Source of the DNA: Calditrichia bacterium
GTDB lineage: Bacteria > Calditrichota > Calditrichia > RBG-13-44-9 > J075
Direction of reading: 5' to 3'
Assembly: GCA_050633245.1 (NCBI GenBank)
Contig: JBOEGD010000022.1
Span: forward strand, 32,001-96,000
Length of the DNA stretch: 64,000 bases
The notes beneath the pieces were generated by a model. The model ran no database searches. It saw nothing but the letters and a program-made list of their open reading frames with translations, and had not been told where the DNA came from. The position numbers were made by a program, and so were the translations under genes. Positions 1 to 64,000 of this stretch are shown here, in pieces; positions within the stretch are counted from its first letter, which is position 1, and every line of letters begins with the position of its first letter.

Positions 1-221
1 GCGTTGGGGCAAACATTGCTGAAGGCTGCGGCAGAGGAAGCATGGCAGACAGGCGTCGAATGACAATTATTGCTCGCGGATCTATTTATGAGACGAAGCA
101 TTGGGTTAGACTTGCGCTTGAAAGGGCTTTCCTAAAAGAAAAAGCTGCGAGAGAGATTTTAATTGAAATTGAAAATCTCATCCCGCAGCTTAATGCGTAT
201 ATAAACTTCTTAAGTAAGTAG
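1..221 (+). CDS. Four helix bundle protein (TIGR02436/23S IVS-protein-like), 3' part only
   Basis: Not in the ORF track. Frame 3 reads VGANIAEGCGRGSMADRRRMTIIARGSIYETKHWVRLALERAFL...LNAYINFLSK*; ANIAEG.GR and A.GS..E are family hallmarks. Confidence 0.85.
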   Translation, partial: VGANIAEGCGRGSMADRRRMTIIARGSIYETKHWVRLALERAFLKEKAAREILIEIENLIPQLNAYINFLSK

Positions 222-231
222 GTTTTTCTTA

Positions 232-300
232 TTCTACCTCCTACAGCTCGCCGAAGGCGGGCGTCCCACCTCCAACCAGCTCCGAAGGAGCGACCTACCG
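232..300. repeat. CCTACC-like units interleaved with GAA-triloop mini-hairpins
   Basis: ctacctcctac, gctcgcc-GAA-ggcgggc, cccacctccaacc, gctcc-GAA-ggagc, cctacc. Related elements at 6289-6370 and 10012-10078. Confidence 0.6.
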
Positions 301-3012
301 CTATGCTTTTAGCGGATTCGGCTTCTCCGGATCAATTCCCAGTTCTTTAACAGCTTTGTTGACAACCGTTTTAGGAATATCACCACGCTTGGCCAGCTGA
401 GTAAGCACCGCAAGAACGATACACTCGGCATCCACTTCAAAGAAACGACGCAGGGCTTCGCGTGTTTCACTTCGACCAAAACCATCTGTTCCCAGTGCAT
501 ACAAACCACCCGGCACAAACTTATCCAGTTGATTTGGTAAGGATTTTATGTAATCCGATACCGCGATAAACGGACCGTCTTCTTTGGAAAGAAGTTCGGT
601 GATATAGGGAACCTTTGCCTTTTTGCTCGGATTAAGGAAATTCCAGCGCTCTGCGGCAATCGCATCGCGATAGAGTTCGTTGTAGCTGGTTGCACTCCAC
701 ACGTCGGCAGCAACATCATATTTCTCTTCCAGAATTTTCTGTGCACGCAATGCATCCGGCATCAGGGCGCCGCTTCCGAAGATATGTGCCTTTATGCGAG
801 CTTTGCGCTGGCCCTTAGCTTTGGCAGGTTTCTCAGAGAACTTATAAAGTCCTTTCAAAATGCCCTCTTCAATGCTCTTTTTCATGGCCGGCATGGCGTA
901 ATTCTGATTGTGAACCGTTAGATAGTAGAATACATCTTCACGCTTGTTATACATGCGATCCAAACCTTCATGCACAATCGTTGCCACTTCATAGGCAAAT
1001 GCAGGATCATAGGACAAGCAGTTCGGAACCGTGCTGGCCAATACATGACTATGACCATCTTCGTGCTGCAGACCTTCACCGTTTAGCGTGGTGCGTCCAG
1101 CCGTACCGCCGACCATAAAGCCACGTCCGCGCTGATCGCCAAATGCCCAAATCGCATCGCCGACGCGCTGGAAGCCAAACATCGAGTAGAAGATAAAGCA
1201 TGGAATCATGTCCACGCCGTAGTTGGCGTAAGCCGTTCCGGCAGCGGTAAAGGAAGCCATCGATCCGGCTTCGGTAATCCCTTCTTCCAGAATTTGTCCG
1301 TTTTTCGCTTCGCGGTAGTAGAGGAAGCTGTCTGCATCGACCGGCTCATAAAGCTGACCGCTATGTGCGTAAATTCCAATTTGACGGAAAAGGAAGTCCA
1401 TACCAAAGGTACGCGCTTCGTCCGGAACGATCGGCACTACGCGCTGACCAATTTTCGGATGCTTCACCATCATCGTTAGCATGCGCACGAAGGCCATGGT
1501 GGTAGATACTTCGCGGGTGCTGCCTTCCAGCAGCTCGCTGAAGTAGCTGATTTCCGGCGTCTCCTGTGGCTCTGTAAGCACCTTGCGCTGAGGAAGGAAT
1601 CCGCCCAGCTTACTACGCATATCTTTGATGTACTGAATTTCCGGACTCTTGTCGCCAGGATGATAGAACGGATAGTCTTTCAGTTTCTCATCGGTTACCG
1701 GGATCTCGAAGCGATCGCGGAAGGTGCGCATTTCTTCGAGACTCAGTTTCTTCTGCTGGTGCGTGGCGTTGCGACCTTCGCCGGCGGTTCCCAATCCGTA
1801 TCCCTTAATGGTGCGAGCGAGGATAACGGTTGGCTTGTCTACTGTGTCTTGCGCGTTCTTATAAGCAGCGTAGAGTTTACCGGAATCGTGTCCGCCAAGG
1901 CGCAGTTTCCATAACTGCTTATCGGATAGGTGCTCAACCAGTTCGCCCAGCTCAGGATATTTGTTCCAGAAGTGTTTACGCACGTAGGAACCATCTTCCA
2001 CGATGTATTTCTGAGAGTTTCCGTCAACGATTTCGTCGAGGCGCTTAATGAGATGGCCTTGCGTATCTGCCTGAAAGATCGGATCCCAATCTTCACCCCA
2101 GATTACCTTTAGCACGTTCCACTGAGCACCGCGGAAAACGGTTTCCAGTTCCTGAATGATTTTGCCGTTTCCACGAACCGGGCCGTCCAGGCGCTGTAGG
2201 TTACAGTTAATAACAAAAACCAAATTGCCGAGATTCTCGCGGCTGGCCAATGTAATGGCACCGAGGGATTCCGGCTCGTCGGTTTCACCGTCACCGAGGA
2301 AGGCATAGATTTTTTGCTGGCTGGTATCTTTTAGTCCACGATCGTGTAGATACTGCGCGAAGCGAGCCTGATAAATGGCAGAAATTGGTCCGAGTCCCAT
2401 CGAGACTGTTGGGAATTCCCAGAAGTCCGGCATTAGCCACGGATGCGGATAAGAGGAAAGGCCGCCGCCTTTTTCCAGCTCGCGACGAAAGGCGATCATC
2501 TTGTCTTCTTTGAGACGTCCTTCCAGATAAGCGCGTGCATAAATCCCGGGAGAAGCGTGTCCCTGAATATAAACCAGGTCGCCATCAAAGCCATCGCCCT
2601 TGCCGCGGAAGAAATGATTGAAGCCTACTTCATAAAGCATTGCAGCGGAAGCATAGGAAGAAATGTGACCGCCGATGCCTGGAAAATTTACGTTTGCGCG
2701 CACAACCATTGCAGTGGCGTTCCAGCGCAGTAAACGGCTAATACGTTTTTCAATTTCTTTGTCACCCGGATACTCGGGTTCATCTTCGACAGGAATGGTA
2801 TTGATATACGGCGTATTAGGGAAAAACGGGAGTTCATGCCCTCGGGAGTATAGACGCTGTAGCAGTTGCGTCATTAAATAACGCGCCCGGTCTTCGCCAC
2901 GATGGCGAATAACACCTTCAAGTGCTTCCAGCCATTCTGAGGTTTCCTCCGCGTCCATATCGCCATTCGCGCGAAGCATTTGAGTAAATTGTTCCAGGAC
3001 CTGATCTGCCAT
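301..3012 (-). CDS. aceE: Pyruvate dehydrogenase E1 component, homodimeric type
   Basis: Motifs GGHISSYAS, QGHASPGIYARA, FPTVSMGLGP, GDGETDEPES, NCNLQRLDGPVRGNGKI and GEGLQHEDGHSH. GGAGG RBS precedes ATG at 3012. Confidence 0.97.
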   Translation of the reverse strand: MADQVLEQFTQMLRANGDMDAEETSEWLEALEGVIRHRGEDRARYLMTQLLQRLYSRGHELPFFPNTPYINTIPVEDEPEYPGDKEIEKRISRLLRWNATAMVVRANVNFPGIGGHISSYASAAMLYEVGFNHFFRGKGDGFDGDLVYIQGHASPGIYARAYLEGRLKEDKMIAFRRELEKGGGLSSYPHPWLMPDFWEFPTVSMGLGPISAIYQARFAQYLHDRGLKDTSQQKIYAFLGDGETDEPESLGAITLASRENLGNLVFVINCNLQRLDGPVRGNGKIIQELETVFRGAQWNVLKVIWGEDWDPIFQADTQGHLIKRLDEIVDGNSQKYIVEDGSYVRKHFWNKYPELGELVEHLSDKQLWKLRLGGHDSGKLYAAYKNAQDTVDKPTVILARTIKGYGLGTAGEGRNATHQQKKLSLEEMRTFRDRFEIPVTDEKLKDYPFYHPGDKSPEIQYIKDMRSKLGGFLPQRKVLTEPQETPEISYFSELLEGSTREVSTTMAFVRMLTMMVKHPKIGQRVVPIVPDEARTFGMDFLFRQIGIYAHSGQLYEPVDADSFLYYREAKNGQILEEGITEAGSMASFTAAGTAYANYGVDMIPCFIFYSMFGFQRVGDAIWAFGDQRGRGFMVGGTAGRTTLNGEGLQHEDGHSHVLASTVPNCLSYDPAFAYEVATIVHEGLDRMYNKREDVFYYLTVHNQNYAMPAMKKSIEEGILKGLYKFSEKPAKAKGQRKARIKAHIFGSGALMPDALRAQKILEEKYDVAADVWSATSYNELYRDAIAAERWNFLNPSKKAKVPYITELLSKEDGPFIAVSDYIKSLPNQLDKFVPGGLYALGTDGFGRSETREALRRFFEVDAECIVLAVLTQLAKRGDIPKTVVNKAVKELGIDPEKPNPLKA

Positions 3013-3220
3013 TCTATTCCTCCGTAAGGCTGTCAAAAAAATGTGTCATACAAATAGAGTTCAATATAACTGATCGACCAGCATTTTACAAGTGGATACA
3101 GATGAATGACAATTGATAATTGTCCATTTACCATTGTTGCAATGTGCTGCGGACTTTTTTCGTGGTTACTAACGAGTGGAATGAAGAGAGTGCTTTAAAG
3201 AAATGGTCAACGATCTGTTT

Positions 3221-3342
3221 TGTCACGCCAAGCGGAGTCGAGGCGCTAAGCAATCGGTTTAAACTGTAGTGATTCGCGAAAATGTGCGCCTCGATTTCAC
3301 TCGGCACGACATTTTCGCTTGAATCTTAGCCAAAGCCTCCAA
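3221..3342. repeat. Dispersed REP/MITE-like inverted-repeat element, copy 1
   Basis: tgtcacgccaagcggagtcgaggcgc ... gcgcctcgatttcactcggcacgaca imperfect inverted repeat; homologous to 37598-37743. Confidence 0.65.
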
Positions 3343-3383
3343 CTCGTAATTTGCATTAATGGTCAATTGTCATTGTATAATTG

Positions 3384-4685
3384 TCAATTGCCAGCGCAGC
3401 CCGAATGAACGACCTTCCCCGCAATCAACACAGTGCATACATGTGTAACATATTCGAAAGGATCGCCGTCGTAGCAGACGATATCGGCTTCTTTGCCTTT
3501 TTCCAGTGAGCCGACCGTTTTATCGATACCAAGAATACGTGCTGGCTCAATAGTGATAGCGGCTAGAGCATCTTCGCGGGAGAGTCCATTCGCAGCAGCA
3601 ATGGCCGCTTCATAGAGAACCAGACGTGTTTTCGGTACATAGCTTTCATAGCCAGCCTGAAAGGCAAACGGAATACCGGCGGCCTTTAGCTTGGCAGCAG
3701 TTTCATACGATGCATTTTTGGTATCGCCCCAGTTGCGCGTCATCGTCGGGTGAATTAAGACCGGAACGCCGGCTGCCTTAATTTCATCGAGAACGAGATA
3801 GGCTTCGGCGGCGCCGTCAAGAATCAGCTTAAAGCCAAACTCCTTCGCAAGGCGTAGGGCGGTCATAATTTCGGTACTACGATGTGCTGTAATCAGCGCA
3901 GGCATCTTTCCATCGAGAACTTTTACCAGCGTTTCCATTGCCAGGCTGCGAGCAGGTTTCTTATCACCTTTTTTCGCCAGCTTCTTTTTGTATTCCATGG
4001 CTTTTAACAGCTCGGTGCGCAGCATGGCCACGCCTTTGGCGCGCGTTCCCGGCTTTTTATAGTTACGAGTGATGGTAGATCCGAGTGTCATCGTTGCCAT
4101 TACAGTAGAATCCAGCAGTGCATCGTCCAGGGTATTACCGACGGTTTTTACCAAAACGGACTGCCCGCTGACGAGTGCTCCGGGAGCGTGACCGGTATGC
4201 AGGGTCGTTACGCCGTGCTGACGAATAAACTCGACCAGCTTTTCGCGTGCATTATAGGCATCCATCGCCCGAAGCTCGGGCTGAATCGCGCTTGCCTTGT
4301 CGAGCTGATCCTGATCGTGCTTCTGATTGTAGTATCCAGCCAGTCCAACCACGGAGTGTGCATCGATGAGTCCGGGTGTAACTACCTCAGCCTCGATAAC
4401 TTTATATCCGGAAGGAATTTCTACTGAAGAAGCGGATCCAACATTTTCTATTTTGCCGTTCTTTACCAGCACGACACCATTGCTGATTGGTGCTCCGGCC
4501 ATGGTGTAAACCGTTTTGCCTTTAATGGCGGTTTGGGCGGATGCTACAGATATCACAGAAGTGAGCAGTAGGATAAGGGCAATAATTACGAACGGTGTTC
4601 TTCTAAGCGCCTCGCCTCCTCCCGGCGTGACATCTAGCGGTAGCATGCTACGAAAAATATTCTGTTTCTCTTTTATCCGGCTCAA
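3384..4685 (-). CDS. Amidohydrolase family protein (imidazolonepropionase-like), exported
   Basis: PGLIDAHS, ITIEPARILG and GSLEKGKEADIV motifs. True start may be downstream of 4685. Confidence 0.88.
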   Translation of the reverse strand: MSRIKEKQNIFRSMLPLDVTPGGGEALRRTPFVIIALILLLTSVISVASAQTAIKGKTVYTMAGAPISNGVVLVKNGKIENVGSASSVEIPSGYKVIEAEVVTPGLIDAHSVVGLAGYYNQKHDQDQLDKASAIQPELRAMDAYNAREKLVEFIRQHGVTTLHTGHAPGALVSGQSVLVKTVGNTLDDALLDSTVMATMTLGSTITRNYKKPGTRAKGVAMLRTELLKAMEYKKKLAKKGDKKPARSLAMETLVKVLDGKMPALITAHRSTEIMTALRLAKEFGFKLILDGAAEAYLVLDEIKAAGVPVLIHPTMTRNWGDTKNASYETAAKLKAAGIPFAFQAGYESYVPKTRLVLYEAAIAAANGLSREDALAAITIEPARILGIDKTVGSLEKGKEADIVCYDGDPFEYVTHVCTVLIAGKVVHSGCAGN

Positions 4686-5986
4686 TGTGCACCTCCGTGA
4701 TCATGCGCGTGAAACTCTCCGCGGAATACTTCATAGCCGCCGGTTGAATAGGGTCGTTGTTCCGGATTGCTGCGATCGTACATTAAATCACCTTCAACCC
4801 AGGTTTGCTCAATTTTAGTATAAACGCTCAGTGGGTCGCCGGAGAGGATGATAAAATCCGCATCTTTGCCCTTTTCGAGTGAACCGAGGCGATCCTGCAA
4901 GTCCAGCATACGGGCGCCGGCCAAGGTAACAGACTCAAGTGCTTTAGCGCGGGACATGCCGTGTTTTACACCGAATGCAGCCGAGCGTAGAAAGAGGCGC
5001 GAATCGGTTATGCTATCGTCAGTATGATATGCGACATCAACGCCAACGTCTTCGAGCGCTTTGCCGTTGATATTTAGCAGATTAATGGCTTCCAATTTTC
5101 CACCGGGTGAGTCAATGGCAATGATGGAGCAGGGAACGCCGGCAGCAGCAATCTCGTCGGCAACCATCCAGGCTTCACTCACGTGATGAAGCACCACGCG
5201 AAAGCCGAACTCTTTCGACAAACGCAACACCGTTAAAATGTCATCATGACGATGGGTATGATGATGGACAATGCGCTTGCCGTCTAAAACTTCAAGCAGA
5301 CCTTCCATGCGCAGATCGCGTTTTGGTGCGTCTTTTTTCTTGTCCTTCTTGGCCTTGTTTTGCTTCTCGCGGTACTCTTGCGCTTTTATGAACAGCTCTC
5401 TAACCAACGCAGCAGACTTTGCGCGGGTGCCGGAAAAAGGTGCATTTGCACGAATAGAGTTTGTCCCGTTAGCCATCTTCATTCCGCCGCAGACACCGTT
5501 GAGTGGATCTTCGCAAAACATCAAATCTTCAATCTTGCGGCCCTTTCGCAGTTTTACGTAGAGGGTCTGTCCGCTCATCAAATAGCCGGAGCCGGCCATG
5601 ATATTTGCGGTTGTCACACCACCAGCGCGGGCCTTCATAAATGAGTCGTTGAAAATATTGATGCCGTCTAATACGCGCACATCCGGGTGCAGTGTTGCCG
5701 AGCGATCGCCACCACTGACCTCACCAATATGCGAATGCGTATCAACCAGACCGGGCATAATTTGTCGGCCGGTTACATCATGGATGACTGCATTTGAAGG
5801 AATGGAGACCTTCGTTGCATCACCAACGGCTTTAATGACGCCGTTTTGAACAATCAGCACGCCATTCTCTATCGGGGCTGATGCAATTGGAAAAATCTTT
5901 GCACCGCGAAAGGCATGCGGTTTTTCCTGTGCAAGCAGTGCCGAAACCAGCAGCATAATGCACAAAGGGACAAGAAACAGTTTCAT
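4682..5986 (-). CDS. Amidohydrolase family protein, exported, His-rich C-terminus
   Basis: Signal peptide; PGLVDTHSH, HTHR, HTDD and GSLEKGKDADF motifs. Overlaps the start of the downstream paralog. Confidence 0.9.
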   Translation of the reverse strand: MKLFLVPLCIMLLVSALLAQEKPHAFRGAKIFPIASAPIENGVLIVQNGVIKAVGDATKVSIPSNAVIHDVTGRQIMPGLVDTHSHIGEVSGGDRSATLHPDVRVLDGINIFNDSFMKARAGGVTTANIMAGSGYLMSGQTLYVKLRKGRKIEDLMFCEDPLNGVCGGMKMANGTNSIRANAPFSGTRAKSAALVRELFIKAQEYREKQNKAKKDKKKDAPKRDLRMEGLLEVLDGKRIVHHHTHRHDDILTVLRLSKEFGFRVVLHHVSEAWMVADEIAAAGVPCSIIAIDSPGGKLEAINLLNINGKALEDVGVDVAYHTDDSITDSRLFLRSAAFGVKHGMSRAKALESVTLAGARMLDLQDRLGSLEKGKDADFIILSGDPLSVYTKIEQTWVEGDLMYDRSNPEQRPYSTGGYEVFRGEFHAHDHGGAH

Positions 5987-6100
5987 TGCGGATCCTCAAT
6001 TTGGGGTTGGAGAATTAGAATAATTGATTCACATGAAAGATGCAAGGACAACAGTGAACAGGCATTGGGAATCGGGGATCGAAGATCGAACAGACATAAG

Positions 6101-6250
6101 ATTAGAGACGGGAATTAACAGACGGGAATTAACAGACGGCAATTAACAGACGGCAAAGAACGGACGGCAATTAACAGACGGCAATTAACAGACGGCAATT
6201 AACAGACGGCAGAAAAAATGAGAAACAGGCAGAAACAGGCAGAAACAGTG
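6101..6250. repeat. Tandem repeats: 14-mer AATTAACAGACGGC (~7-8 copies) then 10-mer AGAAACAGGC (~3 copies)
   Basis: Directly visible in the sequence; no unique spacers. Confidence 0.92.
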
Positions 6251-6288
6251 AGAAGTCGCTCTATTCACAATTGTCTTTTTTCTCATAA

Positions 6289-6370
6289 GCGAAGCGCCCA
6301 ACCGGTCCCGACTTGTCGGGACGTCCTACCTCCCCACCAGCGTAGGCCGCAGGCCGGAGCATTCTACCTG
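6289..6370. repeat. CCTACC/mini-hairpin mosaic element
   Basis: GC-GAA-GC, gtcccgac-tt-gtcgggac, cctacctccccacc, ggcc-GCA-ggcc, ttctacc. Confidence 0.6.
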
Positions 6371-7549
6371 CTATTTCAACAAAATAAACTTCTTCGTCTG
6401 CTGTATGTCGCCGCTGGTGAGTTTGTAGAAGTATGTACCGCTTTCCAGTTCTGAGGCGTCGTAGCGTAACTCGTGGTAGCCAGCGCTTCGGTTATCGTCC
6501 AGAATAACCTCGATTGATTGCCCAAGCATATTGAAAATCTCGACTCGCACGCTGCGCGTTTCCGGAAGCGTGAAGGCGATAGTTGTAGAAGGATTAAATG
6601 GGTTTGGATAATTTTGTTCAAGTTTAAACCCGGATGGAATAAGATTGGTCGGCAGAATTCCTACAGCCGGGCCCAAAGGCAGAATTTCTTCGACAATATC
6701 AAGCGCGAACCGAGTCGTATCAAATCCCCCAAGAACATACAAGCTGTTCTGATACGTCACATCCGTAATCCACTGGCGCCGTGCACTCATTGTAAACTGA
6801 TCATATTGCCAGTTGTCCAGTGTGGGATCATAAACCAGCAGGGCGTCACTGGGATTATCCGGATCTTCATCATTGCCGCCACCGACATAATAAATTCTAT
6901 TGTTTAAGACGGCGATAACGCCGGACAGAAGTTTTTGCGGCATTGTTGCCAGCGGTGTCCAGTTGTCTTGTGAAGGAGAATATCTTTGCAGAGTGCTATC
7001 ATTATAGCCGACGAGATAAATCTCATCCTGATAAACTGTAGAGCTGAGACCGAAGGTAGCAGTAGTTGAATTATTAGATTTGTCCTGCCAATTGTCTGTT
7101 GCCGGATTGTATTGGTAGACAAAACCGAAGGGGTGAAAGAGGTAAATTAAACTGTCAACAACCTCTGCTGTACATCCCCATGGGCGAAAGTTTGGGCTGG
7201 GGGAGAGATATGTCCAGGTGCCGGTTGGCAGGTGATACTTTCGGAGCAGCTCGCTGCCACCGGGCCACCCGCTCATCAAATAGACATCATCTCCCAACAC
7301 TACAGATTCCATATCCCAAACAGCTGCATCAGGAATAGTGTCATGCAGGGTCCATGAAACGCCGTCGAATTTATACACGTTGAGTGAGGCGAGACTGCCG
7401 TTAAAATCTTCGGCTCCACCAAAATAGTAAATAGAATCGTTCCACACTTCAGCGGTACCAGCCCCGAGGGCTACCGGTAGGTTCGGGGGCGTTTGAGCTG
7501 ATAGAATGGTCGAGCAAAGTATTGAAAAAAACAGGATGATTATTTTCAT
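6371..7549 (-). CDS. Kelch-repeat beta-propeller protein with T9SS type A-like CTD
   Basis: Signal peptide; repeated IYxxGG...YDP..DNW Kelch units; C-terminal QNYPNPFNPSTTI...GTYFYKL...TKKFILLK. Confidence 0.88.
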   Translation of the reverse strand: MKIIILFFSILCSTILSAQTPPNLPVALGAGTAEVWNDSIYYFGGAEDFNGSLASLNVYKFDGVSWTLHDTIPDAAVWDMESVVLGDDVYLMSGWPGGSELLRKYHLPTGTWTYLSPSPNFRPWGCTAEVVDSLIYLFHPFGFVYQYNPATDNWQDKSNNSTTATFGLSSTVYQDEIYLVGYNDSTLQRYSPSQDNWTPLATMPQKLLSGVIAVLNNRIYYVGGGNDEDPDNPSDALLVYDPTLDNWQYDQFTMSARRQWITDVTYQNSLYVLGGFDTTRFALDIVEEILPLGPAVGILPTNLIPSGFKLEQNYPNPFNPSTTIAFTLPETRSVRVEIFNMLGQSIEVILDDNRSAGYHELRYDASELESGTYFYKLTSGDIQQTKKFILLK

Positions 7550-7648
7550 CTGACTTCCTCCGGAATTGCTTTCGTAGTTCTTATGTGGAAAGCTAATCAG
7601 ATAGAAAAAGGAGGACTAATACTGTAGCGACAGCTTTTGACACGGAAA

Positions 7649-7684
7649 AGCCATAGCGTCGCACAATTGTGCGGCGCTATGGCT
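7649..7684. terminator. Palindrome (terminator or REP-like) with GCACAATTGTGC core
   Basis: agccatagcgtcgcacaattgtgcggcgctatggct after the stop of the M23-like gene; the same core occurs at 12159-12174. Confidence 0.6.
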
Positions 7685-7690
7685 GGCACA

Positions 7691-9934
7691 TTATTTCAAC
7701 AAAATAAACTTCTTCGTCTGTTCTACATCGCCACTGGTGAGCTTGTAGAAATACGTACCGCTTTTCAGATTTGAGGCGTCATAGTTCAGTTCGTAGAAGC
7801 CGGCATTACGTTTACCATCGAGAATAACGTCTAGCGATTGCCCCAGCGTGTTGAAAATTTCAATGCGCACTCTGCGTGATTCCGGCAGAGTAAATGCAAT
7901 TGTCGTGGATGGATTAAACGGGTTCGGATAGTTTTGCAATAGTTCCAGCGTTTGTGGCACAACTTCCCCGGGATCGACGCTGGTAACTATGCCATTATTG
8001 AAAGTAACGTCCATGCTGTCTGTAGTGGAATTGCCGTGTTGATCCAGCGCTTCAACATAGATGCGATAGTCACCGTCTACATGTGCAGCGGTGTTGAAAG
8101 CCAGATTCTCTTCTGAAAGTACGGCCAGGCTATCGCCATTGTTATTGGTCAGCAGATGATAGTAATTGCGCTGCTCATCGTTCCAGCTACTCGGCAACAG
8201 CATACCATCGCTCTTGTATATCAGCGGCGCATAAAGCGTGTAGTGCCCGGAATTATACTCCTCAAACTGATGGCTGAGGCGCTGTCCGAGCGTGCGTGGA
8301 TGAACCAATACACCGTCGGATATTTTTCGTACCCAGTAAAAAGTTTCATAAGCCGGTTGTTGCCAGGTTGACTGACCGATATAGTCTACAACCTTGCAAA
8401 TAATATCAATCTCGCCGGACAGATTGTTTGGTGATAGATAAGTGCTGGTTTCGTTTAGGCAGAAGGCAAACTTCTCGTTCGGAAAGACATCTTCCAACAC
8501 CGGGGCAATAATGTCTTCATTGGGACGCAGCACTTCCAGTGGGTTAAACGTAATTCCCCACTCGTTGTCCTCATATCGCCAGACCAAACCAGAGTCCTCA
8601 ATTTCCACAAAGTGAATATGTCCCCAGTCGGAAGTCCAGGCAATGATGTCACCGATATAGTCATGGACTTGAACCGTATCGCCAACGGCAACCATAATAC
8701 TATTTTCGATGAGATGCGCATATAGCCAGCCGCGCGAAAAGTCGGCAGTCTGTTCCTGACTGGTTGCTACACGCCAATAGGCGGCGCCACCAAGCGTGAG
8801 CACACATTTTACCAGACCGTTAGTTACGGCATAGGTTGGTTCTGCTATTGGAATAATCATATCCAGACCCTGGTGCATGTAGCGATTGGAACCGCCAAGA
8901 CCCATATGCTGCTCATAATAATTCCACACGGTGTGCATGCTGTCGAACGGCACGAATGGCCAGGGAATAGTTGTAGTTTCCTGCTTATTTTCCGTTTCAT
9001 TCTCAAATGTTTGAAAGCGTTTCTCCGCTCCATTGGCGGCAGTAGTTTTAACACCGCTCTCATTATAAAGCTGTATACTACCGCGTGAAAGACCTTCAGA
9101 GCGATCAAGATAATGAATACCGGTAACGAGTTGATCTTGCACAAAGCGTAGATCGCGGAAGGATTCTTTTCCTTGCAAGGATGATGTGAATATCTGCTGT
9201 TTCGAATTAAGATTGTAGACCTTCAGGTTCCGCTTGTCGATTATTGCCAGCGATTGTTGGTTAGCCGAGAGTGCAATTTTTCTTGGGTAGAGAAAATCGG
9301 TTTCGGTTGAAAACAGCTTATTTTTCTTTTCAAATACGCTGAGTTTTTTTCCGCGAGCAATGGCAACCATTTCGCCTGCGATAGCAAACTGATCTGCTGG
9401 TGGGTAAAGCGTGCGGCTTTTATTAAGTGGATTGATAACGTGCAGATTGCCATCGCCATTCACGCCGAAGCGCTGCCCGTCATCCGAGAAACCAAACAAA
9501 CTGGCGCGTTTAAAGCTTGTGCGGTGGAGCTTTTTTCCATCTTTGGTTGTAAAGCGAATTCCAACGCCGTTCGCATTATGAATTTCCACTTCCATTAGTG
9601 CGAGTATTCCACTATTTGAAACGTATAGATCGGCTGCATTCGGTTCATCTAAACTGTAAACCAACTGACCATTTTCAAATACTCGCAGGTTGCGTAGCTC
9701 TCGTCCGCCATGGCCGTCGCGCTGCATCAGCATATCGCTTGCAGGTAGGTCGTAGGTCAACCGGAAAACTCCGTTGGCAGACCATGCTTCATTGCCTGCG
9801 GCTTGTGCAAATGTGCCGTTTGGCTGAAGTGAGAGAGATTGAACCAGTGCTTCAGCAGAGTGCTCTTCTGCGATAGCCGTAAGCATTATGCTGCTCAAAA
9901 ATAGAAATGCGACGATGCGATAAAATGAGGTCAT
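7691..9934 (-). CDS. Secreted M23-like metallopeptidase domain protein with N-terminal beta-rich region and T9SS type A-like CTD
   Basis: HQGLD (HxxxD), YAHL, VAVGDTV and HIHF (HxH) motifs; CTD QNYPNPFNPST. GGAG RBS before ATG at 9934. Confidence 0.78.
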   Translation of the reverse strand: MTSFYRIVAFLFLSSIMLTAIAEEHSAEALVQSLSLQPNGTFAQAAGNEAWSANGVFRLTYDLPASDMLMQRDGHGGRELRNLRVFENGQLVYSLDEPNAADLYVSNSGILALMEVEIHNANGVGIRFTTKDGKKLHRTSFKRASLFGFSDDGQRFGVNGDGNLHVINPLNKSRTLYPPADQFAIAGEMVAIARGKKLSVFEKKNKLFSTETDFLYPRKIALSANQQSLAIIDKRNLKVYNLNSKQQIFTSSLQGKESFRDLRFVQDQLVTGIHYLDRSEGLSRGSIQLYNESGVKTTAANGAEKRFQTFENETENKQETTTIPWPFVPFDSMHTVWNYYEQHMGLGGSNRYMHQGLDMIIPIAEPTYAVTNGLVKCVLTLGGAAYWRVATSQEQTADFSRGWLYAHLIENSIMVAVGDTVQVHDYIGDIIAWTSDWGHIHFVEIEDSGLVWRYEDNEWGITFNPLEVLRPNEDIIAPVLEDVFPNEKFAFCLNETSTYLSPNNLSGEIDIICKVVDYIGQSTWQQPAYETFYWVRKISDGVLVHPRTLGQRLSHQFEEYNSGHYTLYAPLIYKSDGMLLPSSWNDEQRNYYHLLTNNNGDSLAVLSEENLAFNTAAHVDGDYRIYVEALDQHGNSTTDSMDVTFNNGIVTSVDPGEVVPQTLELLQNYPNPFNPSTTIAFTLPESRRVRIEIFNTLGQSLDVILDGKRNAGFYELNYDASNLKSGTYFYKLTSGDVEQTKKFILLK

Positions 9935-10011
9935 GCGATTCTCCATGCAAGTGTGATGCTGAAAACTAGGAAGTTGTCTATGCAGAAGCAATGGGGGAGA
10001 TTACAAAAATA

Positions 10012-10078
10012 GGGGGTAGGTCGTGGCTGCGCCACTTGTAGGATACTCACTGCGTTCGTTGGTAGGATGTAGATGGAT
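10012..10078 (-). repeat. CCTACC/mini-hairpin mosaic element, reverse orientation
   Basis: Minus strand reads catctacatcctacc...cctacaa-gtggc-GCA-gccac-gacctaccccc. Confidence 0.55.
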
Positions 10079-10165
10079 GCAGGAGCTTTTATATCTGCTT
10101 TCATTAAAAAATGTCTTTATAAATTCTTAGTATGGTACTATAACGCTCTAATCTCGAAGACAATA

Positions 10166-11182
10166 CTAGAATGGCGGAGCAGATTCTGCACGGATGGCTC
10201 TAATATTAATTAGGTGTTTTTCTCCAAAAGGGGTTAACTTCCAATAAGTGTTTTGGTCGGAAACAGTCCTCTTTTTATTGCCATATGTTATCAAACCGAG
10301 CGCTTGGAGCTGAATCTTTATTGCATCAAATACAACATGATATATTACTATATCCTCATATTTATTAATTTTCTGTAACTCATGAGGAACTGTGTGCCAA
10401 TAGACCAATTGAACTTTTTCTCTAAACTGTTCTTCTGTACATTCACCCAACATGTCTGAGCCCACATAGGAAAATATATTGTTCCATGTGGCATTCAATT
10501 CTATTTCTACTACTTTCCCATTCTTATTAACTAACTCAGCATTTTGAGAAAGGGTTTCATTTCCTTTTGCTAAATATTCGAACTCAGAAGGAGGTTTAGT
10601 AATCGAAGAGTTTAATTCAGTTTCGAGCTCTACTATTTGTGATCTTAACTCCTCAAGTTTTCTAAACAACTTTTCATCTGCAGCATACTTGCCGGGTATC
10701 CAGCCATCTGCAGGATGCTTTTTTTTAAGTTGGACTAAACTTCGCGATACTTTTCCTCCAAGATCCTCTGCATTTTTCCAAAACTTACAATGTTTTTGCT
10801 GAGCTTTCTTCCTGAATAGCTCAAGCTTCTTAAGATTCACTTCGTTCTTTTCTAGTTTAGAACCAGTAAGTTGGTCTATATCATAATGAAGAAAGCATAA
10901 AATAGGCTTTTTAGTTTGCAGCGCATAATCAAACTCCATTTCTGTATAGCTAATTCCATCGGCGTTTTTACTACCATATTTACCGGAAATAATTAATAAA
11001 TAGTAATCTGAATTATCAATAACTTCCTTGATTAGAGTCCATGCATCTTCATCTGCTGCAGGAAACAACTCCATTCCTGCAGGAATGCAATCCAACTCCA
11101 ACAATGCATGAATAACATGTTGGCGTTCGTCTATTAGATCTCTATATGTAGATGAAACAAAAACTTGATGTTTTCTTTCCAT
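10166..11182 (-). CDS. DUF4062 domain-containing protein
   Basis: QVFVSSTYRDL..ER...PAGMELFPA...IDNSDYYLLIISGKYGS...SYTEMEFDYA; visibly AT-rich relative to its neighbours. Confidence 0.88.
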   Translation of the reverse strand: MERKHQVFVSSTYRDLIDERQHVIHALLELDCIPAGMELFPAADEDAWTLIKEVIDNSDYYLLIISGKYGSKNADGISYTEMEFDYALQTKKPILCFLHYDIDQLTGSKLEKNEVNLKKLELFRKKAQQKHCKFWKNAEDLGGKVSRSLVQLKKKHPADGWIPGKYAADEKLFRKLEELRSQIVELETELNSSITKPPSEFEYLAKGNETLSQNAELVNKNGKVVEIELNATWNNIFSYVGSDMLGECTEEQFREKVQLVYWHTVPHELQKINKYEDIVIYHVVFDAIKIQLQALGLITYGNKKRTVSDQNTYWKLTPFGEKHLINIRAIRAESAPPF

Positions 11183-11640
11183 GTTAATGTCCTATTAAGT
11201 TCAGGTATCGCTGTTAACATTAAACGCCTCATGTAACTGAAAGATATTGATATTTGGAATTTATGTTATATGTAAACATTCTGCTGAGATCACTATCATA
11301 AAAATGAAAACCTTATTCTTGAAGTGACATAATGATGTCTTCTAAATAGAAGTTCTGCTCGGAAATCCTTTATCTCGGTATTTTCCACTAAAATAAGTTC
11401 TGAGAGCTTGCCAACCAATAAAACCCTGATGATAATTAGTTGATTTTTACGGTTAAAAATATCAAGGTTAAATCGATGGTAGAGTGTGTTAATGTATTTA
11501 ACTACACTTTCCAAGTAGGCAGTGTACTACGAAGCCGATGTCTTTGTAATCTACATGCGCTCAGTCCTGTTTCGTTTTATTGTAAAGAGAACAACATTGT
11601 CTGCCTTGACGTTTGAAAAGACCGAAAGGTTGCCTTCCGT

Positions 11641-12126
11641 TCACTGTACCCGCTTTACAAAATCAAATGGAATACGCTGATCTCCGCCGAAAATGGCCGC
11701 GTTTATCTGATCACCATTGCGCATGTATTCAATCTTGGTTGGGAAGTCGTGCTCCGGGTTTTCGCAGGTAAAATTGTTTTCAGCGATTTTGGTTAGTTTG
11801 AAGACAACCGGCTTGGGGTTTCCAGCTCCAGCTACTTCCAATTGCCATGTATCCCCATGCTTTACCAACGACATATTTTCCTGAAACGTCGTGTCTTGCT
11901 GTTTTAGTGTAAAGCCATGTCCGGCGTATTCGGTATTGCTGGTTTTGGTCCACGTTTCATAGGTCTGCTTGCCTTCTTTGTCATTGCTGCGCTGCCATTC
12001 GCCGAGAAGCCAGTCGAAGTTTTCAGTCTTCGTAATGGGGGTCTTTTCTGGAACAGGTTCGCTTTGTTTATCTGTTTGGCAGGCGAAGGCTAAGGTCACA
12101 AATAGGATGAAGGAGATGATTTTCAT
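11641..12126 (-). CDS. Lipoprotein, DUF6265-like
   Basis: Lipobox LAFAC from ATG 12126; FDWLLGEW, YETW and CENPEHDFPTKIEY motifs. Confidence 0.75.
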   Translation of the reverse strand: MKIISFILFVTLAFACQTDKQSEPVPEKTPITKTENFDWLLGEWQRSNDKEGKQTYETWTKTSNTEYAGHGFTLKQQDTTFQENMSLVKHGDTWQLEVAGAGNPKPVVFKLTKIAENNFTCENPEHDFPTKIEYMRNGDQINAAIFGGDQRIPFDFVKRVQ

Positions 12127-12408
12127 GGGGGATCTTTCTTGGTTGGGCTGGGTTTGATGCGCACAATTGTGCGCCTGTAAGTTTTTTTTCTTATAAAATA
12201 TAGCTGCGAATTTTGGAGATCGCAATGTAAAAGCGGGTCCGGCCAAAATGGCTTTCCAAGCGGCAAAATTGTCATAAAACCCGAATTTCTTTCCGAGGCT
12301 CTGCCAAACGTCGGCAGACAATCGGCAATTTTTTCAGCAGGTCGATTTTTTCAATAAAAACAACGTAAATCATTAATAAATAACGTTTTGCGCGTCGTGG
12401 TTTGCAGT

Positions 12409-12423
12409 TGGCATGTGGTTTGT
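12409..12423 (+). promoter_or_regulatory. Putative sigma54 (-24/-12) promoter of the Hsp20 operon
   Basis: TGGCAT-N5-TTGT about 95 nt before the ATG; palindromic GCCAAAATGGC-like sites upstream at 12241-12320. Confidence 0.55.
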
Positions 12424-12518
12424 CTTATAGCTGATCGAAGTTGAGATAGAAAAATTGACATGAAGCGAAGTTTTGAACATAAAAAAGCAACACAACTCTT
12501 AATTAAGGAGAATTTACT

Positions 12519-12941
12519 ATGAGTTATACCAATTATTACACACCGGTTGATTTGCAAAAAGAAGTTGATCGCATTTTTGGTGGTTTTATAAATCGCCGCG
12601 TTATCGATAGAATGGACAGTTTTACTCCGCGTATCGACGTCGCTGAAACTGATGCTGCCTTTATTCTGGAGGTGGAAGCTCCGGGACTCAGCAAAGAAGA
12701 CATCAACGTTGTGGTGGAAGAGGGTGTTCTAACGATTTCAGGTGAGCGCAAGAATAATGAAGACGTGAAATACCTGCAGCGCGAAAGCGGTTATGGCACA
12801 TTCAGTCGCGCCTTTAATGTTGGCGACCGCATCGAGGCTGAGAAAGTTACCGCCAGCTATAAAGATGGAGTTTTGACTCTGAACCTGCCGAAGGCAGAGA
12901 AGGTCAAGCCAAAGTCCATTAAAGTAAAAGCCGGCAAATAA
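12519..12941 (+). CDS. Small heat shock protein, Hsp20/alpha-crystallin family
   Basis: PRIDVAET, EAPGLSKEDI, RESGYGTFSRAF and ASYKDGVLTLNLPK motifs; AAGGAG RBS. Confidence 0.95.
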   Translation: MSYTNYYTPVDLQKEVDRIFGGFINRRVIDRMDSFTPRIDVAETDAAFILEVEAPGLSKEDINVVVEEGVLTISGERKNNEDVKYLQRESGYGTFSRAFNVGDRIEAEKVTASYKDGVLTLNLPKAEKVKPKSIKVKAGK

Positions 12942-12981
12942 AGAATTTCAAACAGGTATTTCTGAAAAGGAGGACAAGACC

Positions 12982-13425
12982 ATGAAAATGATAAAATGGC
13001 ATCCAAATAGACGCTTTTTAAATGTGAACAACGATATGCACAGTATGATGGACCGGTTTTTCTCGCCGGAGATTCACGGTAATGTGAGTCATCATCACTG
13101 GATTCCGCAACTGGACGTGTTAGAGAATGACAATGACTATCAGGTTGCTTTAGAGCTACCTGGTCTTGGCAAGGAAGACGTGTCAATTACGCTTGTGGAG
13201 AGCAAGTTGACCATTGAAGGTGAAAAGAAGCAGGTTGAGAAAACGGAAGATAAGCAACTGCATCGCGTAGAGCGTCGCTTCGGCAAGTTTCAGCGCCAAA
13301 TACAACTGCCTGATCTCGTTGATCAGGATAATATAGATGCGACCTTTAAAGATGGTATTCTTACCATCACGCTGCCGAAATCGGAGCAGGCTAAGCCGAA
13401 AACGATCAGCATAAAGGTTTCCTAG
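12982..13425 (+). CDS. Small heat shock protein, Hsp20/alpha-crystallin family
   Basis: PQLDVLE, ELPGL, HRVERRFGKFQR and ATFKDGILTITLPK motifs; AGGAGG RBS. Confidence 0.95.
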   Translation: MKMIKWHPNRRFLNVNNDMHSMMDRFFSPEIHGNVSHHHWIPQLDVLENDNDYQVALELPGLGKEDVSITLVESKLTIEGEKKQVEKTEDKQLHRVERRFGKFQRQIQLPDLVDQDNIDATFKDGILTITLPKSEQAKPKTISIKVS

Positions 13426-13452
13426 TGAATCCCTGCTGGGTTGGGTAAACAC

Positions 13453-13488
13453 AAAGGGCGTCCCGATTTCTCGGGACGCCCTTTTTTA
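13453..13488 (+). terminator. Rho-independent terminator, likely bidirectional
   Basis: aaagggcgtcccga-tttc-tcgggacgcccttttttat between convergent genes. Confidence 0.9.
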
Positions 13489-13510
13489 TGCACAAATAGA
13501 TGGGGATGAA

Positions 13511-14218
13511 TTAATCATCCCCACCACCAAATGCCATCAGAATATTCAGAATTGCCGTGAAAACATTAAATAAACCGGCAAAAAGCATAATAGCCCCGAT
13601 GATCGGACTGTCGATGCCTTCATCATATAGAATATCTGATGTGGCGTAAACCAGAATCATTACACCAAAGATACCGATCCCCGCACTGATGAGAATTCCC
13701 AGCATGCCGCCAGGCATCCACATATTTAGTACGACAGCCCCAATAAGGGCTATGAACATACCACCCATAAGGCCTTTTGGTGCAGAATAGCGTTTGCCGG
13801 ATGTCCAGATAATTGCCGTTACCGCTGTGAATATTAGAAGCGTCATTAAGCCGGCTTTTAGAACCAGGCTATAGTCGCCTGCCATAAGTGCGGCAATTGC
13901 AACTGCTGGCCCCAAAACAATTCCAGCTAAAAAGCCATCCAACAACAATAGTGGAAATCCCAATACGGGATTATGGCGAGCAGTAATTGCCAGATACGGC
14001 ACGGCATTGATAACTACCAAAGCCAATACCCATCCATACCATTTCGAAAATAAATTCAGAATAAACGGTGTTGTTGAACCGATATAGGCTCCAACACCCG
14101 CAGCTGCAACAGCCCAAAATAAATGTCCATATGTGGCCTTGACTAATGCGGCTCGTTCCGTGCTAAGCTCTGTTGTATGTTGCATGCGTTCGGCGACGCT
14201 TAGATCGCGATCTTCCAT
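13511..14218 (-). CDS. Bax inhibitor-1/YccA family membrane protein
   Basis: About 7 hydrophobic segments; ER..LVKATYGHL N-terminus, VYATSDIL, and LFAGLFNVF..IL.IL C-terminus. Confidence 0.85.
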   Translation of the reverse strand: MEDRDLSVAERMQHTTELSTERAALVKATYGHLFWAVAAAGVGAYIGSTTPFILNLFSKWYGWVLALVVINAVPYLAITARHNPVLGFPLLLLDGFLAGIVLGPAVAIAALMAGDYSLVLKAGLMTLLIFTAVTAIIWTSGKRYSAPKGLMGGMFIALIGAVVLNMWMPGGMLGILISAGIGIFGVMILVYATSDILYDEGIDSPIIGAIMLFAGLFNVFTAILNILMAFGGGDD

Positions 14219-14352
14219 CTCTCAAACTCCTCCTAAAAGTTGATGAATTTTAAAAAACTACGCTAATCGATTCTAAAATGCAAGACTGATTGCAACTGAA
14301 ACGTCTGATTTGTATGTTTAACCACTCACCCCAAAAAGCCAAAGGAATTGCC

Positions 14353-16362
14353 ATGAGTAGCAAACAATTTCGCACTACCTGCGTGATGGATTGTCCAGAT
14401 ACCTGTGCCTTGGATGTTACAGTCGATGACGGTAAAATTACCGCTATTCGCGGTGCTCGTGGACGACACCCGGATACTGCCGGTTTTATTTGCACCAAGG
14501 TTTCACGTTACCACAAGCGCATCTATCACCCCGACCGTTTGAAGTATCCAATGCGTAGAGTTGGTGAAAAGGGCCGTGGGGAATTTGAGCGGATTAGCTG
14601 GGATGACGCAATTTCGGAAATCACTGAACGCTTTCGCAAAATCAGTGCGCGTTGGGGCGGTGAAGCTATCTTTCCGTACCACTACGGTGGTTCAAATGGC
14701 CTGTTGGCAGATGAGTTCATGGACCATCTTTATTTTTCCAGACTGGGCGCATCCCGCTGTATGAAAACGCTATGCGCTGCACCTACAACTGCGGTTGCTT
14801 CCGGTATGTATGGAAAGATGCCGGGCGTAGCTTTTGAGGATTATCTGAAGGCGAAGTTCATTCTGGTCTGGGGAGCCAATCCGAAAGTTTCGAATATTCA
14901 CCTAATGCCTTATTTGCGAAAGGCAAAACGAGCCGGAGCATTTGTCGCCGTTGTCGATCCACGTCGCAATTTTAGTGAAGATGAAGTTGATATGCATTTG
15001 CCGGTGATGCCGGGTGGCGATTTACCGTTGGCTCTGGGAATGATTAATCATTGGCAGCGTAACCACAACTTGGATCATGATTTTCTAAAAAGTCATGCTG
15101 AGAATCTGGATGTGTTGCTGCGAGCAGCTTCCGATTGGCCAGTAGAACGAGCGGCGGCAAAAAGTGGTGTGTCTGAAGAGATGATTGCCGAACTGGCAGA
15201 TCGGTATGCAGAAGCCAGCCCGGCGGTGCTTCGTTGTGGTTGGGGGCTGGAGCGCAATAAAAATGGTGGACAGGCGGTGGCCGCAATTCTGGCAATGCCT
15301 TCATTGCTTGGAAAGTTCGGTGTGCGCGGTGGTGGCTATACCATGAGCAATGGCGGGGCCGTGTCATTCGATAAGTCGAAGGTCTTGGGTGAGCTGGACT
15401 GGAATACGCGTGAGATTAATCAGACGCGTTTGGGTGAAGCTCTTTTACCTGAATTGAAAACGCCGGTTAAGGCGTTGTTCGTTTATAACTGTAATCCGGT
15501 TGCTACCGTACCAGATCAGAATGCTGTTGTGCGTGGGCTCATGCGTCAGGATCTTTTTACGGTCGTTTTTGAGCAGGTAATGACCGATACCGCGCCATAT
15601 GCAGACATATTGCTGCCTGCGGTGACATTTTTAGAGCAGCATGAGTTGAAGAGAGGGTACGGCAGTTATACGATTGGTGGAATGCAGCTGGTGATTGATG
15701 CAGTTGGTGAGGCGAAACCAAATGAAGAGGTCTTTGCCATGTTGGGGCGTGCCATGGGGTGGAACGATGGAGCCTTTGCACTCGATACCAATGCGCTTAT
15801 GAAAAAATCTGCTGCCGCGCTAACACTGCCAGACGGTAGTTCCGGTAGCTCTGAATTACTTAGTGGTGGTTCGCAAGACGTTAAATTTGATGGCGAAAAT
15901 CCTATTCAATTTAAATCGGTTCTGCCACGCACAAAAAATGGCAAAGTGAATCTGGCTCCCGATGCTTTGGGGGATGCACCTTATCGTTTCGAAAGAATTG
16001 TCTCGGACGAATATCCGCTGGCATTGATTACACCTGGTAATGAAAAAATGATATCCAGCAGTTTCGGTGAATTCAACTATCCAGAACTTTGGATGACCAT
16101 GAACTCAGAGGATGCTGCTTCACGTAATTTAACAGATGGTGCCAGCGTTCGGGTGTTTAATGAACTTGGTGAAGTGGCTTGTAAGGTTAAAATAAAAAAT
16201 ACGGTTCGGCCGGGCGTTGTTAGCATGCCGAAAGGTGCCTGGAAAAAGAGCTCGTTAAATGGTAGTACATCGACTGCACTTTGCCCATCCGATACCAATG
16301 TTGTTGGCGGCGGTGCTTGTTATAATGATGCGCGTGTTGAGGTAGAGCTGTTAGAGAAATAG
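14353..16362 (+). CDS. Molybdopterin-dependent oxidoreductase, catalytic subunit
   Basis: CxxDCPDTC...C Fe-S motif; RLKYPMRR, RISWDDA, WGANP, MTDTAPYADILLPA; C-terminal molydop-binding domain. Confidence 0.92.
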   Translation: MSSKQFRTTCVMDCPDTCALDVTVDDGKITAIRGARGRHPDTAGFICTKVSRYHKRIYHPDRLKYPMRRVGEKGRGEFERISWDDAISEITERFRKISARWGGEAIFPYHYGGSNGLLADEFMDHLYFSRLGASRCMKTLCAAPTTAVASGMYGKMPGVAFEDYLKAKFILVWGANPKVSNIHLMPYLRKAKRAGAFVAVVDPRRNFSEDEVDMHLPVMPGGDLPLALGMINHWQRNHNLDHDFLKSHAENLDVLLRAASDWPVERAAAKSGVSEEMIAELADRYAEASPAVLRCGWGLERNKNGGQAVAAILAMPSLLGKFGVRGGGYTMSNGGAVSFDKSKVLGELDWNTREINQTRLGEALLPELKTPVKALFVYNCNPVATVPDQNAVVRGLMRQDLFTVVFEQVMTDTAPYADILLPAVTFLEQHELKRGYGSYTIGGMQLVIDAVGEAKPNEEVFAMLGRAMGWNDGAFALDTNALMKKSAAALTLPDGSSGSSELLSGGSQDVKFDGENPIQFKSVLPRTKNGKVNLAPDALGDAPYRFERIVSDEYPLALITPGNEKMISSSFGEFNYPELWMTMNSEDAASRNLTDGASVRVFNELGEVACKVKIKNTVRPGVVSMPKGAWKKSSLNGSTSTALCPSDTNVVGGGACYNDARVEVELLEK

Positions 16363-16378
16363 AGCGAGAAAAAAGTAT

Positions 16379-16412
16379 AAAACCGGAGCCATTTTAAAAA
16401 TGGCTCCGGTTT
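16379..16412. terminator. Palindrome, terminator or variant of the REP family
   Basis: aaaccggagccatttt-a-aaaatggctccggttt. Confidence 0.7.
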
Positions 16413-16478
16413 GCAATTCTGATAATCAAATTGAGAATTTTTGAAAGGTTTCAAAATTGGGGTTGTTTTTTCTAATAA

Positions 16479-16715
16479 AGACTGCTCCATTCTGACAATG
16501 CTCCAGTCTGGTTCGAAAACTCAAGGTTTGTCCGCTACTTCGCTGCCTCAGCGAGGTGTCAGTTCTTAAAAGTATTTAGGTCCATTAAATGGCGCTTTCT
16601 TGGGCTTTGCTGCAATCTTTCTCAAAAAGAGTTCAAAATATTGTCCAAACTTTCTAAGTAATAGTACCAACTTTTTTTGAATAGACTGCTCCATTCTGAC
16701 AATGCTCCAGTCTGG
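16479..16715. repeat. 33-bp exact direct repeat built from REP half-arms
   Basis: agactgctccattctgacaatgctccagtctgg at 16479-16511 and 16683-16715. Confidence 0.85.
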
Positions 16716-16746
16716 CAGTAAAAATTACGATTTACCAAAATATCCA

Positions 16747-17343
16747 ATGCAAAAAAAACATCTACATAAATTCCGTTGTTTCGTAAATCAACTGATATCT
16801 CCAAGTGATGATGAATGGCAAGCCTTGGCCGAGTGTTTAGTGTATCAAGAGCTTCCCCGGAAGAGTTTTTTCTGTGAGCCGGGTGATATTGCAAATACAG
16901 TTGGATTCGTCGCGGAAGGCGCGTTCCGCAACTATGTCGTAAAAGATGGGGTTGAGATTGTCCGATACTTTATCTTTGAGAATGACTTTGTGTCTGAGTA
17001 TAAAAGTTTTTTAACGAAACAACCCTCGCAGGAATACATGCAGGTGATTGAGGATGCAAAATTACTGACCTTTACCGATAAAGATTTACAAGCGCTGTAT
17101 GATGCTTATCCGATATGGGAACGCTATGGGCGTTTAATTTCCGAGGGGCTATTTGTCTTGCTCTCTCAGCGTATCAATAACTTGCTTCTGGAATCTCCCG
17201 AGGAACGCTACTTGTCATTACTGCGAGAAACGCCTGAAGTCTTCCAGCGCGTTCCGCAATATATGATTGCTTCTTTTTTAGGCATGACACCTGAAACATT
17301 AAGCCGAATTCGGCGTCGAATTACTGAGGGAGAAATTTCTTGA
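16747..17343 (+). CDS. Crp/Fnr family transcriptional regulator
   Basis: cNMP-binding region (FVAEGAFRNY) and SPEERY...VPQYMIASFLGMTPETLSRIR HTH. Confidence 0.92.
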   Translation: MQKKHLHKFRCFVNQLISPSDDEWQALAECLVYQELPRKSFFCEPGDIANTVGFVAEGAFRNYVVKDGVEIVRYFIFENDFVSEYKSFLTKQPSQEYMQVIEDAKLLTFTDKDLQALYDAYPIWERYGRLISEGLFVLLSQRINNLLLESPEERYLSLLRETPEVFQRVPQYMIASFLGMTPETLSRIRRRITEGEIS

Positions 17344-17409
17344 TTTAAGTCAATGACTTTTTCCCGCCCTCATCTCTATTTTGATGCAAATCCAAGCAGG
17401 AGAATTCTC

Positions 17410-18285
17410 ATGACCCAGTTGGCTTATCGCCTTCGGCAACCTTTTCCGCTTTCTATCCAATTTTCCCGCAGCTTTCCAACAATCTTAGGATTTGGAACCT
17501 ATGTGGTTCTGTTTTTGTTCCTGTTCACACCATTTGGGATTGAGGAAAACGCAACGCTTCAAATTCAGTTGATAATGTTTGGCTATGGAATCGTTGTTAT
17601 GCTGGTTATGGGATTGAATTTCTATTGCCTTCCGGTTTTTTTTCCATCCATTTTTTCTGAAGAGCAATGGAGTTTAGGTAGAGAGTTAAGCTGGTTGGCT
17701 TGGAATACGATCACCTGTTGTGTTGGGGTGGGAATCTATGGCGTTGCAAGTGCTATTCCAGAATGCGAAACAACATTTCTCGAACGCTTTGGAGAGGGAT
17801 TGTTGCTAACGTCATTACCATTGTCAATATATTTACTTTGGTCATACAATGGTATGATTGGCAAGAAGCTGGCAACGATGCGCATGCAAAATCCGCAAAC
17901 TGTGACATTACAGGAAGAGCCAATCGCCTCTAAAAGTATCTCTTTGAGCTCTGAAAGTGAAAGCGAGCACCTTTCTCTACCGCTTAATGCACTACGCTTT
18001 GTAGAATCGCGTGACAACTATTGCCTGATCGTCTGGTGGGATGGGAAAAAGCTGCGAAAACAATTGCTTCGGTCAAGCCTGAAACGACTCGTCGATCAGA
18101 TAAAGCATCCTGAAGTTCGCCGTTGCCACCGATCATATCTTGTAAACCTTTCTCAGGTTGAAGACATTAGAGGCAACTCACGTGGCTATCGTCTCTATTT
18201 ACATAATTGTTCGGAAGAAGTGCCGGTGTCTCGCGAAAACGGTCGTGCAATTAAGGAGGTGCTGAAGTCCGAAGTAGCCGCCTGA
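17410..18285 (+). CDS. Membrane-anchored LytTR family transcriptional regulator
   Basis: Four TM segments followed by FVESRDNYC...RCHRSYLVNL...VPVSR. Confidence 0.9.
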   Translation: MTQLAYRLRQPFPLSIQFSRSFPTILGFGTYVVLFLFLFTPFGIEENATLQIQLIMFGYGIVVMLVMGLNFYCLPVFFPSIFSEEQWSLGRELSWLAWNTITCCVGVGIYGVASAIPECETTFLERFGEGLLLTSLPLSIYLLWSYNGMIGKKLATMRMQNPQTVTLQEEPIASKSISLSSESESEHLSLPLNALRFVESRDNYCLIVWWDGKKLRKQLLRSSLKRLVDQIKHPEVRRCHRSYLVNLSQVEDIRGNSRGYRLYLHNCSEEVPVSRENGRAIKEVLKSEVAA

Positions 18286-18315
18286 GCGCGTAAAAACGCG
18301 CTTTACCCTTCCCGT

Positions 18316-18343
18316 TTATCCCAGAATAGCACAACTTATCCCA
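18316..18343 (+). promoter_or_regulatory. Putative LytTR binding direct repeat
   Basis: TTATCCCA twice at a 20-nt period between the LytTR gene and the TonB receptor gene. Confidence 0.5.
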
Positions 18344-18459
18344 TAATTCCCCACGACTTGATTCTTTTTTCTATCTTCCGGCGTGCTGCTGAAAAGGCAG
18401 CCACTCACAATAGCTTAATACTCGACAAAACATGGCTTAAATATGTTCTGGAGGATGAA

Positions 18460-20748
18460 ATGAAAAAACAATTGTCGTATTTAATGGCCTTGCTCTTATT
18501 TCCAATACTTGCTTTTGCACAAACCGGCTCTATCCAGGGGAAAATAATGGATGGCTCCAGCCGGCAACCACTGGTTGCGGTCAATGTTACACTAGATGGT
18601 CAGGCAATGGGAACAGCCAGTGGCCCGGATGGCAGCTATGATATTGCAGATGTCTCGGTCGGAAGCTATACGCTGGTTGCAGAGTTCATCGGCTATGAAG
18701 CAGTTTATCAAACGGATGTTATTGTTCGGAAGAATCGGATTACGTTTGTCAATATCGATCTGTATGAAGCCGTAATCTCTGGAGAGGCTGTTACCATAAC
18801 CGGTGGTTATTTTCAAAAGAAAGAGCGCAGCCGTGTACTAACCTCACTTTCCAAAGAAGAAATACGTCGTTCACCAGGAACAGCCGGTGAAATTACCCGG
18901 GTATTAACGGCTCTACCCAGCGTAGCGTCACGCGGGGAAAACAGTCAAGATATCGTCGTCCGCGGCGGTAGCCCCATCGAAAATGGCTTCTATGTCGATA
19001 ATATTCCGATACCGCAAATTGCTCACTTCACAACAGCTTCAGGGTCTTCTAATGGCCCGGTAGGTATTCTGAATACCGATCTTATCGATAACGTCGATTT
19101 TTATAATGGTGGTTTCAGTTCGCGCTTCGGAGATCGCATGTCTGCGGTTATCGATGTGTCTTATCGCGAAGGAAACCGCGAGGTGACGGATGCTCAGTTT
19201 GATGTGAACTTTGTGGGGTTTGGCGGAGTGGTAGACGGTCCATTAGGGGGTGGAAAAGGATCTTGGTTAATCTCCGGCCGACGTAGCTATTTGGATATCA
19301 TTGCAGATGCAATTAACGCCGGAGGTGCACCGCGATTTGAAGATGTGCAGGGAAAACTGGTTTTCGATATCAGCCCGACCAATAAACTAACCTTCCTGAA
19401 TATCTTTGGAAATAATGCTTTCAATCAAGATCAAGAAGACTCGTTTGACGAAGGCTTTGACGAATATATTGAAGTATCTAATAAACAGAACACCTCCGGC
19501 GCAAATTGGTTTACGCTCTGGAATAAAAAGGCATGGTCAAATACCGCTGTTTCCTACACCTACAAAACGCATGACATCGACGTGAACAACACGGTTAGTG
19601 GTGATACGGAGTTTCAAAATGATTTTGTGGAAAGTACGACAACAGTTCGGCATACGACGTTTCTGCAGCCCGTCGGGCAGTTGGATCTGGAAGTTGGATT
19701 AGACTATTCTTTTGAAGACGGTACGTATGACTACAGACGTCTTGTAGCAGACACCAGCTTGGGCGGTATTGGCAGACCCATTGAAAATCGGCTCGATCAA
19801 TCTGTCTCCGGTAGCAAGTTTGGTGGGTTTTTAAATGCTACTTTTCAACCGGTAAAGCCGCTAAGTATTTCGCTGGGAATACGTGGTGACTATAGTTCAT
19901 ACAATGAAGCCTCGACTGTCTCTCCACGTCTTTCAGCCTCCTGGCAAGCAACTTCTCGGCTCGCGTTTAATGCTTCGTACGGCGTGTTTCATCAAGGACT
20001 TCAAAGATTCTTGCTCTCTCAAGACGAAGAGTTCGAGGCGCTGGATGATATGAAGTCGACGCATTATGTTGCCGGACTGGAGTATCTGCTAACGGCTGAT
20101 ACGCGTTTGACGATTGAGGTCTTTAATAAAGACTATGAGAACATTCCGCAGGCTGAAGCAGCAACGTCTCCGGTTGGACCGGTCTATATCCCGGACTGGC
20201 GTTTTGGTGAAACGAATTGGGGGCCGCTAAACAGCAATGGCGAAGGCTACTCGCGTGGTGTTGAGGTTTTAGTACAGAAAAAGTTGGCGGAGAAGTTCTA
20301 TGGTATCGTAAGCGGAAGTTTCTTTCGTAGTCGCTATACCGATTTCAATGGGGTTGAACGCAGCCGTGATTATGACAATAAATATTTGTTTAATGTGATC
20401 GGGGGTTATAAGCCGAACAACAAGTGGGAATTCTCCGTGCGCTGGACATATTTAGGAGAGCGGCCTTATACTGAAATCAATGAGGCGGCATCGGTTCAAA
20501 CGCAGTCGCAGCGGCTTTTTGTCGATCGCACCAACGAAGCGACACTTCCGGCGTATCACTCGCTGTTCTTTCGCTCAGATCGTCGCTTTAATGTAAAAGG
20601 TTCAACGTTGATTGCCTATCTAAGCGTTTGGAATGCCTACAACCGTGAGAATGTTGATGCGTTTGTTTGGAGTAATCTGGAGCAGCGTATTCTGAAGGAA
20701 ACGCAATTTTCACTGCTGCCAATTTTTGGCATCGAATACGAATTTTAG
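18460..20748 (+). CDS. TonB-dependent receptor with carboxypeptidase-like N-terminal domain
   Basis: Signal peptide; plug motifs IVVRGGSPIEN.FYVD and GGFSSRFGDRMSAVID; terminal EYEF. Confidence 0.93.
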   Translation: MKKQLSYLMALLLFPILAFAQTGSIQGKIMDGSSRQPLVAVNVTLDGQAMGTASGPDGSYDIADVSVGSYTLVAEFIGYEAVYQTDVIVRKNRITFVNIDLYEAVISGEAVTITGGYFQKKERSRVLTSLSKEEIRRSPGTAGEITRVLTALPSVASRGENSQDIVVRGGSPIENGFYVDNIPIPQIAHFTTASGSSNGPVGILNTDLIDNVDFYNGGFSSRFGDRMSAVIDVSYREGNREVTDAQFDVNFVGFGGVVDGPLGGGKGSWLISGRRSYLDIIADAINAGGAPRFEDVQGKLVFDISPTNKLTFLNIFGNNAFNQDQEDSFDEGFDEYIEVSNKQNTSGANWFTLWNKKAWSNTAVSYTYKTHDIDVNNTVSGDTEFQNDFVESTTTVRHTTFLQPVGQLDLEVGLDYSFEDGTYDYRRLVADTSLGGIGRPIENRLDQSVSGSKFGGFLNATFQPVKPLSISLGIRGDYSSYNEASTVSPRLSASWQATSRLAFNASYGVFHQGLQRFLLSQDEEFEALDDMKSTHYVAGLEYLLTADTRLTIEVFNKDYENIPQAEAATSPVGPVYIPDWRFGETNWGPLNSNGEGYSRGVEVLVQKKLAEKFYGIVSGSFFRSRYTDFNGVERSRDYDNKYLFNVIGGYKPNNKWEFSVRWTYLGERPYTEINEAASVQTQSQRLFVDRTNEATLPAYHSLFFRSDRRFNVKGSTLIAYLSVWNAYNRENVDAFVWSNLEQRILKETQFSLLPIFGIEYEF

Positions 20749-20812
20749 GCCTTCCCCCAAAAAAGCCTTCGCTACTCATATTTTTTGCAGCACGATTGGA
20801 GCGGCGAGGGCT

Positions 20813-21535
20813 TTAACTAAACGGATGCTCTCTGGCACGTTTGTAGAGAATCTCCCGTCGTACATCCGGCGAGGGTTGCGTATAAATCATTTTGAATAGG
20901 AGTGTAATCAGAAGACCTGCAGCGAACCCACCGATATGGGCAAAGAAGGCCACTCCTCCACTTCCGGCGACTCCAAGGCTACTGAAGCCACTGAAAATTT
21001 GAATTCCGAACCAAAGTGCAAGCATTACCCAGGCCGGCCACTCGCCCCAGAGTGGAATAACTACCAGCACAATAATCCCTTTTACCCTCACCCCGGGGAA
21101 GAGAACCAAATAACTACCCAAGATGCCGGCAATGGCTCCGCTGGCACCAACCATTGGAATAGTTGAAGTAGGATCAATAATGACTTGTGCATAAACAGCC
21201 GCAATGCCACAGGCAAAATACAAGACCAGATAGCCGATTACTCCAAATCGATCTTCAACGTTATCGCCGAATATCCATAAGTAGAGCATGTTCCCGCCCA
21301 GGTGCATTAGCCCACCGTGAAAAAACATGCTGCGTACGATATCCAGAAAAGTCTCCATTGATAACGGAGCTGCAGAAATGTTCGCCGGCACTACAGAGTA
21401 TACTTGAAACAGATGATTTACCTCTTCGGGAGACAGTGAACCCGTCCAGAAATAAATGGCAATATTTATCAACAGCAATGTGTAGGTTGCAATTGGTGTT
21501 CGTCGCGTTGGGTTCATGTCCTTGAATGGAAGCAC
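20813..21535 (-). CDS. Rhomboid family intramembrane serine protease
   Basis: SMFFHGGLMHLGGNMLYLWIFGDNVED, GASGAIAG and AHIGGF motifs. Confidence 0.95.
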   Translation of the reverse strand: MLPFKDMNPTRRTPIATYTLLLINIAIYFWTGSLSPEEVNHLFQVYSVVPANISAAPLSMETFLDIVRSMFFHGGLMHLGGNMLYLWIFGDNVEDRFGVIGYLVLYFACGIAAVYAQVIIDPTSTIPMVGASGAIAGILGSYLVLFPGVRVKGIIVLVVIPLWGEWPAWVMLALWFGIQIFSGFSSLGVAGSGGVAFFAHIGGFAAGLLITLLFKMIYTQPSPDVRREILYKRAREHPFS

Positions 21536-21740
21536 AAGTGATCCTTTCGGTAGTATTCAAACAATGTGAGTAACTCTGTTCGATGTCCGTCAATGTAAGC
21601 GAAACGCTGCAATATGCCAAGAGATTCTGAGGCATTGCGAATGAGAATCTGTAAGACAAGATGTTGATTTTGTATATTATCTGCTGCATAATGTAGCATA
21701 CATCTTACCCTTTCAAATAATGAACCACTCGGAGAGCTTT

Positions 21741-22757
21741 ATGAAATATATTGTATCAATACTGTTGGCATCCTTGTTCGTTAGTCAGCCAATTTTTTCA
21801 CAAGACACGTTTTCCATCGTTGCTGTAGATACCATCACTGGTGAAGTGGGCAGTGCAGGCGCCTCTTGCGTTGCCGGCTCGATAATTCTAAGTGATGTGC
21901 ATCCCGGAGTAGGGGTTGTGCATACCCAGTCGTTTTATCTGTCGTCTAACCAGCAATACGGCAGACAGCTGATGAATCAGGGGTTTCCGCCGCAGCAGAT
22001 TGTCGATTCGCTGGTGGCAAATGATGCGCAAAATAATCCAACCCGCAGACAGTATGGCGTGGTTGATTTAATCGACAATGGGCGTAGTGCAGCATATACC
22101 GGCGTAAACTGTTTCGATTGGAAGGGCCAGACGCTCGGACAGACGTATGCGATTCAGGGAAATATTCTTTCCGGCCCGGAAGTCTTGGACTCAATGGAAA
22201 CACGTTTTCTGGCCACCTCTGGAGATCTCGCCGAAAAGTTGATGGCCGCCTTACAGGGCGCAAACTTTGCTGGTGCTGATGTGCGCTGTTTGGGGGCTGG
22301 AACCTCGTCAATCTCAGCGTTTATTCGAGTAGCTAAACCCAATGATATGCCAGGCAAATTCCATCTGGATCTGAATGTAAACAGCACGGCAACCGGTGTA
22401 GAACCTATCGATTCACTGCAAGTGCTGTTTAATAGCTGGCGAGGACCTACCGGTGTAGAACCCGTAGCAACCCGACAAATTGAGACCTTTCAGCTAGAAC
22501 AAAACTATCCGAATCCGTTTAATCCGGAGACGACTATTCGCTATCAGCTGAACCGTCGTTCGAATATTAGTCTAAAGGTTTTCACGCTGTTGGGACAGGA
22601 AGTTGCAACGCTGGTGGCAGAACAACAGACAGTAGGCAGCTATTCTGTTAAATGGGATGGCACGACCTATGAGGGCAATGCAGCTGCGGGGGTCTATTTG
22701 TATCGCCTGCGCGTTGGTACTGAGGCTGTTACAAGACAAATGATTTTGGCAAAATAA
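21741..22757 (+). CDS. DUF1028 (Ntn-hydrolase-like) protein with T9SS type A-like CTD
   Basis: TFSIVAVD..TGEVG, RQYGVVD and IQGNIL motifs; QNYPNPFNPET CTD. Confidence 0.88.
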   Translation: MKYIVSILLASLFVSQPIFSQDTFSIVAVDTITGEVGSAGASCVAGSIILSDVHPGVGVVHTQSFYLSSNQQYGRQLMNQGFPPQQIVDSLVANDAQNNPTRRQYGVVDLIDNGRSAAYTGVNCFDWKGQTLGQTYAIQGNILSGPEVLDSMETRFLATSGDLAEKLMAALQGANFAGADVRCLGAGTSSISAFIRVAKPNDMPGKFHLDLNVNSTATGVEPIDSLQVLFNSWRGPTGVEPVATRQIETFQLEQNYPNPFNPETTIRYQLNRRSNISLKVFTLLGQEVATLVAEQQTVGSYSVKWDGTTYEGNAAAGVYLYRLRVGTEAVTRQMILAK

Positions 22758-22760
22758 GGG

Positions 22761-22793
22761 AAACTGGAGCAGTTTTCAAAACTGCTCCAGTTT
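22761..22793. repeat. REP-like palindrome, also a bidirectional terminator
   Basis: aaactggagcagttttcaaaactgctccagttt; near-identical copies at 33927 and 35191. Confidence 0.85.
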
Positions 22794-22797
22794 TGTG

Positions 22798-24060
22798 CTA
22801 TCCCTTTAAAAGCTGGAGCGGCTTGCCGTTCCAGCCGGGAAAAAGAGCAGCCTGATTTTTAACGCGTAAATGCTTAACGGCAACCTCGGTAAATAACGAG
22901 CGAAAGTCTATCTGAACAGGCAGGTCGCGGCCATCTTCAAGTGCATCTACATCTAGTTCCGGAATACCGCCGTAAATTTGCCCGCCCTCGACATTGTTGC
23001 CCAATACAAACATGCAGGATGCGCGGCCGTGGTCGGTTCCCACACTACCATTCTCCGCAACGGTGCGGCCGAATTCCGTCATTGTCATGAGCGTTACATT
23101 GTCCTGATAAACGCCAAGATCAGTCCAGAAGGCGTTTATACAGTCAGCTAGATCGTCTGCTCTTCTTGCGAAGGAACCGGTTGCCGTTCCCTGACGCACA
23201 TGCGTATCCCACCCATTACTCTCGGCAAAAGCGACTTCAAGACCGACATCTGCTTTTACAAGAATTGCTATCTGCTTTAGATTCTTTCCAAGTGGAGACG
23301 TTGGGTATTTAGCACCATTGGCTGGCTTATAACCGTTTATCTCAATATCTGATATGGTGCGTATGGCATCGAAGCTGTCCTTGCCGCTTTCTTTTAGCAA
23401 GTCCTGTGTTGTCTGGCGATACAGCTCTTCGATGCTCTTACCGGCACTTTGCACCACTGCTCTTGCTTGTCTGCCGGAAAGCTTGAAATCGTTTAAGTCT
23501 GTTAAGGCAATTGCCGCATTATTGCCATAAAGCGCTCGCGGCATTGCGGGCGTCATTGAAACGGCCTGAAAAGGAGTTGCTTCATGCCCCATCAAACCAA
23601 TGGCCCGATTGAGCCAACCACTGGAAGTCCCTTTGTCTCCAGGTGTACCCGTCTCCATATAGTCCTGAGCGTCAAAATGAGAGCGGGTGTTATTTGGTGA
23701 TCCGATGCCGTGAACAATAGCCAGCCGCTCTTCATCGTAGAAGCGCTTAAGCGAAGCGAATGACGGATGCAGTCCAAAATTACCATCCAGTTCCAAGAGG
23801 CGACGCTCCGCAGACTTCGCTGCTGTCATTCCAAGATTGGGGCGCAGTTTCAGCAATCGCGGATCATTCAGTGGCGAGACGGCCATCAGGCCATCCATTG
23901 CACCACGCTGGAAAATTGTAACCAGAGTATTGCGACGACGATAGCCGCTCAAATTTTCGGCAGCCTGGGCAGTACGAGATAAGAATAGCGGCGTTCCACC
24001 GACAGAAAGTGAAAAAAGCGCCAAGCCTCCGGCTTTTAGAAATGCGCGTCTTGAGATCAT
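22798..24060 (-). CDS. DUF1501 domain protein with Tat signal
   Basis: SRRAFLK Tat motif; FQRGAMDGL, RSHFDAQD, GWDTH, TEFGRT and GTDHG motifs. Confidence 0.92.
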   Translation of the reverse strand: MISRRAFLKAGGLALFSLSVGGTPLFLSRTAQAAENLSGYRRRNTLVTIFQRGAMDGLMAVSPLNDPRLLKLRPNLGMTAAKSAERRLLELDGNFGLHPSFASLKRFYDEERLAIVHGIGSPNNTRSHFDAQDYMETGTPGDKGTSSGWLNRAIGLMGHEATPFQAVSMTPAMPRALYGNNAAIALTDLNDFKLSGRQARAVVQSAGKSIEELYRQTTQDLLKESGKDSFDAIRTISDIEINGYKPANGAKYPTSPLGKNLKQIAILVKADVGLEVAFAESNGWDTHVRQGTATGSFARRADDLADCINAFWTDLGVYQDNVTLMTMTEFGRTVAENGSVGTDHGRASCMFVLGNNVEGGQIYGGIPELDVDALEDGRDLPVQIDFRSLFTEVAVKHLRVKNQAALFPGWNGKPLQLLKG

Positions 24061-24154
24061 TGCCTATCCTTTCAACGAATACTTTTATTGCCTGAAACGA
24101 AATTTATTCCGTGGTTGATCGCGAGCGAATAAATCTCCTCGCGGAACTATGTGT

Positions 24155-26068
24155 TTATCTGCGCTGAAACTCAGGCGAACCGAGCAGAATACCAACGACC
24201 TGAGCCAAATTTACTTCAGCATTCGTTCGCGTCAAATTTAAGTCCTCCGGATTCTCTTCCAGCAGATCTTTAGCGACAGCAGTCTTTTTCTCAAGCGCTT
24301 TTGATACTTTCTTGTCAATTAGCGGGTCGTAAATCAGCGGAAGCAATATGTCGATCGTTTCGCTTAGGTCACGCTCCGGTAGCAGAAGGTTTGCATAGGT
24401 TGTCAGGGCGGCTTCTGCTGATTCTGGCTCGTGGTGATTATTCAACTTAGACAAGTCTATTTTAATGCCCTTTATGCGATTGTCCGCTAATGAGAGACCA
24501 AATTTCATACGGTTTAGTAAAGATCCGGTGTTAATCCATGCCTCAGCTCGATCAGGGTAACCGGATGGTGCCTGATAACCATATACATTTTGGCCCATTC
24601 TGAAAATCCACTGCTGTACTTGTCTTGGATTGTTCATTTTAGCATCTACAGCACGCAGCGAGCTGACCACCAGTTCGAATGGTGATTTTATTTTGGAGCG
24701 ATGACTCTGCCAAAACTCCGGAGACTCGATAAGCGTTTGCATGACGCTGCGAATGTTTCCATTGCTGCTTAAAAAGCTTTTGGCCATTCGTTTTACTACG
24801 CTCTCGGGTGGAGAATCATCGATAAAACGTGCTGCGAGTTTGCGAGAAATATGGCTCGCTGTGGACGGATGTGCAGCTAGCATTCGCAGCAACTCTTCAC
24901 CCTCTTCAAGGCCACGCCCAGCCGGGAAATGCTTTCCGAGTGCCTTCTTGGCATAGGCATCATGATGATCTCCACGAAAGTAAAAATCGCCTTGCCGCAC
25001 AAAACCAAGTCGACGATTATGAGCCAAACGCTTTTTAATCTTCTCTGCCGAACCTTTCTCATGGAAGATATTCCAGCCGGTGAAGATGCGTGCAATCTCT
25101 GTAATGTCCTTCTGCGTATAACCGCCATCAACACCCATTGTATGTAGTTCTAAAAGCTCTCGTGCATAATTTTCATTGATGCCGCGAAATTTGCTGCGCT
25201 TTCCCTTGCGCCTATTCTCTTGTAGAAGCCGACGCTTCTTGCGGCGACGCTCGATAATCTCATTTTCCGGTCGTTTATTAAAACGCATTTCTTCTTCCGA
25301 TTTTATATCGCTAAGCGTTTGAACGGTGTCGGGGGCAAAGGAACGAATATTGTCGAGGTAAAAAAGCATAGCCGGGTGCTTGGCTGTTGCCATAAGCATG
25401 TCAGAAAAGCTACCGAGCACAAATGGCCGAATTGTATCACGTTCGAAGGTTGGCACAAATGGCCGCACTTCGCCATCTAATGTCGACACAGAAAAATGAT
25501 TGAACCAGAAGTCTACCAGCATTTCCCGCAGTTGGTTGTCGCTTGAAGTAGCCAAATAGAGTTTATGAGCCTGAGCGAGTTTTATTAATCCGGATCGGCG
25601 TTTCAGATTGTTCTTCTCATAGTAGGAATCGAGAATCTTCTTTTGTTTTGTATATGGAAGGGTTTGAAAGTTCTTTGGAAGATAACCTTCTTTCCCGGCA
25701 TTTTGTTTTACCTGACCATGATGCGGATGCATATCGAATATTTCTCGCGTTGTTAATGGTAGATAATAAACTTTCTTAAGATCTTTAGCCAATCGCTCAT
25801 CGCTAAACGCGCCGTCCAGCTGCATTTGCACCCATTTATCGATACCAAAATCCACCATTTTATCAACATCACCGGGACCGCCGCCAAAGGCCAATCGGTT
25901 GAGTAGATGAGCTGCTGCCTGTCTATCCGTCAGCCCCGCCTTTTTATATGGCAGTTTCATTTTAGCCGCCTTGCGTTGCTGCGGCTGTTCACTGTGGCCA
26001 TCGGCACATGCAGTCACCATTAGTGCCAGAAGAAGGAGTAGTGTTGTTAACCGTTGTTGTGTCGTCAT
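24155..26068 (-). CDS. DUF1800 domain protein (lipoprotein)
   Basis: HLLNRLAFG, FWFNHF, PAMLFYLDN, NENYARELLELHTMG and GSPEFQRR motifs. Confidence 0.92.
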   Translation of the reverse strand: MTTQQRLTTLLLLLALMVTACADGHSEQPQQRKAAKMKLPYKKAGLTDRQAAAHLLNRLAFGGGPGDVDKMVDFGIDKWVQMQLDGAFSDERLAKDLKKVYYLPLTTREIFDMHPHHGQVKQNAGKEGYLPKNFQTLPYTKQKKILDSYYEKNNLKRRSGLIKLAQAHKLYLATSSDNQLREMLVDFWFNHFSVSTLDGEVRPFVPTFERDTIRPFVLGSFSDMLMATAKHPAMLFYLDNIRSFAPDTVQTLSDIKSEEEMRFNKRPENEIIERRRKKRRLLQENRRKGKRSKFRGINENYARELLELHTMGVDGGYTQKDITEIARIFTGWNIFHEKGSAEKIKKRLAHNRRLGFVRQGDFYFRGDHHDAYAKKALGKHFPAGRGLEEGEELLRMLAAHPSTASHISRKLAARFIDDSPPESVVKRMAKSFLSSNGNIRSVMQTLIESPEFWQSHRSKIKSPFELVVSSLRAVDAKMNNPRQVQQWIFRMGQNVYGYQAPSGYPDRAEAWINTGSLLNRMKFGLSLADNRIKGIKIDLSKLNNHHEPESAEAALTTYANLLLPERDLSETIDILLPLIYDPLIDKKVSKALEKKTAVAKDLLEENPEDLNLTRTNAEVNLAQVVGILLGSPEFQRR

Positions 26069-26104
26069 CTCTAATTGCTTTTCTGTTTCATAGCGGGTAA
26101 CTTA

Positions 26105-26119
26105 ACAAGTTGTATGCCA
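26105..26119 (-). promoter_or_regulatory. Putative sigma54 promoter of the DUF1800-DUF1501 operon
   Basis: Minus strand TGGCAT-ACAAC-TTGT about 37 nt upstream of the ATG. Confidence 0.5.
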
Positions 26120-26234
26120 AAGAAGCATATTAACTAAAATCGCGATTTTCAATAGAAAAAACCGTGATATGTGTCCGGTATAGTACAAACATCTGTACAC
26201 AAGTCGGAAACGCGATACCCTGGTTTCGAACGTA

Positions 26235-26321
26235 AATCATAACTCATCAATCGTAACTCATCAGTCATAACTCATCAATCATAACTCATCAGTCATAACT
26301 CATCAATCATAACTCATCAAT
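26235..26321. repeat. Tandem repeat, 14-mer A(A/G)TC(A/G)TAACTCATC x6
   Basis: Directly visible; ends 4 nt before the TrmH start codon. Confidence 0.93.
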
Positions 26322-26325
26322 TTCT

Positions 26326-27102
26326 ATGTCTACCTGGAAAAGCTACATCATCTTACATAAGAAGCGACATCGTCGGGAAATCGGCCTGATGCTCGTTGAA
26401 GGCGCTCGTTTGTGTAGAGAAGCAATAACCTCTGCTATGGAATGTGAAGAGATATTCGTAACTGAATCTTTTCAGGAGAGCGATGAATGGAAGACAATCG
26501 AGACACTTGCCTGGAAGCGTCAGATAGAATGCAGGGTTATCGATGAAAAAAGTCTGAAGCGGCTGGCGGAGACCGAAAGCCCTCAGGGCATAATATTAAT
26601 TGCTCATATTCCTAAAAATGACCTGAGCACGCTTTCTGTTGCGCCGGATTCTATCTTTTTGGTATTAGATAGTGTTCGTGACCCGGGGAATGTTGGTACG
26701 CTGATTCGCACTGCAGACTGGTTCAATGCTGCTGGAGTATTGCTTGCCGATAGCGTAGATCCCTGGAGCGGCAAGGTCCTGCGTTCATCAATGGGGTCGG
26801 CTTTTCGTCTGCCCGTTATAGAGACGGATATCGCCGAGGCATTAACCTGGCTGTCGCAAAATAAAATTGACTGTATAGCGAGTACTTTGGAAGCAAAAGA
26901 AAACCTCGATACTGCAAAATTCAATAAGCCCACAGCATTATTGCTTGGCAGCGAGGCGCATGGTCTCTCTGCCGCCACAGTCGATAAGGCAAATCGAACC
27001 ATGAAAATTGCTGGATTTGGTGGAGCTGAATCCTTAAATGTTGCTGTCGCAGGCGGCATATTCCTCGAAAAAATTGCTCGTACCCTCGGAAAGGACTCCT
27101 GA
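26326..27102 (+). CDS. RNA 2'-O-methyltransferase, TrmH/SpoU family
   Basis: LVEG, VRDPGNVGTLIRTA, RSSMGS, LGSEAHGL and ESLNVAVA SPOUT motifs. Confidence 0.94.
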   Translation: MSTWKSYIILHKKRHRREIGLMLVEGARLCREAITSAMECEEIFVTESFQESDEWKTIETLAWKRQIECRVIDEKSLKRLAETESPQGIILIAHIPKNDLSTLSVAPDSIFLVLDSVRDPGNVGTLIRTADWFNAAGVLLADSVDPWSGKVLRSSMGSAFRLPVIETDIAEALTWLSQNKIDCIASTLEAKENLDTAKFNKPTALLLGSEAHGLSAATVDKANRTMKIAGFGGAESLNVAVAGGIFLEKIARTLGKDS

Positions 27103-27103
27103 T

Positions 27104-27982
27104 ATGCAGCCTCCTGTTGAAAATGAAAAGCCACAGTGGCCAACTCCCTTTGAGGCGGTATTAGTTTTGGTTGGTAGTATGTTTTTTATGGCATTGCTGC
27201 ACTCTATTTATTTAGTGGCTGTCGGGGTGGAAGACCCATCCGCAATGCTTAGTTCGATGGAACTTAAACTATTTACGATCACCGGTGGTTTGTCCATTGG
27301 AGTGTTTCCCCTCATTTTTGCGCGAATTCGTGAATACGATGTTGTTAGTCTTTTTCGTCTGAATCCACTTGAACCGGGAATTATTTTATATGGAGTGGGA
27401 ATTGGACTCTGTCTTGCCGTTTTGGGAGATGAAGTAAGTCGACTTGTCGAATTAGCGTTTCCGGTTCCCGAAGAGATCAGAGAGAATCTCGCCAAGACGG
27501 TAATTGCGGAATCCTTCGCTGAATTCATTGTTTTGTTTATTGGAGTGGTTATAATTGCTTCTGTTGTGGAAGAAGCGCTCTTCCGAGGTTTTCTGCAAGT
27601 AAGCATGGAAAAGCAGATTGATGTAACTCGTGCCGTGGTTATCAGCACTGTTGCCTGGGCAGCAATGCACTTAAATCCGGAAATGCCGGCCATTGCCATT
27701 CCATTACTGTTGTCGGGCTTTATTTCAGGTTATCTGGCATGGCGAACCAACAGCATTGTTTTACCGATTGCCATTCACGCCGTGAATAACTTGCTGGCAC
27801 TGATATATTACAATATGGATTTTGAAGAGATTTTCTTCTTTTATGCCTGGAATGGCCACGTTTCGCCTATTTTGATAATCGGCTGTATTGCAGGATTATA
27901 CGTCATGCTTACAAGGCTGGACGCTTACTATAGCGCGATGTTGCGATCTTCCAGCACAGGAGATGAAGGCTCAGGAAGCTGA
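27104..27982 (+). CDS. CPBP (Abi/CAAX) family intramembrane metalloprotease
   Basis: EEALFRG, AAMH and IAIHAVNN motifs; multiple TM segments. Confidence 0.92.
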   Translation: MQPPVENEKPQWPTPFEAVLVLVGSMFFMALLHSIYLVAVGVEDPSAMLSSMELKLFTITGGLSIGVFPLIFARIREYDVVSLFRLNPLEPGIILYGVGIGLCLAVLGDEVSRLVELAFPVPEEIRENLAKTVIAESFAEFIVLFIGVVIIASVVEEALFRGFLQVSMEKQIDVTRAVVISTVAWAAMHLNPEMPAIAIPLLLSGFISGYLAWRTNSIVLPIAIHAVNNLLALIYYNMDFEEIFFFYAWNGHVSPILIIGCIAGLYVMLTRLDAYYSAMLRSSSTGDEGSGS

Positions 27983-28623
27983 ACCGGGTTTTTGCGAAAA
28001 TACTCGAGTAGATTTTCCTCTGCATTCTTCACATCTATTGCACGGCTGTTTTTGAGCGTATCGCAGACTGCTTGCGGCGTTACGTTTTCCCGTTCTGCAA
28101 CCTCCCGATATGTGCCTAAATCCTTATAGCTCCAGAACAGTCGATAATGGCGCTCATTCCAGCGTTTACGAATGGCTGTAATTAGTTGAAAAATTGTATT
28201 GGTGAGCATGTCGAGGGCAGGGTTTTCAGAGAGAATGCTGTAAGCGTATTTTTTCTTTTTGGCTGTATGCAGGGCGTTACTGGCGCGATGAAAGGCCGGA
28301 CCGTCCATCTCAATAGGTAAAATACCACCCATCTTATAAACCTTGCCGATCCCAAGGCCAAAGCGTAACTGTACCGGGGCCGTCAGCTTTTCCAGCGCCA
28401 AAACAATTCTAAAGGCGGTTTCCAGATCATTCAATAGTCCCTGAAACTCATCTCCCTTGGAAATTGTAATTGGAGCTTCTAACTGATCTTTGAACTCTTC
28501 ATTAATCTGCACAACAGCAGACTTTACAAAGAGTTGCGTTTTGTAGCGGTTGCGGCTTGTCAACTGCTTTGAGCCGCTGATGTCACCAATCATTACTACA
28601 TACTTTTTGTTTTCAGATTCCAT
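27928..28623 (-). CDS. SatD family protein
   Basis: GDISGS, GDEFQG, RFGLGIG and DGPAFHRA motifs; C-terminal HTH (TYREVAERENVTPQAV). Confidence 0.85.
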   Translation of the reverse strand: MESENKKYVVMIGDISGSKQLTSRNRYKTQLFVKSAVVQINEEFKDQLEAPITISKGDEFQGLLNDLETAFRIVLALEKLTAPVQLRFGLGIGKVYKMGGILPIEMDGPAFHRASNALHTAKKKKYAYSILSENPALDMLTNTIFQLITAIRKRWNERHYRLFWSYKDLGTYREVAERENVTPQAVCDTLKNSRAIDVKNAEENLLEYFRKNPVQLPEPSSPVLEDRNIAL

Positions 28624-28862
28624 TTGAACCCCTGGGTTTATGAATCGGACAACAAATAATTTTGAAGATCATGCCCGGAAGATGTTCATAAAGCGATCTT
28701 CTTCACTAGGTATCGTCATAATCGACAGCCATTTTTAGCAAACAGATTGGCGGCAGCCAGATCGTACTACATTCCTGCATCATTCCATTTCAGCAATTTT
28801 ACACCGTTAGCTGGAATCCCCAAGTTCACATCCAGTGAAACAATCTACAGGGCGATATGCAA

Positions 28863-28888
28863 AAAATCAAGGCTATAAACTTGATTTT
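28863..28888. promoter_or_regulatory. Palindromic operator upstream of satD-like gene
   Basis: AAAATCAAG-gctataaa-CTTGATTTT, a perfect 9-8-9 inverted repeat. Confidence 0.55.
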
Positions 28889-29084
28889 CTGTAGAACGAG
28901 CATTTTGTGAGCTAATTCCATGACTTATGCATAGTTATAGATATATATTCGGAATACAGGTGTCAGGTGTCAGAACTCGGAAGTGTTTGTCTTTCTTGCT
29001 ATTCACGTCTTGCCTCTCGCTTTTCGCTTCTGCCATTGAACTTTGAACTTTGAACTGACGTAATAGAATAAACTTGAGGAAATC

Positions 29085-29777
29085 ATGAAATTCATATTTG
29101 TCCTAATCCTAGCGGCTTTAGTATCATCGTGTATGCAGAATACCGATGCAATTGGTCAGGGACCTGATGAGGATCAGGCAACATATCGTCTGGTTTTTGC
29201 GACGACCTGGGATGCCACAACTTTTGCAACAAACTTCCCGGCAAATCGCCATTTCTCCGGACTTATTGGTGCGACTCATAATGCTCCGGGCGATTTCTGG
29301 AAAGATGGTGAGCTGGCCTCAATCGGCATTCAGCGCGTCGCAGAGCTTGGAGCTAAAGATTCGTTAATAGTTGAGGTCATGCAGGCAATTTCTTCCGGCT
29401 CGGCCGATTCATTGCTGAGTGGTGGGGATATACCCTTGACTGCGGATTCAACTGTAATGATGTTTACCGTTCATCAGGATTATCCGTTCGTAACGCTCGT
29501 TTCGATGGTCGCCCCCAGCCCGGATTGGTTTGTGGGAGTTGGTGGGCTGAACATGATCGAACAAAATGAGTGGCGTGATACCTTCACGCTGCAGCTTCCG
29601 GTGTATGACTCCGGCACAGATGACGGACTTCGGTTTACGTCAGGTAATTTGGAGGCCTCGCCAAAATCAGCGATTCAACGGCTTAGTAGCGATGCATCGG
29701 ATACCGATTTCAGCGATGGCATTCATCGAACAGAGTTTACCTATATTGCAACGTTTAAGTTTGAGCGGGTTGAATAG
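29085..29777 (+). CDS. Spondin_N domain lipoprotein
   Basis: Lipobox VSSC; HFSGLIGATH, ASIGIQRVAELG, SMVAPSPDWFVG and YDSGTDDG motifs. Confidence 0.9.
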   Translation: MKFIFVLILAALVSSCMQNTDAIGQGPDEDQATYRLVFATTWDATTFATNFPANRHFSGLIGATHNAPGDFWKDGELASIGIQRVAELGAKDSLIVEVMQAISSGSADSLLSGGDIPLTADSTVMMFTVHQDYPFVTLVSMVAPSPDWFVGVGGLNMIEQNEWRDTFTLQLPVYDSGTDDGLRFTSGNLEASPKSAIQRLSSDASDTDFSDGIHRTEFTYIATFKFERVE

Positions 29778-29853
29778 TATCAGGTGCCAGGAGAAGGCAG
29801 TAAGGCAGTAAGGTAATGACAAACGGTCAGCAGTCTCTTCTCGCTTCTCGCTG

Positions 29854-29910
29854 ATAATTCATAATTCATAATTCATCACTCATAATTCATCACTCATAAT
29901 TCATCAATTC
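29854..29910. repeat. Heptamer tandem repeat ATAATTC/ATCACTC (~8 units)
   Basis: Directly visible; ends 10 nt before the DUF427 start codon. Confidence 0.9.
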
Positions 29911-29920
29911 TAAGTGGCCT

Positions 29921-30415
29921 ATGTATCCAAAACGAATCGAACCAAAGCCCGGACAAGAATCCGTTTGGGATTATCCTCGTCCCCCTCGCCTGGAAAAATT
30001 TTCTAAACCCATTCAGATTATGTTTAACGGCGTCGAAATTGTAAATACCATTCGTGCATTTCGCGTTCTGGAGACCACCCATCCGCCGGTCTATTATTTA
30101 CCGCCGGACGATATTCAGATGGGCCATCTGGTAAAAGCTCCGGGACAGAGTTGGTGCGAGTGGAAGGGCCGGGGACGCTATTATTCCGTTCAGGTCGGCG
30201 AAAAAGTTGCTACCTCTGTGGGCTGGTATTATTCCAACCCTGCCATGGCGTTCAAGGAGATAAAGGATTATGTCGCCTTCTATGCCGGGCCAATGGAAAG
30301 GTGTACGGTTGACGGAGAAGTGGTGTTGCCTCAACCGGGGGACTTTTACGGAGGTTGGATAACGGCGAATATTGTTGGGCCGTTTAAGGGTGGCCCCGGA
30401 AGCATGGGATGGTAG
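29921..30415 (+). CDS. DUF427 domain protein
   Basis: ESVWDYPRPP, VLETTHPPVYY, SWCEWKG and PQPGDFYGGWIT motifs. Confidence 0.92.
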   Translation: MYPKRIEPKPGQESVWDYPRPPRLEKFSKPIQIMFNGVEIVNTIRAFRVLETTHPPVYYLPPDDIQMGHLVKAPGQSWCEWKGRGRYYSVQVGEKVATSVGWYYSNPAMAFKEIKDYVAFYAGPMERCTVDGEVVLPQPGDFYGGWITANIVGPFKGGPGSMGW

Positions 30416-30448
30416 TGGTTATAACATATTTCAGGGAGAGAAAGAAAC

Positions 30449-31375
30449 ATGAAGCAGGGATGGCTTTGGTTTATTTTGTTTACCGTGTGGCTGGGATACA
30501 CAGATTTGGCTGCATGTGAGTGCTGTGCCGATAGATTGACGACGCATGGTGGTAGTTTCGGCACTGAACTTCTACCCATGGAGCTTAAAACGCTGGAGTC
30601 GTTACAGCTGAGTGGCAGATTGGCTCTTCATTCAAGTGAGCGCGACCCGGTGATTCCGGTCCCCTCAATAAGCATGAAAGGCTTTGTAAAATCCGATACG
30701 CTTTTTTTTATCGGATATAGCGGTAAAAAACAAGTCGGGAGTGCATTTGTTCTCCTACCGCTTCAAATTCAGGAATTTCACACCGATTTGCGGCTTATTT
30801 ATCCTGCTGCTGCCTCAAAAAAGAAAACCACCTTATACAAAGAAGCCCGTTTTAACGGAAAGTTGGAAATAAATGCTAAGCTGCGCCGGCACCTTGGATT
30901 GCAAATGGGCGAGGCTGTTCGGCTTGTGCTTCACGGCGTTGGAGATAAATGTTGGAAGATAGAACAGTTTCATAGCTGGACCATGCAATATGATTATCAA
31001 CACGATGGAGTTGAGTTGGTGGGGTTTGGTTATGGAATGATTAATCGTGTTACAAAAAAACAGCTGACCAGTCGAAAAAGTAGCGCGCTGCCGAATCTGT
31101 CTGCCGGCGCGGTGGAAACTAATCCGAAATCGACTCCAATTACCGCAGCGAAAAAAGTAAAAAAGCAACAAGAAGCTGTGCCGATTCAAGCTGTTGCAAT
31201 GCGCGGTAGTAAGTTTCATATAGTCGAAGCTGGACAGACGGTCTATCGCATTGCCTTGATTCATGGATTGAATGTAGATGATCTGGCGCGTTGGAACAAT
31301 ATTTCTCCGCCCAATTACATTGTTAAGATTGGACAGAAAATTCTGCTTCAGCCCCCTTCAGATTTACAGAAATAA
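30449..31375 (+). CDS. Exported protein with C-terminal LysM domain
   Basis: Signal peptide; HIVEAGQTVYRIALIHGLNVDDLARWNNI...IGQKI. Confidence 0.8.
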   Translation: MKQGWLWFILFTVWLGYTDLAACECCADRLTTHGGSFGTELLPMELKTLESLQLSGRLALHSSERDPVIPVPSISMKGFVKSDTLFFIGYSGKKQVGSAFVLLPLQIQEFHTDLRLIYPAAASKKKTTLYKEARFNGKLEINAKLRRHLGLQMGEAVRLVLHGVGDKCWKIEQFHSWTMQYDYQHDGVELVGFGYGMINRVTKKQLTSRKSSALPNLSAGAVETNPKSTPITAAKKVKKQQEAVPIQAVAMRGSKFHIVEAGQTVYRIALIHGLNVDDLARWNNISPPNYIVKIGQKILLQPPSDLQK

Positions 31376-31697
31376 AAAACCGGTGCAGCCAAAGTCACAC
31401 CGGTCGCGGTGTTGTTTGTTCTTCCTCCGGCCAATTAAAGTTGTTTAAGAGCTTCGGATAACTTCTGACTTTACAAGCGATAAGTTACATTGATCTGCCC
31501 ATAATTGGATGGCGCCATCGGCTCCATCCAATACTAATTTCCTGATTGGATTGTTTTGCAAACAAAATCAAGCGAGTTTCGTTAACTAATATCAGACGCG
31601 CTGCATCTGCAATAGTCTTTTGAAAAAGCAGGATAGCTGTTTAAATTATCGCCCTAATACGAACGAACAATGCGATCATATAAAGAATAGAGCCCTC

Positions 31698-32900
31698 ATG
31701 GAAGCCAATGATGCAAACGCGTCGCAACAGCGCGACTATCCGCAGGACGTGGAAATACTTGAAATAGACGGACGTGAGTTTATAATCGTCGGTACCGCGC
31801 ATATCTCGCAGCAATCTGCTGACTTGGTACGTGAGGTGATTGAGAAAGAATCGCCGGATGTGGTTTGTGTAGAGCTCGATGCGCAGCGATTTAAGGCTTT
31901 GTCTGAGAAGAAGCGCTGGGAATCGCTCGATCTGAAAACCATTATTCGACAAAAACAGCTTAGCACGCTGATGGTGAATCTACTTTTGGGATCTTATCAG
32001 AAGCGTTTGGGTGATAAGCTTGGTGTGATGCCCGGTGTCGAGCTGCTGGAAGCAACCAAGGTGGCAAAAGAACACGACATTCCCATTGAACTTTGTGATC
32101 GTGATATTCGCATTACCCTGCGCCGCGCCTGGAACAGCATGGCATTTGTACAGAAAATGCAGTTTATGACATCGGGTCTGGTTGGTATTTTTGATACGCA
32201 GGAAATATCCGAAGAGCAAATGGCCGAGCTGCGACAAAAAGATGTGCTCTCCGAAATGATGAATGAGCTTGGCGAGGCGATGCCGGTTTTAAAACGCGTT
32301 CTGATTGATGAGCGCGATACCTATCTTGCCGAAAAAATTCGCCGCAGTAAAGGAAAACGCGTGGTTGCTGTTGTAGGCGCTGGACACGTTGAGGGTATTT
32401 GCGCCGCGTTGAAGAAAAGCGAAACCGAGGATCTTTCCGATATAGAAGTGATACCACCGATGTCGTCTATGTGGAAGGTGTTTGGTTGGGGCATCCCGGC
32501 GATTATTGTTGGCTCGTTGGTTTACATTGGTTGGGACAAAGGAGCTGCTGCTGCTGGTGATAATGCACTGTATTGGATTCTGGCAAATGGCATTCCCTGT
32601 GCAATTGGAGCTATTTTAGCGCGTGGACATATTTTCACGGTTCTGGCCTCTTTTATAGCAGCACCATTTACCAGCCTAACGCCGGTTATTGGTGCAGGAT
32701 ATGTGGCTGCTTTTGTTCAGGCGTATTTTCAGCCGCCGGTGGTAAAAGAATTTCAGGCGGTTAGCGAAGATGTCTCTGTGCCGCTAAAGTGGTGGGGAAA
32801 CAAGCTACTGCGAGTCTTTTTGGTTTTCCTGCTGACGGGCTTGGGGAGCGCGATTGGTACCTGGGTTGGTGGTATTGAAATTGTAAGGAATCTCTTCTAG
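31698..32900 (+). CDS. TraB/PrgY/GumN family protein (pheromone-shutdown-like)
   Basis: VGTAHIS, VCVELD, PGVEL, DRDIRITL, LIDERD.YLA and VVGAGH motifs; C-terminal TM segments. Confidence 0.93.
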   Translation: MEANDANASQQRDYPQDVEILEIDGREFIIVGTAHISQQSADLVREVIEKESPDVVCVELDAQRFKALSEKKRWESLDLKTIIRQKQLSTLMVNLLLGSYQKRLGDKLGVMPGVELLEATKVAKEHDIPIELCDRDIRITLRRAWNSMAFVQKMQFMTSGLVGIFDTQEISEEQMAELRQKDVLSEMMNELGEAMPVLKRVLIDERDTYLAEKIRRSKGKRVVAVVGAGHVEGICAALKKSETEDLSDIEVIPPMSSMWKVFGWGIPAIIVGSLVYIGWDKGAAAAGDNALYWILANGIPCAIGAILARGHIFTVLASFIAAPFTSLTPVIGAGYVAAFVQAYFQPPVVKEFQAVSEDVSVPLKWWGNKLLRVFLVFLLTGLGSAIGTWVGGIEIVRNLF

Positions 32901-32993
32901 GTTGCTCTCCCGCCCTCGCGGAATCACCGGTAGGGGGAGTGTTTTTTTTCTATCCCCACTACTGGCAACTGGCTTCTTGTTACCGACTTTTTC

Positions 32994-33812
32994 CTATTCA
33001 AATATCTCGTTAAAAAACGCCTGCATCTGCTTCCAGGATGTCTCATCTGCATCTTTGTCATAGGCCAGTGGAAGATTAAATTTCTTACCTGCTTCATCTG
33101 CTCCCGGATTTGTAAAGCTATGTTGAGCACCTTCATAGACATGAAAGGCGTAATCGACTTTTGCATTGTCCATTTCGGTTTTAAAGGCTTCTATTGTTTC
33201 CGGCGAAACGAAGGGATCATCTGCGCCATGACAGACCAGCACACGTGCCCTTATCTTGCCGGCTTCAGCAGGTGTTTTTGTTCCCAGGCTTCCGTGGAAA
33301 CTAACCACGCCATCCAAATCGACACCCATTCGAGCCATATGTAATACAACACCACCGCCAAAACAGTAGCCGATTGCCGCAATTTTCGTTGTGTCTGTGG
33401 CCGGGTTGCTTTTCAAAATTGTCATTGCCGCTTCAAATCGCTGTCTTGCCAGCTCCTGATTCTCCATTGCCTGTCCGGCAAACTTCCCGGCGTCCTCCGG
33501 ATGTGCTGCCTGCTTACCATCGCCATACATGTCTACCGCCAAGGCAACATAGCCTAATTCAGCAAGCATTTCTGCACGCCTGCGCGCGTAGTCATTTTGT
33601 CCCCACCATTCATGCACTACTAAAATCCCTGGTCGCTTTACATCGCTGCTGCCGTCTACGGCAAGATAACCTTTCATCGCTAAATCACCGCTGCTATAGT
33701 CGACCTCAGTAGTCTTCAGCGGACTTTCCTTAGCCTTTTCCGCTGCAGGTTGGTCTGACTGACAGCCGGAAAAAAGAAACAGGGCTATACTGAATGTTAG
33801 TATCAATCTCAT
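32994..33812 (-). CDS. Dienelactone hydrolase family lipoprotein
   Basis: HEWWG, GYCFGG, HGADD and HSFTNP motifs; lipobox FSGC. Confidence 0.93.
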   Translation of the reverse strand: MRLILTFSIALFLFSGCQSDQPAAEKAKESPLKTTEVDYSSGDLAMKGYLAVDGSSDVKRPGILVVHEWWGQNDYARRRAEMLAELGYVALAVDMYGDGKQAAHPEDAGKFAGQAMENQELARQRFEAAMTILKSNPATDTTKIAAIGYCFGGGVVLHMARMGVDLDGVVSFHGSLGTKTPAEAGKIRARVLVCHGADDPFVSPETIEAFKTEMDNAKVDYAFHVYEGAQHSFTNPGADEAGKKFNLPLAYDKDADETSWKQMQAFFNEIFE

Positions 33813-33916
33813 TGTGTGTCTCCTGAATTTCCTCTGGGTAATTTGATTAAAAGTAACAGGTGTCGAGCAAAAAACCTATGGATAGGCCGAATTTGGCGAG
33901 AAGGTTGACTGGAACA

Positions 33917-33959
33917 GTTTTTTGTCAGACTGGAGCAGTTTTCAAAACTGCTCCAGTCT
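33917..33959. repeat. REP-like palindrome with flanking TTTTTGTC
   Basis: ttttttgtc-agactggagcagttttcaaaactgctccagtct; extra half copy at 33907-33921. Confidence 0.85.
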
Positions 33960-33998
33960 TAAAACGGAATGGCATGTGCAAATTGAATTCAAAAACGA

Positions 33999-34754
33999 TT
34001 AGCCAACAAGCGGATTGATGTTAATCCCACCATCGATATTGTATTCACTTCCGGTTATAAACCAAGCGTCGTCTGATGCCAGGAAAGTGACCAGTTTGGC
34101 AATCGCTTCAGGCGAACCGAATTGTTTTAGCGGAATTCGCTCTTGGATGGCCCCGGCGAAAGCACTCAGATCTGCTTCAGCCATGCCGGTTTTGCCAAAA
34201 ATGGGTGTTTCTACCGGACCGGGATTAACAGCATTAACGCGAATCTTGCGCGGAGCGAGTTCAGTTGCGGCCGTTCGGGTGAAAGAGTTCAGCGCCGCTT
34301 TGCTTGCTGCGTAAATGGCTGTGTTCGTCATTCCGGTATAGGCATTTACCGAGGACAGATTAATGATAGATGCACCGTCTTTTAAGACCGGTAGAAAACT
34401 TTGAACCGTAAAAACAGCACCTTTGAAGTTAATGTCCATTATGCTATCAAAAACATCTTCGGAAATATGACCAAGTGGTGCGGGCATAAATATTCCGGCA
34501 TTGACGAAAAGAATATCGATTTTGCCGAACTGCTCTTGTACTCGTTTTGCCAGATTGGAGATGTCAGAAAGATTCGATTGATCGGCAACGATACCGGTTG
34601 CGCCGAGGGCTTTTGCGGCGTCTGCTACTTTTGTTGCGTTGCGGCCAGTGATAATTACCGTTGCACCATTTGCGATAAAATCTTGTGCTGTTGAATAGCC
34701 AATGCCGCTATTGCCTCCGGTAATGACTGCAATCTTTCCTGTTAGTGAACTCAT
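33999..34754 (-). CDS. SDR family NAD(P)-dependent oxidoreductase
   Basis: TGGNSGIG, NAG, YAASK and VNPGPVETP motifs. Confidence 0.95.
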   Translation of the reverse strand: MSSLTGKIAVITGGNSGIGYSTAQDFIANGATVIITGRNATKVADAAKALGATGIVADQSNLSDISNLAKRVQEQFGKIDILFVNAGIFMPAPLGHISEDVFDSIMDINFKGAVFTVQSFLPVLKDGASIINLSSVNAYTGMTNTAIYAASKAALNSFTRTAATELAPRKIRVNAVNPGPVETPIFGKTGMAEADLSAFAGAIQERIPLKQFGSPEAIAKLVTFLASDDAWFITGSEYNIDGGININPLVG

Positions 34755-34824
34755 AGTAATCCTCAGTTGTTGTAGTTATTGATTTAAATATTTAAGTTTA
34801 TCAATGTTTTAGGCCAAAAAATTT

Positions 34825-35097
34825 TTAGTCCTTAATCTCGCTTAAAAAGCCTGCGAATAAGTCAACCTGATCCTGATTTACGGATAGCTTAAGACAGCGT
34901 CCGTCTTTTTCGGTGAGAACGAGTTCAGCATCAGTGAGTAATTTAATATGGTGAGAGACTGTTGGTTGCGAGAGATTGACCAAGTTGCGCAGGTCTTCGC
35001 AGCTTACGGTTCGTCTGCTGGAAATCTCCCTTAGGATGGCCAGACGATTTTTATCTGCCAGGGCCTTCGATATTTTAATAAACAGTTTTTCATTCAT
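34825..35097 (-). CDS. ArsR/SmtB family transcriptional regulator
   Basis: KALADKNRLAIL...LSQPTVSHHIKLL..AELV...DGR. Confidence 0.93.
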   Translation of the reverse strand: MNEKLFIKISKALADKNRLAILREISSRRTVSCEDLRNLVNLSQPTVSHHIKLLTDAELVLTEKDGRCLKLSVNQDQVDLFAGFLSEIKD

Positions 35098-35109
35098 AGG
35101 TCATCACCG

Positions 35110-35133
35110 ATTGATATATTGAAATATATCGAT
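35110..35133. promoter_or_regulatory. Putative ArsR operator
   Basis: ATTGATATAT-TGAA-ATATATCGAT inverted repeat about 13 nt upstream of the ArsR ATG. Confidence 0.6.
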
Positions 35134-35190
35134 GTGTTTTCTCGATGTCAAGTGGAATCCTATTAAATTAAGAGAAGTTTTTAGAGCAAT

Positions 35191-35231
35191 AGACTGGAGC
35201 AGTTTTCGAAACTGCTCCAGTCTGACAAAAA
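35191..35231. repeat. REP-like palindrome with flanking GACAAAAA
   Basis: agactggagcagttttcgaaactgctccagtct-gacaaaaa. Confidence 0.85.
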
Positions 35232-35312
35232 TCTCTAAAATCAGCGCTTGAATTATATTCTATGAACAGCGATATTTTGCAGGTTTTCAAAACTTGAAAT
35301 ATTGAGGAGTTT

Positions 35313-35819
35313 ATGAACATAGATGCAGCATCACAAAAGAGCCGGGAACACAAACCTGCAGTATATTTAGCCGGTGCCATTGAAAATGCGCCTAATGAAG
35401 GCAAAGCCTGGCGGGAGAAGCTTACGCCTTTTTTGGAGGATATAATCGGTCATCAGGTTTTTAATCCATGTGTTGAAGAAAATCATTTGCTAACAGCCGA
35501 GGAATTTCTTGAGTTCCGCAACTGGAAGGTATCGGACCTCCCAAGATTTCGTCGAACCATGCGCAAGATTATTGATACAGATCTTGGTGCGCTTGCCGGA
35601 AAAACAGATTATCTAGTCTGTTTGTGGGATGAACATGCTTTAAAAGGGGCGGGTACTCACGGTGAATTAACGCTGGCGTATTACCTTAATTTACCGGTCT
35701 ATATGGTTAGTACCGTACCACGTGAAGAAATGAGTAGCTGGATAGTTGGATGCACAACAGAGCTTTTTTCACATTTCGAAGATTTGCGCGCTTATTTGCT
35801 CGAGCATTCGGCGCTGTAG
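35313..35819 (+). CDS. Nucleoside 2-deoxyribosyltransferase-like protein
   Basis: VYLAGAIE, VFNP, D and GTHGELTLAY..NLPVY pattern. Confidence 0.7.
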   Translation: MNIDAASQKSREHKPAVYLAGAIENAPNEGKAWREKLTPFLEDIIGHQVFNPCVEENHLLTAEEFLEFRNWKVSDLPRFRRTMRKIIDTDLGALAGKTDYLVCLWDEHALKGAGTHGELTLAYYLNLPVYMVSTVPREEMSSWIVGCTTELFSHFEDLRAYLLEHSAL

Positions 35820-35917
35820 AGAAGAGTAAATGTTTTTTGATGCTTCTCTGTTTTTTGACCAGCATATTGAGATAAAGCTGAACTACTTATCCGCACTTTT
35901 TTGATGGAGGAAAATAT

Positions 35918-36775
35918 ATGAAGATTGGTAACTATCAGGTAAACCTCATCGACTCCGGGCGTTTTCGCCTTGATGGTGGCGCAATGTTCGGCGTGGTCCC
36001 TCGTGTTCTGTGGGAGCGTAAAATGCCTCCTGATGAAGCTGGACGCATCCAACTGGGTGCGAACCTCTTGCTGCTGCGTAATGCTGATCGTCTTATCCTT
36101 GTCGATACCGGGATGGGGGATAAGGGCGACGAAAAGTTTTTGAAAATTAATGCAGTCAATCACTCGCAGTTCAATCTTGCCAGCGGATTGAAAAATCTTG
36201 ATGTTGCGCCGGAAGATATCACTGATGTAATTCTTACACATCTTCATTATGACCACGCTGGTGGTGCAACAAAAGTTAATGCTGATGGAGAAATAGTGCC
36301 GACATTCCCCAATGCTAAATATTATGTACAGCGTGAGCATTTTGGATGGGCAATGAAGCCAACTGAAAAAGATCGTGCGAGTTTTTTAAAGGAAAACTTT
36401 ATTCCGCTGCAAGAAGCCAATTGTTTGATTCTGGTGGATGGTGAAAGAGAACTCCTGCCGGGCCTTCGCCTGTTGCCGATAGACGGACATACTACCGCTC
36501 AACAGATGGTTCTTGTGCGCGGAGAAGATCGGACGTTATTGTTCGCCGGCGATTTGCTACCGACCTCAAGACATGTGTCCATTCCCTGGATAATGGCTTA
36601 TGATATTGCCCCGTTGAAAACGCTGGAAGAAAAGAAACATTACTTACATCTCGCTACCGATCAAGATTGGATCGTTGTATTTGAACACGATCCGGATGTG
36701 TCTGCAGCTGCTATTCAGGTAACGGATAAGGGGTTTGCACTTGGAAAGTCTGTCGATATAAATGAAGAGCTTTAG
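35918..36775 (+). CDS. MBL fold metallo-hydrolase (YtnP-like)
   Basis: LDGGAMFGVVP, THLHYDHAGG, GHT and EHD motifs. Confidence 0.93.
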   Translation: MKIGNYQVNLIDSGRFRLDGGAMFGVVPRVLWERKMPPDEAGRIQLGANLLLLRNADRLILVDTGMGDKGDEKFLKINAVNHSQFNLASGLKNLDVAPEDITDVILTHLHYDHAGGATKVNADGEIVPTFPNAKYYVQREHFGWAMKPTEKDRASFLKENFIPLQEANCLILVDGERELLPGLRLLPIDGHTTAQQMVLVRGEDRTLLFAGDLLPTSRHVSIPWIMAYDIAPLKTLEEKKHYLHLATDQDWIVVFEHDPDVSAAAIQVTDKGFALGKSVDINEEL

Positions 36776-37485
36776 GCGAAGTCTTTTCGCTGAAGCAGTC
36801 GATAGGAAAGTCTCCACAACAAATATCCATAGATGAATGTTGTGCCAAGAAAAATCAGAGACCAGCTGCGAAGCTGCAGTTCGACGCCCAGAAAAGCAAG
36901 CTCGAAAAATGGTGGCAGAATAAATGCTATCAGCGCACCAATTGAGCTAATTGTGTCGATGGGAAAAAGCTGCTGCTTGTTTACAATAAAGCCCAAAACG
37001 ATCAGCAAAAAAATTAGCCAGCTCCAGTGAGGCTTGTGGGTAAAGGTGAAGCTAAGCAACAATGTGTTCAACCAGAGCATACAGGTAATAATGAGCATGC
37101 GGGGGACAAGAAATAAAAAATATTCCATCGAGGGAAACCGAACGCCGTAGGCGAGTGCAAAAACGGCAACCCAAAACAGGTCTATGCTTATAATAAGCGC
37201 AATTTTTGATAACAGAAGATTTTTGCGTCCATTGGGGTGTGCCAGCAGAAAGTAGAGAGAATTACCGCGTTCTTGGTTAAACACCAGCGGAGCAGTCAGG
37301 AAATTGAGTACGATCCCGAGAACCGCAAAAACCCACCATATTTCTGAACTTTCGCTGGTACCTTTTAAAAAACCCTCAAACAGGATAATGAAGAATCCAA
37401 TAATAACCAGATCGAGTAGGTAACGATGCTGTCGCAGATAGCTGCGCAGCCCGAATATGTAAAAACTCCAAAATTGTTTTGCCAT
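36772..37485 (-). CDS. Hypothetical integral membrane protein (ABC-2 permease-like)
   Basis: About 6 TM segments; ERGNSLYFLLAHP..R..LLLSK resembles an ABC-2 permease motif. Confidence 0.65.
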   Translation of the reverse strand: MAKQFWSFYIFGLRSYLRQHRYLLDLVIIGFFIILFEGFLKGTSESSEIWWVFAVLGIVLNFLTAPLVFNQERGNSLYFLLAHPNGRKNLLLSKIALIISIDLFWVAVFALAYGVRFPSMEYFLFLVPRMLIITCMLWLNTLLLSFTFTHKPHWSWLIFLLIVLGFIVNKQQLFPIDTISSIGALIAFILPPFFELAFLGVELQLRSWSLIFLGTTFIYGYLLWRLSYRLLQRKDFA

Positions 37486-37597
37486 CGAGGGTCGTCTTGT
37501 CGTTTATATTATTGTGCAAATATAGAGGATTGAACTATGATTGTGCAATGTCATAATCATTGATGTGAACTATGGTTTGAAATTTATGTCATATTCT

Positions 37598-37743
37598 TAT
37601 CACGCCGAGCAGATTCGATGCGCTTAGACAAACGATTTTGCAGCTTAATTTAACGAAAATGCATACTTCGATAGAGTTTGTTCCGAGAGCAGTCGAGGTG
37701 GCAGCACGACATTTTCGTCTCTAATGTATAGCCAAAGCTTCAA
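37598..37743. repeat. Dispersed REP/MITE-like element, copy 2 (degenerate)
   Basis: tcacgccgagc...tcgatgcgct...cgaaaatg...gcacgacattttcg...tagccaaagc, collinear with 3221-3342. Confidence 0.6.
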
Positions 37744-37774
37744 TATATAATTCACATCATTGATTGAGGGTAAT

Positions 37775-38419
37775 ATGGATAAAGAAACGTTTAAAAAGTT
37801 GCGAAAAGAATATACCGCCGGAGAATTGAGCGAGAACACGGTGAAAATTAATCCGTTTGACCAGTTTACAGTCTGGTTTAATGAAATGCTGCAAACAACG
37901 GTGCCCGAACCCAATGCGATGATGCTCGCAACAGCAGATTTAGATGGCAATGTTTCTGCCCGCATCGTTTTATTGAAGGCTTTTTCTGAGGCGGGTTTGA
38001 CTTTTTATACAAATTACAGTAGCCGAAAAGGACAGCAGTTACAGGCTAATCCAAAAGCAGCATTACTATTCTATTGGGGAGACTTACAGCGACAGGTTCG
38101 CCTGGAGGGACAAATTACAAAGTTGAGCCGTGAGGATTCTCAGGGCTATTTTCGCAGCCGCCCAGTTGAAAGTCAGCTCGGCGCAGTAGCCTCCTCACAA
38201 AGTGAGGAGCTCGACGATAGAGAAACACTTGAAATACATTTGCAGAAGTTGCGGAAAGAATTCTCAGGTAAAGACATTCCCCTGCCTGAAACTTGGGGTG
38301 GCTATATCCTGCAACCTGACTATTTTGAGTTTTGGCAGGGGAGAAAAAACCGCCTGCACGACCGGATATATTACCGTTTGATTGAAGATCAATGGCAAAT
38401 CGGACGTCTCTATCCTTAA
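37775..38419 (+). CDS. pdxH: Pyridoxamine 5'-phosphate oxidase
   Basis: LRKEY, EPNAMMLAT, RIVLLK, FYTNYSSRKG, YFRSRP and EFWQGRKNRLHDR motifs. Confidence 0.96.
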   Translation: MDKETFKKLRKEYTAGELSENTVKINPFDQFTVWFNEMLQTTVPEPNAMMLATADLDGNVSARIVLLKAFSEAGLTFYTNYSSRKGQQLQANPKAALLFYWGDLQRQVRLEGQITKLSREDSQGYFRSRPVESQLGAVASSQSEELDDRETLEIHLQKLRKEFSGKDIPLPETWGGYILQPDYFEFWQGRKNRLHDRIYYRLIEDQWQIGRLYP

Positions 38420-38542
38420 GATTTAAGACACGAAAGATGAATCTTCTTCAGGCCCCGGAGTTTGTTTCGCTTATTAGTTAAGAATTTTATGTTTGTTTCG
38501 ACAATGACAATGCAGGACGCAATGATTGCCTTGGGAGATAAA

Positions 38543-39739
38543 ATGAAAATTCTGATAGCTGAAGACGAGAGCGTATCACGCTCCTTATTAATGCGCACGC
38601 TTGAAAAATGGGGCTATGAAGTCATCGCTACAGAGGATGGCGCAGCTGCTCTGGAGGCTTTTCAAAAAGAAAAGTTTTCGATTGTAATCACAGACTGGAT
38701 GATGCCAAAAATGGATGGTATTGAACTGGTTAGAAATATTCGCAGCCTAGATTGTTCAGATTACGTCTATGTAATTATGCTTACCGCAAAGTCAGATAAG
38801 GAAGATTTAGTTGAAGGTATGAATGCCGGGGCCGACGACTTTGTCTCCAAACCGTTCGACAAAGATGAACTGCGAGTCCGCATTAGTGCCGGTAAACGGG
38901 TTATCGGACTTGAAAAAGACCTGTCTAAACGCAACAAAGATCTTGAAGATGCAAATCAGCGTATGCGAGTAGATCTCGAAGCAGCCGCTCAGATACAGAA
39001 AGCACTGCTTCCCGACAGCGCCCCGGAAACGGATGAGGTGCAGATCGCATGGAAGTTTTTTCCCTGTGATGAACTTGCCGGAGATATTCTTAATGTGTTT
39101 AAGCTGTCTGAAAAAGAACTGGGCTTTTATGTGCTCGATGTGAGCGGACACGGAGTGCCTGCAGCCTTGTTAGCCGTTACGCTGAGCAGAATGCTTTCTC
39201 CTGTAGCAGATGAAGCATCTCTCTTGTACTCGACGAACGGCACGCCGGGAAAAGCCGTGCGCCCTCCGCTTGATGTGGCCACTCAACTCAATAAACGATT
39301 TCAGGTAGATGCGCAACATGGGCAATATTTCACGTTCTTATACGGAATGTATGATAGAGAGAATCGAAAAATTCGCTATGTCTCTGCAGGGCATCCCGGA
39401 GTGGTATTCGCTTCGAAGGAAACCGGTGTAAAAATTCTGGAAGTGCCTTCCCTTCCAATAGGATTTATGGAAGAAACCATCTACGAAGAAGCAATTATCG
39501 ATATGAAGCCGGGAGATCGAATCTATATTTATTCCGACGGCATCCCCGAGGCTGAAGGAGCCGAAAGCGAACTCTTTGGCAAAGAGCGAATGATAAGTTC
39601 GTTGAATAAAACACTTGATATGACCATTGAAGAAAGCCTTGATGTATTATTAGCTGATGTGGAAAGCTTTACCGTTGCCGACACGTTTCGAGACGATGTT
39701 TCGCTTCTTGGTATAGAAATAAAAGAACTAGATGAATAA
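38543..39739 (+). CDS. Response regulator receiver + PP2C/SpoIIE phosphatase (RsbU-like)
   Basis: KILIAED...DWMMP receiver domain; AGD, DVSGHG, SAGHP, YSDGI and DDVS motifs. Confidence 0.94.
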   Translation: MKILIAEDESVSRSLLMRTLEKWGYEVIATEDGAAALEAFQKEKFSIVITDWMMPKMDGIELVRNIRSLDCSDYVYVIMLTAKSDKEDLVEGMNAGADDFVSKPFDKDELRVRISAGKRVIGLEKDLSKRNKDLEDANQRMRVDLEAAAQIQKALLPDSAPETDEVQIAWKFFPCDELAGDILNVFKLSEKELGFYVLDVSGHGVPAALLAVTLSRMLSPVADEASLLYSTNGTPGKAVRPPLDVATQLNKRFQVDAQHGQYFTFLYGMYDRENRKIRYVSAGHPGVVFASKETGVKILEVPSLPIGFMEETIYEEAIIDMKPGDRIYIYSDGIPEAEGAESELFGKERMISSLNKTLDMTIEESLDVLLADVESFTVADTFRDDVSLLGIEIKELDE

Positions 39740-39756
39740 GTAAGGATGACTATATA

Positions 39757-41322
39757 ATGAGTATATCAGAAAGGGTAGATACAAACGTGTTCACTGAAAG
39801 CGACCTTCGTCAGTTTGCCGCCCGCGGTATCGACCCGGATGTTGTTTCCAGCCAGCTCAAGACGTTTGAGAAAGGTATTCCTTTTGCCGCCCTTCTCCGT
39901 AGTTGTACTCCCGGTGATGGTATCGTCGAGCTGCAGCAGGAGGACCTGAAACGCTATGAAAAAGAATTTGCTGCAGTTGTTGCGGAGGGTCGCGTGCAAA
40001 AATTTGTTCCTGCTTCTGGTGCAGCCAGCCGTATGTTTAGGCAGCTGCTTGCAAGCTATGAACAATTACTTATGCCTGATGAAAATAATGCCTCCGATGA
40101 TCTTCAAAAGCTACACACTTTCATTGAAAAGCTCCCTGAGTTTGCCTTCTATGATGTATTGAAAGCGCGTATTGATGCAACGGGTGAAACGCTTGAGAAT
40201 CTGCTTGAAAAAAAAGCCTATCATAAAATACTTGCCGCCCTGTTGGACAAGGAAGGCCTGGACTATCGCAATTTGCCCAAGGGAATGGTTGCATTTCACA
40301 CCTATAAAGATGGTACTACACGAAACCCGATTGAAGAACATCTTGTTGAAGCGGTTGAATATGCCCGTGCAAGTGATGGAACCACACGCCTTCACTTCAC
40401 AGTTCCCGCCGTGCATCTGGAAACGATTCGCAGCTGTGTTAACGAATTTGCTGCCAACTATGATGATGTTAACTTTCTGGTTACTTATTCGATTCAAAAA
40501 CCGTCTACAGATACAATTGCGGTTGACTCCGAAAATCGTCCCTTTCGCAATCCTGATGGTATGCTTCTTTTTCGTCCCGGTGGACATGGTGCATTGCTCG
40601 AAAATTTGAATGATCTTAAAGGGGATGTTGTCTTCATCAAAAACATAGACAATGTCGTTCCAGATCATCTAAAGGCGGATACCTACCGCTACAAAAAAGC
40701 TCTCGGTGGATACCTTGCAAATTTACAGGCTGAGATGTTCGGTTATCTTCACCGTCTGGAAGAAAACGAGGTATCTGAAGCCGAATGCACTGGTATTCAG
40801 CTGTTTGCCGAGCAGAAATTGGGAATAACCTTTCCAGAAGACTTTTCTACTCTTGCTCACAATGAAAAATGCAATCAGCTTTTTTCGCGTCTTAATCGTC
40901 CGCTTCGCATTTGCGGAATGGTGCGTAATGAAGGGGAACCTGGTGGTGGGCCGTTTTGGATTCGAGATTCTCACGGTGATATTACCGCGCAAATTGTAGA
41001 GTCTTCACAGATTGACATAAGCGATACTACGCAGTTAGAGATTGTTCAAAGCTCTACCCACTTTAACCCGGTAGACCTGATCTGTGGCGTTCGAAACTAC
41101 CGCGGTAAGCTATTTCACCTGCCTCAATTTGCCGACCCGACAACCGGCTTTATTTCAAAGAAATCGAAAAGTGGCAGAGAGCTTAAGGCATTAGAGCTTC
41201 CGGGGCTTTGGAACGGTGCCATGGCTTTTTGGAATACGGTTTTTGTAGAAGTGCCAATTTCTACCTTCAGTCCGGTGAAAACGGTGTTCGACTTGCTTAG
41301 GGCGACACACCAGCCTGAATAA
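39757..41322 (+). CDS. DUF4301 family protein
   Basis: KFVPASGAASRMF, FRPGGHGALLENLN, IKNIDNV, GEPGGGPFW, HFNPVD and ELPGLWNG motifs. Confidence 0.92.
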   Translation: MSISERVDTNVFTESDLRQFAARGIDPDVVSSQLKTFEKGIPFAALLRSCTPGDGIVELQQEDLKRYEKEFAAVVAEGRVQKFVPASGAASRMFRQLLASYEQLLMPDENNASDDLQKLHTFIEKLPEFAFYDVLKARIDATGETLENLLEKKAYHKILAALLDKEGLDYRNLPKGMVAFHTYKDGTTRNPIEEHLVEAVEYARASDGTTRLHFTVPAVHLETIRSCVNEFAANYDDVNFLVTYSIQKPSTDTIAVDSENRPFRNPDGMLLFRPGGHGALLENLNDLKGDVVFIKNIDNVVPDHLKADTYRYKKALGGYLANLQAEMFGYLHRLEENEVSEAECTGIQLFAEQKLGITFPEDFSTLAHNEKCNQLFSRLNRPLRICGMVRNEGEPGGGPFWIRDSHGDITAQIVESSQIDISDTTQLEIVQSSTHFNPVDLICGVRNYRGKLFHLPQFADPTTGFISKKSKSGRELKALELPGLWNGAMAFWNTVFVEVPISTFSPVKTVFDLLRATHQPE

Positions 41323-41532
41323 TTACCTTTCACAGAATGAACATGTAAAGATGTTGCACGAATCTACCGGATTAGGTGCGACATCTTTGCATACTCGCGC
41401 AAATTGTTCGCAGTTCCTTTCCGCAAACCCTCTGCAATTTCCTATCAAACTGTAACAAAAATAACGGTTTTGGGGCGCTAATAGAACGGATCTTACTTCC
41501 ATAAAGCTTCTTTCGAGAAAAAAATGAACTTC

Positions 41533-41547
41533 TGGCAAACTGTTTGC
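41533..41547 (+). promoter_or_regulatory. Putative sigma54 promoter
   Basis: TGGCAA-ACTGT-TTGC about 100 nt upstream of the lipoprotein gene. Confidence 0.45.
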
Positions 41548-41650
41548 CTATAATACATATCTGAATTATGTTCCATTTTTGCTCCGAGTCTGAGGAGGCT
41601 CTCACTGTAAGCTGTTAACCGTGTCTTTATTACCAATAGGATCCAACTTT

Positions 41651-43756
41651 ATGATGCGACTGAAAACTGCGTTGCCACTATTATTGGCAGCGATATTGTT
41701 ATTTGTAGCCTGCGAACTAAAAGAACCTGTATTGCCAACCTATCGCCTTAATGCTTCTCTTCCATTTGCAATTGAGAACTTTATCCTTGGTGAAGAAATT
41801 AAAACCAATGAGAATGTTACAATTGAGTCTGTCGGACCAGATTCAATATTAAGTGTGGCGATTAACGGCGATATCGAGCGCGTTGAAATTATGCCTGAAG
41901 ATTTTAGTTTGGCTCCGGTTGATAGTAGCGGGGAATTCTCACTGGGCGATATTCGCCTCGATAGTCTGGGCACGCTGCAATTAGCCTCAATACCGCTTGG
42001 CCAGATCTGGCCTGAGCTAAATAGCCTGATTGGCTTAACAATTACTATTCCCGATACTACCATTGGCGGACTTTCTGCACTCGTTCAATCCGAGGTATTT
42101 GAAAGTATCAGCTTTCTTAGCGGAACTGCAAGAGTTCGGGTGATCAATGATTTACCGTTTACCATCGGCCCCAACAACTCCAGTAATGGTTTGGAGGCTA
42201 CTGTTCGCAGCGAGAATCAGCCCGGTGGCGACCAGGTTCAGGTGCTTTTTGCCGACCCCATACCTGCCGGTCAAACCCGAGAAGCAACGGAGGACGTTGC
42301 CGGCAAGACGCTGGAAATACCACTGCGAGCACTATACAATTTCCCGGTTGTCGGACCGTTCCAACTGGAAATTACTCAGGACTTGCTGGACAATCGCGGC
42401 ATCGTTCTGGAAATAGAGATCGAAAATGTGCAGGCCAATGAAGTGCGAGCCCGTTTGGAATCTCAAGCACTTGATGATACCATTAGCATTGGGTACGACG
42501 ACGAAACTCGATTGCGCGAAGCCGTCGTGAACCGCGGACGCTTCTTCTTAAACTTCGATAGCTTCCTGCCGCTTGACGCAGATGTGGATTATGTAATTCC
42601 TGCGATACTCGACGCGCAGGGGCAACCATTTCGAGAAAACTTGTTTATCGATGCAAACGGTAGTCAAAGCCGTGAGATTGTACTCGATGGGTTTCGCATT
42701 GTCAATCCGGATGCACCGGGCGAATTGATCGATAGCCTTCAAGTGATTCTTGTCGGGCAGACGCTTGCTGCGTCGGAAGTTGTGAGTGTAACGAACAGAG
42801 ATAGTATTACGATAACAATAATGAGCGATAGCCTGTTTTTCGATTCGTTCTCCGGCTTTATATCGGAAAATGAGCTGGAGATAGATCCATTTGGCGAAGG
42901 TGATTTGGTAGACTATGAAGATTTTGCAGAAGGTGGAATTGAGCTCGCAGCTGCCGAACTGATTCTGTCGATTCAAACGGATGTCTTTATTCAAAACCTT
43001 GAAGCTGATGTAGATTTGCGTGGCTATCATAGCGATGAGAATGGACAAATAACCGACTCTGCGCGAATTCTGATTACCAATCAAGTTTTTACTGCCGGCA
43101 ATGGTAGTGGGGGTATTGGTGAGACGGATATCGTACTAAACGGTCAGGATATCGTCGATTTTATAAATATTCTTCCGGACAGCATTCTTATCTTTGGTGT
43201 TGTGCGCGGAAGTGGTAATGCGAATGTTCAGGTCGGTAATTCTATTGAAGCGAGTTATCGCTTCGAAACACCTATTCGTGCTCGCATAAATGGGCTGGCT
43301 GCCTTCGAATCTGATATTGATAGCATTACTTCAGAAAATATTACTGACGATCTGCAGGATGCCGCAGAGGAAGATATCCTTGATGCTTTTCTAACGCTGA
43401 ATGTCCGCAACCGCACGCCAATTAGCGGTACATTGGACCTGGTCGTAACCGCAGATATCAGTGAAGAAAACCTGTATGACGGTGTAGCTGATACATCATT
43501 GGCAATTATTCGACAGATGTCGCTCGATAAAGCTACTATCGATCCACAAACCGGCTTCGCGACAAATGTCTTTTCCACAAGTTTGAATTTCCGATTAAAT
43601 CGACGTGAAATACAACTTCTGGGTAACCCTCCGCTACGCTATGGATATCGCGTTAAACTGGATGACACGGGTGGGTTTGTTACGTTGCGATATAGCGACT
43701 TTGTAACAGCCTCCGGCAGCGTTGGTGTAGAAATTCTTATTAAAGAAACAGAGTAA
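41651..43756 (+). CDS. Large acidic beta-rich hypothetical lipoprotein
   Basis: Lipobox LFVAC; long ORF with no recognisable catalytic motif. Confidence 0.75.
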   Translation: MMRLKTALPLLLAAILLFVACELKEPVLPTYRLNASLPFAIENFILGEEIKTNENVTIESVGPDSILSVAINGDIERVEIMPEDFSLAPVDSSGEFSLGDIRLDSLGTLQLASIPLGQIWPELNSLIGLTITIPDTTIGGLSALVQSEVFESISFLSGTARVRVINDLPFTIGPNNSSNGLEATVRSENQPGGDQVQVLFADPIPAGQTREATEDVAGKTLEIPLRALYNFPVVGPFQLEITQDLLDNRGIVLEIEIENVQANEVRARLESQALDDTISIGYDDETRLREAVVNRGRFFLNFDSFLPLDADVDYVIPAILDAQGQPFRENLFIDANGSQSREIVLDGFRIVNPDAPGELIDSLQVILVGQTLAASEVVSVTNRDSITITIMSDSLFFDSFSGFISENELEIDPFGEGDLVDYEDFAEGGIELAAAELILSIQTDVFIQNLEADVDLRGYHSDENGQITDSARILITNQVFTAGNGSGGIGETDIVLNGQDIVDFINILPDSILIFGVVRGSGNANVQVGNSIEASYRFETPIRARINGLAAFESDIDSITSENITDDLQDAAEEDILDAFLTLNVRNRTPISGTLDLVVTADISEENLYDGVADTSLAIIRQMSLDKATIDPQTGFATNVFSTSLNFRLNRREIQLLGNPPLRYGYRVKLDDTGGFVTLRYSDFVTASGSVGVEILIKETE

Positions 43757-43811
43757 AACTTTACATTGCCTTGCACACTAAATACGAATACTTACTTTTT
43801 GCGGATAGAAC

Positions 43812-45098
43812 ATGACACGAACCTGTATTTTACTTTTCTCGCTCCTTATTTGTGCCAACGGTCTGCTTGCTCAGCAACAAATCGATGCTCGTGCAGCAGG
43901 AATGGCATTTAGTACTGCTGCTTCTGCACGTGGCTTGAGCAGCGTTGGTGTAAATCCGGCGGCCCTTGGATTAAAAACGCCATATAACTATGAACTGAAT
44001 CTTTTTTCCGGCATTGGTGGCTTTAACAATAATAGCTTTACCAAAGATCAATACGATCGCTATTTCACGACAGGTGATGAGCTGTTCGATGCAGATATTG
44101 AAGACATTTTGAATAGTATCGACGAAGAGGGAGTGCGTGCCGATGTCGATGGCCGTGCTACAGCTTTGGCCATTTATGCCGGCAACATTAGCCTGTCTTT
44201 TTTTGCGCAGGGAACGGGCTACCTGAATATTCCCAAAGCTGCGTTTGAGTTGCCGCTGCAGGGAAACAGCGGTACTGGCCGGGTATACGACTTTGATAAT
44301 GCTGATGGAAACGGTTGGATTGGCTTCGGTATGAAAATGGGTGGCGGACTACCTTTGCCAGTTGAAAATGTTAGCTGGTTGGATGAAATGGCGCTCGGCT
44401 TAAATCTGACTCTTTTCTCTGCTGAAGAATATGGCGGTATCGAAAAGGGAACTGGTAGACTCGAAGACTATGATTTGACAAATAATCAGCCCTTTATAAA
44501 TGTTGATGCAGAGTTAAATACCCGAGAGTCTGCTGGTGGCAGAGGACTTGGGGTAGACGCCGGGTTTATTATGGTGGTATCGAAAAAGCTGACTTTTGGT
44601 GTGGCATTGAACAATGCTTTTTCGCAGGTAAGCTGGACAGAGCGCAATGAAAAGCGAATTTTTATACTCTCGGCCGATAGCCTGAGTTTGCCTAACCGGG
44701 TTTCTGATAGTCTGGTAACACAGACTGACTCAACCTTCCTTATTGACGATTTCGATACCAATTTGCCTCGCGTATTGGACGTTGCTTTGGGATTTCAGCC
44801 AAATGAAAAAGTGAATCTTTCGGTAGAATACGAGCAGGGGTTTGATAAAAACATGGGCGGAACGAAAAAACCGCGTCTTGGAATTGGTGTTGAGGTTTGC
44901 CCGATAAAACAGGTGCCGTTACGGGCGGGCCTTAGCATGGGCGGTAAAACAGGAACTTCATTGGCGCTTGGCCTTGGCCTGGATCTAAAGTATTGGATTT
45001 TGGATGTCGCGTTCCTAAACCATGCCGGTAGCGTGTTGATTCCATCGAAAGAGAGCAAAGGGATTACGTTGGCTGCTACTACACGTTTCCGTTTTTAG
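43812..45098 (+). CDS. Outer-membrane beta-barrel, DUF5723/PorV-FadL-like
   Basis: Signal peptide; ARAAGMA and NPAALG motifs; alternating strands; terminal FRF. Confidence 0.75.
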   Translation: MTRTCILLFSLLICANGLLAQQQIDARAAGMAFSTAASARGLSSVGVNPAALGLKTPYNYELNLFSGIGGFNNNSFTKDQYDRYFTTGDELFDADIEDILNSIDEEGVRADVDGRATALAIYAGNISLSFFAQGTGYLNIPKAAFELPLQGNSGTGRVYDFDNADGNGWIGFGMKMGGGLPLPVENVSWLDEMALGLNLTLFSAEEYGGIEKGTGRLEDYDLTNNQPFINVDAELNTRESAGGRGLGVDAGFIMVVSKKLTFGVALNNAFSQVSWTERNEKRIFILSADSLSLPNRVSDSLVTQTDSTFLIDDFDTNLPRVLDVALGFQPNEKVNLSVEYEQGFDKNMGGTKKPRLGIGVEVCPIKQVPLRAGLSMGGKTGTSLALGLGLDLKYWILDVAFLNHAGSVLIPSKESKGITLAATTRFRF

Positions 45099-45108
45099 TT
45101 GGAGAAGA

Positions 45109-45134
45109 GTAACGTGGGTCAAGACCCACGTTAC
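45109..45134. terminator. Perfect palindrome between convergent genes
   Basis: gtaacgtgggtc-aa-gacccacgttac. Confidence 0.7.
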
Positions 45135-45161
45135 AACTTTGTGTTCTGAGGTCTGTAGTTT

Positions 45162-47006
45162 TTACTTCACCAGCATCATCTTCTGCGTTTGCACATTGCC
45201 GTTCATGCTGAGCTGCGCATAATAAACGCCGCTTGTTGCAACGACACCGTTGGCGCCAGAACCATTCCACTCAACTTTATAGCTTCCTGCTGCCAGGCGC
45301 TCATTCACCAGCGTGAGGACTTTCTGTCCCAAGCTGTTGAAAATAGTCAGTGTTACCGGACTATTCAGATTGTTATCTGCCGGAACGTCGAAGCGTAGCG
45401 TCGTGCTTGGGTTAAACGGGTTCGGATAATTGCTGTGCAGTGCCAGCGTTTTGATAAGTCCGCCTTCAATCGGCTCAACACCGAGAACCACATCAACATC
45501 ACCAAGATCACGCGGGAGAATCTGATAGCCTTCGGTGTAGGGAGGAGAATTGTCGAACTGTGTCAGGATTCCCTGTACATTCACCGGCCATGCTGGCTCG
45601 GCAGACCCGTCGATGTCTGTATCGCTGTCAACGCGCAAAGTATACACGTTCGTACCTCCATCGTCGGTAATCTCAACATTTGCATTGTTATCTACTGCCG
45701 GCCACGGATCGGCAGCGCCGGTATTGGTTACACCTGCAATTGCAACCAGCTGACCCTCTAGGCCTTCGGAATTGCCGCCATTCAAATCAGCGAGAGTTGC
45801 TGTAACCGGCCCGGGCTCGGTTGCCGCACCATTGTCGATGATGTCTGCTGTTAGATCGTTCGGGATGATTTCGCCCTTGCCGTTAAACTGCGCAATAGTT
45901 CCAATAACGGTGTAGCTATTTCCACGCGTCATCGAAAAAGTAGAGTCCAGACCAAAAGCAAAAACATTTGTTCCGCCGGTTGCATCCTGCATGTATACAT
46001 CAACATTGGTTGCCGAGAACACGCCGGTAGCAACAGTCAAAACACCCGTCAGACGGGCAGACAGACCAAGATATATCAAGTTACCGTCGGAGTCATCATC
46101 CATTGCTGTTCCGATCGGTGTCGTTCCTGCCAGAAAACCAAAGCTAGGGCTTTCATTCGATTGCGGAGCATCATCTTCAGCATAAACCTTGTAGGATACC
46201 AAATCGCTGTCGGTATACTCGCTGGCAGCAATCTCCGCAGCGTAATTGTCTGTTGAAATCTCGGTCATCGCTACTTGTTGCTCGCTGCCGCTATTAATCG
46301 TGTATCGCAATTGAACGGCGGTAACATCACTGTCATCAGTAACGGTCGCGCTAACGGTTACATTCTCGCTTGCCAGTGGAACAAACGGCATGCGGGTAAT
46401 ACCAGAAATCAGTGGTGGCGGATCGCCGCCCAGAACCTGACCGTGTGCTGCATTGATCGCTCCGGGAGAGATAGCTGCAACGTCGACTGCAAAATATTGA
46501 TCCTGATTGCCACTGTCGAAGCCATTGGCAACACGACCTACGCTGTTGTCGGAAAAGTCTTCGGCGGTAATGGCCATTCCGGCAGTGAAATCCGGATTGT
46601 TGCCAAGAACACCTTCGTAGGAAATTCCGTCTACAACGGTACCATTAAGCTTCAGTAATATTCCGTCAGGCGAGCCATTTTGTACCGCATTGGCAATCCA
46701 GCCGGATGGCGTAAAGTCTACATTTGCAACATTCGTAGAACCAATTACCAGAAAACCGAAACCACTCTCGTTGTCACTTGGAATAGTCTGACCGGCAAGG
46801 TCAACAGTATTGTAAATGCTACCATTGTTTCCATTAACCAATTCCAGTGTGTAACCGGAAAGATCCGTGCCGTCCGGGCCAACCAGCTCAACGAATTCTG
46901 CTTCGTCAGTTCCCGGCTGATCATAATCAACCTCATTAATGTACACCTGAGCTGAAAGGGCTGCACTTAACATCAGCACCATCAGGCTGGTAAAGATTGT
47001 TTTCAT
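45162..47006 (-). CDS. Secreted lamin-tail + Ig-like + OB-fold protein with T9SS type A-like CTD
   Basis: YINEVDYD..GTD..EFVEL (LTD); YMQDATGG.NVF...GTIAQFNG..EI and EGQLV...ITDDG...LRVD (OB pair); SNYPNPFNPST CTD. Confidence 0.8.
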   Translation of the reverse strand: MKTIFTSLMVLMLSAALSAQVYINEVDYDQPGTDEAEFVELVGPDGTDLSGYTLELVNGNNGSIYNTVDLAGQTIPSDNESGFGFLVIGSTNVANVDFTPSGWIANAVQNGSPDGILLKLNGTVVDGISYEGVLGNNPDFTAGMAITAEDFSDNSVGRVANGFDSGNQDQYFAVDVAAISPGAINAAHGQVLGGDPPPLISGITRMPFVPLASENVTVSATVTDDSDVTAVQLRYTINSGSEQQVAMTEISTDNYAAEIAASEYTDSDLVSYKVYAEDDAPQSNESPSFGFLAGTTPIGTAMDDDSDGNLIYLGLSARLTGVLTVATGVFSATNVDVYMQDATGGTNVFAFGLDSTFSMTRGNSYTVIGTIAQFNGKGEIIPNDLTADIIDNGAATEPGPVTATLADLNGGNSEGLEGQLVAIAGVTNTGAADPWPAVDNNANVEITDDGGTNVYTLRVDSDTDIDGSAEPAWPVNVQGILTQFDNSPPYTEGYQILPRDLGDVDVVLGVEPIEGGLIKTLALHSNYPNPFNPSTTLRFDVPADNNLNSPVTLTIFNSLGQKVLTLVNERLAAGSYKVEWNGSGANGVVATSGVYYAQLSMNGNVQTQKMMLVK

Positions 47007-47235
47007 TGTTTCCTCCTAATAAATAGACAGTAATAAAAGTGAATAGTTTCGATCATTCGATTATACATACCCCTTTAGGAAGCTTAAAGAATTCAATGTC
47101 CTTTCGCAATTTGAAAATGAAACAGATCGCAGGATTCGTTATCGCGGTCTCTTTAATAAATTTCGATTTACTTCTGGTTAAACAGTGACGAACTTGTACA
47201 GAGAGAACACATTCGCAACGGCTGAGAGTTCGCCT

Positions 47236-48654
47236 ATGTCACGTAAAACGCTTCACTTGTTCATATCATTCTCTATTCCCCTGGCTGTACTTTTTATACC
47301 TGCCTCCATGATTCCGATTGAGGGTTTAACTCTTATTGAACAGCGGGTTATGGCTATCTTTGTAATGGCGACATTGCTGTGGATTTTGGAGCCGATTCCG
47401 ATCTTTTCTACTTCAGTGCTTATTATTCTTTTGGAATTGGTCGTTTTGTCGAACAAGAGCTTTATTCTTTTTCAGAATACTTCAGCAGCAGCCGATTTCG
47501 GCAGGGTCATTCCCTATGAACAGATAATGGCTACATTTGCTTCGCCCATTATTCTGCTGTTTCTGGGTGGTTTTTTCCTGGCTATGGCAGCAACAAAATA
47601 TCGTCTCGACGTAAACTTGGCGAGAGTTCTGCTGCGTCCATTCGGCGTGCGTCCCAAATGGGTGTTGCTTGGTTTGATGACCATTACCGCAGTGTTCTCA
47701 ATGTTTATGAGTAACACTGCAACTACCGCTATGATGCTGGCGTTGCTAACTCCGATACTTGCTGCCTTTGATGCAAACGACGGCGGTAAAAATGCCTTTG
47801 TATTGGGTATTCCCTTTGCCGCGAATGTGGGTGGAATTGGAACACCTATTGGAACACCGCCAAACGCAGTTGCTCTGAAGTATTTGAGTGGTGAAAATGC
47901 TATCGGGTTCGGAAGCTGGATGACGTTTGCCGTGCCATTTGTAATCGTGTTACTGTTTTTTACCTGGTTCTTATTATTGCACTTTTTTCCACCGTCAGCG
48001 CCTGAACTTAGAATGGAAATAAAAGGTTCATTCCTGAAAAACCGTAAAGCTTTGGTTGTCTACGGCACGTTTATTTTGACAATCCTGCTTTGGTTAACCG
48101 ACGCCTTTCACGGAATGAATTCCTATATCGTCGCCTTAATCCCGGTTGCTGTTTTTACCACTACCGGGATTATTACCACGGCAGATATGAAGCGAATCAG
48201 TTGGGATGTGCTGTGGCTTGTCTCCGGTGGTATCGCGCTGGGGATGGCTTTGGAGGAAAGTGGATTAGCTGCAAACCTCATTCGGAGTATTCCTTTTGAG
48301 GCCTTTCCGGCATTATCTATAGTTTTTATTACTACTCTGATCGCAATTGTCATGGCTACATTTATGAGTAATACTGCTACGGCGAATTTATTGCTGCCCA
48401 TCGTCGCCGCTTTGGGAGTAAGCCTGGGAGGGCTTGAGCCATTGGGAGGTAGTAAAATGATACTGCTCGGCGTTACCTTCGCATGTTCACTGGCGATGTC
48501 TCTGGTCATAAGTACGCCACCTAATGCGATGGCACAAGCTACCGGCCTCATTGAAAGTCGTTCGATGATGAAAAGCGGCATAATTATAGGTGTCGTGGGG
48601 CTGTGTGAAGTATATGCAATGCTTTATATCTTAAAACAGGTTGGTTTCCTGTAA
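47236..48654 (+). CDS. SLC13/DASS family anion transporter
   Basis: SMFMSNTAT, GTPIGTPPN, TFMSNTATAN and STPPNA motifs; many TM segments. Confidence 0.93.
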   Translation: MSRKTLHLFISFSIPLAVLFIPASMIPIEGLTLIEQRVMAIFVMATLLWILEPIPIFSTSVLIILLELVVLSNKSFILFQNTSAAADFGRVIPYEQIMATFASPIILLFLGGFFLAMAATKYRLDVNLARVLLRPFGVRPKWVLLGLMTITAVFSMFMSNTATTAMMLALLTPILAAFDANDGGKNAFVLGIPFAANVGGIGTPIGTPPNAVALKYLSGENAIGFGSWMTFAVPFVIVLLFFTWFLLLHFFPPSAPELRMEIKGSFLKNRKALVVYGTFILTILLWLTDAFHGMNSYIVALIPVAVFTTTGIITTADMKRISWDVLWLVSGGIALGMALEESGLAANLIRSIPFEAFPALSIVFITTLIAIVMATFMSNTATANLLLPIVAALGVSLGGLEPLGGSKMILLGVTFACSLAMSLVISTPPNAMAQATGLIESRSMMKSGIIIGVVGLCEVYAMLYILKQVGFL

Positions 48655-50009
48655 TGAAAAACTTTTATCAAAATCTGAATATGAACGTGTTGATCAGCGT
48701 CTATTTTACGAATCCGGAAAAGAGGCTGACGTTGAAGAAAGGCGACTGCCTGATGCGCCAGGGAGGAAAGAATAATCGACTCTATCTGGTTCTGGAGGGA
48801 GAATTATCCGGGCAGGTGAAGGGGCCTGAAGACAGCTCATTGGAATTGTTTCGCGTGGCGCCGGGTATGTTTGCCGGGGTTCACAGCTTTTTTTCACGAT
48901 CCTATATAAGCAGCACCACTATTACAGCCTTGAAAAACAGTCTTGTTGCTTATATCGATCAACATCAACAAGCCTACGAGAGTGAGCAGAGTGAAAGCCT
49001 TTTCGAGCAGTTCATGCCGGTAGTTGTAGGTGACCTTGCCTATCGGCAGCAGCTTGCGCACAAAATGTCTGTTGAAAAGCAGCAGGCGTTGAAACAGGTG
49101 ATCGAGTCAGAAAAGTTAGCATCGCTTGGGCAAATGGCCGCTGGAATTGCCCATGAGTTGAATAATGCAGCTGCCGTTTTACAGCGAAATACCCACTGGT
49201 TGTCTGAACAGCTTGCGGGCATGTTTTCGCAGGATCACCCGCGGGTGTACCCGTTTTACGAGAGCGGCAGAAGCAAAGGTCGAAGTCTTTCGACACGAGA
49301 GATACGCCACCGCCGTAAGGAGCTGCAAAAACGCTATCGCCTCTCCGATGATGTCTACCGAATTGTATCGGAGACTGAGGTCCCGGATAGTATGCTGCCG
49401 GAATCGGAGGCAGATCTGGCCGAAAATGCGGTTAATATGAACAGATTCTGGGAAATCGGCGCAACACTTCATGGGATGCAGCTTGCTGCTGATCATGCTG
49501 CTCATGTTGCACGTTCGGTAAAAACGCTGGGTGCGCCCAGCTCGGCACGGCAACCCGATCAAGATGTCCCCGAAACAATTCGACAGGCTCTTACATTATT
49601 GCATCACCCATTGCGGCAGGTCAGCGTTTCCACTCACCTTGCACCGGTCCCCGGCATTACGGCAAATAAGGGGGAGTTAGTGCAAATCTGGGTCAACTTA
49701 ATCCGAAATGCCTGTGAAAGCTTGAAGCAGAGCCGTGCAGAAACCCGGCAAATCGATATTTTAGTTGAAGCGAGTCGAACGTTTTTGACAGTGAGAATTC
49801 AGGATAACGGTCCCGGTATAGCCCCCGAGCTATTGCCGACTATCTTTCAACCCAATGTAACGACCAAGGTCGATGGATTGTCCTTTGGTCTGGGTCTGGG
49901 TTTAAGTATTGTGCAGCGTCTGGTTGAGAGCTATGGTGGATCGATTACCGCGGAAAGTTCTAAAACACACACTGTATTTCAAGTAAGGTTTCCTTTGAAG
50001 GTGATTTAA
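48654..50009 (+). CDS. Cytoplasmic histidine kinase with N-terminal cNMP-binding domain
   Basis: LKKGD.LMRQG...LYLVLEG; AGIAHELNN, NLIRNA, DNGPGI and GLGLGLSI motifs; TAATG overlap with the transporter gene. Confidence 0.92.
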   Translation: MKNFYQNLNMNVLISVYFTNPEKRLTLKKGDCLMRQGGKNNRLYLVLEGELSGQVKGPEDSSLELFRVAPGMFAGVHSFFSRSYISSTTITALKNSLVAYIDQHQQAYESEQSESLFEQFMPVVVGDLAYRQQLAHKMSVEKQQALKQVIESEKLASLGQMAAGIAHELNNAAAVLQRNTHWLSEQLAGMFSQDHPRVYPFYESGRSKGRSLSTREIRHRRKELQKRYRLSDDVYRIVSETEVPDSMLPESEADLAENAVNMNRFWEIGATLHGMQLAADHAAHVARSVKTLGAPSSARQPDQDVPETIRQALTLLHHPLRQVSVSTHLAPVPGITANKGELVQIWVNLIRNACESLKQSRAETRQIDILVEASRTFLTVRIQDNGPGIAPELLPTIFQPNVTTKVDGLSFGLGLGLSIVQRLVESYGGSITAESSKTHTVFQVRFPLKVI

Positions 50010-50019
50010 AAAGCGAGGT

Positions 50020-50508
50020 ATGCAGATGGAAAAACCTGAAATTATTTGCATTGATGATCAGCGTGAGATTTTGGCGGCATTAGCAAAGGACCTCGAACCG
50101 CTGAGATCGCATTTTTCCCTCACATTCTGCGAGTCTGCGAATGAGGCAGAAGAGGTTATTGATGAGTTTGATGCTGAAGGAAAGCCCATTGCGCTAATCC
50201 TTTGTGATCATGTTATGCCCGGAAAGAACGGCGTGGATTTTATGATTGACTTAAATAAGCAAGCTCGATTTTCAACGCTAAAAAAGATTCTTCTAACTGG
50301 TCAGGCGACACATCGTGACACGATAGTCGCAATAAACGAAGCGGCAATCGACCGCTATATTGAAAAGCCCTGGAAGCAAGATGATCTATTGAAAGCGATC
50401 CGTGTTCTGATAACGGAATTTCTATTCCATTCCGGGAATGTTTATCAGACTTACATTGAACAGCTCGATCAGCAGACCCTTTATCGGTTGTTGCGCAAAA
50501 ATTCCTGA
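50020..50508 (+). CDS. Single-domain response regulator
   Basis: ICIDD, CDHVMPG, LTG and EKPW motifs. Confidence 0.93.
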   Translation: MQMEKPEIICIDDQREILAALAKDLEPLRSHFSLTFCESANEAEEVIDEFDAEGKPIALILCDHVMPGKNGVDFMIDLNKQARFSTLKKILLTGQATHRDTIVAINEAAIDRYIEKPWKQDDLLKAIRVLITEFLFHSGNVYQTYIEQLDQQTLYRLLRKNS

Positions 50509-50628
50509 TTGAATAAACCCGGTATCTGAACAGGAAAAACAATCACCTTGGAAAGAAATCGGGGATTCGATATATTTTGCTTCCTTAGTGCCGTATTCAA
50601 AAACATCTGTTTAGTGGAGACATATAAT

Positions 50629-53600
50629 ATGGGACGTTTGTCCATCCTGCTTTTGCTATTGCCTTTTTGGGCCGTGGCTCAAGATCACCTGCTTATTTCT
50701 GAAGTTGTTGTCACACCGACTATCGGTGAATATGTCGAGATCCATAATCCGACTGCTTCCGCCATTGATTTGACGGATTATTATCTTACCGACGCAACGT
50801 TCGCAACCAACTCAGCTTATTACTACAACATTGTGACTGGTGCTGATGCCGGTGGTGGAACGTTTGGCGACTGGCTGGCTCGTTTTCCTGCCGGTGCATC
50901 CATACCCGCTGGTGCTTATCAGACGATTGCAATGAATGGGGCTGATTTTCAGACGGCCTATGGACAATCTCCTACCTACGAATTGTTTGATGTCTCTTCA
51001 GCAGCTGATATGCTTGAAGGTTTACCGGGTTCGGTAAATAGTCAGGGTGGGTTGACCAATAGCGGTGAAGTCGCGATACTTTTTCAGTGGGATGGCGTTA
51101 GTGATCTGGTTGCTGATGTCGACTATGTCGTTTGGGGAGATAAAGTTGAGGGTGTCGACAAAACGGGTGTTTCTATTGACGGCCCGGATGCCGATTCCGA
51201 TGTTTCAACGTATCTAGATGATGTTTCCATTGCCAATCAAATTGCAACCTCTGGTGGTCAGCCGCATAACGATGGTGAGTCTATTCAGCGTTTTGCAGCG
51301 ACAGAAACTGACGAAATTACATCCGGTGGAAACGGAATTACCGGTAACAATGAGATGAGCGAGAATCTTGGTTCCTCCTTTATAACCGCGGTAGTAACAC
51401 CTAATGCCGGGCCGCCTGCTTCAGATGCTCCGCAGATTAACAATGTGATGCGCAGTCCGGCTAATCCCAGCACCGAAGATGTCGTCACAATTACTGCTAC
51501 GGTTACCGATGATGTGAGTCTTGTCAGCACCCGACTATTTACTTCTATTGCCGGTGCGGCTTTTGACAGCACCGATATGGCGAACACCAGTGGCGATGAA
51601 TTCAGCGCAATGATTCCGATTCAAGCCGAAGGCGTAGAAGTTCAGTATTTTATAAAAGCACGAGATGGTGATAATCTTACTTCTTTGTCTGCAACAACCG
51701 CCTATACCGTTATCGCACCACTACAGGTGGTGCCGATTGCCGACATTCAGGCCAACCCTGGCAATTTTACCACTGTTCTTGTTGAAGCTATTGTTACTGT
51801 TGGTGCCGGGCGATTGATAACAACTCGAACGGATACCTATGTTCAGGATGCCTCCGGCCGTGGTATTAACGTATTCAGTTTTGATGAGCCAACCGTTCCA
51901 CCGAATGATTTGCTGGTGCGTGGGAATGCGGTACGCGTTACCGGAACGGTGGAAGAGTTCAACGGTATTACCGAGATTACCAACTATACGATTGAAGTAA
52001 CCTCTACCGGGAATGCAGTTCCGGACGCGCTGGTGCTTACTACTCAGGCAGCAGGGAACACCGCTCTTGAAGGAACACTGATTGAAACATCCGGATCAAT
52101 AACCGATATTTCTGCGTTTGCCGATGCTGCAAACATTACTATCGATGATGGCAGCGGCAGTGTAACGGTACGCGTTTGGGCAACAACCGGCATTGATGTA
52201 ACAGGCTTGGCTGTGAATGATGAAATTACCGTTCGCGCAGTCATGGATTTATTTAACGATACGGCGCAGTTGGTGCCCGCATATAATGATGACCTGCAGG
52301 TTGCCGGACAGAATCCCGGCGATGGCAGCGGTAGCGCTTCTATAACACCGGATAGTGTTGCTACGTCAGAAGCGACCTCAGCAATGGTTAGCATTAATGG
52401 TGAAGGAATGTTTTCGTTGGAAAGCGTTTCCGTACGCGTTCCGCAGAGTTGGAGCTGGACCAATAGCGTCGGAGATGTCCAGCTTGCTGGCAGTGGGTTT
52501 TCCGGTGCAACAGTTGACGTGCTTGGCAGTGTGATTAGCATTAGCGGAGCATCGGTGACAGATCTTTCTGCCGGGACGATTACGATTAATAGTTTAACTG
52601 CACCTGCAACAGACGAGACGTCTGAATTTCAGGTTCGCACCGCGACTGCAGGGGGTACGCTAATTTCAATATCAGCTTCTCCCAAAATAATCGTTGGTGC
52701 CGGTGGCTTACCGTCTACGCCAATTGCCGATATTCAGGCAAACCCGAGTGGTTTTTCAACAGTGACAATTCAGGGTGTGGTTACTCAGGGCGCCGGTGTA
52801 ACGATCGGAACACGAACCGATGCTTATGTTCAGGACGCCTCAGGACGTGGTATTAACGTGTTTAGCTTTGATGAGCCGACAATTCCGCCAAATGACTTGT
52901 TGGTACGAGGAAATGTCCTTCGACTTACCGGAACGATCGAAGAATTTAATGGCGTTACTGAGTTGACAAATTATTCTGCCGAATTAGTTTCCACCGGTAA
53001 TCCAATTGTAGATCCTCTGGTGATTTCGACGCAAATTGCCGGTGATGTTACACTGGAAGGAACCTACGTTCAGGTCACCGGAATTGTGAACGATATTGTC
53101 CCTGGTTTGGGTGGCGGAACCAATATTGACCTGAATGACGGCAGCGGAGAAGTAACCATCCGCGTTTGGGATGCGACCAATATTAATCTGGCATTTATCT
53201 CACAAGATGATACTATCACCGTCCGCGGTGTGATCGACATCTTCGATAACGATACGCAGGTATCGCCTGGCTATCAGGATGAAATTACAATTTTTGGAAG
53301 TGGCTCTGCGGGTGACGGTAGCGGTTTCGCATCGATCTCTCCAGACACAGCAAGTATTGATGCTGCTCTTGATGTTACCCTGAAGATTTGGGGCAATTTG
53401 TCCGATACGCTTGAAACGGCGAAGATCACTGTGCCGTACAATTGGGCATGGAGTGGGCAGGAAAGTGCGGTAACGGTTACTGGTAGTGGTGCTGCCGGTG
53501 CTTCTGTTCAAATTCTTCGCGAATTCGATGAGCTGTTTGTTGAAATCTCCGGAGCAGCTATTACCGGACAAGATACAGCTTATGTCGCGATCTCCGGGCT

Positions 53601-54648
53601 TACCGCCCCAGATCTATCTGTTTACTCGTATTTTTGGATTCGTACTGCGTCAGCCGGTGGAACCCCTTTCTTTATTGCAGAAAGTCCTCGCATTCAAGTT
53701 GGCAATGAACCGATTCATCAAATGCGCGATATTCAAACCTACTCCGCTCAGTTTACGGGGGACGTTACCTTGCGTGGTGTTGTCACTATTGCCGATAACG
53801 TCATCCGAACAGATCGCACTTCAGCATATTTTCAAGACTTTTCCGGCTTTGGAATTAATATTAACGATGGTCAGGCACCGGGTGGACGTTTTCCGCGTGG
53901 TGCTGGAATTGAGATAACGGGTGGTATTTCTGTCTTTGGAGAAACGACACAGATTGCACCGAGCACGGTTACGAGTATTACCGGACTTCCTGATATTACA
54001 CCTATTTCGCTTTCATCTGGCGATGCTGCAAGTCCACGTTATGATGGAACGCTTATTGAAGTCTCCGGTGTGGTAGTTGATAAGTTTACGACCTCGAGTA
54101 TTCCGCCACTGGATTTTAACGTTGTGTTGAATGATGGAACCGGTGAGTTGACGGCACGAATTTGGTCTACTACCGGAATTAATCTGGATTCAATAAACGT
54201 CAATGATGCAGCAATTATCAGCGGTATTGGCGATGTGTTTGTCAATAATAGCGGCGTGCGTAGCTATCAGGTGGTGCCGGGATATCAGGATCAACTGGCA
54301 CTCGATCCGAACTTTCAGCCGACATTGGCTGGAGTTAGCCTTAGCACGCCACCAAATCCATTTGTACCGACCCTTGGTGAAACGATCGACATTTCCTATA
54401 ATGCCGGATCTGTTGCAAACCGAACTGTGGTGCGAATTTTTGACCTGGGTGGACGATTAGTAACAACGCTTCTCGACGAAGAGGCCTCTCTGATTCAGAA
54501 TGTTTTGGAATGGGATGGTCGGGATCGCTTTTTTAATCGCGTGCCGCTTGGTGCCTACATTTGTCATCTGGAAGTCGTTGAGCCGGTAACCGGTAAAAAA
54601 GAGCAGCGTACTGCCCCGATTGTTGTTGGTACAGTGCTGAGTCGTTAG
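50629..54648 (+). CDS. Large secreted protein: lamin-tail domain, Ig-like domains, three tandem double-OB-fold modules, FlgD/T9SS type B-like CTD
   Basis: LLISEV...EYVEIHNPT..AIDLTDYYL (LTD); repeated PIADIQ...YVQDASGRGINVF...GTVEEFNG.TE and EGT...DDGSG.VTVRVW; CTD PNPFVP...RIFDLGGRLV...WDGRD...GAY. GGAG RBS. Confidence 0.82.
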   Translation: MGRLSILLLLLPFWAVAQDHLLISEVVVTPTIGEYVEIHNPTASAIDLTDYYLTDATFATNSAYYYNIVTGADAGGGTFGDWLARFPAGASIPAGAYQTIAMNGADFQTAYGQSPTYELFDVSSAADMLEGLPGSVNSQGGLTNSGEVAILFQWDGVSDLVADVDYVVWGDKVEGVDKTGVSIDGPDADSDVSTYLDDVSIANQIATSGGQPHNDGESIQRFAATETDEITSGGNGITGNNEMSENLGSSFITAVVTPNAGPPASDAPQINNVMRSPANPSTEDVVTITATVTDDVSLVSTRLFTSIAGAAFDSTDMANTSGDEFSAMIPIQAEGVEVQYFIKARDGDNLTSLSATTAYTVIAPLQVVPIADIQANPGNFTTVLVEAIVTVGAGRLITTRTDTYVQDASGRGINVFSFDEPTVPPNDLLVRGNAVRVTGTVEEFNGITEITNYTIEVTSTGNAVPDALVLTTQAAGNTALEGTLIETSGSITDISAFADAANITIDDGSGSVTVRVWATTGIDVTGLAVNDEITVRAVMDLFNDTAQLVPAYNDDLQVAGQNPGDGSGSASITPDSVATSEATSAMVSINGEGMFSLESVSVRVPQSWSWTNSVGDVQLAGSGFSGATVDVLGSVISISGASVTDLSAGTITINSLTAPATDETSEFQVRTATAGGTLISISASPKIIVGAGGLPSTPIADIQANPSGFSTVTIQGVVTQGAGVTIGTRTDAYVQDASGRGINVFSFDEPTIPPNDLLVRGNVLRLTGTIEEFNGVTELTNYSAELVSTGNPIVDPLVISTQIAGDVTLEGTYVQVTGIVNDIVPGLGGGTNIDLNDGSGEVTIRVWDATNINLAFISQDDTITVRGVIDIFDNDTQVSPGYQDEITIFGSGSAGDGSGFASISPDTASIDAALDVTLKIWGNLSDTLETAKITVPYNWAWSGQESAVTVTGSGAAGASVQILREFDELFVEISGAAITGQDTAYVAISGLTAPDLSVYSYFWIRTASAGGTPFFIAESPRIQVGNEPIHQMRDIQTYSAQFTGDVTLRGVVTIADNVIRTDRTSAYFQDFSGFGININDGQAPGGRFPRGAGIEITGGISVFGETTQIAPSTVTSITGLPDITPISLSSGDAASPRYDGTLIEVSGVVVDKFTTSSIPPLDFNVVLNDGTGELTARIWSTTGINLDSINVNDAAIISGIGDVFVNNSGVRSYQVVPGYQDQLALDPNFQPTLAGVSLSTPPNPFVPTLGETIDISYNAGSVANRTVVRIFDLGGRLVTTLLDEEASLIQNVLEWDGRDRFFNRVPLGAYICHLEVVEPVTGKKEQRTAPIVVGTVLSR

Positions 54649-54759
54649 AAGCTAGAGGTAAGAGGCAAGACGTGACCCCGCGTCAGGCTGAGCGAAGGCG
54701 AAGCCAGAGCGACGAAAAAAGAAAATATCTGTTAACGATCTATAAAAGGACGAAAGTCG

Positions 54760-55656
54760 ATGAAAAAAGCCGAAACCACTTATTTGCGGAGAATCCTATT
54801 AAGCTGCAGCATTTTGCTGATGCTTTCTCTGCAGATCCAGGCTGGACTATTTGATGACCGCTACCCAAGCGCCCGCGCGATGGGAATGGGCGGATCGGGT
54901 GTTGCAGATGCTCATGGTGTCTGGTCTGCCTACTACAACCCTGCCAGTCTTAGTCGTCAGGATAACCTTCAGCTTGGTAGCGCCTATACGCGTCCATTCA
55001 ATCAGAAGTTCTTTCGCAACTTCTTTGGTGGTGGTGCAGCTGCAATCAACCCTCGATTTGGTGGCGTTGCCGTAGCTTTCGAATACTTCGGTGTTGATAA
55101 TCAGAGTCAAAACCTGTCCGGCGAATATACTTTGGCGCTGTCCCACGGCTTTCATCTCTTAAAGGATGTGCACAGCTCTCTATCGTTTGGCTATTCGTTG
55201 AAAGGTTACCATTACTCCCTGGGAACGTCGGTTGATGGCCTTGAGTTGGGAAGCACGACAACGTTGGGTGTCGATATGGGATTCCAGGCTTCGATCTTTG
55301 GGCGCACGCATATTGGTGTTTATTTGCTGAACATGAACTCACCACAAATCGGTGAAGGCAGCAAAGAAGAATTACCGCAGCGCTTGATGGCAGGCATTTC
55401 CTACAAGCCGTATGATGGTGTTACAACCAGCCTGGATTTTAATCGACAGCTACAGTCTAACGACACGGAAGTTTGGGCAGGAGCAGAATTTCGCGTTTTC
55501 GACTATGTGTTGCTTCGCTTTGGCGGCACAAGTAACCCGAACCGCTTCTCAGCAGGAGTTGGACTCGATCTCCAGCAAATTTCAATTGATTACGGTATGC
55601 GAACGCATAGTGATCTTGGTGAAACGCATCTTATCGGATTAAGCTACGATTTCTAA
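54760..55656 (+). CDS. PorV/PorQ-like outer-membrane beta-barrel
   Basis: Signal peptide; SARAMGMGG and YYNPASL motifs; HSDLGETHLIGLSYDF C-terminus. Confidence 0.8.
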   Translation: MKKAETTYLRRILLSCSILLMLSLQIQAGLFDDRYPSARAMGMGGSGVADAHGVWSAYYNPASLSRQDNLQLGSAYTRPFNQKFFRNFFGGGAAAINPRFGGVAVAFEYFGVDNQSQNLSGEYTLALSHGFHLLKDVHSSLSFGYSLKGYHYSLGTSVDGLELGSTTTLGVDMGFQASIFGRTHIGVYLLNMNSPQIGEGSKEELPQRLMAGISYKPYDGVTTSLDFNRQLQSNDTEVWAGAEFRVFDYVLLRFGGTSNPNRFSAGVGLDLQQISIDYGMRTHSDLGETHLIGLSYDF

Positions 55657-55671
55657 AAAACCAATCGGACA

Positions 55672-58317
55672 ATGACCGAAATGAGTAAATTGAGACAAAA
55701 AAATATGAGTATCGCCCGGCAAAACGATCGCTTTGGTTTTATGCGTTCTCTGATTTGTGTGCTGCTGTGTGCCTTTTGCATAACCTCGCTTTATGCGCAG
55801 TCGGATTCTTATTCATCCGAAAATCAGCTCGACATCAACAATGCGACCTACGAGGAGATTGTAAAGCTGCCCGTGTCTCTGGCTATTGCCGAACGACTAT
55901 ATGAACGCATTCAGCGTAGCGGGCCGTTTACAAGTATCTTTGAGCTGCGTGAAATAGAAGGTATTAGTCAACGCGTTCTTTTGCGATTGAAACCGCTTGT
56001 TCGCATTGAGCCTTATGTCGCGCAAACCGAGCGAGAAAGTCGTATCGAAAACCTTTATGTAAAGCTGGATCGTTGGAGTGGCCGTGAAGGCACCAATCAG
56101 GCACTGGTAGACTCCTGGATTGAACAGGCACTTGAACCGGTAGATGTAAATACGATTAGCTTTGGTGAGCTACTGAATCTGCAGGGAGTTTCACCCGTAG
56201 ATGCCGCTGCAATTATCAATTATCGCAATGAAGTGGGTAAAATATCCAGTGCTCGCGATATGCGTAGTATTCCATACCTATCCTACTTTGGCTATCGCAA
56301 TGCCCGCGACTTCCTAAGCTTTAGCGAAAATCAGAAGAAGCGTGAGTTTCACGGTTCAATTCGCTTCCGGTCTACAAATACACCGTTCTTTAGCGAAGAA
56401 GCCGAAGCCGGTGAAGATCTGGATTTACCTGCCGGTCAGGCAAACGATTATCCCGATTATTACACTCGCTTTGTTGGTAATATTGGCTCTGATATCAAAA
56501 TTGGCTATTCATTCTGGCATGCGTTGGAAGAACCGGTTCTTAGCTACGACATCGCTGGTCTGGAAATTCCGCGTGCCAAATGGTATGTAGGTCTAGAAGA
56601 CAAGAGCTGGGGTGCACTAAAGCTCAAGAAATTTTATGTTGGAAACTACTCGCTGGCATTTGGCGAAGGAATCGTTATGGAAAACACCGATTTCTTTACA
56701 CCGCGTAAGACCGGCTTTGGCTTTCGTAAGCGTTTTATCGGCTTGTCTGGCGATAATTCCCGTACGCGTCAGTATAAACTGACCGGCGCAGCAGCACAGT
56801 TTGGAATCGGCAAAGCTCACTTGTATCTCTTTGGCTCCTTCGATCAACGCGATGCCATTCTTGGCCGCGAGCCGATTCTTGTCGGTGCTGAGGGCGAAGA
56901 AGAACTAATCAATCCGGTGAGCCATTTAATTGTGCTCGATCAGCGTTTCGAATATGCCCCTGATGACTCTGCCCGCATCCGCGCCGAGCTGCCGTGGCGA
57001 GATTCCGTGAAGGAATTGACCTATGGTTTTCACACTGCTTATGACATTCTGCCAACGACGCAGCTTGGCTTTACCTACTATGAGAGCGCTTACGACCGTC
57101 CGTTAAGACCGCCAACCACCGCCGAAGAAAGTGCCGACATTGTACTGCCTGCTGAAACACGCCAGATTGATTTCCCCGATAATGAAATCTTTAACTCTTA
57201 CGGCGGCCGCGTCTCTGATGGAGAGAATCCGTTCTGGAGTGAAGCAAAAGCTTTCCGTCGCGTCTATGGACTTGATTTCCGCTCGGTTTATGAGAATGTC
57301 TCTTTTCAAGCCGAATATGGAGAGCTTGATACCGGTGAAGGGCTTTCTCTTTTTGGAGCCAGTGGAGACAATCCCTGGGCCTTTACCGCCAGTGCCTATG
57401 TGCAGTACAATAATTTTAACTTCATGGGGCTGTATCGCAATTATCAGATAGGCTTCGACAATCCCTATCAGCGATCGTTCTCCAACTATCGCCGCTTTAA
57501 ACGCGGGGTATATGAAGACTATTTCTACCTGCAGTCCGGCCTGTATGGCCAGTTGTATTCAAACAATCCGCAGCCACAGGCCGAAGAAGGATTCTATTTT
57601 CTCACTCGCTATCAGGTGAACCGCAAAACCACACTGACTGTTGAATACGATAACTGGTTGCGCAATGCCGATGATGTGCCACAGTATCGCCTTCGTGGCA
57701 CTCTGCAATTCCGACCGATTTTCCCGATAGATATTTCGTTACGTCAGAAGTATCAGGGACGCGAAGTACAGAACAATCAAAGCATTGAATATTTTGAAAA
57801 TCTGGAGTTTCGCGGCCGGGTGCGCTTTCGCCTGTCCCGCTTTAATAGTCTGAGCATTGACTATGGAAGTAATGCTGTAAAATTCCGCCCACGTCCGCGC
57901 CTGTTTTTTGGTACGGAGCCGGGATCAGAAACCGGACAGGATAACCTGGCTGGAAATGCCGCTATTGACGGTGAATTTCTCGGTGGAAACTATACACACA
58001 ATTTTAATGAATGGCTGAAAGTTAGTGGTGGACTCGTCTACTATCGCGGCTTTTACTGGACCTTTGAAGATACCCAATTCCTGGTGCTCGACAGCGATCG
58101 CGGTGCCATGCGATATTGGACCTCCTTCTATTCGCGTATCAGTAACCAGCTAAGCATGCGTTTAAAGTATTCACGTGATCGTCAGGCCGTTGGAACGTTT
58201 GCACAAACACGCGAGACGAATAATGATCCGGTTATTGAACCCGGCGTTGCCACAGAAGCCGACTACATTCAGGGTAAACAAGATGTCTTTTATCTCGAGC
58301 TTAATTACAATTTCTAA
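55672..58317 (+). CDS. ComEA-like helix-hairpin-helix domains fused to an outer-membrane beta-barrel
   Basis: Two HhH blocks (LDINNATYEE...GPFTSIFELREIEGIS and VDVNT.SFGELLNLQGVS...IINYRN..GKI); aromatic-rich barrel ending LNYNF. Start may be 55741. Confidence 0.82.
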   Translation: MTEMSKLRQKNMSIARQNDRFGFMRSLICVLLCAFCITSLYAQSDSYSSENQLDINNATYEEIVKLPVSLAIAERLYERIQRSGPFTSIFELREIEGISQRVLLRLKPLVRIEPYVAQTERESRIENLYVKLDRWSGREGTNQALVDSWIEQALEPVDVNTISFGELLNLQGVSPVDAAAIINYRNEVGKISSARDMRSIPYLSYFGYRNARDFLSFSENQKKREFHGSIRFRSTNTPFFSEEAEAGEDLDLPAGQANDYPDYYTRFVGNIGSDIKIGYSFWHALEEPVLSYDIAGLEIPRAKWYVGLEDKSWGALKLKKFYVGNYSLAFGEGIVMENTDFFTPRKTGFGFRKRFIGLSGDNSRTRQYKLTGAAAQFGIGKAHLYLFGSFDQRDAILGREPILVGAEGEEELINPVSHLIVLDQRFEYAPDDSARIRAELPWRDSVKELTYGFHTAYDILPTTQLGFTYYESAYDRPLRPPTTAEESADIVLPAETRQIDFPDNEIFNSYGGRVSDGENPFWSEAKAFRRVYGLDFRSVYENVSFQAEYGELDTGEGLSLFGASGDNPWAFTASAYVQYNNFNFMGLYRNYQIGFDNPYQRSFSNYRRFKRGVYEDYFYLQSGLYGQLYSNNPQPQAEEGFYFLTRYQVNRKTTLTVEYDNWLRNADDVPQYRLRGTLQFRPIFPIDISLRQKYQGREVQNNQSIEYFENLEFRGRVRFRLSRFNSLSIDYGSNAVKFRPRPRLFFGTEPGSETGQDNLAGNAAIDGEFLGGNYTHNFNEWLKVSGGLVYYRGFYWTFEDTQFLVLDSDRGAMRYWTSFYSRISNQLSMRLKYSRDRQAVGTFAQTRETNNDPVIEPGVATEADYIQGKQDVFYLELNYNF

Positions 58318-58333
58318 TCAGGAGACGGCTACT

Positions 58334-59608
58334 ATGCGTCATATCCTTTGCGCCTTTATTTGTTTAACTGTGCTGTCGCTAAGCAGCATTGCGCAAAACC
58401 TCACTGCTTTTCCGGTGGGAGAAAACTGGCAGTTTACCGATGCGCGTACGCTCGGTATGGCTGGAAGCGGCTCCGTCTCCAACAGTGGTGCCGGTGCGTT
58501 GCTTATGAACCCTGCAGCTTTGGGGCGTGGAAGCGGCAGAATGGAACTGTCTGTTTCAACGACTTTACGCAATATGGAAGAGCGGCGCTCATTCCCGGTG
58601 TTTAACCGCATTGATGATGTTACGACTAAAGGAATCTATGCGATAAACGATAACTGGTATGTACAGCCTCAGGGTGGTGCGCGTTATAATTTGAATCTTT
58701 CTGCGGTGCCGTTCCTGAAAGCCTTTGCGTTCGGAACCTATAATGAAGTAGATCAGGATTACAAATATCTGGAAGAAGTTCGCAGCCGGGATTTTAACGG
58801 AGAACGCTCTCCGTTGGCTTACAATCAGATTCAGTTTGAAGGCGATCTGACACGCTATAGTTTTGGAACAGCGCTTGGGCTTGGCAGCAAGCTCGATTTT
58901 GGCTTTCAATTAGGTTTCTTGAATGGCGATCTGGAGTCCAGCTCATCCGTTGACTTTCAGGCGGAAGAAAATCAGGCGAACAGCTTTCGCATACAGAACT
59001 TTCGTTCGTTAGACAATACGCCGTTGGTTGTCTCTGCTGGTGCAATTGTAGACGTTTCTCCGCAGCTGACGCTTGGTAGTCACGTTCGGCTTCCCTACAA
59101 GGTTGAATATGCCGTTTCTGTAGAAGGAACGGATGGCAGCACACCTGAGAGCTACGAATACCCGATGGCAATAAATGTCGGCATGGAATACCGCGGTCGT
59201 CAAGAGCTTCAATCCAGCCTGAATGTAGATTTCAGCTATGAGCTGTGGAGTGAAACAGAATCAACTAAAGATGGCGTTGTTTTACCTAATTTGCTGGATG
59301 ATGTCGTTACACTAAAAGGTGGAATTGAGCATATCTTCTACAATCAAATTCCACTACAGTTTGGATTACAATACCGCACCGCTTTGCAGGATCGACGTAG
59401 TAGTCGCACGCTGTTTTCTATAGGAAGTGGCTATGTAACCAAGCAGTGGCAAGTGGATGGCGCACTTGGCTTTAGCAAGCTCAGTTATACCGCTGAGGAT
59501 TTATTCGATGATGCGCTGTTTGGCGGGGATCGATCTGGTAGCCCAATCGATGATGTTGAAGAACGTTATGTCTACGGCATTATTACGCTGAAGATAAACT
59601 TCGAATAA
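58334..59608 (+). CDS. FadL/OmpP1-like outer-membrane beta-barrel
   Basis: Signal peptide from ATG 58334 (GGAG RBS); ARTLGMAG and MNPAALG motifs; beta-strand pattern. Confidence 0.72.
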   Translation: MRHILCAFICLTVLSLSSIAQNLTAFPVGENWQFTDARTLGMAGSGSVSNSGAGALLMNPAALGRGSGRMELSVSTTLRNMEERRSFPVFNRIDDVTTKGIYAINDNWYVQPQGGARYNLNLSAVPFLKAFAFGTYNEVDQDYKYLEEVRSRDFNGERSPLAYNQIQFEGDLTRYSFGTALGLGSKLDFGFQLGFLNGDLESSSSVDFQAEENQANSFRIQNFRSLDNTPLVVSAGAIVDVSPQLTLGSHVRLPYKVEYAVSVEGTDGSTPESYEYPMAINVGMEYRGRQELQSSLNVDFSYELWSETESTKDGVVLPNLLDDVVTLKGGIEHIFYNQIPLQFGLQYRTALQDRRSSRTLFSIGSGYVTKQWQVDGALGFSKLSYTAEDLFDDALFGGDRSGSPIDDVEERYVYGIITLKINFE

Positions 59609-59821
59609 TCTGTATTTATTTTGGTCGGGCGGTTTTTAAGCCTCCGCCTGGCCTGTGGCATATGCCCCAAACCCTCCTTCTTTTTGTGCTATAATCCCCA
59701 TTTCCGCTATTCTCTTCATCTCTTCCTGTTGCTGTGTGTTTTGTTTGCTGCCCTTGTTTTTATTGGGTTTAGGGTTGGCAAACCTGCCTTTTTGCTAATT
59801 GTTTTCTCTCTTTTCCCGAAT

Positions 59822-59836
59822 TGGCACAGGAATTGA
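59822..59836 (+). promoter_or_regulatory. Putative sigma54 promoter upstream of the tandem hairpins
   Basis: TGGCAC-AGGAA-TTGA; no protein-coding gene follows on this strand. Confidence 0.5.
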
Positions 59837-59860
59837 AATATATCTGGGCAGTTCATTGAA

Positions 59861-59967
59861 AGACAAGTTTCTACCTCGGCACGTTACTGCGAAAATGAAG
59901 GCAAGCTGAATGGGGCGCAGTAGTTTTGATTTTTGATTGTGTAACGTGTCGTGGCAGGAACTTCTCT
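59861..59967 (+). ncRNA. Candidate structured sRNA, copy 1
   Basis: Stem aagtttctacctcggcacgttac/gtaacgtgtcgtggcaggaactt with G-U pairs on the + strand; apical 24-mer identical to copy 2. Confidence 0.65.
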
Positions 59968-59987
59968 TGGAGATTCCAAAAGATTTT

Positions 59988-60093
59988 GCAGGAAATTCTA
60001 TCATGACACGTTTCTGATGGGTAGAGTTGGTTCAAGCTGAATGGGGCGCAGTAGTTCTGGCTTCCAGATGGACGTGTCATGATGGAAACCTGC
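59988..60093 (+). ncRNA. Candidate structured sRNA, copy 2
   Basis: Stem gcagg..ttctatcatgacacgt/acgtgtcatgatggaa.cctgc; apical CAAGCTGAATGGGGCGCAGTAGTT. Confidence 0.65.
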
Positions 60094-60101
60094 TTAATTG
60101 C

Positions 60102-60144
60102 AAAAAGAAACGCCATTGGTTCGGGTTGAGCCAATGGCGTTTCT
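60102..60144 (-). terminator. Rho-independent terminator of the SH3 lipoprotein gene
   Basis: agaaacgccattggttc/gagccaatggcgtttct stem with a U tract on the minus strand. Confidence 0.8.
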
Positions 60145-60166
60145 GCGTTCTATAATTTTTAAAGCT

Positions 60167-60928
60167 TTATTCTTCTGTGGGAAGGATGTACCAAACGCTG
60201 GAGAAATATTTGCTATCCCATTCCTTGCGCTCAAGATCGACTGAAATATTAGTCAGTAGGGTTCCACTATTCCAAATGACATGACCGCTGTTATTTTCGC
60301 TGGGTTCCTGAGTAGTGAGCTCGCATTTCTTAAGACCAGCCTTATATCCATTAACCGGCTTGAAAAAATCTACGCGAACCCGATTTACTTTGTTTTTCAG
60401 CTTATCGATAAACAGCGTAATGCCGTGCTCAACCTTCTGCTGCGATTCTGTAACGACATCCAGAACAATAACCTCGTGGCTTCCCAATCCAATATCTTTA
60501 AAGAATAGCTCGTAGGAACCACTGGTTTCCTGTCGTTTGCTACCTTGCTGAGAAAATATGTTTTGGAAGAATTCTACCGACTTGAACTTTTCTTTCTTCT
60601 GGTCCAGATAGAAATTAGGGCCATATAAGTTCAGTGCCTCATAACCCACAGATGGTGCCCAAATATAGGCCTCTTTAAAGCGCTTGTTACTAAACTGAAC
60701 CCAGTTTCCTACTCTGCGCAGAACCGTGATCTCTGCATTTTTTCGAAGCGACCCAAGGCGCTTGCCGTTTGGCAGGGCGCGTACGTTTTCAGAATTGACC
60801 TGAACCATTACAGGACGCCCGGCATCTGTTGTAAGTGATTCAGTTGGCGAGGTTGTTGGTTTTGCCGTTTTGGGCTGGCAGCCTAATAGAAAGAATGTTG
60901 CTAATATCAAGAGTAGTTGCAGCTTCAT
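60167..60928 (-). CDS. Lipoprotein with bacterial SH3-like domain
   Basis: Lipobox LLGC; NVRALP.G..LGSL..N.EITVL...GNWVQ...AYIW. Confidence 0.72.
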   Translation of the reverse strand: MKLQLLLILATFFLLGCQPKTAKPTTSPTESLTTDAGRPVMVQVNSENVRALPNGKRLGSLRKNAEITVLRRVGNWVQFSNKRFKEAYIWAPSVGYEALNLYGPNFYLDQKKEKFKSVEFFQNIFSQQGSKRQETSGSYELFFKDIGLGSHEVIVLDVVTESQQKVEHGITLFIDKLKNKVNRVRVDFFKPVNGYKAGLKKCELTTQEPSENNSGHVIWNSGTLLTNISVDLERKEWDSKYFSSVWYILPTEE

Positions 60929-61016
60929 TTGTCACCTTTTCGAGAACAAGTTGTTGTCTGGTATTTGTTGATTTTAGAAAGACTGAATATAGTTTTCTGC
61001 ATCCCTGAATCAACTG

Positions 61017-62426
61017 TTATTTCATTTTTTCGCGATCTCTTGCGGCCCACCCCAGAAGAAACAGAATGGCTGAAACCGCCAGCCCGGCAAACATTGGCGG
61101 CACATTGCCATAATAAGAGAGTTCAAACAGTGAAGGGCTGTTGGCTGCGGCAATAAGTAAAGAGGCTAGTGCCGTTACAAAAGATGCCAGCATAGTGCCG
61201 GTAATCCAGTTTTTCCGCGGGCGTATGACCGGGAAGTAAACCGCCAGCAGAGGTAGTAACAACGGAGGGACAAAGAGTGTTCCAACAATATACCAAATTT
61301 GAATAACCGATGGGATTGTAATCGCCAAACCAATAGATAGCAGTGCGGTAACAACCAAGCCTATTCGCAGTCGTTTAATGCTCAGCTTTTTACGCTCATC
61401 CGGAGGTTGCAGATCGTGCCCGAGTGAAACGGCGGAAAGGAGTGAAAAACTATCTACCGTGCTCATAATTGTTGCTAAAAGCCCGGTAAGGAAAATCCCC
61501 GATAGTAATGGAGGCAAATAAGTATGGCCGAGTAAAGGAAAAGCCAATACCGGGTTAATGTCACTCATTAGTGCCCTGGCATACAGTCCGCATAGTGTCG
61601 TCATCGAGTCGAAAATCAACCAGAAAAGAATAGACGTTAAAATACCCTTTTTAGCAATAGCCGGAGATGTTGCGGCATAACAACGCTGGTGAAAGCCCGG
61701 GTCCACAAATGTCCATAGTGCGATAAAGAACCACACGACAATAGTCTCCGTACTATTTCCACCATGCCAGCTAAAATAGCTCTTGGGAAGATTCTCCTGT
61801 AGGAAAGACAGTCCACCAACTGTGAACAACAGGTAAAACAGAAGCATTGCAAATCCGCTGAACATGAGAATAAACTGTAGGCGATCGGTGCGAACAACGG
61901 CTCTGAAGCCACCTGAAAGCACATAAAGCATAGAACATACGGTGCCAATGCTTACACATAGCCAAAGCGACCAGCCGGTCAGCATCTGGAGAAACAAGCC
62001 GATCATCAAACAATACGGCGCCGGTAAGGTGATAAAGAATGTAAATAGACCGCTTAATCTGCCGCTGCTATTTCCGTACGCGCTATAGAACTGATCTGCT
62101 ATTGAAAGTCCGCCGTTTTCCCGAACTCTGCCTGCCAGAAAGAAAGCAAACAGAATCGCAAAAATGTAGTAGGGCAGGCCGAATACAAACCAGTTTGATA
62201 TCCCATACAAAAAAGTGAACTCTCCCACACCAAGAATTCCGCCATACCAGGTGGTTACCAGTGTGGCAACAAATGCAGGCAGGGTGAGCATTCGTCCGCC
62301 AAGAATAAAATCTGCTTTTTGAGCGTCCTTATTCTTTTCCCGTAATCCAAGAAAAATAAGCGCTGCTACATAGATAAGAATAGGCAGGATTTCCAGCGGG
62401 TGCAGGGTAATCGTTGTTTCAGTCAA
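61017..62426 (-). CDS. Sodium:solute symporter (SSS) family protein
   Basis: DFILGGR, ATLVTTWYGG, GGFRAVVRTD, QRCYAA and LATIMSTVDS motifs. Confidence 0.92.
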   Translation of the reverse strand: MTETTITLHPLEILPILIYVAALIFLGLREKNKDAQKADFILGGRMLTLPAFVATLVTTWYGGILGVGEFTFLYGISNWFVFGLPYYIFAILFAFFLAGRVRENGGLSIADQFYSAYGNSSGRLSGLFTFFITLPAPYCLMIGLFLQMLTGWSLWLCVSIGTVCSMLYVLSGGFRAVVRTDRLQFILMFSGFAMLLFYLLFTVGGLSFLQENLPKSYFSWHGGNSTETIVVWFFIALWTFVDPGFHQRCYAATSPAIAKKGILTSILFWLIFDSMTTLCGLYARALMSDINPVLAFPLLGHTYLPPLLSGIFLTGLLATIMSTVDSFSLLSAVSLGHDLQPPDERKKLSIKRLRIGLVVTALLSIGLAITIPSVIQIWYIVGTLFVPPLLLPLLAVYFPVIRPRKNWITGTMLASFVTALASLLIAAANSPSLFELSYYGNVPPMFAGLAVSAILFLLGWAARDREKMK

Positions 62427-62527
62427 AAATTTATCCCAAAAAAGTTCAGTTAATCGGGAATAACATAAGCAAAGAGCAGGTAATTCCCAATCGTCCCCGA
62501 ATTTATCTGTAACTGGAGGATTGATAA

Positions 62528-64000
62528 ATGGTTCTTCTCCGTGTTATCGCAATACTCTTGCTGTCGGGTTTGCTGTATGGACAAACGTCCCTGCCGGAGG
62601 ATGAGGTGATCGCTGTGCAGGCGGGTGATTATTTTAGCCGACTTCAGGAGCTAAGCGAAAACCCCCTTGATATGAATAAGGCCTCGGCAAGACAGCTTCG
62701 GGACATTCCCTTTTTGAATCGAAAACTTATTTCAGCTATACTGAATTATCGCCGTAAAACAGGGGAATTTCAAACCGTTGATGAGCTGCTTCGTATTAAT
62801 GGAGTCTCCGGTGAGCTATTGGAAGCGATGCGTGCCTACCTGCAAGTTGAAGCTAAACCGAGAGCGCTAAGGCTGGTTTATGACCAGCGCCTAGCCGCTA
62901 CGGCACATAAAACGCGTGCGTATGTAAGAGATCTATATGGCAGTCGCCTTGCAATAAGACAACGCTTTTTGCTGCAAATGGAGGATCGATTTAAGTTCAT
63001 TCTCCAAACGGAAAAAGACGCTGGCGAACCAAACTGGCGAGATCACGTTTCCGGCTCGGCAGCTATTGAGTTAAGACGGTTGCACAGCCATGTTGTTTTG
63101 GGTGATTATTATGCCTGGTTTGCACAAGGCTTGATCTCAGGTGGTGCTTATGGTAAACGCCTGACTGCAGGAAGTGGGCACTCTGCTTTGATTCCGGGCA
63201 TGCTTCGAGTGCGTCAAAAAACCGGAGCGGATGAGTTCGCTTTTTTACGCGGCATTAGTTGGCAAGTTCAACCAATCGAGCCGTTGCAGCTAACCACACT
63301 GGTTTCTGTTCGCAAGCTGGATGCTGTTTTGTCAGAAGACTCTCTTACTGTTTTGCGCTTGGTGAATACGGGATTTCATCGCAGTGAGAGTGAACTGGCG
63401 CGACGTAACAGTCAAAGGGAAAAACGTCTTGCATTAGCGGCCACGCTCAATTTAAAAGCCTTCTCTATTGGCGCGCTCTATCAAATAAATCAATATTTCA
63501 AAAAGCAACAGTTTACAGGCTTAACATCTGAAGGCGGATGGAGCGGTAGCATCGCATTTTCCTATCGAACTGAAAGTTGGAAGCAGTCGGTGGAACTTGC
63601 TCGGGGAATCCGAGGCAGAGCACTAATGGCAAGTGTTGTAACACAATCTATGGGAATGCGCTTTGGTGCCGGTGTTTTTTATTATTCTCCTCTTTTTATC
63701 TCTCCCCATGGTCGGCGTTTTGGTGCATTTGGACAATCACCTGCAAATCGCTTTGGTGTTCAGCTGTTACAAAATCTTATCCTGCCGGCAGCGCTTCGCG
63801 TTAGTATTCACCTCGAGGCCGGCAGGCCGGTACAGCCCGAAGTGGCATTTCCGATTACGTCCTGGGCAGCGAGTGCGTATGCAGAGCAACGCTTTAAGCG
63901 GATCGTCTGGAAATTGCGATATAGTCAGCGCTCTTCTGGAAATGAGGAGCTTCAGCGAGACAGGCTACCGGTTCGGCGTCGATTGCGTCTGGATTTGGAA
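62528..64000 (+). CDS. ComEA-like helix-hairpin-helix + outer-membrane barrel protein (runs off the window)
   Basis: Not in the ORF track. GGAGGA RBS; MVLLRVIAILL... signal; NPLDMNKAS...IPFL...ILNYRRKTGEFQTVDELLRINGVS, then EKDAGE, LGDY...FAQGL, FLRG and TGFHRSESE. Frame spot-checked, not read in full. Confidence 0.85.
   Translation, partial: MVLLRVIAILLLSGLLYGQTSLPEDEVIAVQAGDYFSRLQELSENPLDMNKASARQLRDIPFLNRKLISAILNYRRKTGEFQTVDELLRINGVSGELLEAMRAYLQVEAKPRALRLVYDQRLAATAHKTRAYVRDLYGSRLAIRQRFLLQMEDRFKFILQTEKDAGEPNWRDHVSGSAAIELRRLHSHVVLGDYYAWFAQGLISGGAYGKRLTAGSGHSALIPGMLRVRQKTGADEFAFLRGISWQVQPIEPLQLTTLVSVRKLDAVLSEDSLTVLRLVNTGFHRSESELARRNSQREKRLALAATLNLKAFSIGALYQINQYFKKQQFTGLTSEGGWSGSIAFSYRTESWKQSVELARGIRGRALMASVVTQSMGMRFGAGVFYYSPLFISPHGRRFGAFGQSPANRFGVQLLQNLILPAALRVSIHLEAGRPVQPEVAFPITSWAASAYAEQRFKRIVWKLRYSQRSSGNEELQRDRLPVRRRLRLDLE

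Follow-up and report, generated by a model that had tools for sequence, protein, structure and literature searches.

Four adjacent genes (G1 to G4) of the window, i.e., the whole 64-kb stretch of DNA that was analysed, are best explained as a T9SS-linked outer-membrane module for the capture and use of extracellular nucleic acids, which includes no gene for a TonB-dependent transporter. We assign this interpretation a probability of roughly 0.6. The whole analysis was conducted in silico: domain content, folds, gene order, gene neighbours and a complex model were computed, and from these we infer that nucleic acids are bound, that the channel is open and that a ratchet acts at the locus. If the interpretation is true, this locus represents a pilus-free route to take up DNA or to feed on it in two little-studied phyla.

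The four open reading frames are co-oriented on the + strand between positions 50629 and 59608 and are separated by gaps of 111, 15 and 16 nt, as expected from an earlier note on this DNA that had described four tightly spaced, co-oriented genes. A Sec-type signal peptide was recognized at the start of each (translations judged by eye). G1 presents an alternative TTG start at 50548, which would yield 1366 aa, and the open frame of G4 starts upstream at GTG 58175. The features of the locus, and of one neighbouring gene, are the following:

50629..54648 (+), G1, secreted surface protein of 1339 aa from ATG (Pfam, NCBIfam, AF2, Foldseek, hhalign)
50677..51096 (+), G1 lamin-tail domain, aa 17-156 (Pfam LTD)
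51721..52308 (+), G1 module 1, aa 365-560, putative tandem OB (Pfam tRNA_anti-codon, E 8e-7, and repeat homology)
52318..52698 (+), G1 spacer domain 1, aa 564-690 (repeated at aa 895-1025 with 40% identity)
52708..53298 (+), G1 module 2, aa 694-890, putative tandem OB (49% identity with module 1)
53311..53703 (+), G1 spacer domain 2, aa 895-1025 (internal repeat of spacer 1)
53728..54297 (+), G1 module 3, aa 1034-1223, modelled tandem OB, HIN/SSB-like (AF2 and Foldseek)
54328..54645 (+), G1 CTD, aa 1234-1339, seven-stranded sandwich of divergent T9SS type (AF2, Foldseek, hhalign)
54760..55656 (+), G2, probable PorV/PorQ-family outer-membrane barrel of 298 aa (NCBIfam PorV_fam, complex model)
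55672..58317 (+), G3, outer-membrane protein of 881 aa with two ComEA-type HhH domains and a large beta-barrel
55816..56010 (+), G3 HhH domain 1, approximately aa 49-113 (phmmer against PDB and Pfam HHH_3)
56134..56316 (+), G3 HhH domain 2, aa 155-215 (best Pfam HHH_3 stretch; NCBIfam comE and ComEA HhH)
56347..58314 (+), G3 barrel, aa 226-881 (AF2, ~24-26 strands; C-terminal NYNF)
58334..59608 (+), G4, probable FadL/TodX-family barrel of 424 aa from the ATG preceding the signal peptide
45162..47006 (-), probable accessory: second T9SS surface protein with a lamin-tail domain (LTD), DUF5689 and a type-A CTD (Pfam, NCBIfam)

Scans of the G1-G4 region for promoters and terminators yielded nothing better than chance level. 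The same gene order recurs across two phyla, which indicates that the four-gene arrangement is more than chance. We analysed a set of 80 loci in which each gene was counted only where the flanking sequence sufficed. G2 was found directly upstream of G3 in 66/67 evaluable loci, G1 was present in the conserved order in 55/56, and G4 followed G3 in 64/68, the other four being devoid of G4 by tblastn. One locus (L019) possesses G3 and G4 with G1 and G2 absent. The conserved order spans Calditrichota and Marinimicrobia, such that the synteny on which the earlier note had made its interpretation depend is indeed found.

G1 is composed, in order, of a signal peptide, a lamin-tail domain, an Ig-like domain, three tandem-OB modules with Ig-like spacers between them, and a T9SS-type CTD. 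The lamin-tail domain was matched by Pfam LTD at residues 17-129 (E 3.9e-10 to 6e-10; 40.5 bits for a cut-off of 34.3). The modules and spacers are internal repeats: residues 365-690 align to 694-1025 with 49% identity (E 5e-104), and residues 372-556 align to 1034-1223 with 32% identity (E 2e-25). Pfam tRNA_anti-codon further recognized an OB at 814-878 in module 2 (E 3e-15), and no Pfam family was detected for spacer 1 at E <= 1. AF2 modelled residues 1030-1339 (pLDDT 91.7) as two five-stranded barrels followed by a seven-stranded sandwich. The OB fold is modelled for module 3 only and extended to modules 1 and 2 by repeat homology; with a tandem OB in each of the three repeated modules, G1 would contain 3 x 2 = 6 OB units, in line with the lamin-tail domain and the approximately six OB units that had been proposed from the sequence. 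Across lineages, G1 measures about 660, 1015, 1340 and up to 1831 aa; the number of modules varies and the CTD is conserved.

The earlier note had also required that the repeats fold as OB domains, and the AF2 model of module 3 does so, with nucleic-acid binders as its nearest solved structures. The best Foldseek match was the p204 HINab-dsDNA complex (5z7d, E 2.7e-6), and further matches comprised Taq SSB (2fxq), Teb1, MNDA, p202 (4jbm), the IFI16 HIN domain, RPA and POT1, with TM-scores that are modest for this multi-domain query (0.2-0.47). The HIN-200 proteins (p202, p204, IFI16 and MNDA) and the tandem OBs of SSB/RPA provide the solved folds closest to the G1 module, but identity is 7-17% among the matches listed and G1 is a bacterial secreted protein. 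This modelled likeness is one of fold only and is evidence neither of descent nor of a preference for double- or single-stranded DNA. Not every OB fold belongs to a nucleic-acid-binding protein. As previously noted for this protein, no nuclease motif was recovered: Pfam and NCBIfam scans of G1 detected no nuclease domain and no Exo_endo_phos. Residues 407-492 correspond to positions 30-113 of the 546 positions of NCBIfam ExeM_NucH, in its non-catalytic part (39 bits for a cut-off of 300). G1 thus has a lamin-tail domain and an OB region in common with the extracellular nucleases ExeM/NucH and YhcR but, in contrast to them, carries no EEP or other nuclease domain. Pfam DUF5689 did not match G1 at E <= 0.01.

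The C-terminal sandwich of G1 (pLDDT > 85) retrieved PorU (6za2) and PorZ (5m11) with Foldseek. At the sequence level, it was matched by the NCBIfam PorU C-terminus (E 4e-4) and Pfam FlgD_ig (E 0.005), and Pfam Por_Secre_tail did not match it. The CTD carries a PNPF motif and an APIVVGT end, both conserved across 25 orthologs. Several further proteins with Por_Secre_tail CTDs are encoded in the 64 kb scanned. The G1 CTD had been described as unlike the NYPNPFNP CTDs of the window, and this must be corrected: PNPF is kept, and hhalign aligns the G1 module and CTD to the protein at 45162..47006, including its type-A CTD and the PNPF motif, with a probability of 98.9%, so that the G1 CTD is a divergent relative of these domains.

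G2 had been described as PorV/PorQ-like, and this assignment is probable: NCBIfam PorV_fam matched it over its full length (66.7 bits, E 2.5e-18; the curated cut-off is 90) and matched 25/25 of its orthologs. Similarity to PorV in the PDB covered the N-terminus only (E 4.6e-4). When G2 was modelled together with the G1 CTD, the complex reached an ipSAE of 0.94 in three runs, as compared to 0.00 for the best of three controls, with at least 98% of contacts in common between runs and a partner pLDDT of 92. In calibration, the mark was reached by 116/157 solved complexes and by 2/215 mismatched pairs. The predicted G2 contacts in the CTD include the conserved PNPF and APIVVGT segments. PorV-CTD complexes have already been solved (6h3i and 8gl6, among the PDB matches of G2), so the pass of this model may reflect likeness to them, and it establishes neither that G1 prefers G2 over a housekeeping PorV nor that the CTD stays uncleaved. 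With this proviso, the G1 CTD is predicted to dock on G2, which agrees with the earlier proposal of a cargo with its own adjacent barrel. In T9SS attachment, PorU sits on PorV and PorZ on PorQ, and type-B cargo pairs with PorP/SprF barrels. The G1 C-terminal beta-sandwich, predicted on an adjacent PorV/PorQ-family barrel, resembles the PorU-PorV and PorZ-PorQ pairs. Compared to PorV and PorQ, however, G2 would be a dedicated paralogue of small size (298 aa), and it scores below the curated cut-off; compared to PorU/PorZ-type proteins and type-B cargo, G1 is predicted to be a nucleic-acid binder and neither a sortase nor an adhesin.

The two ComEA-type HhH blocks reported for G3 correspond to two Pfam HHH_3 stretches above threshold (65.2 bits for a cut-off of 27). 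NCBIfam comE scored 47.8 bits for a cut-off of 152, and phmmer searches of the PDB matched EEPD1 (9yi2) at residues 49-256 and ComEA (8dss) at 44-110. The AF2 model of G3 (pLDDT 64.8, pTM 0.63) is helical over residues 50-215 and then presents ~24-26 strands over residues 226-881; the C-terminal region of ~650 aa is therefore modelled, with moderate confidence, as the beta-barrel that had been anticipated. Foldseek returned generic barrel matches only (TM 0.2-0.3), and neither a Pfam family (E <= 1) nor a sequence relative in the PDB was found for the barrel. Neither G2, G3 nor G4 matched Plug, CarboxypepD_reg or TonB_dep_Rec in Pfam. Of the four proteins, G3 shows the strongest conservation (58% mean column identity over 21 sequences), with many invariant basic residues. 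Strongly conserved basic loops of the barrel (e.g., ~345-366 and 596-610) are of low confidence in the model, and since the most conserved of them are left unmodelled, the barrel could be plugged or closed. Based on general barrel topology, the N-terminal HhH domains are probably periplasmic. In competence, ComEA works with the type IV pilus and the secretin as a small protein that is either soluble or tethered to the membrane. The two HHH_3 copies of G3 match the ComEA structures 8dss, 8dfk and 2duy, but, in contrast to ComEA, they form the N-terminus of a protein with a barrel of ~650-660 aa rather than a small stand-alone protein.

The FadL-like nature of G4 is likewise probable, mostly on account of its family. 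The window copy alone missed Pfam Toluene_X (E 0.15), but 18/23 orthologs match this family. The family profile matched 9hiv_F (6e-14), TbuX (4e-13) and FadL (~2e-11) in the PDB; overall, matches to the FadL, TbuX and TodX structures ranged from 1e-7 to 4e-13. The corresponding atlas clusters (score 0.98) bear the automatic name DUF5723 or contain Toluene_X.

The protein encoded at 45162..47006 is a probable accessory of the locus. G1 module 1 aligns to its DUF5689-bearing region (residues 198-503; blastp E 1e-15). Clade assignment followed the sequence and titles of entries in the hit list rather than a tree; on this basis, relatives of this protein adjoin G1 in the same orientation in 8/24 clade-B and 8/9 Marinimicrobia loci and are divergently oriented within 1.5 kb of G1 in 4/15 clade-A loci. 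Weak CBM_56 and GlgE_N matches were also found in this protein.

The genes surrounding the cluster in related genomes point to scavenging over transformation. A 5'-nucleotidase with a signal peptide lies directly after G4 in all 27 clade-B Calditrichota loci and in 15/16 Marinimicrobia loci (42/43). An EEP nuclease domain is encoded downstream in 8/16 Marinimicrobia loci, and one locus (L074) carries an Endonuclease I with a T9SS CTD upstream of the cluster. In the clade to which the window belongs, the cluster is followed by neither a nucleotidase nor a nuclease gene (0/22 loci), and the window contains no match to the catalytic parts of 5'-nucleotidase, EEP or Endonuclease I, so the catabolic link rests on the sister clades. 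Together, these in silico results support the reading of the earlier note that the locus scavenges or takes up nucleic acids, to which the sister clades add the nucleotidase, the EEP nucleases and the T9SS-secreted Endonuclease I.

Under this interpretation, G1 would be exported and displayed on the surface, its divergent T9SS CTD docking on the adjacent G2 as PorU does on PorV and PorZ on PorQ. Extracellular DNA or RNA would be bound along the length of the lamin-tail domain and of the three tandem-OB modules, which resemble HIN and SSB. The polymer would then traverse the large G3 barrel, either intact or after being cut into fragments by T9SS-secreted nucleases, the genes for which would lie elsewhere or, in the sister clades, alongside the cluster. 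The two HhH domains of G3, probably on the periplasmic side, may retain duplex DNA as it enters and favour its inward movement. G4 would be an obligate partner that may act beside G3 as a lateral accessory or else provide another barrel for docking. In related genomes, the periplasmic 5'-nucleotidase, joined in some by nucleases, would complete a pathway to nucleosides and phosphate. Given these neighbours, the main purpose is most likely nutrient scavenging (P, N and C), and transformation with the imported DNA may be a second use.

Alternatively, the locus could encode a DNA-uptake machine for natural transformation similar to that of Riemerella, in which G1 captures dsDNA and the HhH of G3 acts as ComEA and hands it to ComEC. 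The ComEA-type HhH, the relationship of the G1 modules to DUF5689 and the lack of a nucleotidase in the window's clade are consistent with this scenario, and transformation in Riemerella depends on each of three components, a DUF5689 surface protein, an outer-membrane barrel and an HhH protein (PMC8459023). However, no comEC, dprA or comF domain was detected in the scanned ORFs of the window or in 60 flanking ORFs of 10 loci, and the conserved neighbours are degradative, which makes transformation as the primary role unlikely. It is also conceivable, but quite unlikely, that G1 is an adhesin for the extracellular DNA of biofilm matrix or particles, anchored by G2, with G3 and G4 serving in anchoring or assembly and transporting no DNA. 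The many repeated binding modules of G1 are adhesin-like in their variable number, G1 carries no nuclease domain and neither AF2 nor Foldseek supports an open lumen in G3; yet such a role would hardly account for HhH domains at the N-terminal end of a barrel protein, for the conservation and invariant basic residues of G3 or for the periplasmic-type 5'-nucleotidase of the sister clades.

We consider it very unlikely that the OB and HhH likenesses are misleading and that the substrate is another polyanion or polymer such as polyphosphate, acidic polysaccharide or protein. OB and lamin-tail domains have other ligands elsewhere, the TM-scores to DNA binders are modest, and the CBM_56 and GlgE_N matches of the neighbouring protein could be viewed in this light, but several independent signals indicate nucleic acids: the HIN/SSB/RPA folds as top matches, HHH_3 above cut-off, the non-catalytic ExeM/NucH likeness, and the nucleotidase and nuclease neighbours. 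Finally, that G1-G4 are merely adjacent without a common function, as the chance-level promoter and terminator scans would allow, is already disfavoured to the point of being barely credible by an order kept across two phyla (55-66 of 56-68 evaluable loci), gaps of just 15-111 nt and the G1 CTD-G2 model.

The module for nucleic-acid capture and use that we propose finds its closest functional counterparts in Bacteroidota. The Riemerella anatipestifer system comprises RA0C_RS04915/RS04920 and the HhH protein RA0C_RS02645 (PMC8459023). In the ddbABCDEF locus of Bacteroides thetaiotaomicron, DdbCD is needed for DNA utilisation, and a DUF5689 protein, which has the same p202 HIN likeness as the G1 module, has been proposed to bind DNA in partnership with the DdbC transporter (bioRxiv 10.1101/2025.03.18.642099). 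The earlier note knew of no characterised system of such composition, which stands for the composition itself but overlooks these functional analogues. Like them, our locus would offer exogenous DNA a way across the outer membrane of FCB-group bacteria that needs no pilus; further likenesses are a surface protein with DUF5689 or a HIN-like OB fold (HIN-like in the model here) beside an outer-membrane barrel, HhH DNA-binding domains facing the periplasm (a probable position here), and nucleases in the same locus (here in sister clades only). Our locus differs from the two systems in that the G3 barrel is not a TonB-dependent transporter and is fused to the HhH domains, which they carry on a separate protein; G1 is not a lipoprotein but has a signal peptide and a T9SS CTD, and is predicted to pair with a PorV-like barrel of its own; the G1-type binder carries one to three or more modules and a lamin-tail domain; and an additional FadL-family barrel, G4, is present. 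Our best reading is that this locus would be analogous to the DdbCD and Riemerella systems of Bacteroidota, with different outer-membrane hardware.

Between positions 50629 and 59608 we found four open reading frames, all on the forward strand, and the four-gene cluster singled out in the earlier note was confirmed in its open reading frames, domains and gene order. The four genes are as follows:

50629–54648, forward strand, G1, 1339 aa, predicted surface protein with a lamin-tail domain (LTD), predicted tandem OB modules and a C-terminal domain (CTD)
54760–55656, forward strand, G2, 298 aa, probable PorV/PorQ-family barrel
55672–58317, forward strand, G3, 881 aa, ComEA-type HhH domains fused to a predicted large barrel
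58334–59608, forward strand, G4, 424 aa, probable FadL/TodX-family barrel

From G1 to G4, the genes are separated by 111, 15 and 16 nt, and each translation begins with a hydrophobic Sec-type leader. A scan of positions 49900–60300 found 20 promoter and 18 terminator sites, where 15.0 and 11.6 were expected, and did not inform the operon structure.

When one genome per species was scanned, 233 loci with a G3 relative emerged, and the best 80 of these 233 (L001–L080) were examined. Judging by their titles, L001–L061 are almost all Calditrichota and L062–L080 are Marinimicrobia (Neomarinimicrobiota, Fidelibacterota); the clade assignments rest on hit-list order and titles and not on a tree. Synteny was assessed with tblastn using the window's proteins, and a gene was counted only where the flank was sufficient. 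G2 was found directly upstream of G3 in 66 of 67 evaluable loci, G1 upstream in 55 of 56 and G4 downstream in 64 of 68 (no G4 was shown by tblastn in L001, L005, L070 and L076). These counts bear out a conserved four-gene synteny across Calditrichota and Marinimicrobia. The length of G1 tracks the number of its modules, being about 660 aa in Marinimicrobia and roughly 1015 or 1340 aa in Calditrichota, with a maximum of 1831 aa, and its CTD is highly conserved despite this variation. One locus, L019 on the complete Calditrichia chromosome OZ245730.1, has G3 and G4 (locus positions 10001–14565) but lacks G1 and G2 in the 10 kb upstream and is the sole evaluable locus of its kind among the best 80 of 233. 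Its binder and dock may sit elsewhere in the genome, or may have been lost.

Pfam places a lamin-tail domain at aa 17–129 of G1 and a tRNA_anti-codon OB fold at aa 814–878. The cargo had been described as free of nuclease motifs, and indeed neither Pfam nor NCBIfam detected a nuclease domain in it: the ExeM/NucH nuclease model of NCBIfam is matched at its non-catalytic positions 30–113 only, and another NCBIfam match is to the C-terminal end of PorU. Residues 365–690 of G1 align to residues 694–1025 with 49% identity, and residues 372–556 to residues 1034–1223 with 32% identity. These internal repeats suggest that the protein comprises three modules of ~190 aa with two spacers of ~130 aa between them; no family match was found for the spacers. 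The last module and the CTD (aa 1030–1339) were modeled with a 25-ortholog alignment, which yielded two five-stranded barrels followed by a seven-stranded sandwich (pLDDT 91.7). Foldseek's top PDB match for this model was the dsDNA-bound p204 HINab (E = 2.7e-6), and PorU and PorZ came next, both matching the C-terminal sandwich. Lower-ranked matches included Thermus SSB, Teb1, the HIN domains of MNDA, p202 and IFI16, RPA and POT1. The initial estimate of about six OB-fold-like units is therefore upheld, by modeling for module 3 and by repeat homology for modules 1 and 2.

One claim of the earlier note did not hold, namely that the CTD of G1 is unlike the NYPNPFNP CTDs of the window. The module and CTD of G1 align with 98.9% probability to residues 295–602 of a neighboring LTD-DUF5689-CTD protein (45162–47006, reverse strand), a second T9SS surface protein, and the PNPF motif of G1 falls in register with the neighbor's YPNPFNP. 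The G1 CTD is a divergent T9SS-type CTD and not a separate kind. The proposed PorV/PorQ-like nature of G2 is probable: G2 matches the NCBIfam model PorV_fam over its full length (E = 2.5e-18), at 66.7 bits and thus below the curated cut-off of 90, and the same model was matched by 25 of 25 scanned G2 orthologs. Compared with the PDB, the G2 family profile matched PorV (6h3i) in its N-terminal segment only.

As the earlier note had advised, we modeled the G1 CTD (residues 1234–1339) in complex with the barrel encoded at 54760, using mature G2 (residues 29–298) and a 25-row alignment for each partner. All three runs gave an ipSAE of 0.94, against 0.00 for the best of three controls; the runs had at least 98% of contacts in common, and the partner pLDDT was 92. 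In the method's calibration, 116 of 157 solved complexes attained this mark, as did 2 of 215 mismatched pairs, counts that are only a rough guide here because we used our own alignments. The contacts take in the conserved PNPF segment (1240–1246) and the last 14 residues of G1. The model supports a docking of the PorV-CTD kind between the G1 CTD and G2, and its score may owe something to likeness, since PorV-CTD complexes have already been solved. Its support extends to docking as such, and not to a preference for G2 over the housekeeping PorV or to retention of the CTD.

G3 contains two HHH_3 stretches (Pfam, 65 bits against a cut-off of 27), which match ComEA structures and the double HhH of EEPD1. 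The remaining 660 aa have no Pfam family at E ≤ 1, and a search of PDB sequences with the G3 family profile matched the HhH part alone and no barrel. In an AlphaFold2 model built with 21 homologs (pLDDT 64.8, pTM 0.63), residues 50–215 are helical and residues 226–881 form about 24–26 strands, with NYNF at the end. The expectation that the C-terminal region is a barrel was thus borne out at the level of the fold, with no specific relative: Foldseek against the PDB returned only generic large barrels (FimD usher, siderophore receptors, maltoporin; TM 0.2–0.3), and we draw no inference of a usher-like or TonB-like mechanism from them. Many basic residues are invariant in the family and cluster in low-confidence loops around 345–366 and 596–610, which might form part of the lumen wall or might act as a plug. 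Because the termini of outer-membrane barrels normally face the periplasm, the N-terminal HhH domains are probably periplasmic, as general barrel topology would suggest. The family is small by sequence, with 154 clusters at E ≤ 1e-3 among 1.84 billion representatives, and homologs include Calab_1208 of the cultured Caldithrix abyssi (43% identity); the source names are those of Calditrichota proteins, which assigns the window to this phylum as well. Structure-level neighbors in the Atlas (TM 0.7–0.8) are named HhH/ComEA proteins in Bacteroidota and a hypothetical family in Cloacimonadota, all of which we treat as leads only.

Another HhH gene lies at 62528–64000 on the forward strand and continues past the end of the window. 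It encodes a secreted protein with one ComEA-type HHH_3 (aa 45–105) followed by at least 380 aa that appear barrel-like by eye. This protein has the HhH part alone in common with G3 (blastp, E = 1e-4) and no relative in the best 80 of 233 loci; it may represent a second HhH-barrel fusion family in the same genome.

For G4, the window's copy alone misses the Pfam family Toluene_X (E = 0.15), and 18 of 23 G4 orthologs match it. The G4 family profile matches the outer-membrane protein of 9hiv (6e-14), TbuX (4e-13), FadL (~2e-11) and also TodX in the PDB, with weaker matches to PorV and BamG. The ESM Atlas groups G4 with clusters named DUF5723 or bearing Toluene_X (score 0.98). These matches agree with the original FadL-like assignment.

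Several other genes of the window were considered:

6371–7549, reverse strand, Kelch propeller with a T9SS type-A CTD
7691–9991, reverse strand, 766-aa protein of no other family with a T9SS type-A CTD
21720–22757, forward strand, DUF1028 protein with a T9SS type-A CTD
22798–26068, reverse strand, adjacent DUF1501 and DUF1800 gene pair, unrelated to the four-gene locus
41621–43756, forward strand, 711-aa secreted protein without a Pfam family, followed by the DUF5723 barrel
43812–45098, forward strand, DUF5723 barrel, similar to G2 and G4 in its N-terminal segment
47185–50508, forward strand, DASS-type Na+/sulfate-carboxylate symporter, cyclic-nucleotide-binding histidine kinase and single-domain response regulator, between the LTD-DUF5689 gene and G1

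With these three additional type-A CTD proteins, T9SS cargo is evidently common in the genome. The genes at 47185–50508 were rejected as part of the unit because they are not conserved there: among the best 80 of 233 loci, the kinase has weak, scattered matches in 5, and the symporter and response regulator have none. This suggests either an insertion between two genes that once formed a divergent pair or a regulator specific to the lineage. The pair at 41621–43756 and 43812–45098 was likewise rejected as a conserved part, as it was found near the cluster in only one of these 80 loci (L015).

We then turned to the neighbors of the cluster in related loci. A total of 105 flanking ORFs were computed in 10 loci, 60 of them were scanned against Pfam, and the accessory proteins were then searched in all loci.

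Accessory genes by clade (clade A, the window's own, L001–L027 plus three fragments; clade B, also Calditrichota)
5'-nucleotidase (Metallophos and 5_nucleotid_C), directly after G4, same strand: clade A 0/22, clade B 27/27, Marinimicrobia 15/16
EEP nuclease domain, downstream: clade A 0/22, clade B 0/27, Marinimicrobia 8/16
Second LTD/DUF5689-type T9SS cargo gene adjoining G1, co-oriented: clade A 0/15, clade B 8/24, Marinimicrobia 8/9

In clade A, the second cargo gene is divergent and within 1.5 kb in 4 of 15 loci; in the window, it lies 3.6 kb upstream on the opposite strand. The accessory nucleotidases have signal peptides and lack a CTD, two EEP proteins present lipobox-like leaders, and T9SS CTDs end Endonuclease I, which is found upstream in L074, and the upstream LTD proteins. 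Some Marinimicrobia encode, as the next gene after G4, a 5'-nucleotidase-like metallophosphoesterase N-terminus fused to a C-terminal EEP nuclease domain (L074, 13755–15728), and a second EEP gene follows it. The catalytic parts of the 5'-nucleotidase, EEP and Endonuclease I proteins had no match within the 64-kb window. Overall, the layout resembles that of a polymer-utilization locus, in which nuclease and binders act outside the cell, the polymer crosses the outer membrane and breakdown follows in the periplasm.

The best-supported reading in silico, to which we assign a probability of roughly 60%, is that G1–G4 constitute a nucleic-acid capture and utilization locus assembled from T9SS-type outer-membrane parts. 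G1 would form an array of DNA-binding OB modules on the cell surface and dock on G2, G3 would provide the passage with built-in periplasmic ComEA-like domains, and G4 would be an obligate FadL-family partner. The capture and import interpretation first put forward is supported in silico, with the correction made to the CTD. DNA uptake for transformation is less favored than scavenging because the conserved neighbors in other loci are degradative and because neither comEC nor dprA was found in the window or in the scanned flanks. The utilization reading has its own weaknesses: the G3 model is moderate, with conserved loops left unmodeled, and the catabolic neighbors are absent in the window's clade. 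We propose more tentatively, and consider rather doubtful, that G3 represents a new class of outer-membrane DNA translocases, one that would pass duplex DNA without type IV pilus, secretin or TonB. Its fused ComEA-like HhH domains would act as a built-in Brownian ratchet at the periplasmic end, and DNA would be supplied from outside by the T9SS-displayed HIN-like OB array (G1 on G2). If this were true and extended to the structure-level leads in Bacteroidota and Cloacimonadota, it would be a general route of DNA entry in the FCB group, serving nutrition and perhaps gene transfer.

Sediments and the deep sea, the habitats of Calditrichota and Marinimicrobia, contain much phosphorus, nitrogen and carbon in the form of extracellular DNA. 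To our knowledge, the passage of DNA across the outer membrane of Gram-negatives without competence pili is largely unknown outside recent work on Bacteroidota. For a second solution, the locus suggests specific components that are conserved and open to testing: a multi-OB binder displayed by the T9SS, a PorV-like dock of its own, a barrel fused to ComEA domains and a FadL-like partner. It also suggests, for the first time, a function for a barrel family without a Pfam match and provides a marker set to find DNA-foraging organisms in metagenomes. If the barrel passes duplex DNA, this would bear on horizontal gene transfer in Calditrichota and Marinimicrobia.

Our literature searches found no description of this four-gene cluster. 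DNA-amended enrichments yielded a Marinisomatota MAG, for which the passages describing it list no extracellular nuclease (PMC8630151). Transposon and deletion mutants of Riemerella anatipestifer identified three proteins as each essential for natural transformation, namely the DUF5689 protein RA0C_RS04920, the TonB-dependent-like barrel RA0C_RS04915 and the HhH protein RA0C_RS02645, and the authors propose that dsDNA passes through the barrel independently of pili (PMC8459023). Depletion of exogenous DNA by B. thetaiotaomicron requires ddbABCDEF; the Riemerella pair is homologous to the transporter DdbC and the DUF5689 protein DdbD, and DdbD structurally resembles the p202 HIN domain (bioRxiv 10.1101/2025.03.18.642099). 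By analogy, the four-gene locus would work like this DdbCD/Riemerella system of Bacteroidota without being a member of it. The TonB-dependent transporter that defines that system is absent from the G1–G4 locus, the binder G1 is not a lipoprotein, unlike its counterpart, and in G3 the HhH domains form one protein with the barrel, unlike in that system. Pilus-independent utilization or uptake of DNA at the outer membrane is already known in the FCB group, and the G1–G4 locus would represent a variant of it.

Follow-up and report, generated by a model that had tools for sequence, protein, structure and literature searches.

The question raised by this locus is whether two long hairpins that carry the same G-rich tip, and that lie behind a sigma-54-like promoter motif, belong to a small RNA (sRNA) gene of a new family, as a preliminary description of the window (the whole 64,000-nucleotide stretch of DNA analyzed here) had proposed. 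We conclude that the locus is very probably a lineage-restricted noncoding RNA gene of ~300 bases, with a predicted sigma-54 promoter and two hairpins that have the same G-rich tip, and we consider it likely that this RNA gene is functional. The features on which this conclusion draws are listed in Table 1.

Table 1. Features of the locus in window coordinates; L097 is the orthologous locus described in the text, and folding energies are in kcal/mol.
Feature	Positions	Strand	Description
Dyad 1, TGTGGCATATGCCCCA (TGT-N10-CCA)	59655-59670	+	Candidate bEBP site, centered ~160 bp upstream of the -24 element
Dyad 2, TGTGCTATAATCCCCA	59685-59700	+	Candidate site, weaker; 30 bp after dyad 1; 11/16 identical to L097
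Sigma-54-type promoter (predicted), TGGCAC-N5-TTGA	59822-59836	+	GG at -25/-24, GA at -13/-12
Predicted primary transcript	59848-60150	+	~300 nt; ends inferred from -24/-12 spacing and terminator
Hairpin 1 (hp1)	59860-59968	+	41 pairs, 6 G-U; MFE -44.8, z -5.7; minus strand -30.2
Apex 1	59902-59925	+	24-nt block; stem GCUG/CAGU; loop AAUGGGGCG at 59909-59917
Linker mini-hairpin, TTGGA-GAT-TCCAA	59968-59980	+	Read directly in the window
Hairpin 2 (hp2)	59988-60093	+	40 pairs, 8 G-U; MFE -49.0, z -6.05; minus strand -34.7
Apex 2	60033-60056	+	Same 24-nt block; loop at 60040-60048
Bidirectional terminator hairpin	60106-60144		17-bp stem, loop UCGGGUUGA; common to convergent gene 60167-60928

The hairpins lie in a genome of 6.35 Mb in 59 contigs (97% complete, 45.3% G+C). 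The nearest upstream gene, which ends at 59608, encodes a 477-aa protein with weak PorV/BamG similarity (the OMP gene), and genes for a 1366-aa LTD/OB-fold protein and an 881-aa protein with a ComEA-like HHH_3 motif are also found upstream on the same strand. Downstream, a 253-aa SH3_3 protein (the SH3 gene, 60167-60928) and a sodium:solute symporter are encoded convergently, and CHU_C/T9SS, DUF4301, and DUF5723 domains, which suggest an organism like those of the FCB group, are encoded nearby. The earlier statement that no coding sequence follows the hairpins agrees with this arrangement, since the next gene is the convergent SH3 gene.

The preliminary description had reported an exact 24-nt repeat, CAAGCTGAATGGGGCGCAGTAGTT, and we found it at both hairpin tips by direct reading and by a repeat search, in which it could be extended to 27 nt with one mismatch. 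Its 17-nt core, AGCUGAAUGGGGCGCAG, occurs twice in the window when up to 3 mismatches are allowed, compared with 0.21 occurrences expected from shuffles. In the whole genome, the 24-mer with up to 3 mismatches was also found twice, both times at this locus. Because the genome holds only these two copies, the element is not a dispersed repeat of the REP or MITE type.

Folding of the two hairpins bore out the plus-strand bias that had been described (Table 1), and a 301-nt stretch of the locus folds at -128.2 kcal/mol on the plus strand (z -10.2) versus -93.0 kcal/mol on the minus strand. The same bias is seen in the hairpins of L097 (-54.4 versus -29.2 and -38.8 versus -20.1 kcal/mol for the sRNA and opposite strands), so that the sRNA strand is better by 14 to 25 kcal/mol in all four hairpins, with G-U pairs making up 33 of their 162 pairs. 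The strand bias and the number of G-U pairs argue for an RNA and against a DNA palindrome. In an RNAalifold comparison of hp1 with hp2, 26 consensus pairs were found, 4 of which are changed on both sides; these include the two C-G to U-A swaps previously listed as compensated stem differences, and the G-U to A-U change was recovered as well. Each 24-nt copy is indeed carried at the tip of a long hairpin, as claimed, and the described apex, a GCUG/CAGU stem with the 9-nt loop AAUGGGGCG, is the free MFE structure of hp1. It is not that of hp2, whose free MFE structure (-49.0 kcal/mol) uses an alternative apex pairing in which the apex is partly buried, compared with -45.5 kcal/mol when GCUG/CAGU is enforced. 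Since the unconstrained fold of hp2 favors this other pairing, hp1 displays the loop more robustly than hp2.

The reported TGGCAC-N5-TTGA motif is found 24 nt upstream of hp1 and is its single match in the window, where 0.14 matches are expected. A perfect -24 element, TGGCAC, is combined with correct spacing, while the -12 element is TTGA instead of the canonical TTGC. Across the genome we counted 152 TGGCAY-N5-TTGN sites, 67 of them within the crudely defined noncoding 13%, where they are typically 35 to 100 nt ahead of an open reading frame (ORF), in many cases with an activator gene as a neighbor. Of 20 sites with the exact form TGGCAC-N5-TTGA, 10 are intergenic, mostly 36 to 93 nt ahead of ORFs, while forms with TTGG are intergenic in 3 of 36. 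Since TTGA, TTGT, and TTGC are all present at noncoding sites, with TTGA common and TTGG nearly absent, the noncanonical -12 element appears to be normal for this organism. The genome contains rpoN and 37 matches to the activator domain PF00158, 33 of them strong, with none on the contig of the window (C22), and several further sigma-54 motifs precede short, terminated stretches that lack ORFs. The geometry of the -24 and -12 elements places the predicted start near 59848. A Bacteroidetes-type sigma-A promoter noted by eye (TTG ... TATATCTG) was rejected for its wrong spacing, and a sigma-70 scan returned one site only, on the minus strand.

At the other end of the predicted transcript, the terminator was found as an inverted repeat between hp2 and the SH3 gene. 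A consensus terminator scan of the window did not list this hairpin, and its plus-strand tail is poor, consisting only of TTTCTGCGTTCT. The sRNA strand of L097 has TTTTTT after the corresponding stem, and a comparison of the two stems found 11 pairs that are the same, 1 changed on one side, 7 changed on both sides, and none broken. The linker mini-hairpin that had been described between the two copies is present in the window, and the comparison did not find it conserved: it is deleted in L097, with 3 of 19 positions identical and 16 gap columns. From this alignment, the linker is probably dispensable.

L097, a 1.05-Mb metagenome contig with the orthologous locus, came to light when the SH3 gene served as the anchor of a protein-level search. 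The best tblastn segment shows 79% identity between the two SH3 proteins; their genes have 73% nucleotide identity, with third codon positions identical at 121 of 254 sites (48%). The order of parts in L097, from the end of the OMP gene through the spacer, the promoter counterpart TGGCACAGGAGTTGA, hp1, hp2, and the terminator to the convergent SH3 gene, is the same as in the window. The covariance model R1 detects L097 hp1 (4052-3939, minus strand) with 78.8 bits and an E value of 4e-19 and L097 hp2 (3937-3830, minus strand) with 22.1 bits; hp2 scores 76.4 bits with R2, a four-copy model that was built partly from L097 hp2 itself. The 291-nt L097 RNA folds at -119.4 kcal/mol (z -8.7).

Identity between the window and L097 is 33 to 47% in the spacers and 44 to 71% in the hairpin arms. 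Against the 121 of 254 neighboring third codon positions, apex 1 is identical at 23 of 24 positions, the promoter block at 16 of 19, and dyad 1 at 17 of 20, the last within spacer of 33 to 47% identity; apex 2 is identical at 19 of 24. The 17-nt core (AGCTGAATGGGGCGCAG) is exact in all four copies (hp1 and hp2 of both loci), L097 hp2 included. The sole change in apex 1 converts CAGU to CAGC, by which the closing G-U pair becomes G-C. The patchy pattern of conservation is what would be expected of an sRNA gene, and, judged from these alignments, selection has acted on the hairpin-borne 17-nt apex that is present twice.

The paired regions were also compared between loci. When the hp1 pairs were mapped through a MAFFT alignment, 36 of 41 were kept in L097 (25 the same, 7 changed on one side, and 4 on both), with 4 broken and 1 gapped. 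For hp2 the sequence alignment is poor, so each ortholog was folded separately and pairing holds by construction; this structure-guided comparison gave 14 pairs that are the same, 10 with one-sided changes, and 6 with double changes. In a MAFFT alignment of all four hairpins, to which we applied a specified structure of a 16-pair basal stem and a 4-pair apex stem, 95% of the 80 cells are paired, compared with 85.7% in shuffles (reached by 0 of 500), and 8 of the 20 pairs have double changes (reached by 1 of 500). Controls with slid partners were 27 to 54% paired. This covariation rests on four sequences, two of them paralogs and too few for a formal test, because only two lineages, plus near-identical strains, carry the RNA. 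The apex stem GCUG/CAGY keeps its sequence and has no covariation, a pattern that suits recognition by a protein as well as use as a seed.

The covariance-model searches of the genome and its relatives that had been suggested earlier recognized the locus itself and, after the search with the SH3 gene, its ortholog, L097, in which the promoter motif, hairpins, and apex are conserved. Within its own genome, R1 and R2 matched only the two copies plus their reverse strand. BLASTN found no matches in 40 relatives, and R1 found none in 36 other genomes of the order. In 85 other genomes of the class, R2 returned no significant match and 7 matches with E values of 0.15 to 0.84; one apex-only R2 match among class genomes lies inside an apparent coding sequence, and the 17-mer with up to 1 mismatch has 3 matches in class genomes, all within long ORFs. 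Nor was the element detected in L098, a metagenome relative that is more distant, and 3 matches in viral contigs cover the 17-mer motif only. A scan of genome contigs with the 17-mer ending in CAGT, a query that leaves CAGC variants outside, gave 57 matches, none with shared flanks, and a scan of metagenome contigs with a 19-mer, likewise blind to CAGC variants such as that in L097, gave none.

Orthologs of the SH3 gene and of the OMP gene are each present in 14 of 15 genomes of the family. Since the OMP gene is not adjacent to the SH3-symporter pair in the other genera of the family that were examined, the RNA sits at a synteny junction and, within the genomes searched, appears confined to this genome, L097, and close strains. 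No sigma-54 motif was found within 1.5 kb downstream of the SH3 or OMP orthologs, and matches to ATGGGG/TGGGGYG at two SH3-side and three OMP-side loci showed no link with the apex. In the genera examined, nothing similar to the RNA was found next to these orthologs, although two relatives carry a giant palindrome there that is unrelated to it.

Contigs from four public runs (X1, X4, X5, and X6) cover the locus at 90 to 99% similarity, and the close strains occur in contigs of runs labeled coral and marine metagenome. All 16 differences in the X6 spacer contig coincide with those in X1, and a deletion at 60099 is common to both. In the X1/X6 lineage we counted 16 differences in 309 nt of coding sequence (59300-59608), at least 24 differences plus 2 indels in 181 nt of spacer (59609-59789), and, with X6 represented by one low-depth contig, no more than 11 substitutions and 1 deletion in the 364 nt from 59790 to 60153. 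Over the RNA, X4 has 9 differences in 358 nt and X5 has 8 in 249 nt.

The locus had been said to match no recognized riboswitch or housekeeping RNA, and a search of the whole window with Rfam 15 (4,227 models) likewise gave no match at the gathering score; at E values up to 10, three chance-level matches were found in 59600-60200 (E values of 1.1 to 6.5, with 14 to 18 bits against gathering scores of 40 to 52). According to PMC4253122, NrsZ of Pseudomonas aeruginosa has an RpoN promoter, lies between tail-to-tail genes after ntrC, and consists of three stem-loops with identical loops (motif ACAGGCAG / GUACAGGCAGGC) and spacer stem-loops between them; processing frees its modules, and one module is enough, its loop pairing with a 5' UTR. 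Like NrsZ, the window locus is intergenic with tail-to-tail neighbors, has directly upstream what is by its motif an RpoN-type promoter that is conserved in L097, carries repeated stem-loops with an identical loop in one predicted transcript (as does L097), and has a spacer stem-loop between its modules. Unlike NrsZ, it has two modules of ~105 nt rather than three short ones and a loop of AAUGGGGCG rather than ACAGGCAG, its upstream neighbor is the PorV/BamG-like OMP gene on a contig without PF00158 matches rather than ntrC, and there is no sequence or model similarity, with no Rfam match.

We also compared the locus with other sRNAs. In Vibrio, sigma-54 and a dedicated activator drive Qrr1-5 (PMC3730234), small RNAs with a common conserved pairing region in several copies. 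The window locus resembles them in its predicted sigma-54-type promoter with a candidate activator site and in a conserved region present in several copies, and it differs from Qrr in that two modules lie in one predicted transcript, in that no Rfam match was obtained, and in that Hfq (PF17209) was not found in the 97% complete genome. The Qrr RNAs are separate genes of ~100 nt and are Hfq dependent. As in the CsrB/RsmY/RsmZ sponges, repeated stem-loops show one motif and CsrA is present in the genome; unlike in the CsrB/RsmZ sponges, whose loops expose many GGA motifs, the AAUGGGGCG apex loops lack GGA. Another RNA of this genome, also preceded by a sigma-54 motif and containing many ACAAGGAUGU-like repeats, fits that role and looks like a sigma-54-driven CsrA sponge. 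GlmY/GlmZ and Pxr are sRNAs with sigma-54-dependent promoters as well, and their structures are unrelated, with no Rfam homology. By the family-specific features tested (Rfam, loop motif, Hfq, and GGA), the RNA is not a member of the NrsZ, Qrr, or CsrB families. Our comparison suggests instead that it represents a new, narrowly distributed family that would be, by kind, a sigma-54-dependent modular sRNA resembling NrsZ. The proposal of a new sRNA family is thus supported by the lack of an Rfam family, the lack of dispersed copies, and the L097 ortholog with its conserved motif, hairpins, and apex.

Two dyads in the upstream spacer are candidate sites for an activator. The L097 counterpart of dyad 1 is TGTGGCATATCCCACA, and the dyad has the TGT-N10-ACA form of NifA-type sites. 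The pattern TGTG..ATA..CCCCA is present in the genome only at the two window sites. The shorter CTGTGGCATAT occurs four times, and in two cases a sigma-54 motif lies downstream, at 169 and 175 nt. These two cases are this locus and C14:173629, the latter directly after a gene for a 458-aa activator (with weak PAS_4, Sigma54_activat, and HTH_8 domains) and ahead of a gene for a 401-aa BON/OmpA protein. At C14, as at the window locus, a further TGTGG site follows at a distance of 30 bp, and the other 12 TGTGGCATAT sites in the genome have no sigma-54 motif within 400 nt. The recurrence of the dyad, with its spacing to a sigma-54 motif retained, suggests a regulator shared by the window sRNA and the C14 locus, on the basis of one extra site in one genome, and the C14 activator (L104 4245-5621) would then coregulate the sRNA and the OmpA/BON gene. 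This activator reached no NCBIfam equivalog cutoff, and the OmpA/BON protein has no full-length ortholog in the family, where relatives match its C-terminal OmpA domain only.

From these features we infer transcription and its start site, the identity of the activator, processing, and a mode of base pairing. RNA polymerase with sigma-54 would start near 59848 from TGGCAC-N5-TTGA when activated by an enhancer-binding protein on the pair of TGT-N10-MCA dyads ~160 bp upstream, for which the best candidate may be the PAS-like/AAA+/HTH_8 protein of G000:C14 that would also regulate the OmpA/BON envelope protein gene. The transcript would fold into two paralogous long hairpins and end at the terminator common to the convergent gene, and its working part would be the invariant 17-nt apex on each hairpin. 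The exposed loop would most likely base-pair with C-rich sites (CGCCCCAUU-like) in target RNAs; since Hfq was not found, any such pairing would be Hfq independent, as in loop-loop kissing. The two modules would be redundant and might be freed by cuts in the long stems, in the manner of NrsZ. We hold this full explanation, including sigma-54 transcription and base pairing by the apex, with moderate confidence.

A genome-wide search for the 15-mer complement of the apex with up to 2 mismatches found 6 non-self sites, compared with ~12 expected by our own estimate, and seeds of 9 to 10 nt matched 12 sites close to crude ORF starts, compared with ~7 expected on the same footing, with no functional theme. 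The seed sites include GCGCCCCAU between the Shine-Dalgarno sequence and AUG of an amidohydrolase gene, and sites at genes for a 1162-aa FlgD_ig protein and guaA. Complementary sites at chance level count against a simple seed model. The idea that the RNA acts as a sponge of other candidate sigma-54 sRNAs, four of which were paired with it, was rejected, since the duplex energies were no better than those of shuffles, 105 to 167 of 200 of which were at least as good.

The lack of enriched complementary targets is one reason to weigh an alternative in which the two identical apical stem-loops are sites for an RNA-binding protein, as in a CsrB-like decoy for a different protein, and have no base-pairing role. 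This reading would also account for the whole 17-nt apex, with its 4-bp stem, being invariant in four of four copies with no covariation, and it fits the two copies per predicted transcript, the failure to find Hfq in a 97% complete genome, and the existence of an apparent CsrA sponge RNA elsewhere in the same genome. However, there is no candidate protein, the GGA required by CsrA is missing from the apex loops, the separate ACAAGGAUGU-rich RNA already fits CsrA, and two sites are few for a titrating sponge; we regard a protein decoy as unlikely. A more specific version, which we rate as somewhat less likely still, is a dedicated decoy whose AUG-containing G-rich apex would capture an RNA-binding protein or a C-rich RNA and which would be switched on, together with the OmpA/BON protein, by the PAS-type sigma-54 activator under envelope or surface stress.

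Base pairing in trans by the apex, which we prefer, must also be set against action in cis only, in which the RNA would affect the convergent SH3-domain lipoprotein gene by collision, by insulation of 3' ends, or as an antisense to read-through, and the hairpins would mainly stabilize the RNA. The convergent layout and the shared bidirectional terminator, conserved in L097, speak for this reading, but the overlap with the SH3 gene is limited to the terminator, and an invariant 17-nt apex in two paralogs and two lineages is left unexplained while the stems drift. We judge cis-only action to be quite improbable.

The conservation of the apex also bears on two readings in which the RNA has no role, both of which we find highly doubtful. 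In one, the locus is a DNA-level element, either a palindrome pair that serves as protein or recombination sites or a mobile remnant (REP/MITE, insertion sequence end, or attC-like). The inverted repeats, which are long and imperfect, lie between genes at a break in synteny, since the flanking OMP and SH3 genes are not neighbors in the other family genera examined, and so have the look of such an element. Yet there is one locus in 6.35 Mb, the searches of 40 relatives (BLASTN), 36 order genomes (covariance model), and 85 class genomes found no matches, and the 3 viral-contig matches cover the 17-mer only. The hairpins are moreover asymmetric between strands, with 33 G-U pairs that are A-C mismatches on the opposite strand, they have a conserved promoter ahead and a terminator behind, and their best-conserved part is the apex, not the base. 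In the other, the locus is a transcribed, functionless recent duplication, and the identity of the apexes comes from gene conversion rather than selection. The narrow distribution is in keeping with this, and identical 24-mers in one genome could come from conversion; the duplication, however, predates the split from L097, because L097 has one ortholog of hp1 and another of hp2, and the 17-nt core is identical across paralogs and lineages at a locus where nearby third codon positions are 48% identical. Translation of small peptides from the loop AUG (AUGGGGCGCAG, MGRS...) is hardly credible, since an AUG in every apex loop and an AAGG 8 nt upstream of it in hp1 are set against four frames of 8, 13, 27, and 18 residues with only MGRS in common, equal invariance of the bases on either side of the AUG, the lack of a Shine-Dalgarno-like sequence in the hp2 copies, and changes that compensate each other in stems rather than being synonymous at the codon level.

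If the RNA is transcribed as predicted, the locus would represent a cleanly delimited new sRNA family, with an enhancer site, a sigma-54 promoter, two modules, and a terminator, in a poorly studied, T9SS-bearing lineage in which Hfq was not found. Since sigma-54-dependent sRNAs with repeated modules are already established, the gain is one of breadth, with no new principle. If the decoy reading were true instead, the RNA would add a second sequestration circuit to that of CsrA with its sponge, in a bacterium without detected Hfq. The 33 strong activator matches and the several sigma-54 motifs that precede terminated noncoding stretches raise the possibility that this organism may route much of its sigma-54 signaling through small RNAs, and the locus offers a concrete pair of a candidate activator site and an RNA output.

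The genome that holds the window (G000, 6.35 Mb, 97% completeness) contains 33 strong matches to Sigma54_activat, and no match to Hfq was found in it. Several of its sigma-54 motifs precede stretches lacking an open reading frame, and one of these stretches lies on contig C14, where the motif TGGCACATTCATTGC is followed by approximately 400 nt that contain a dozen or so ACAAGGAUGU, ACAGGGAUGU, and CAAGGACGU repeats, all of the CsrA-binding motif type, and that end in a terminator hairpin. This stretch had no match in Rfam at E values up to 0.1, and the genome also encodes CsrA. The C14 locus looks like a sigma-54-driven, CsrB/RsmZ-like sponge RNA of a new family.

In a second small RNA candidate, on contig C4, the motif TGGCATGACAATTGA precedes approximately 110 nt that carry the C-rich loops CUUCCCCUGAG and UUUCCCCCCCGAAA and a strong terminator. 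The duplex that it could form with the apex of the twin-hairpin small RNA did not surpass those of shuffled sequences. Three more such stretches, one of which (on C18) runs divergently from an activator gene, end in terminator-like hairpins, and, like the C4 candidate, they had no match in Rfam. In the genome census, two further sigma-54-like motifs, at 12409-12423 and 26105-26119 of the window, were both intergenic, with open reading frames 95 and 36 nt downstream, respectively.

Features of the window, its genome, and relatives' genomes
Feature	Location	Strand
Candidate CsrA sponge RNA with sigma-54 motif	C14:90675-91105 (L133 about 176-606), outside window	+
CsrA gene	C7:192407-192565	
sRNA candidate, motif TGGCATGACAATTGA	C4:103333 (L134), outside window	-
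Sigma-54 motif, ORF-less stretch	C18:87655, outside window	-
Sigma-54 motif, ORF-less stretch	C2:59706, outside window	+
Sigma-54 motif, ORF-less stretch	C2:61620, outside window	+
Sigma-54-like motif TGGCATGTGGTTTGT	window 12409-12423	+
Sigma-54-like motif TGGCATACAACTTGT	window 26105-26119	-
Near-perfect giant palindrome, downstream of SH3 gene	G010, L063 about 1100-1500	
Near-perfect giant palindrome, downstream of SH3 gene	G013, L067 about 1180-1500	
Sigma-54 activator gene cluster	C14:170400-175534 (L104 2400-7534)	
LTD plus OB-fold protein, 1366 aa	window run 50548-59608	+
Protein without family, 298 aa	window run 50548-59608	+
ComEA-like HHH_3 protein, 881 aa	window run 50548-59608	+
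PorV/BamG-like outer-membrane protein, 477 aa	window run 50548-59608	+
Second HHH_3 protein	window, start at 62528	+

The terminator shared by the twin-hairpin RNA and the convergent SH3 gene (window 60106-60144) keeps its loop, UCGGGUUGA, in the orthologous locus of a metagenome contig (L097 3827-3789), while 7 stem pairs have changed on both sides; the loop conservation is unusually strong for a plain terminator. In two relatives, palindromes of 300 to 400 nt (folding at -160.6 kcal/mol in G010 and -121.9 kcal/mol in G013) sit where the window has the small RNA; they share no sequence relationship with it and perhaps represent a mobile inverted-repeat element.

Large genes form a run on the plus strand of the window (50548-59608 and 62528-64000), possibly encoding a surface apparatus for DNA binding or uptake. 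The C14 activator cluster, with a LiaF-like gene upstream, encodes two coiled-coil proteins and a Ras/Roc-like small GTPase in addition to the sigma-54 activator, which carries a weak PAS_4 domain. Next come a pair of TGTGG dyads and a sigma-54 motif, and then genes for a BON/OmpA protein and a small membrane protein resembling LapA. This cluster may be an envelope-related sigma-54 module.
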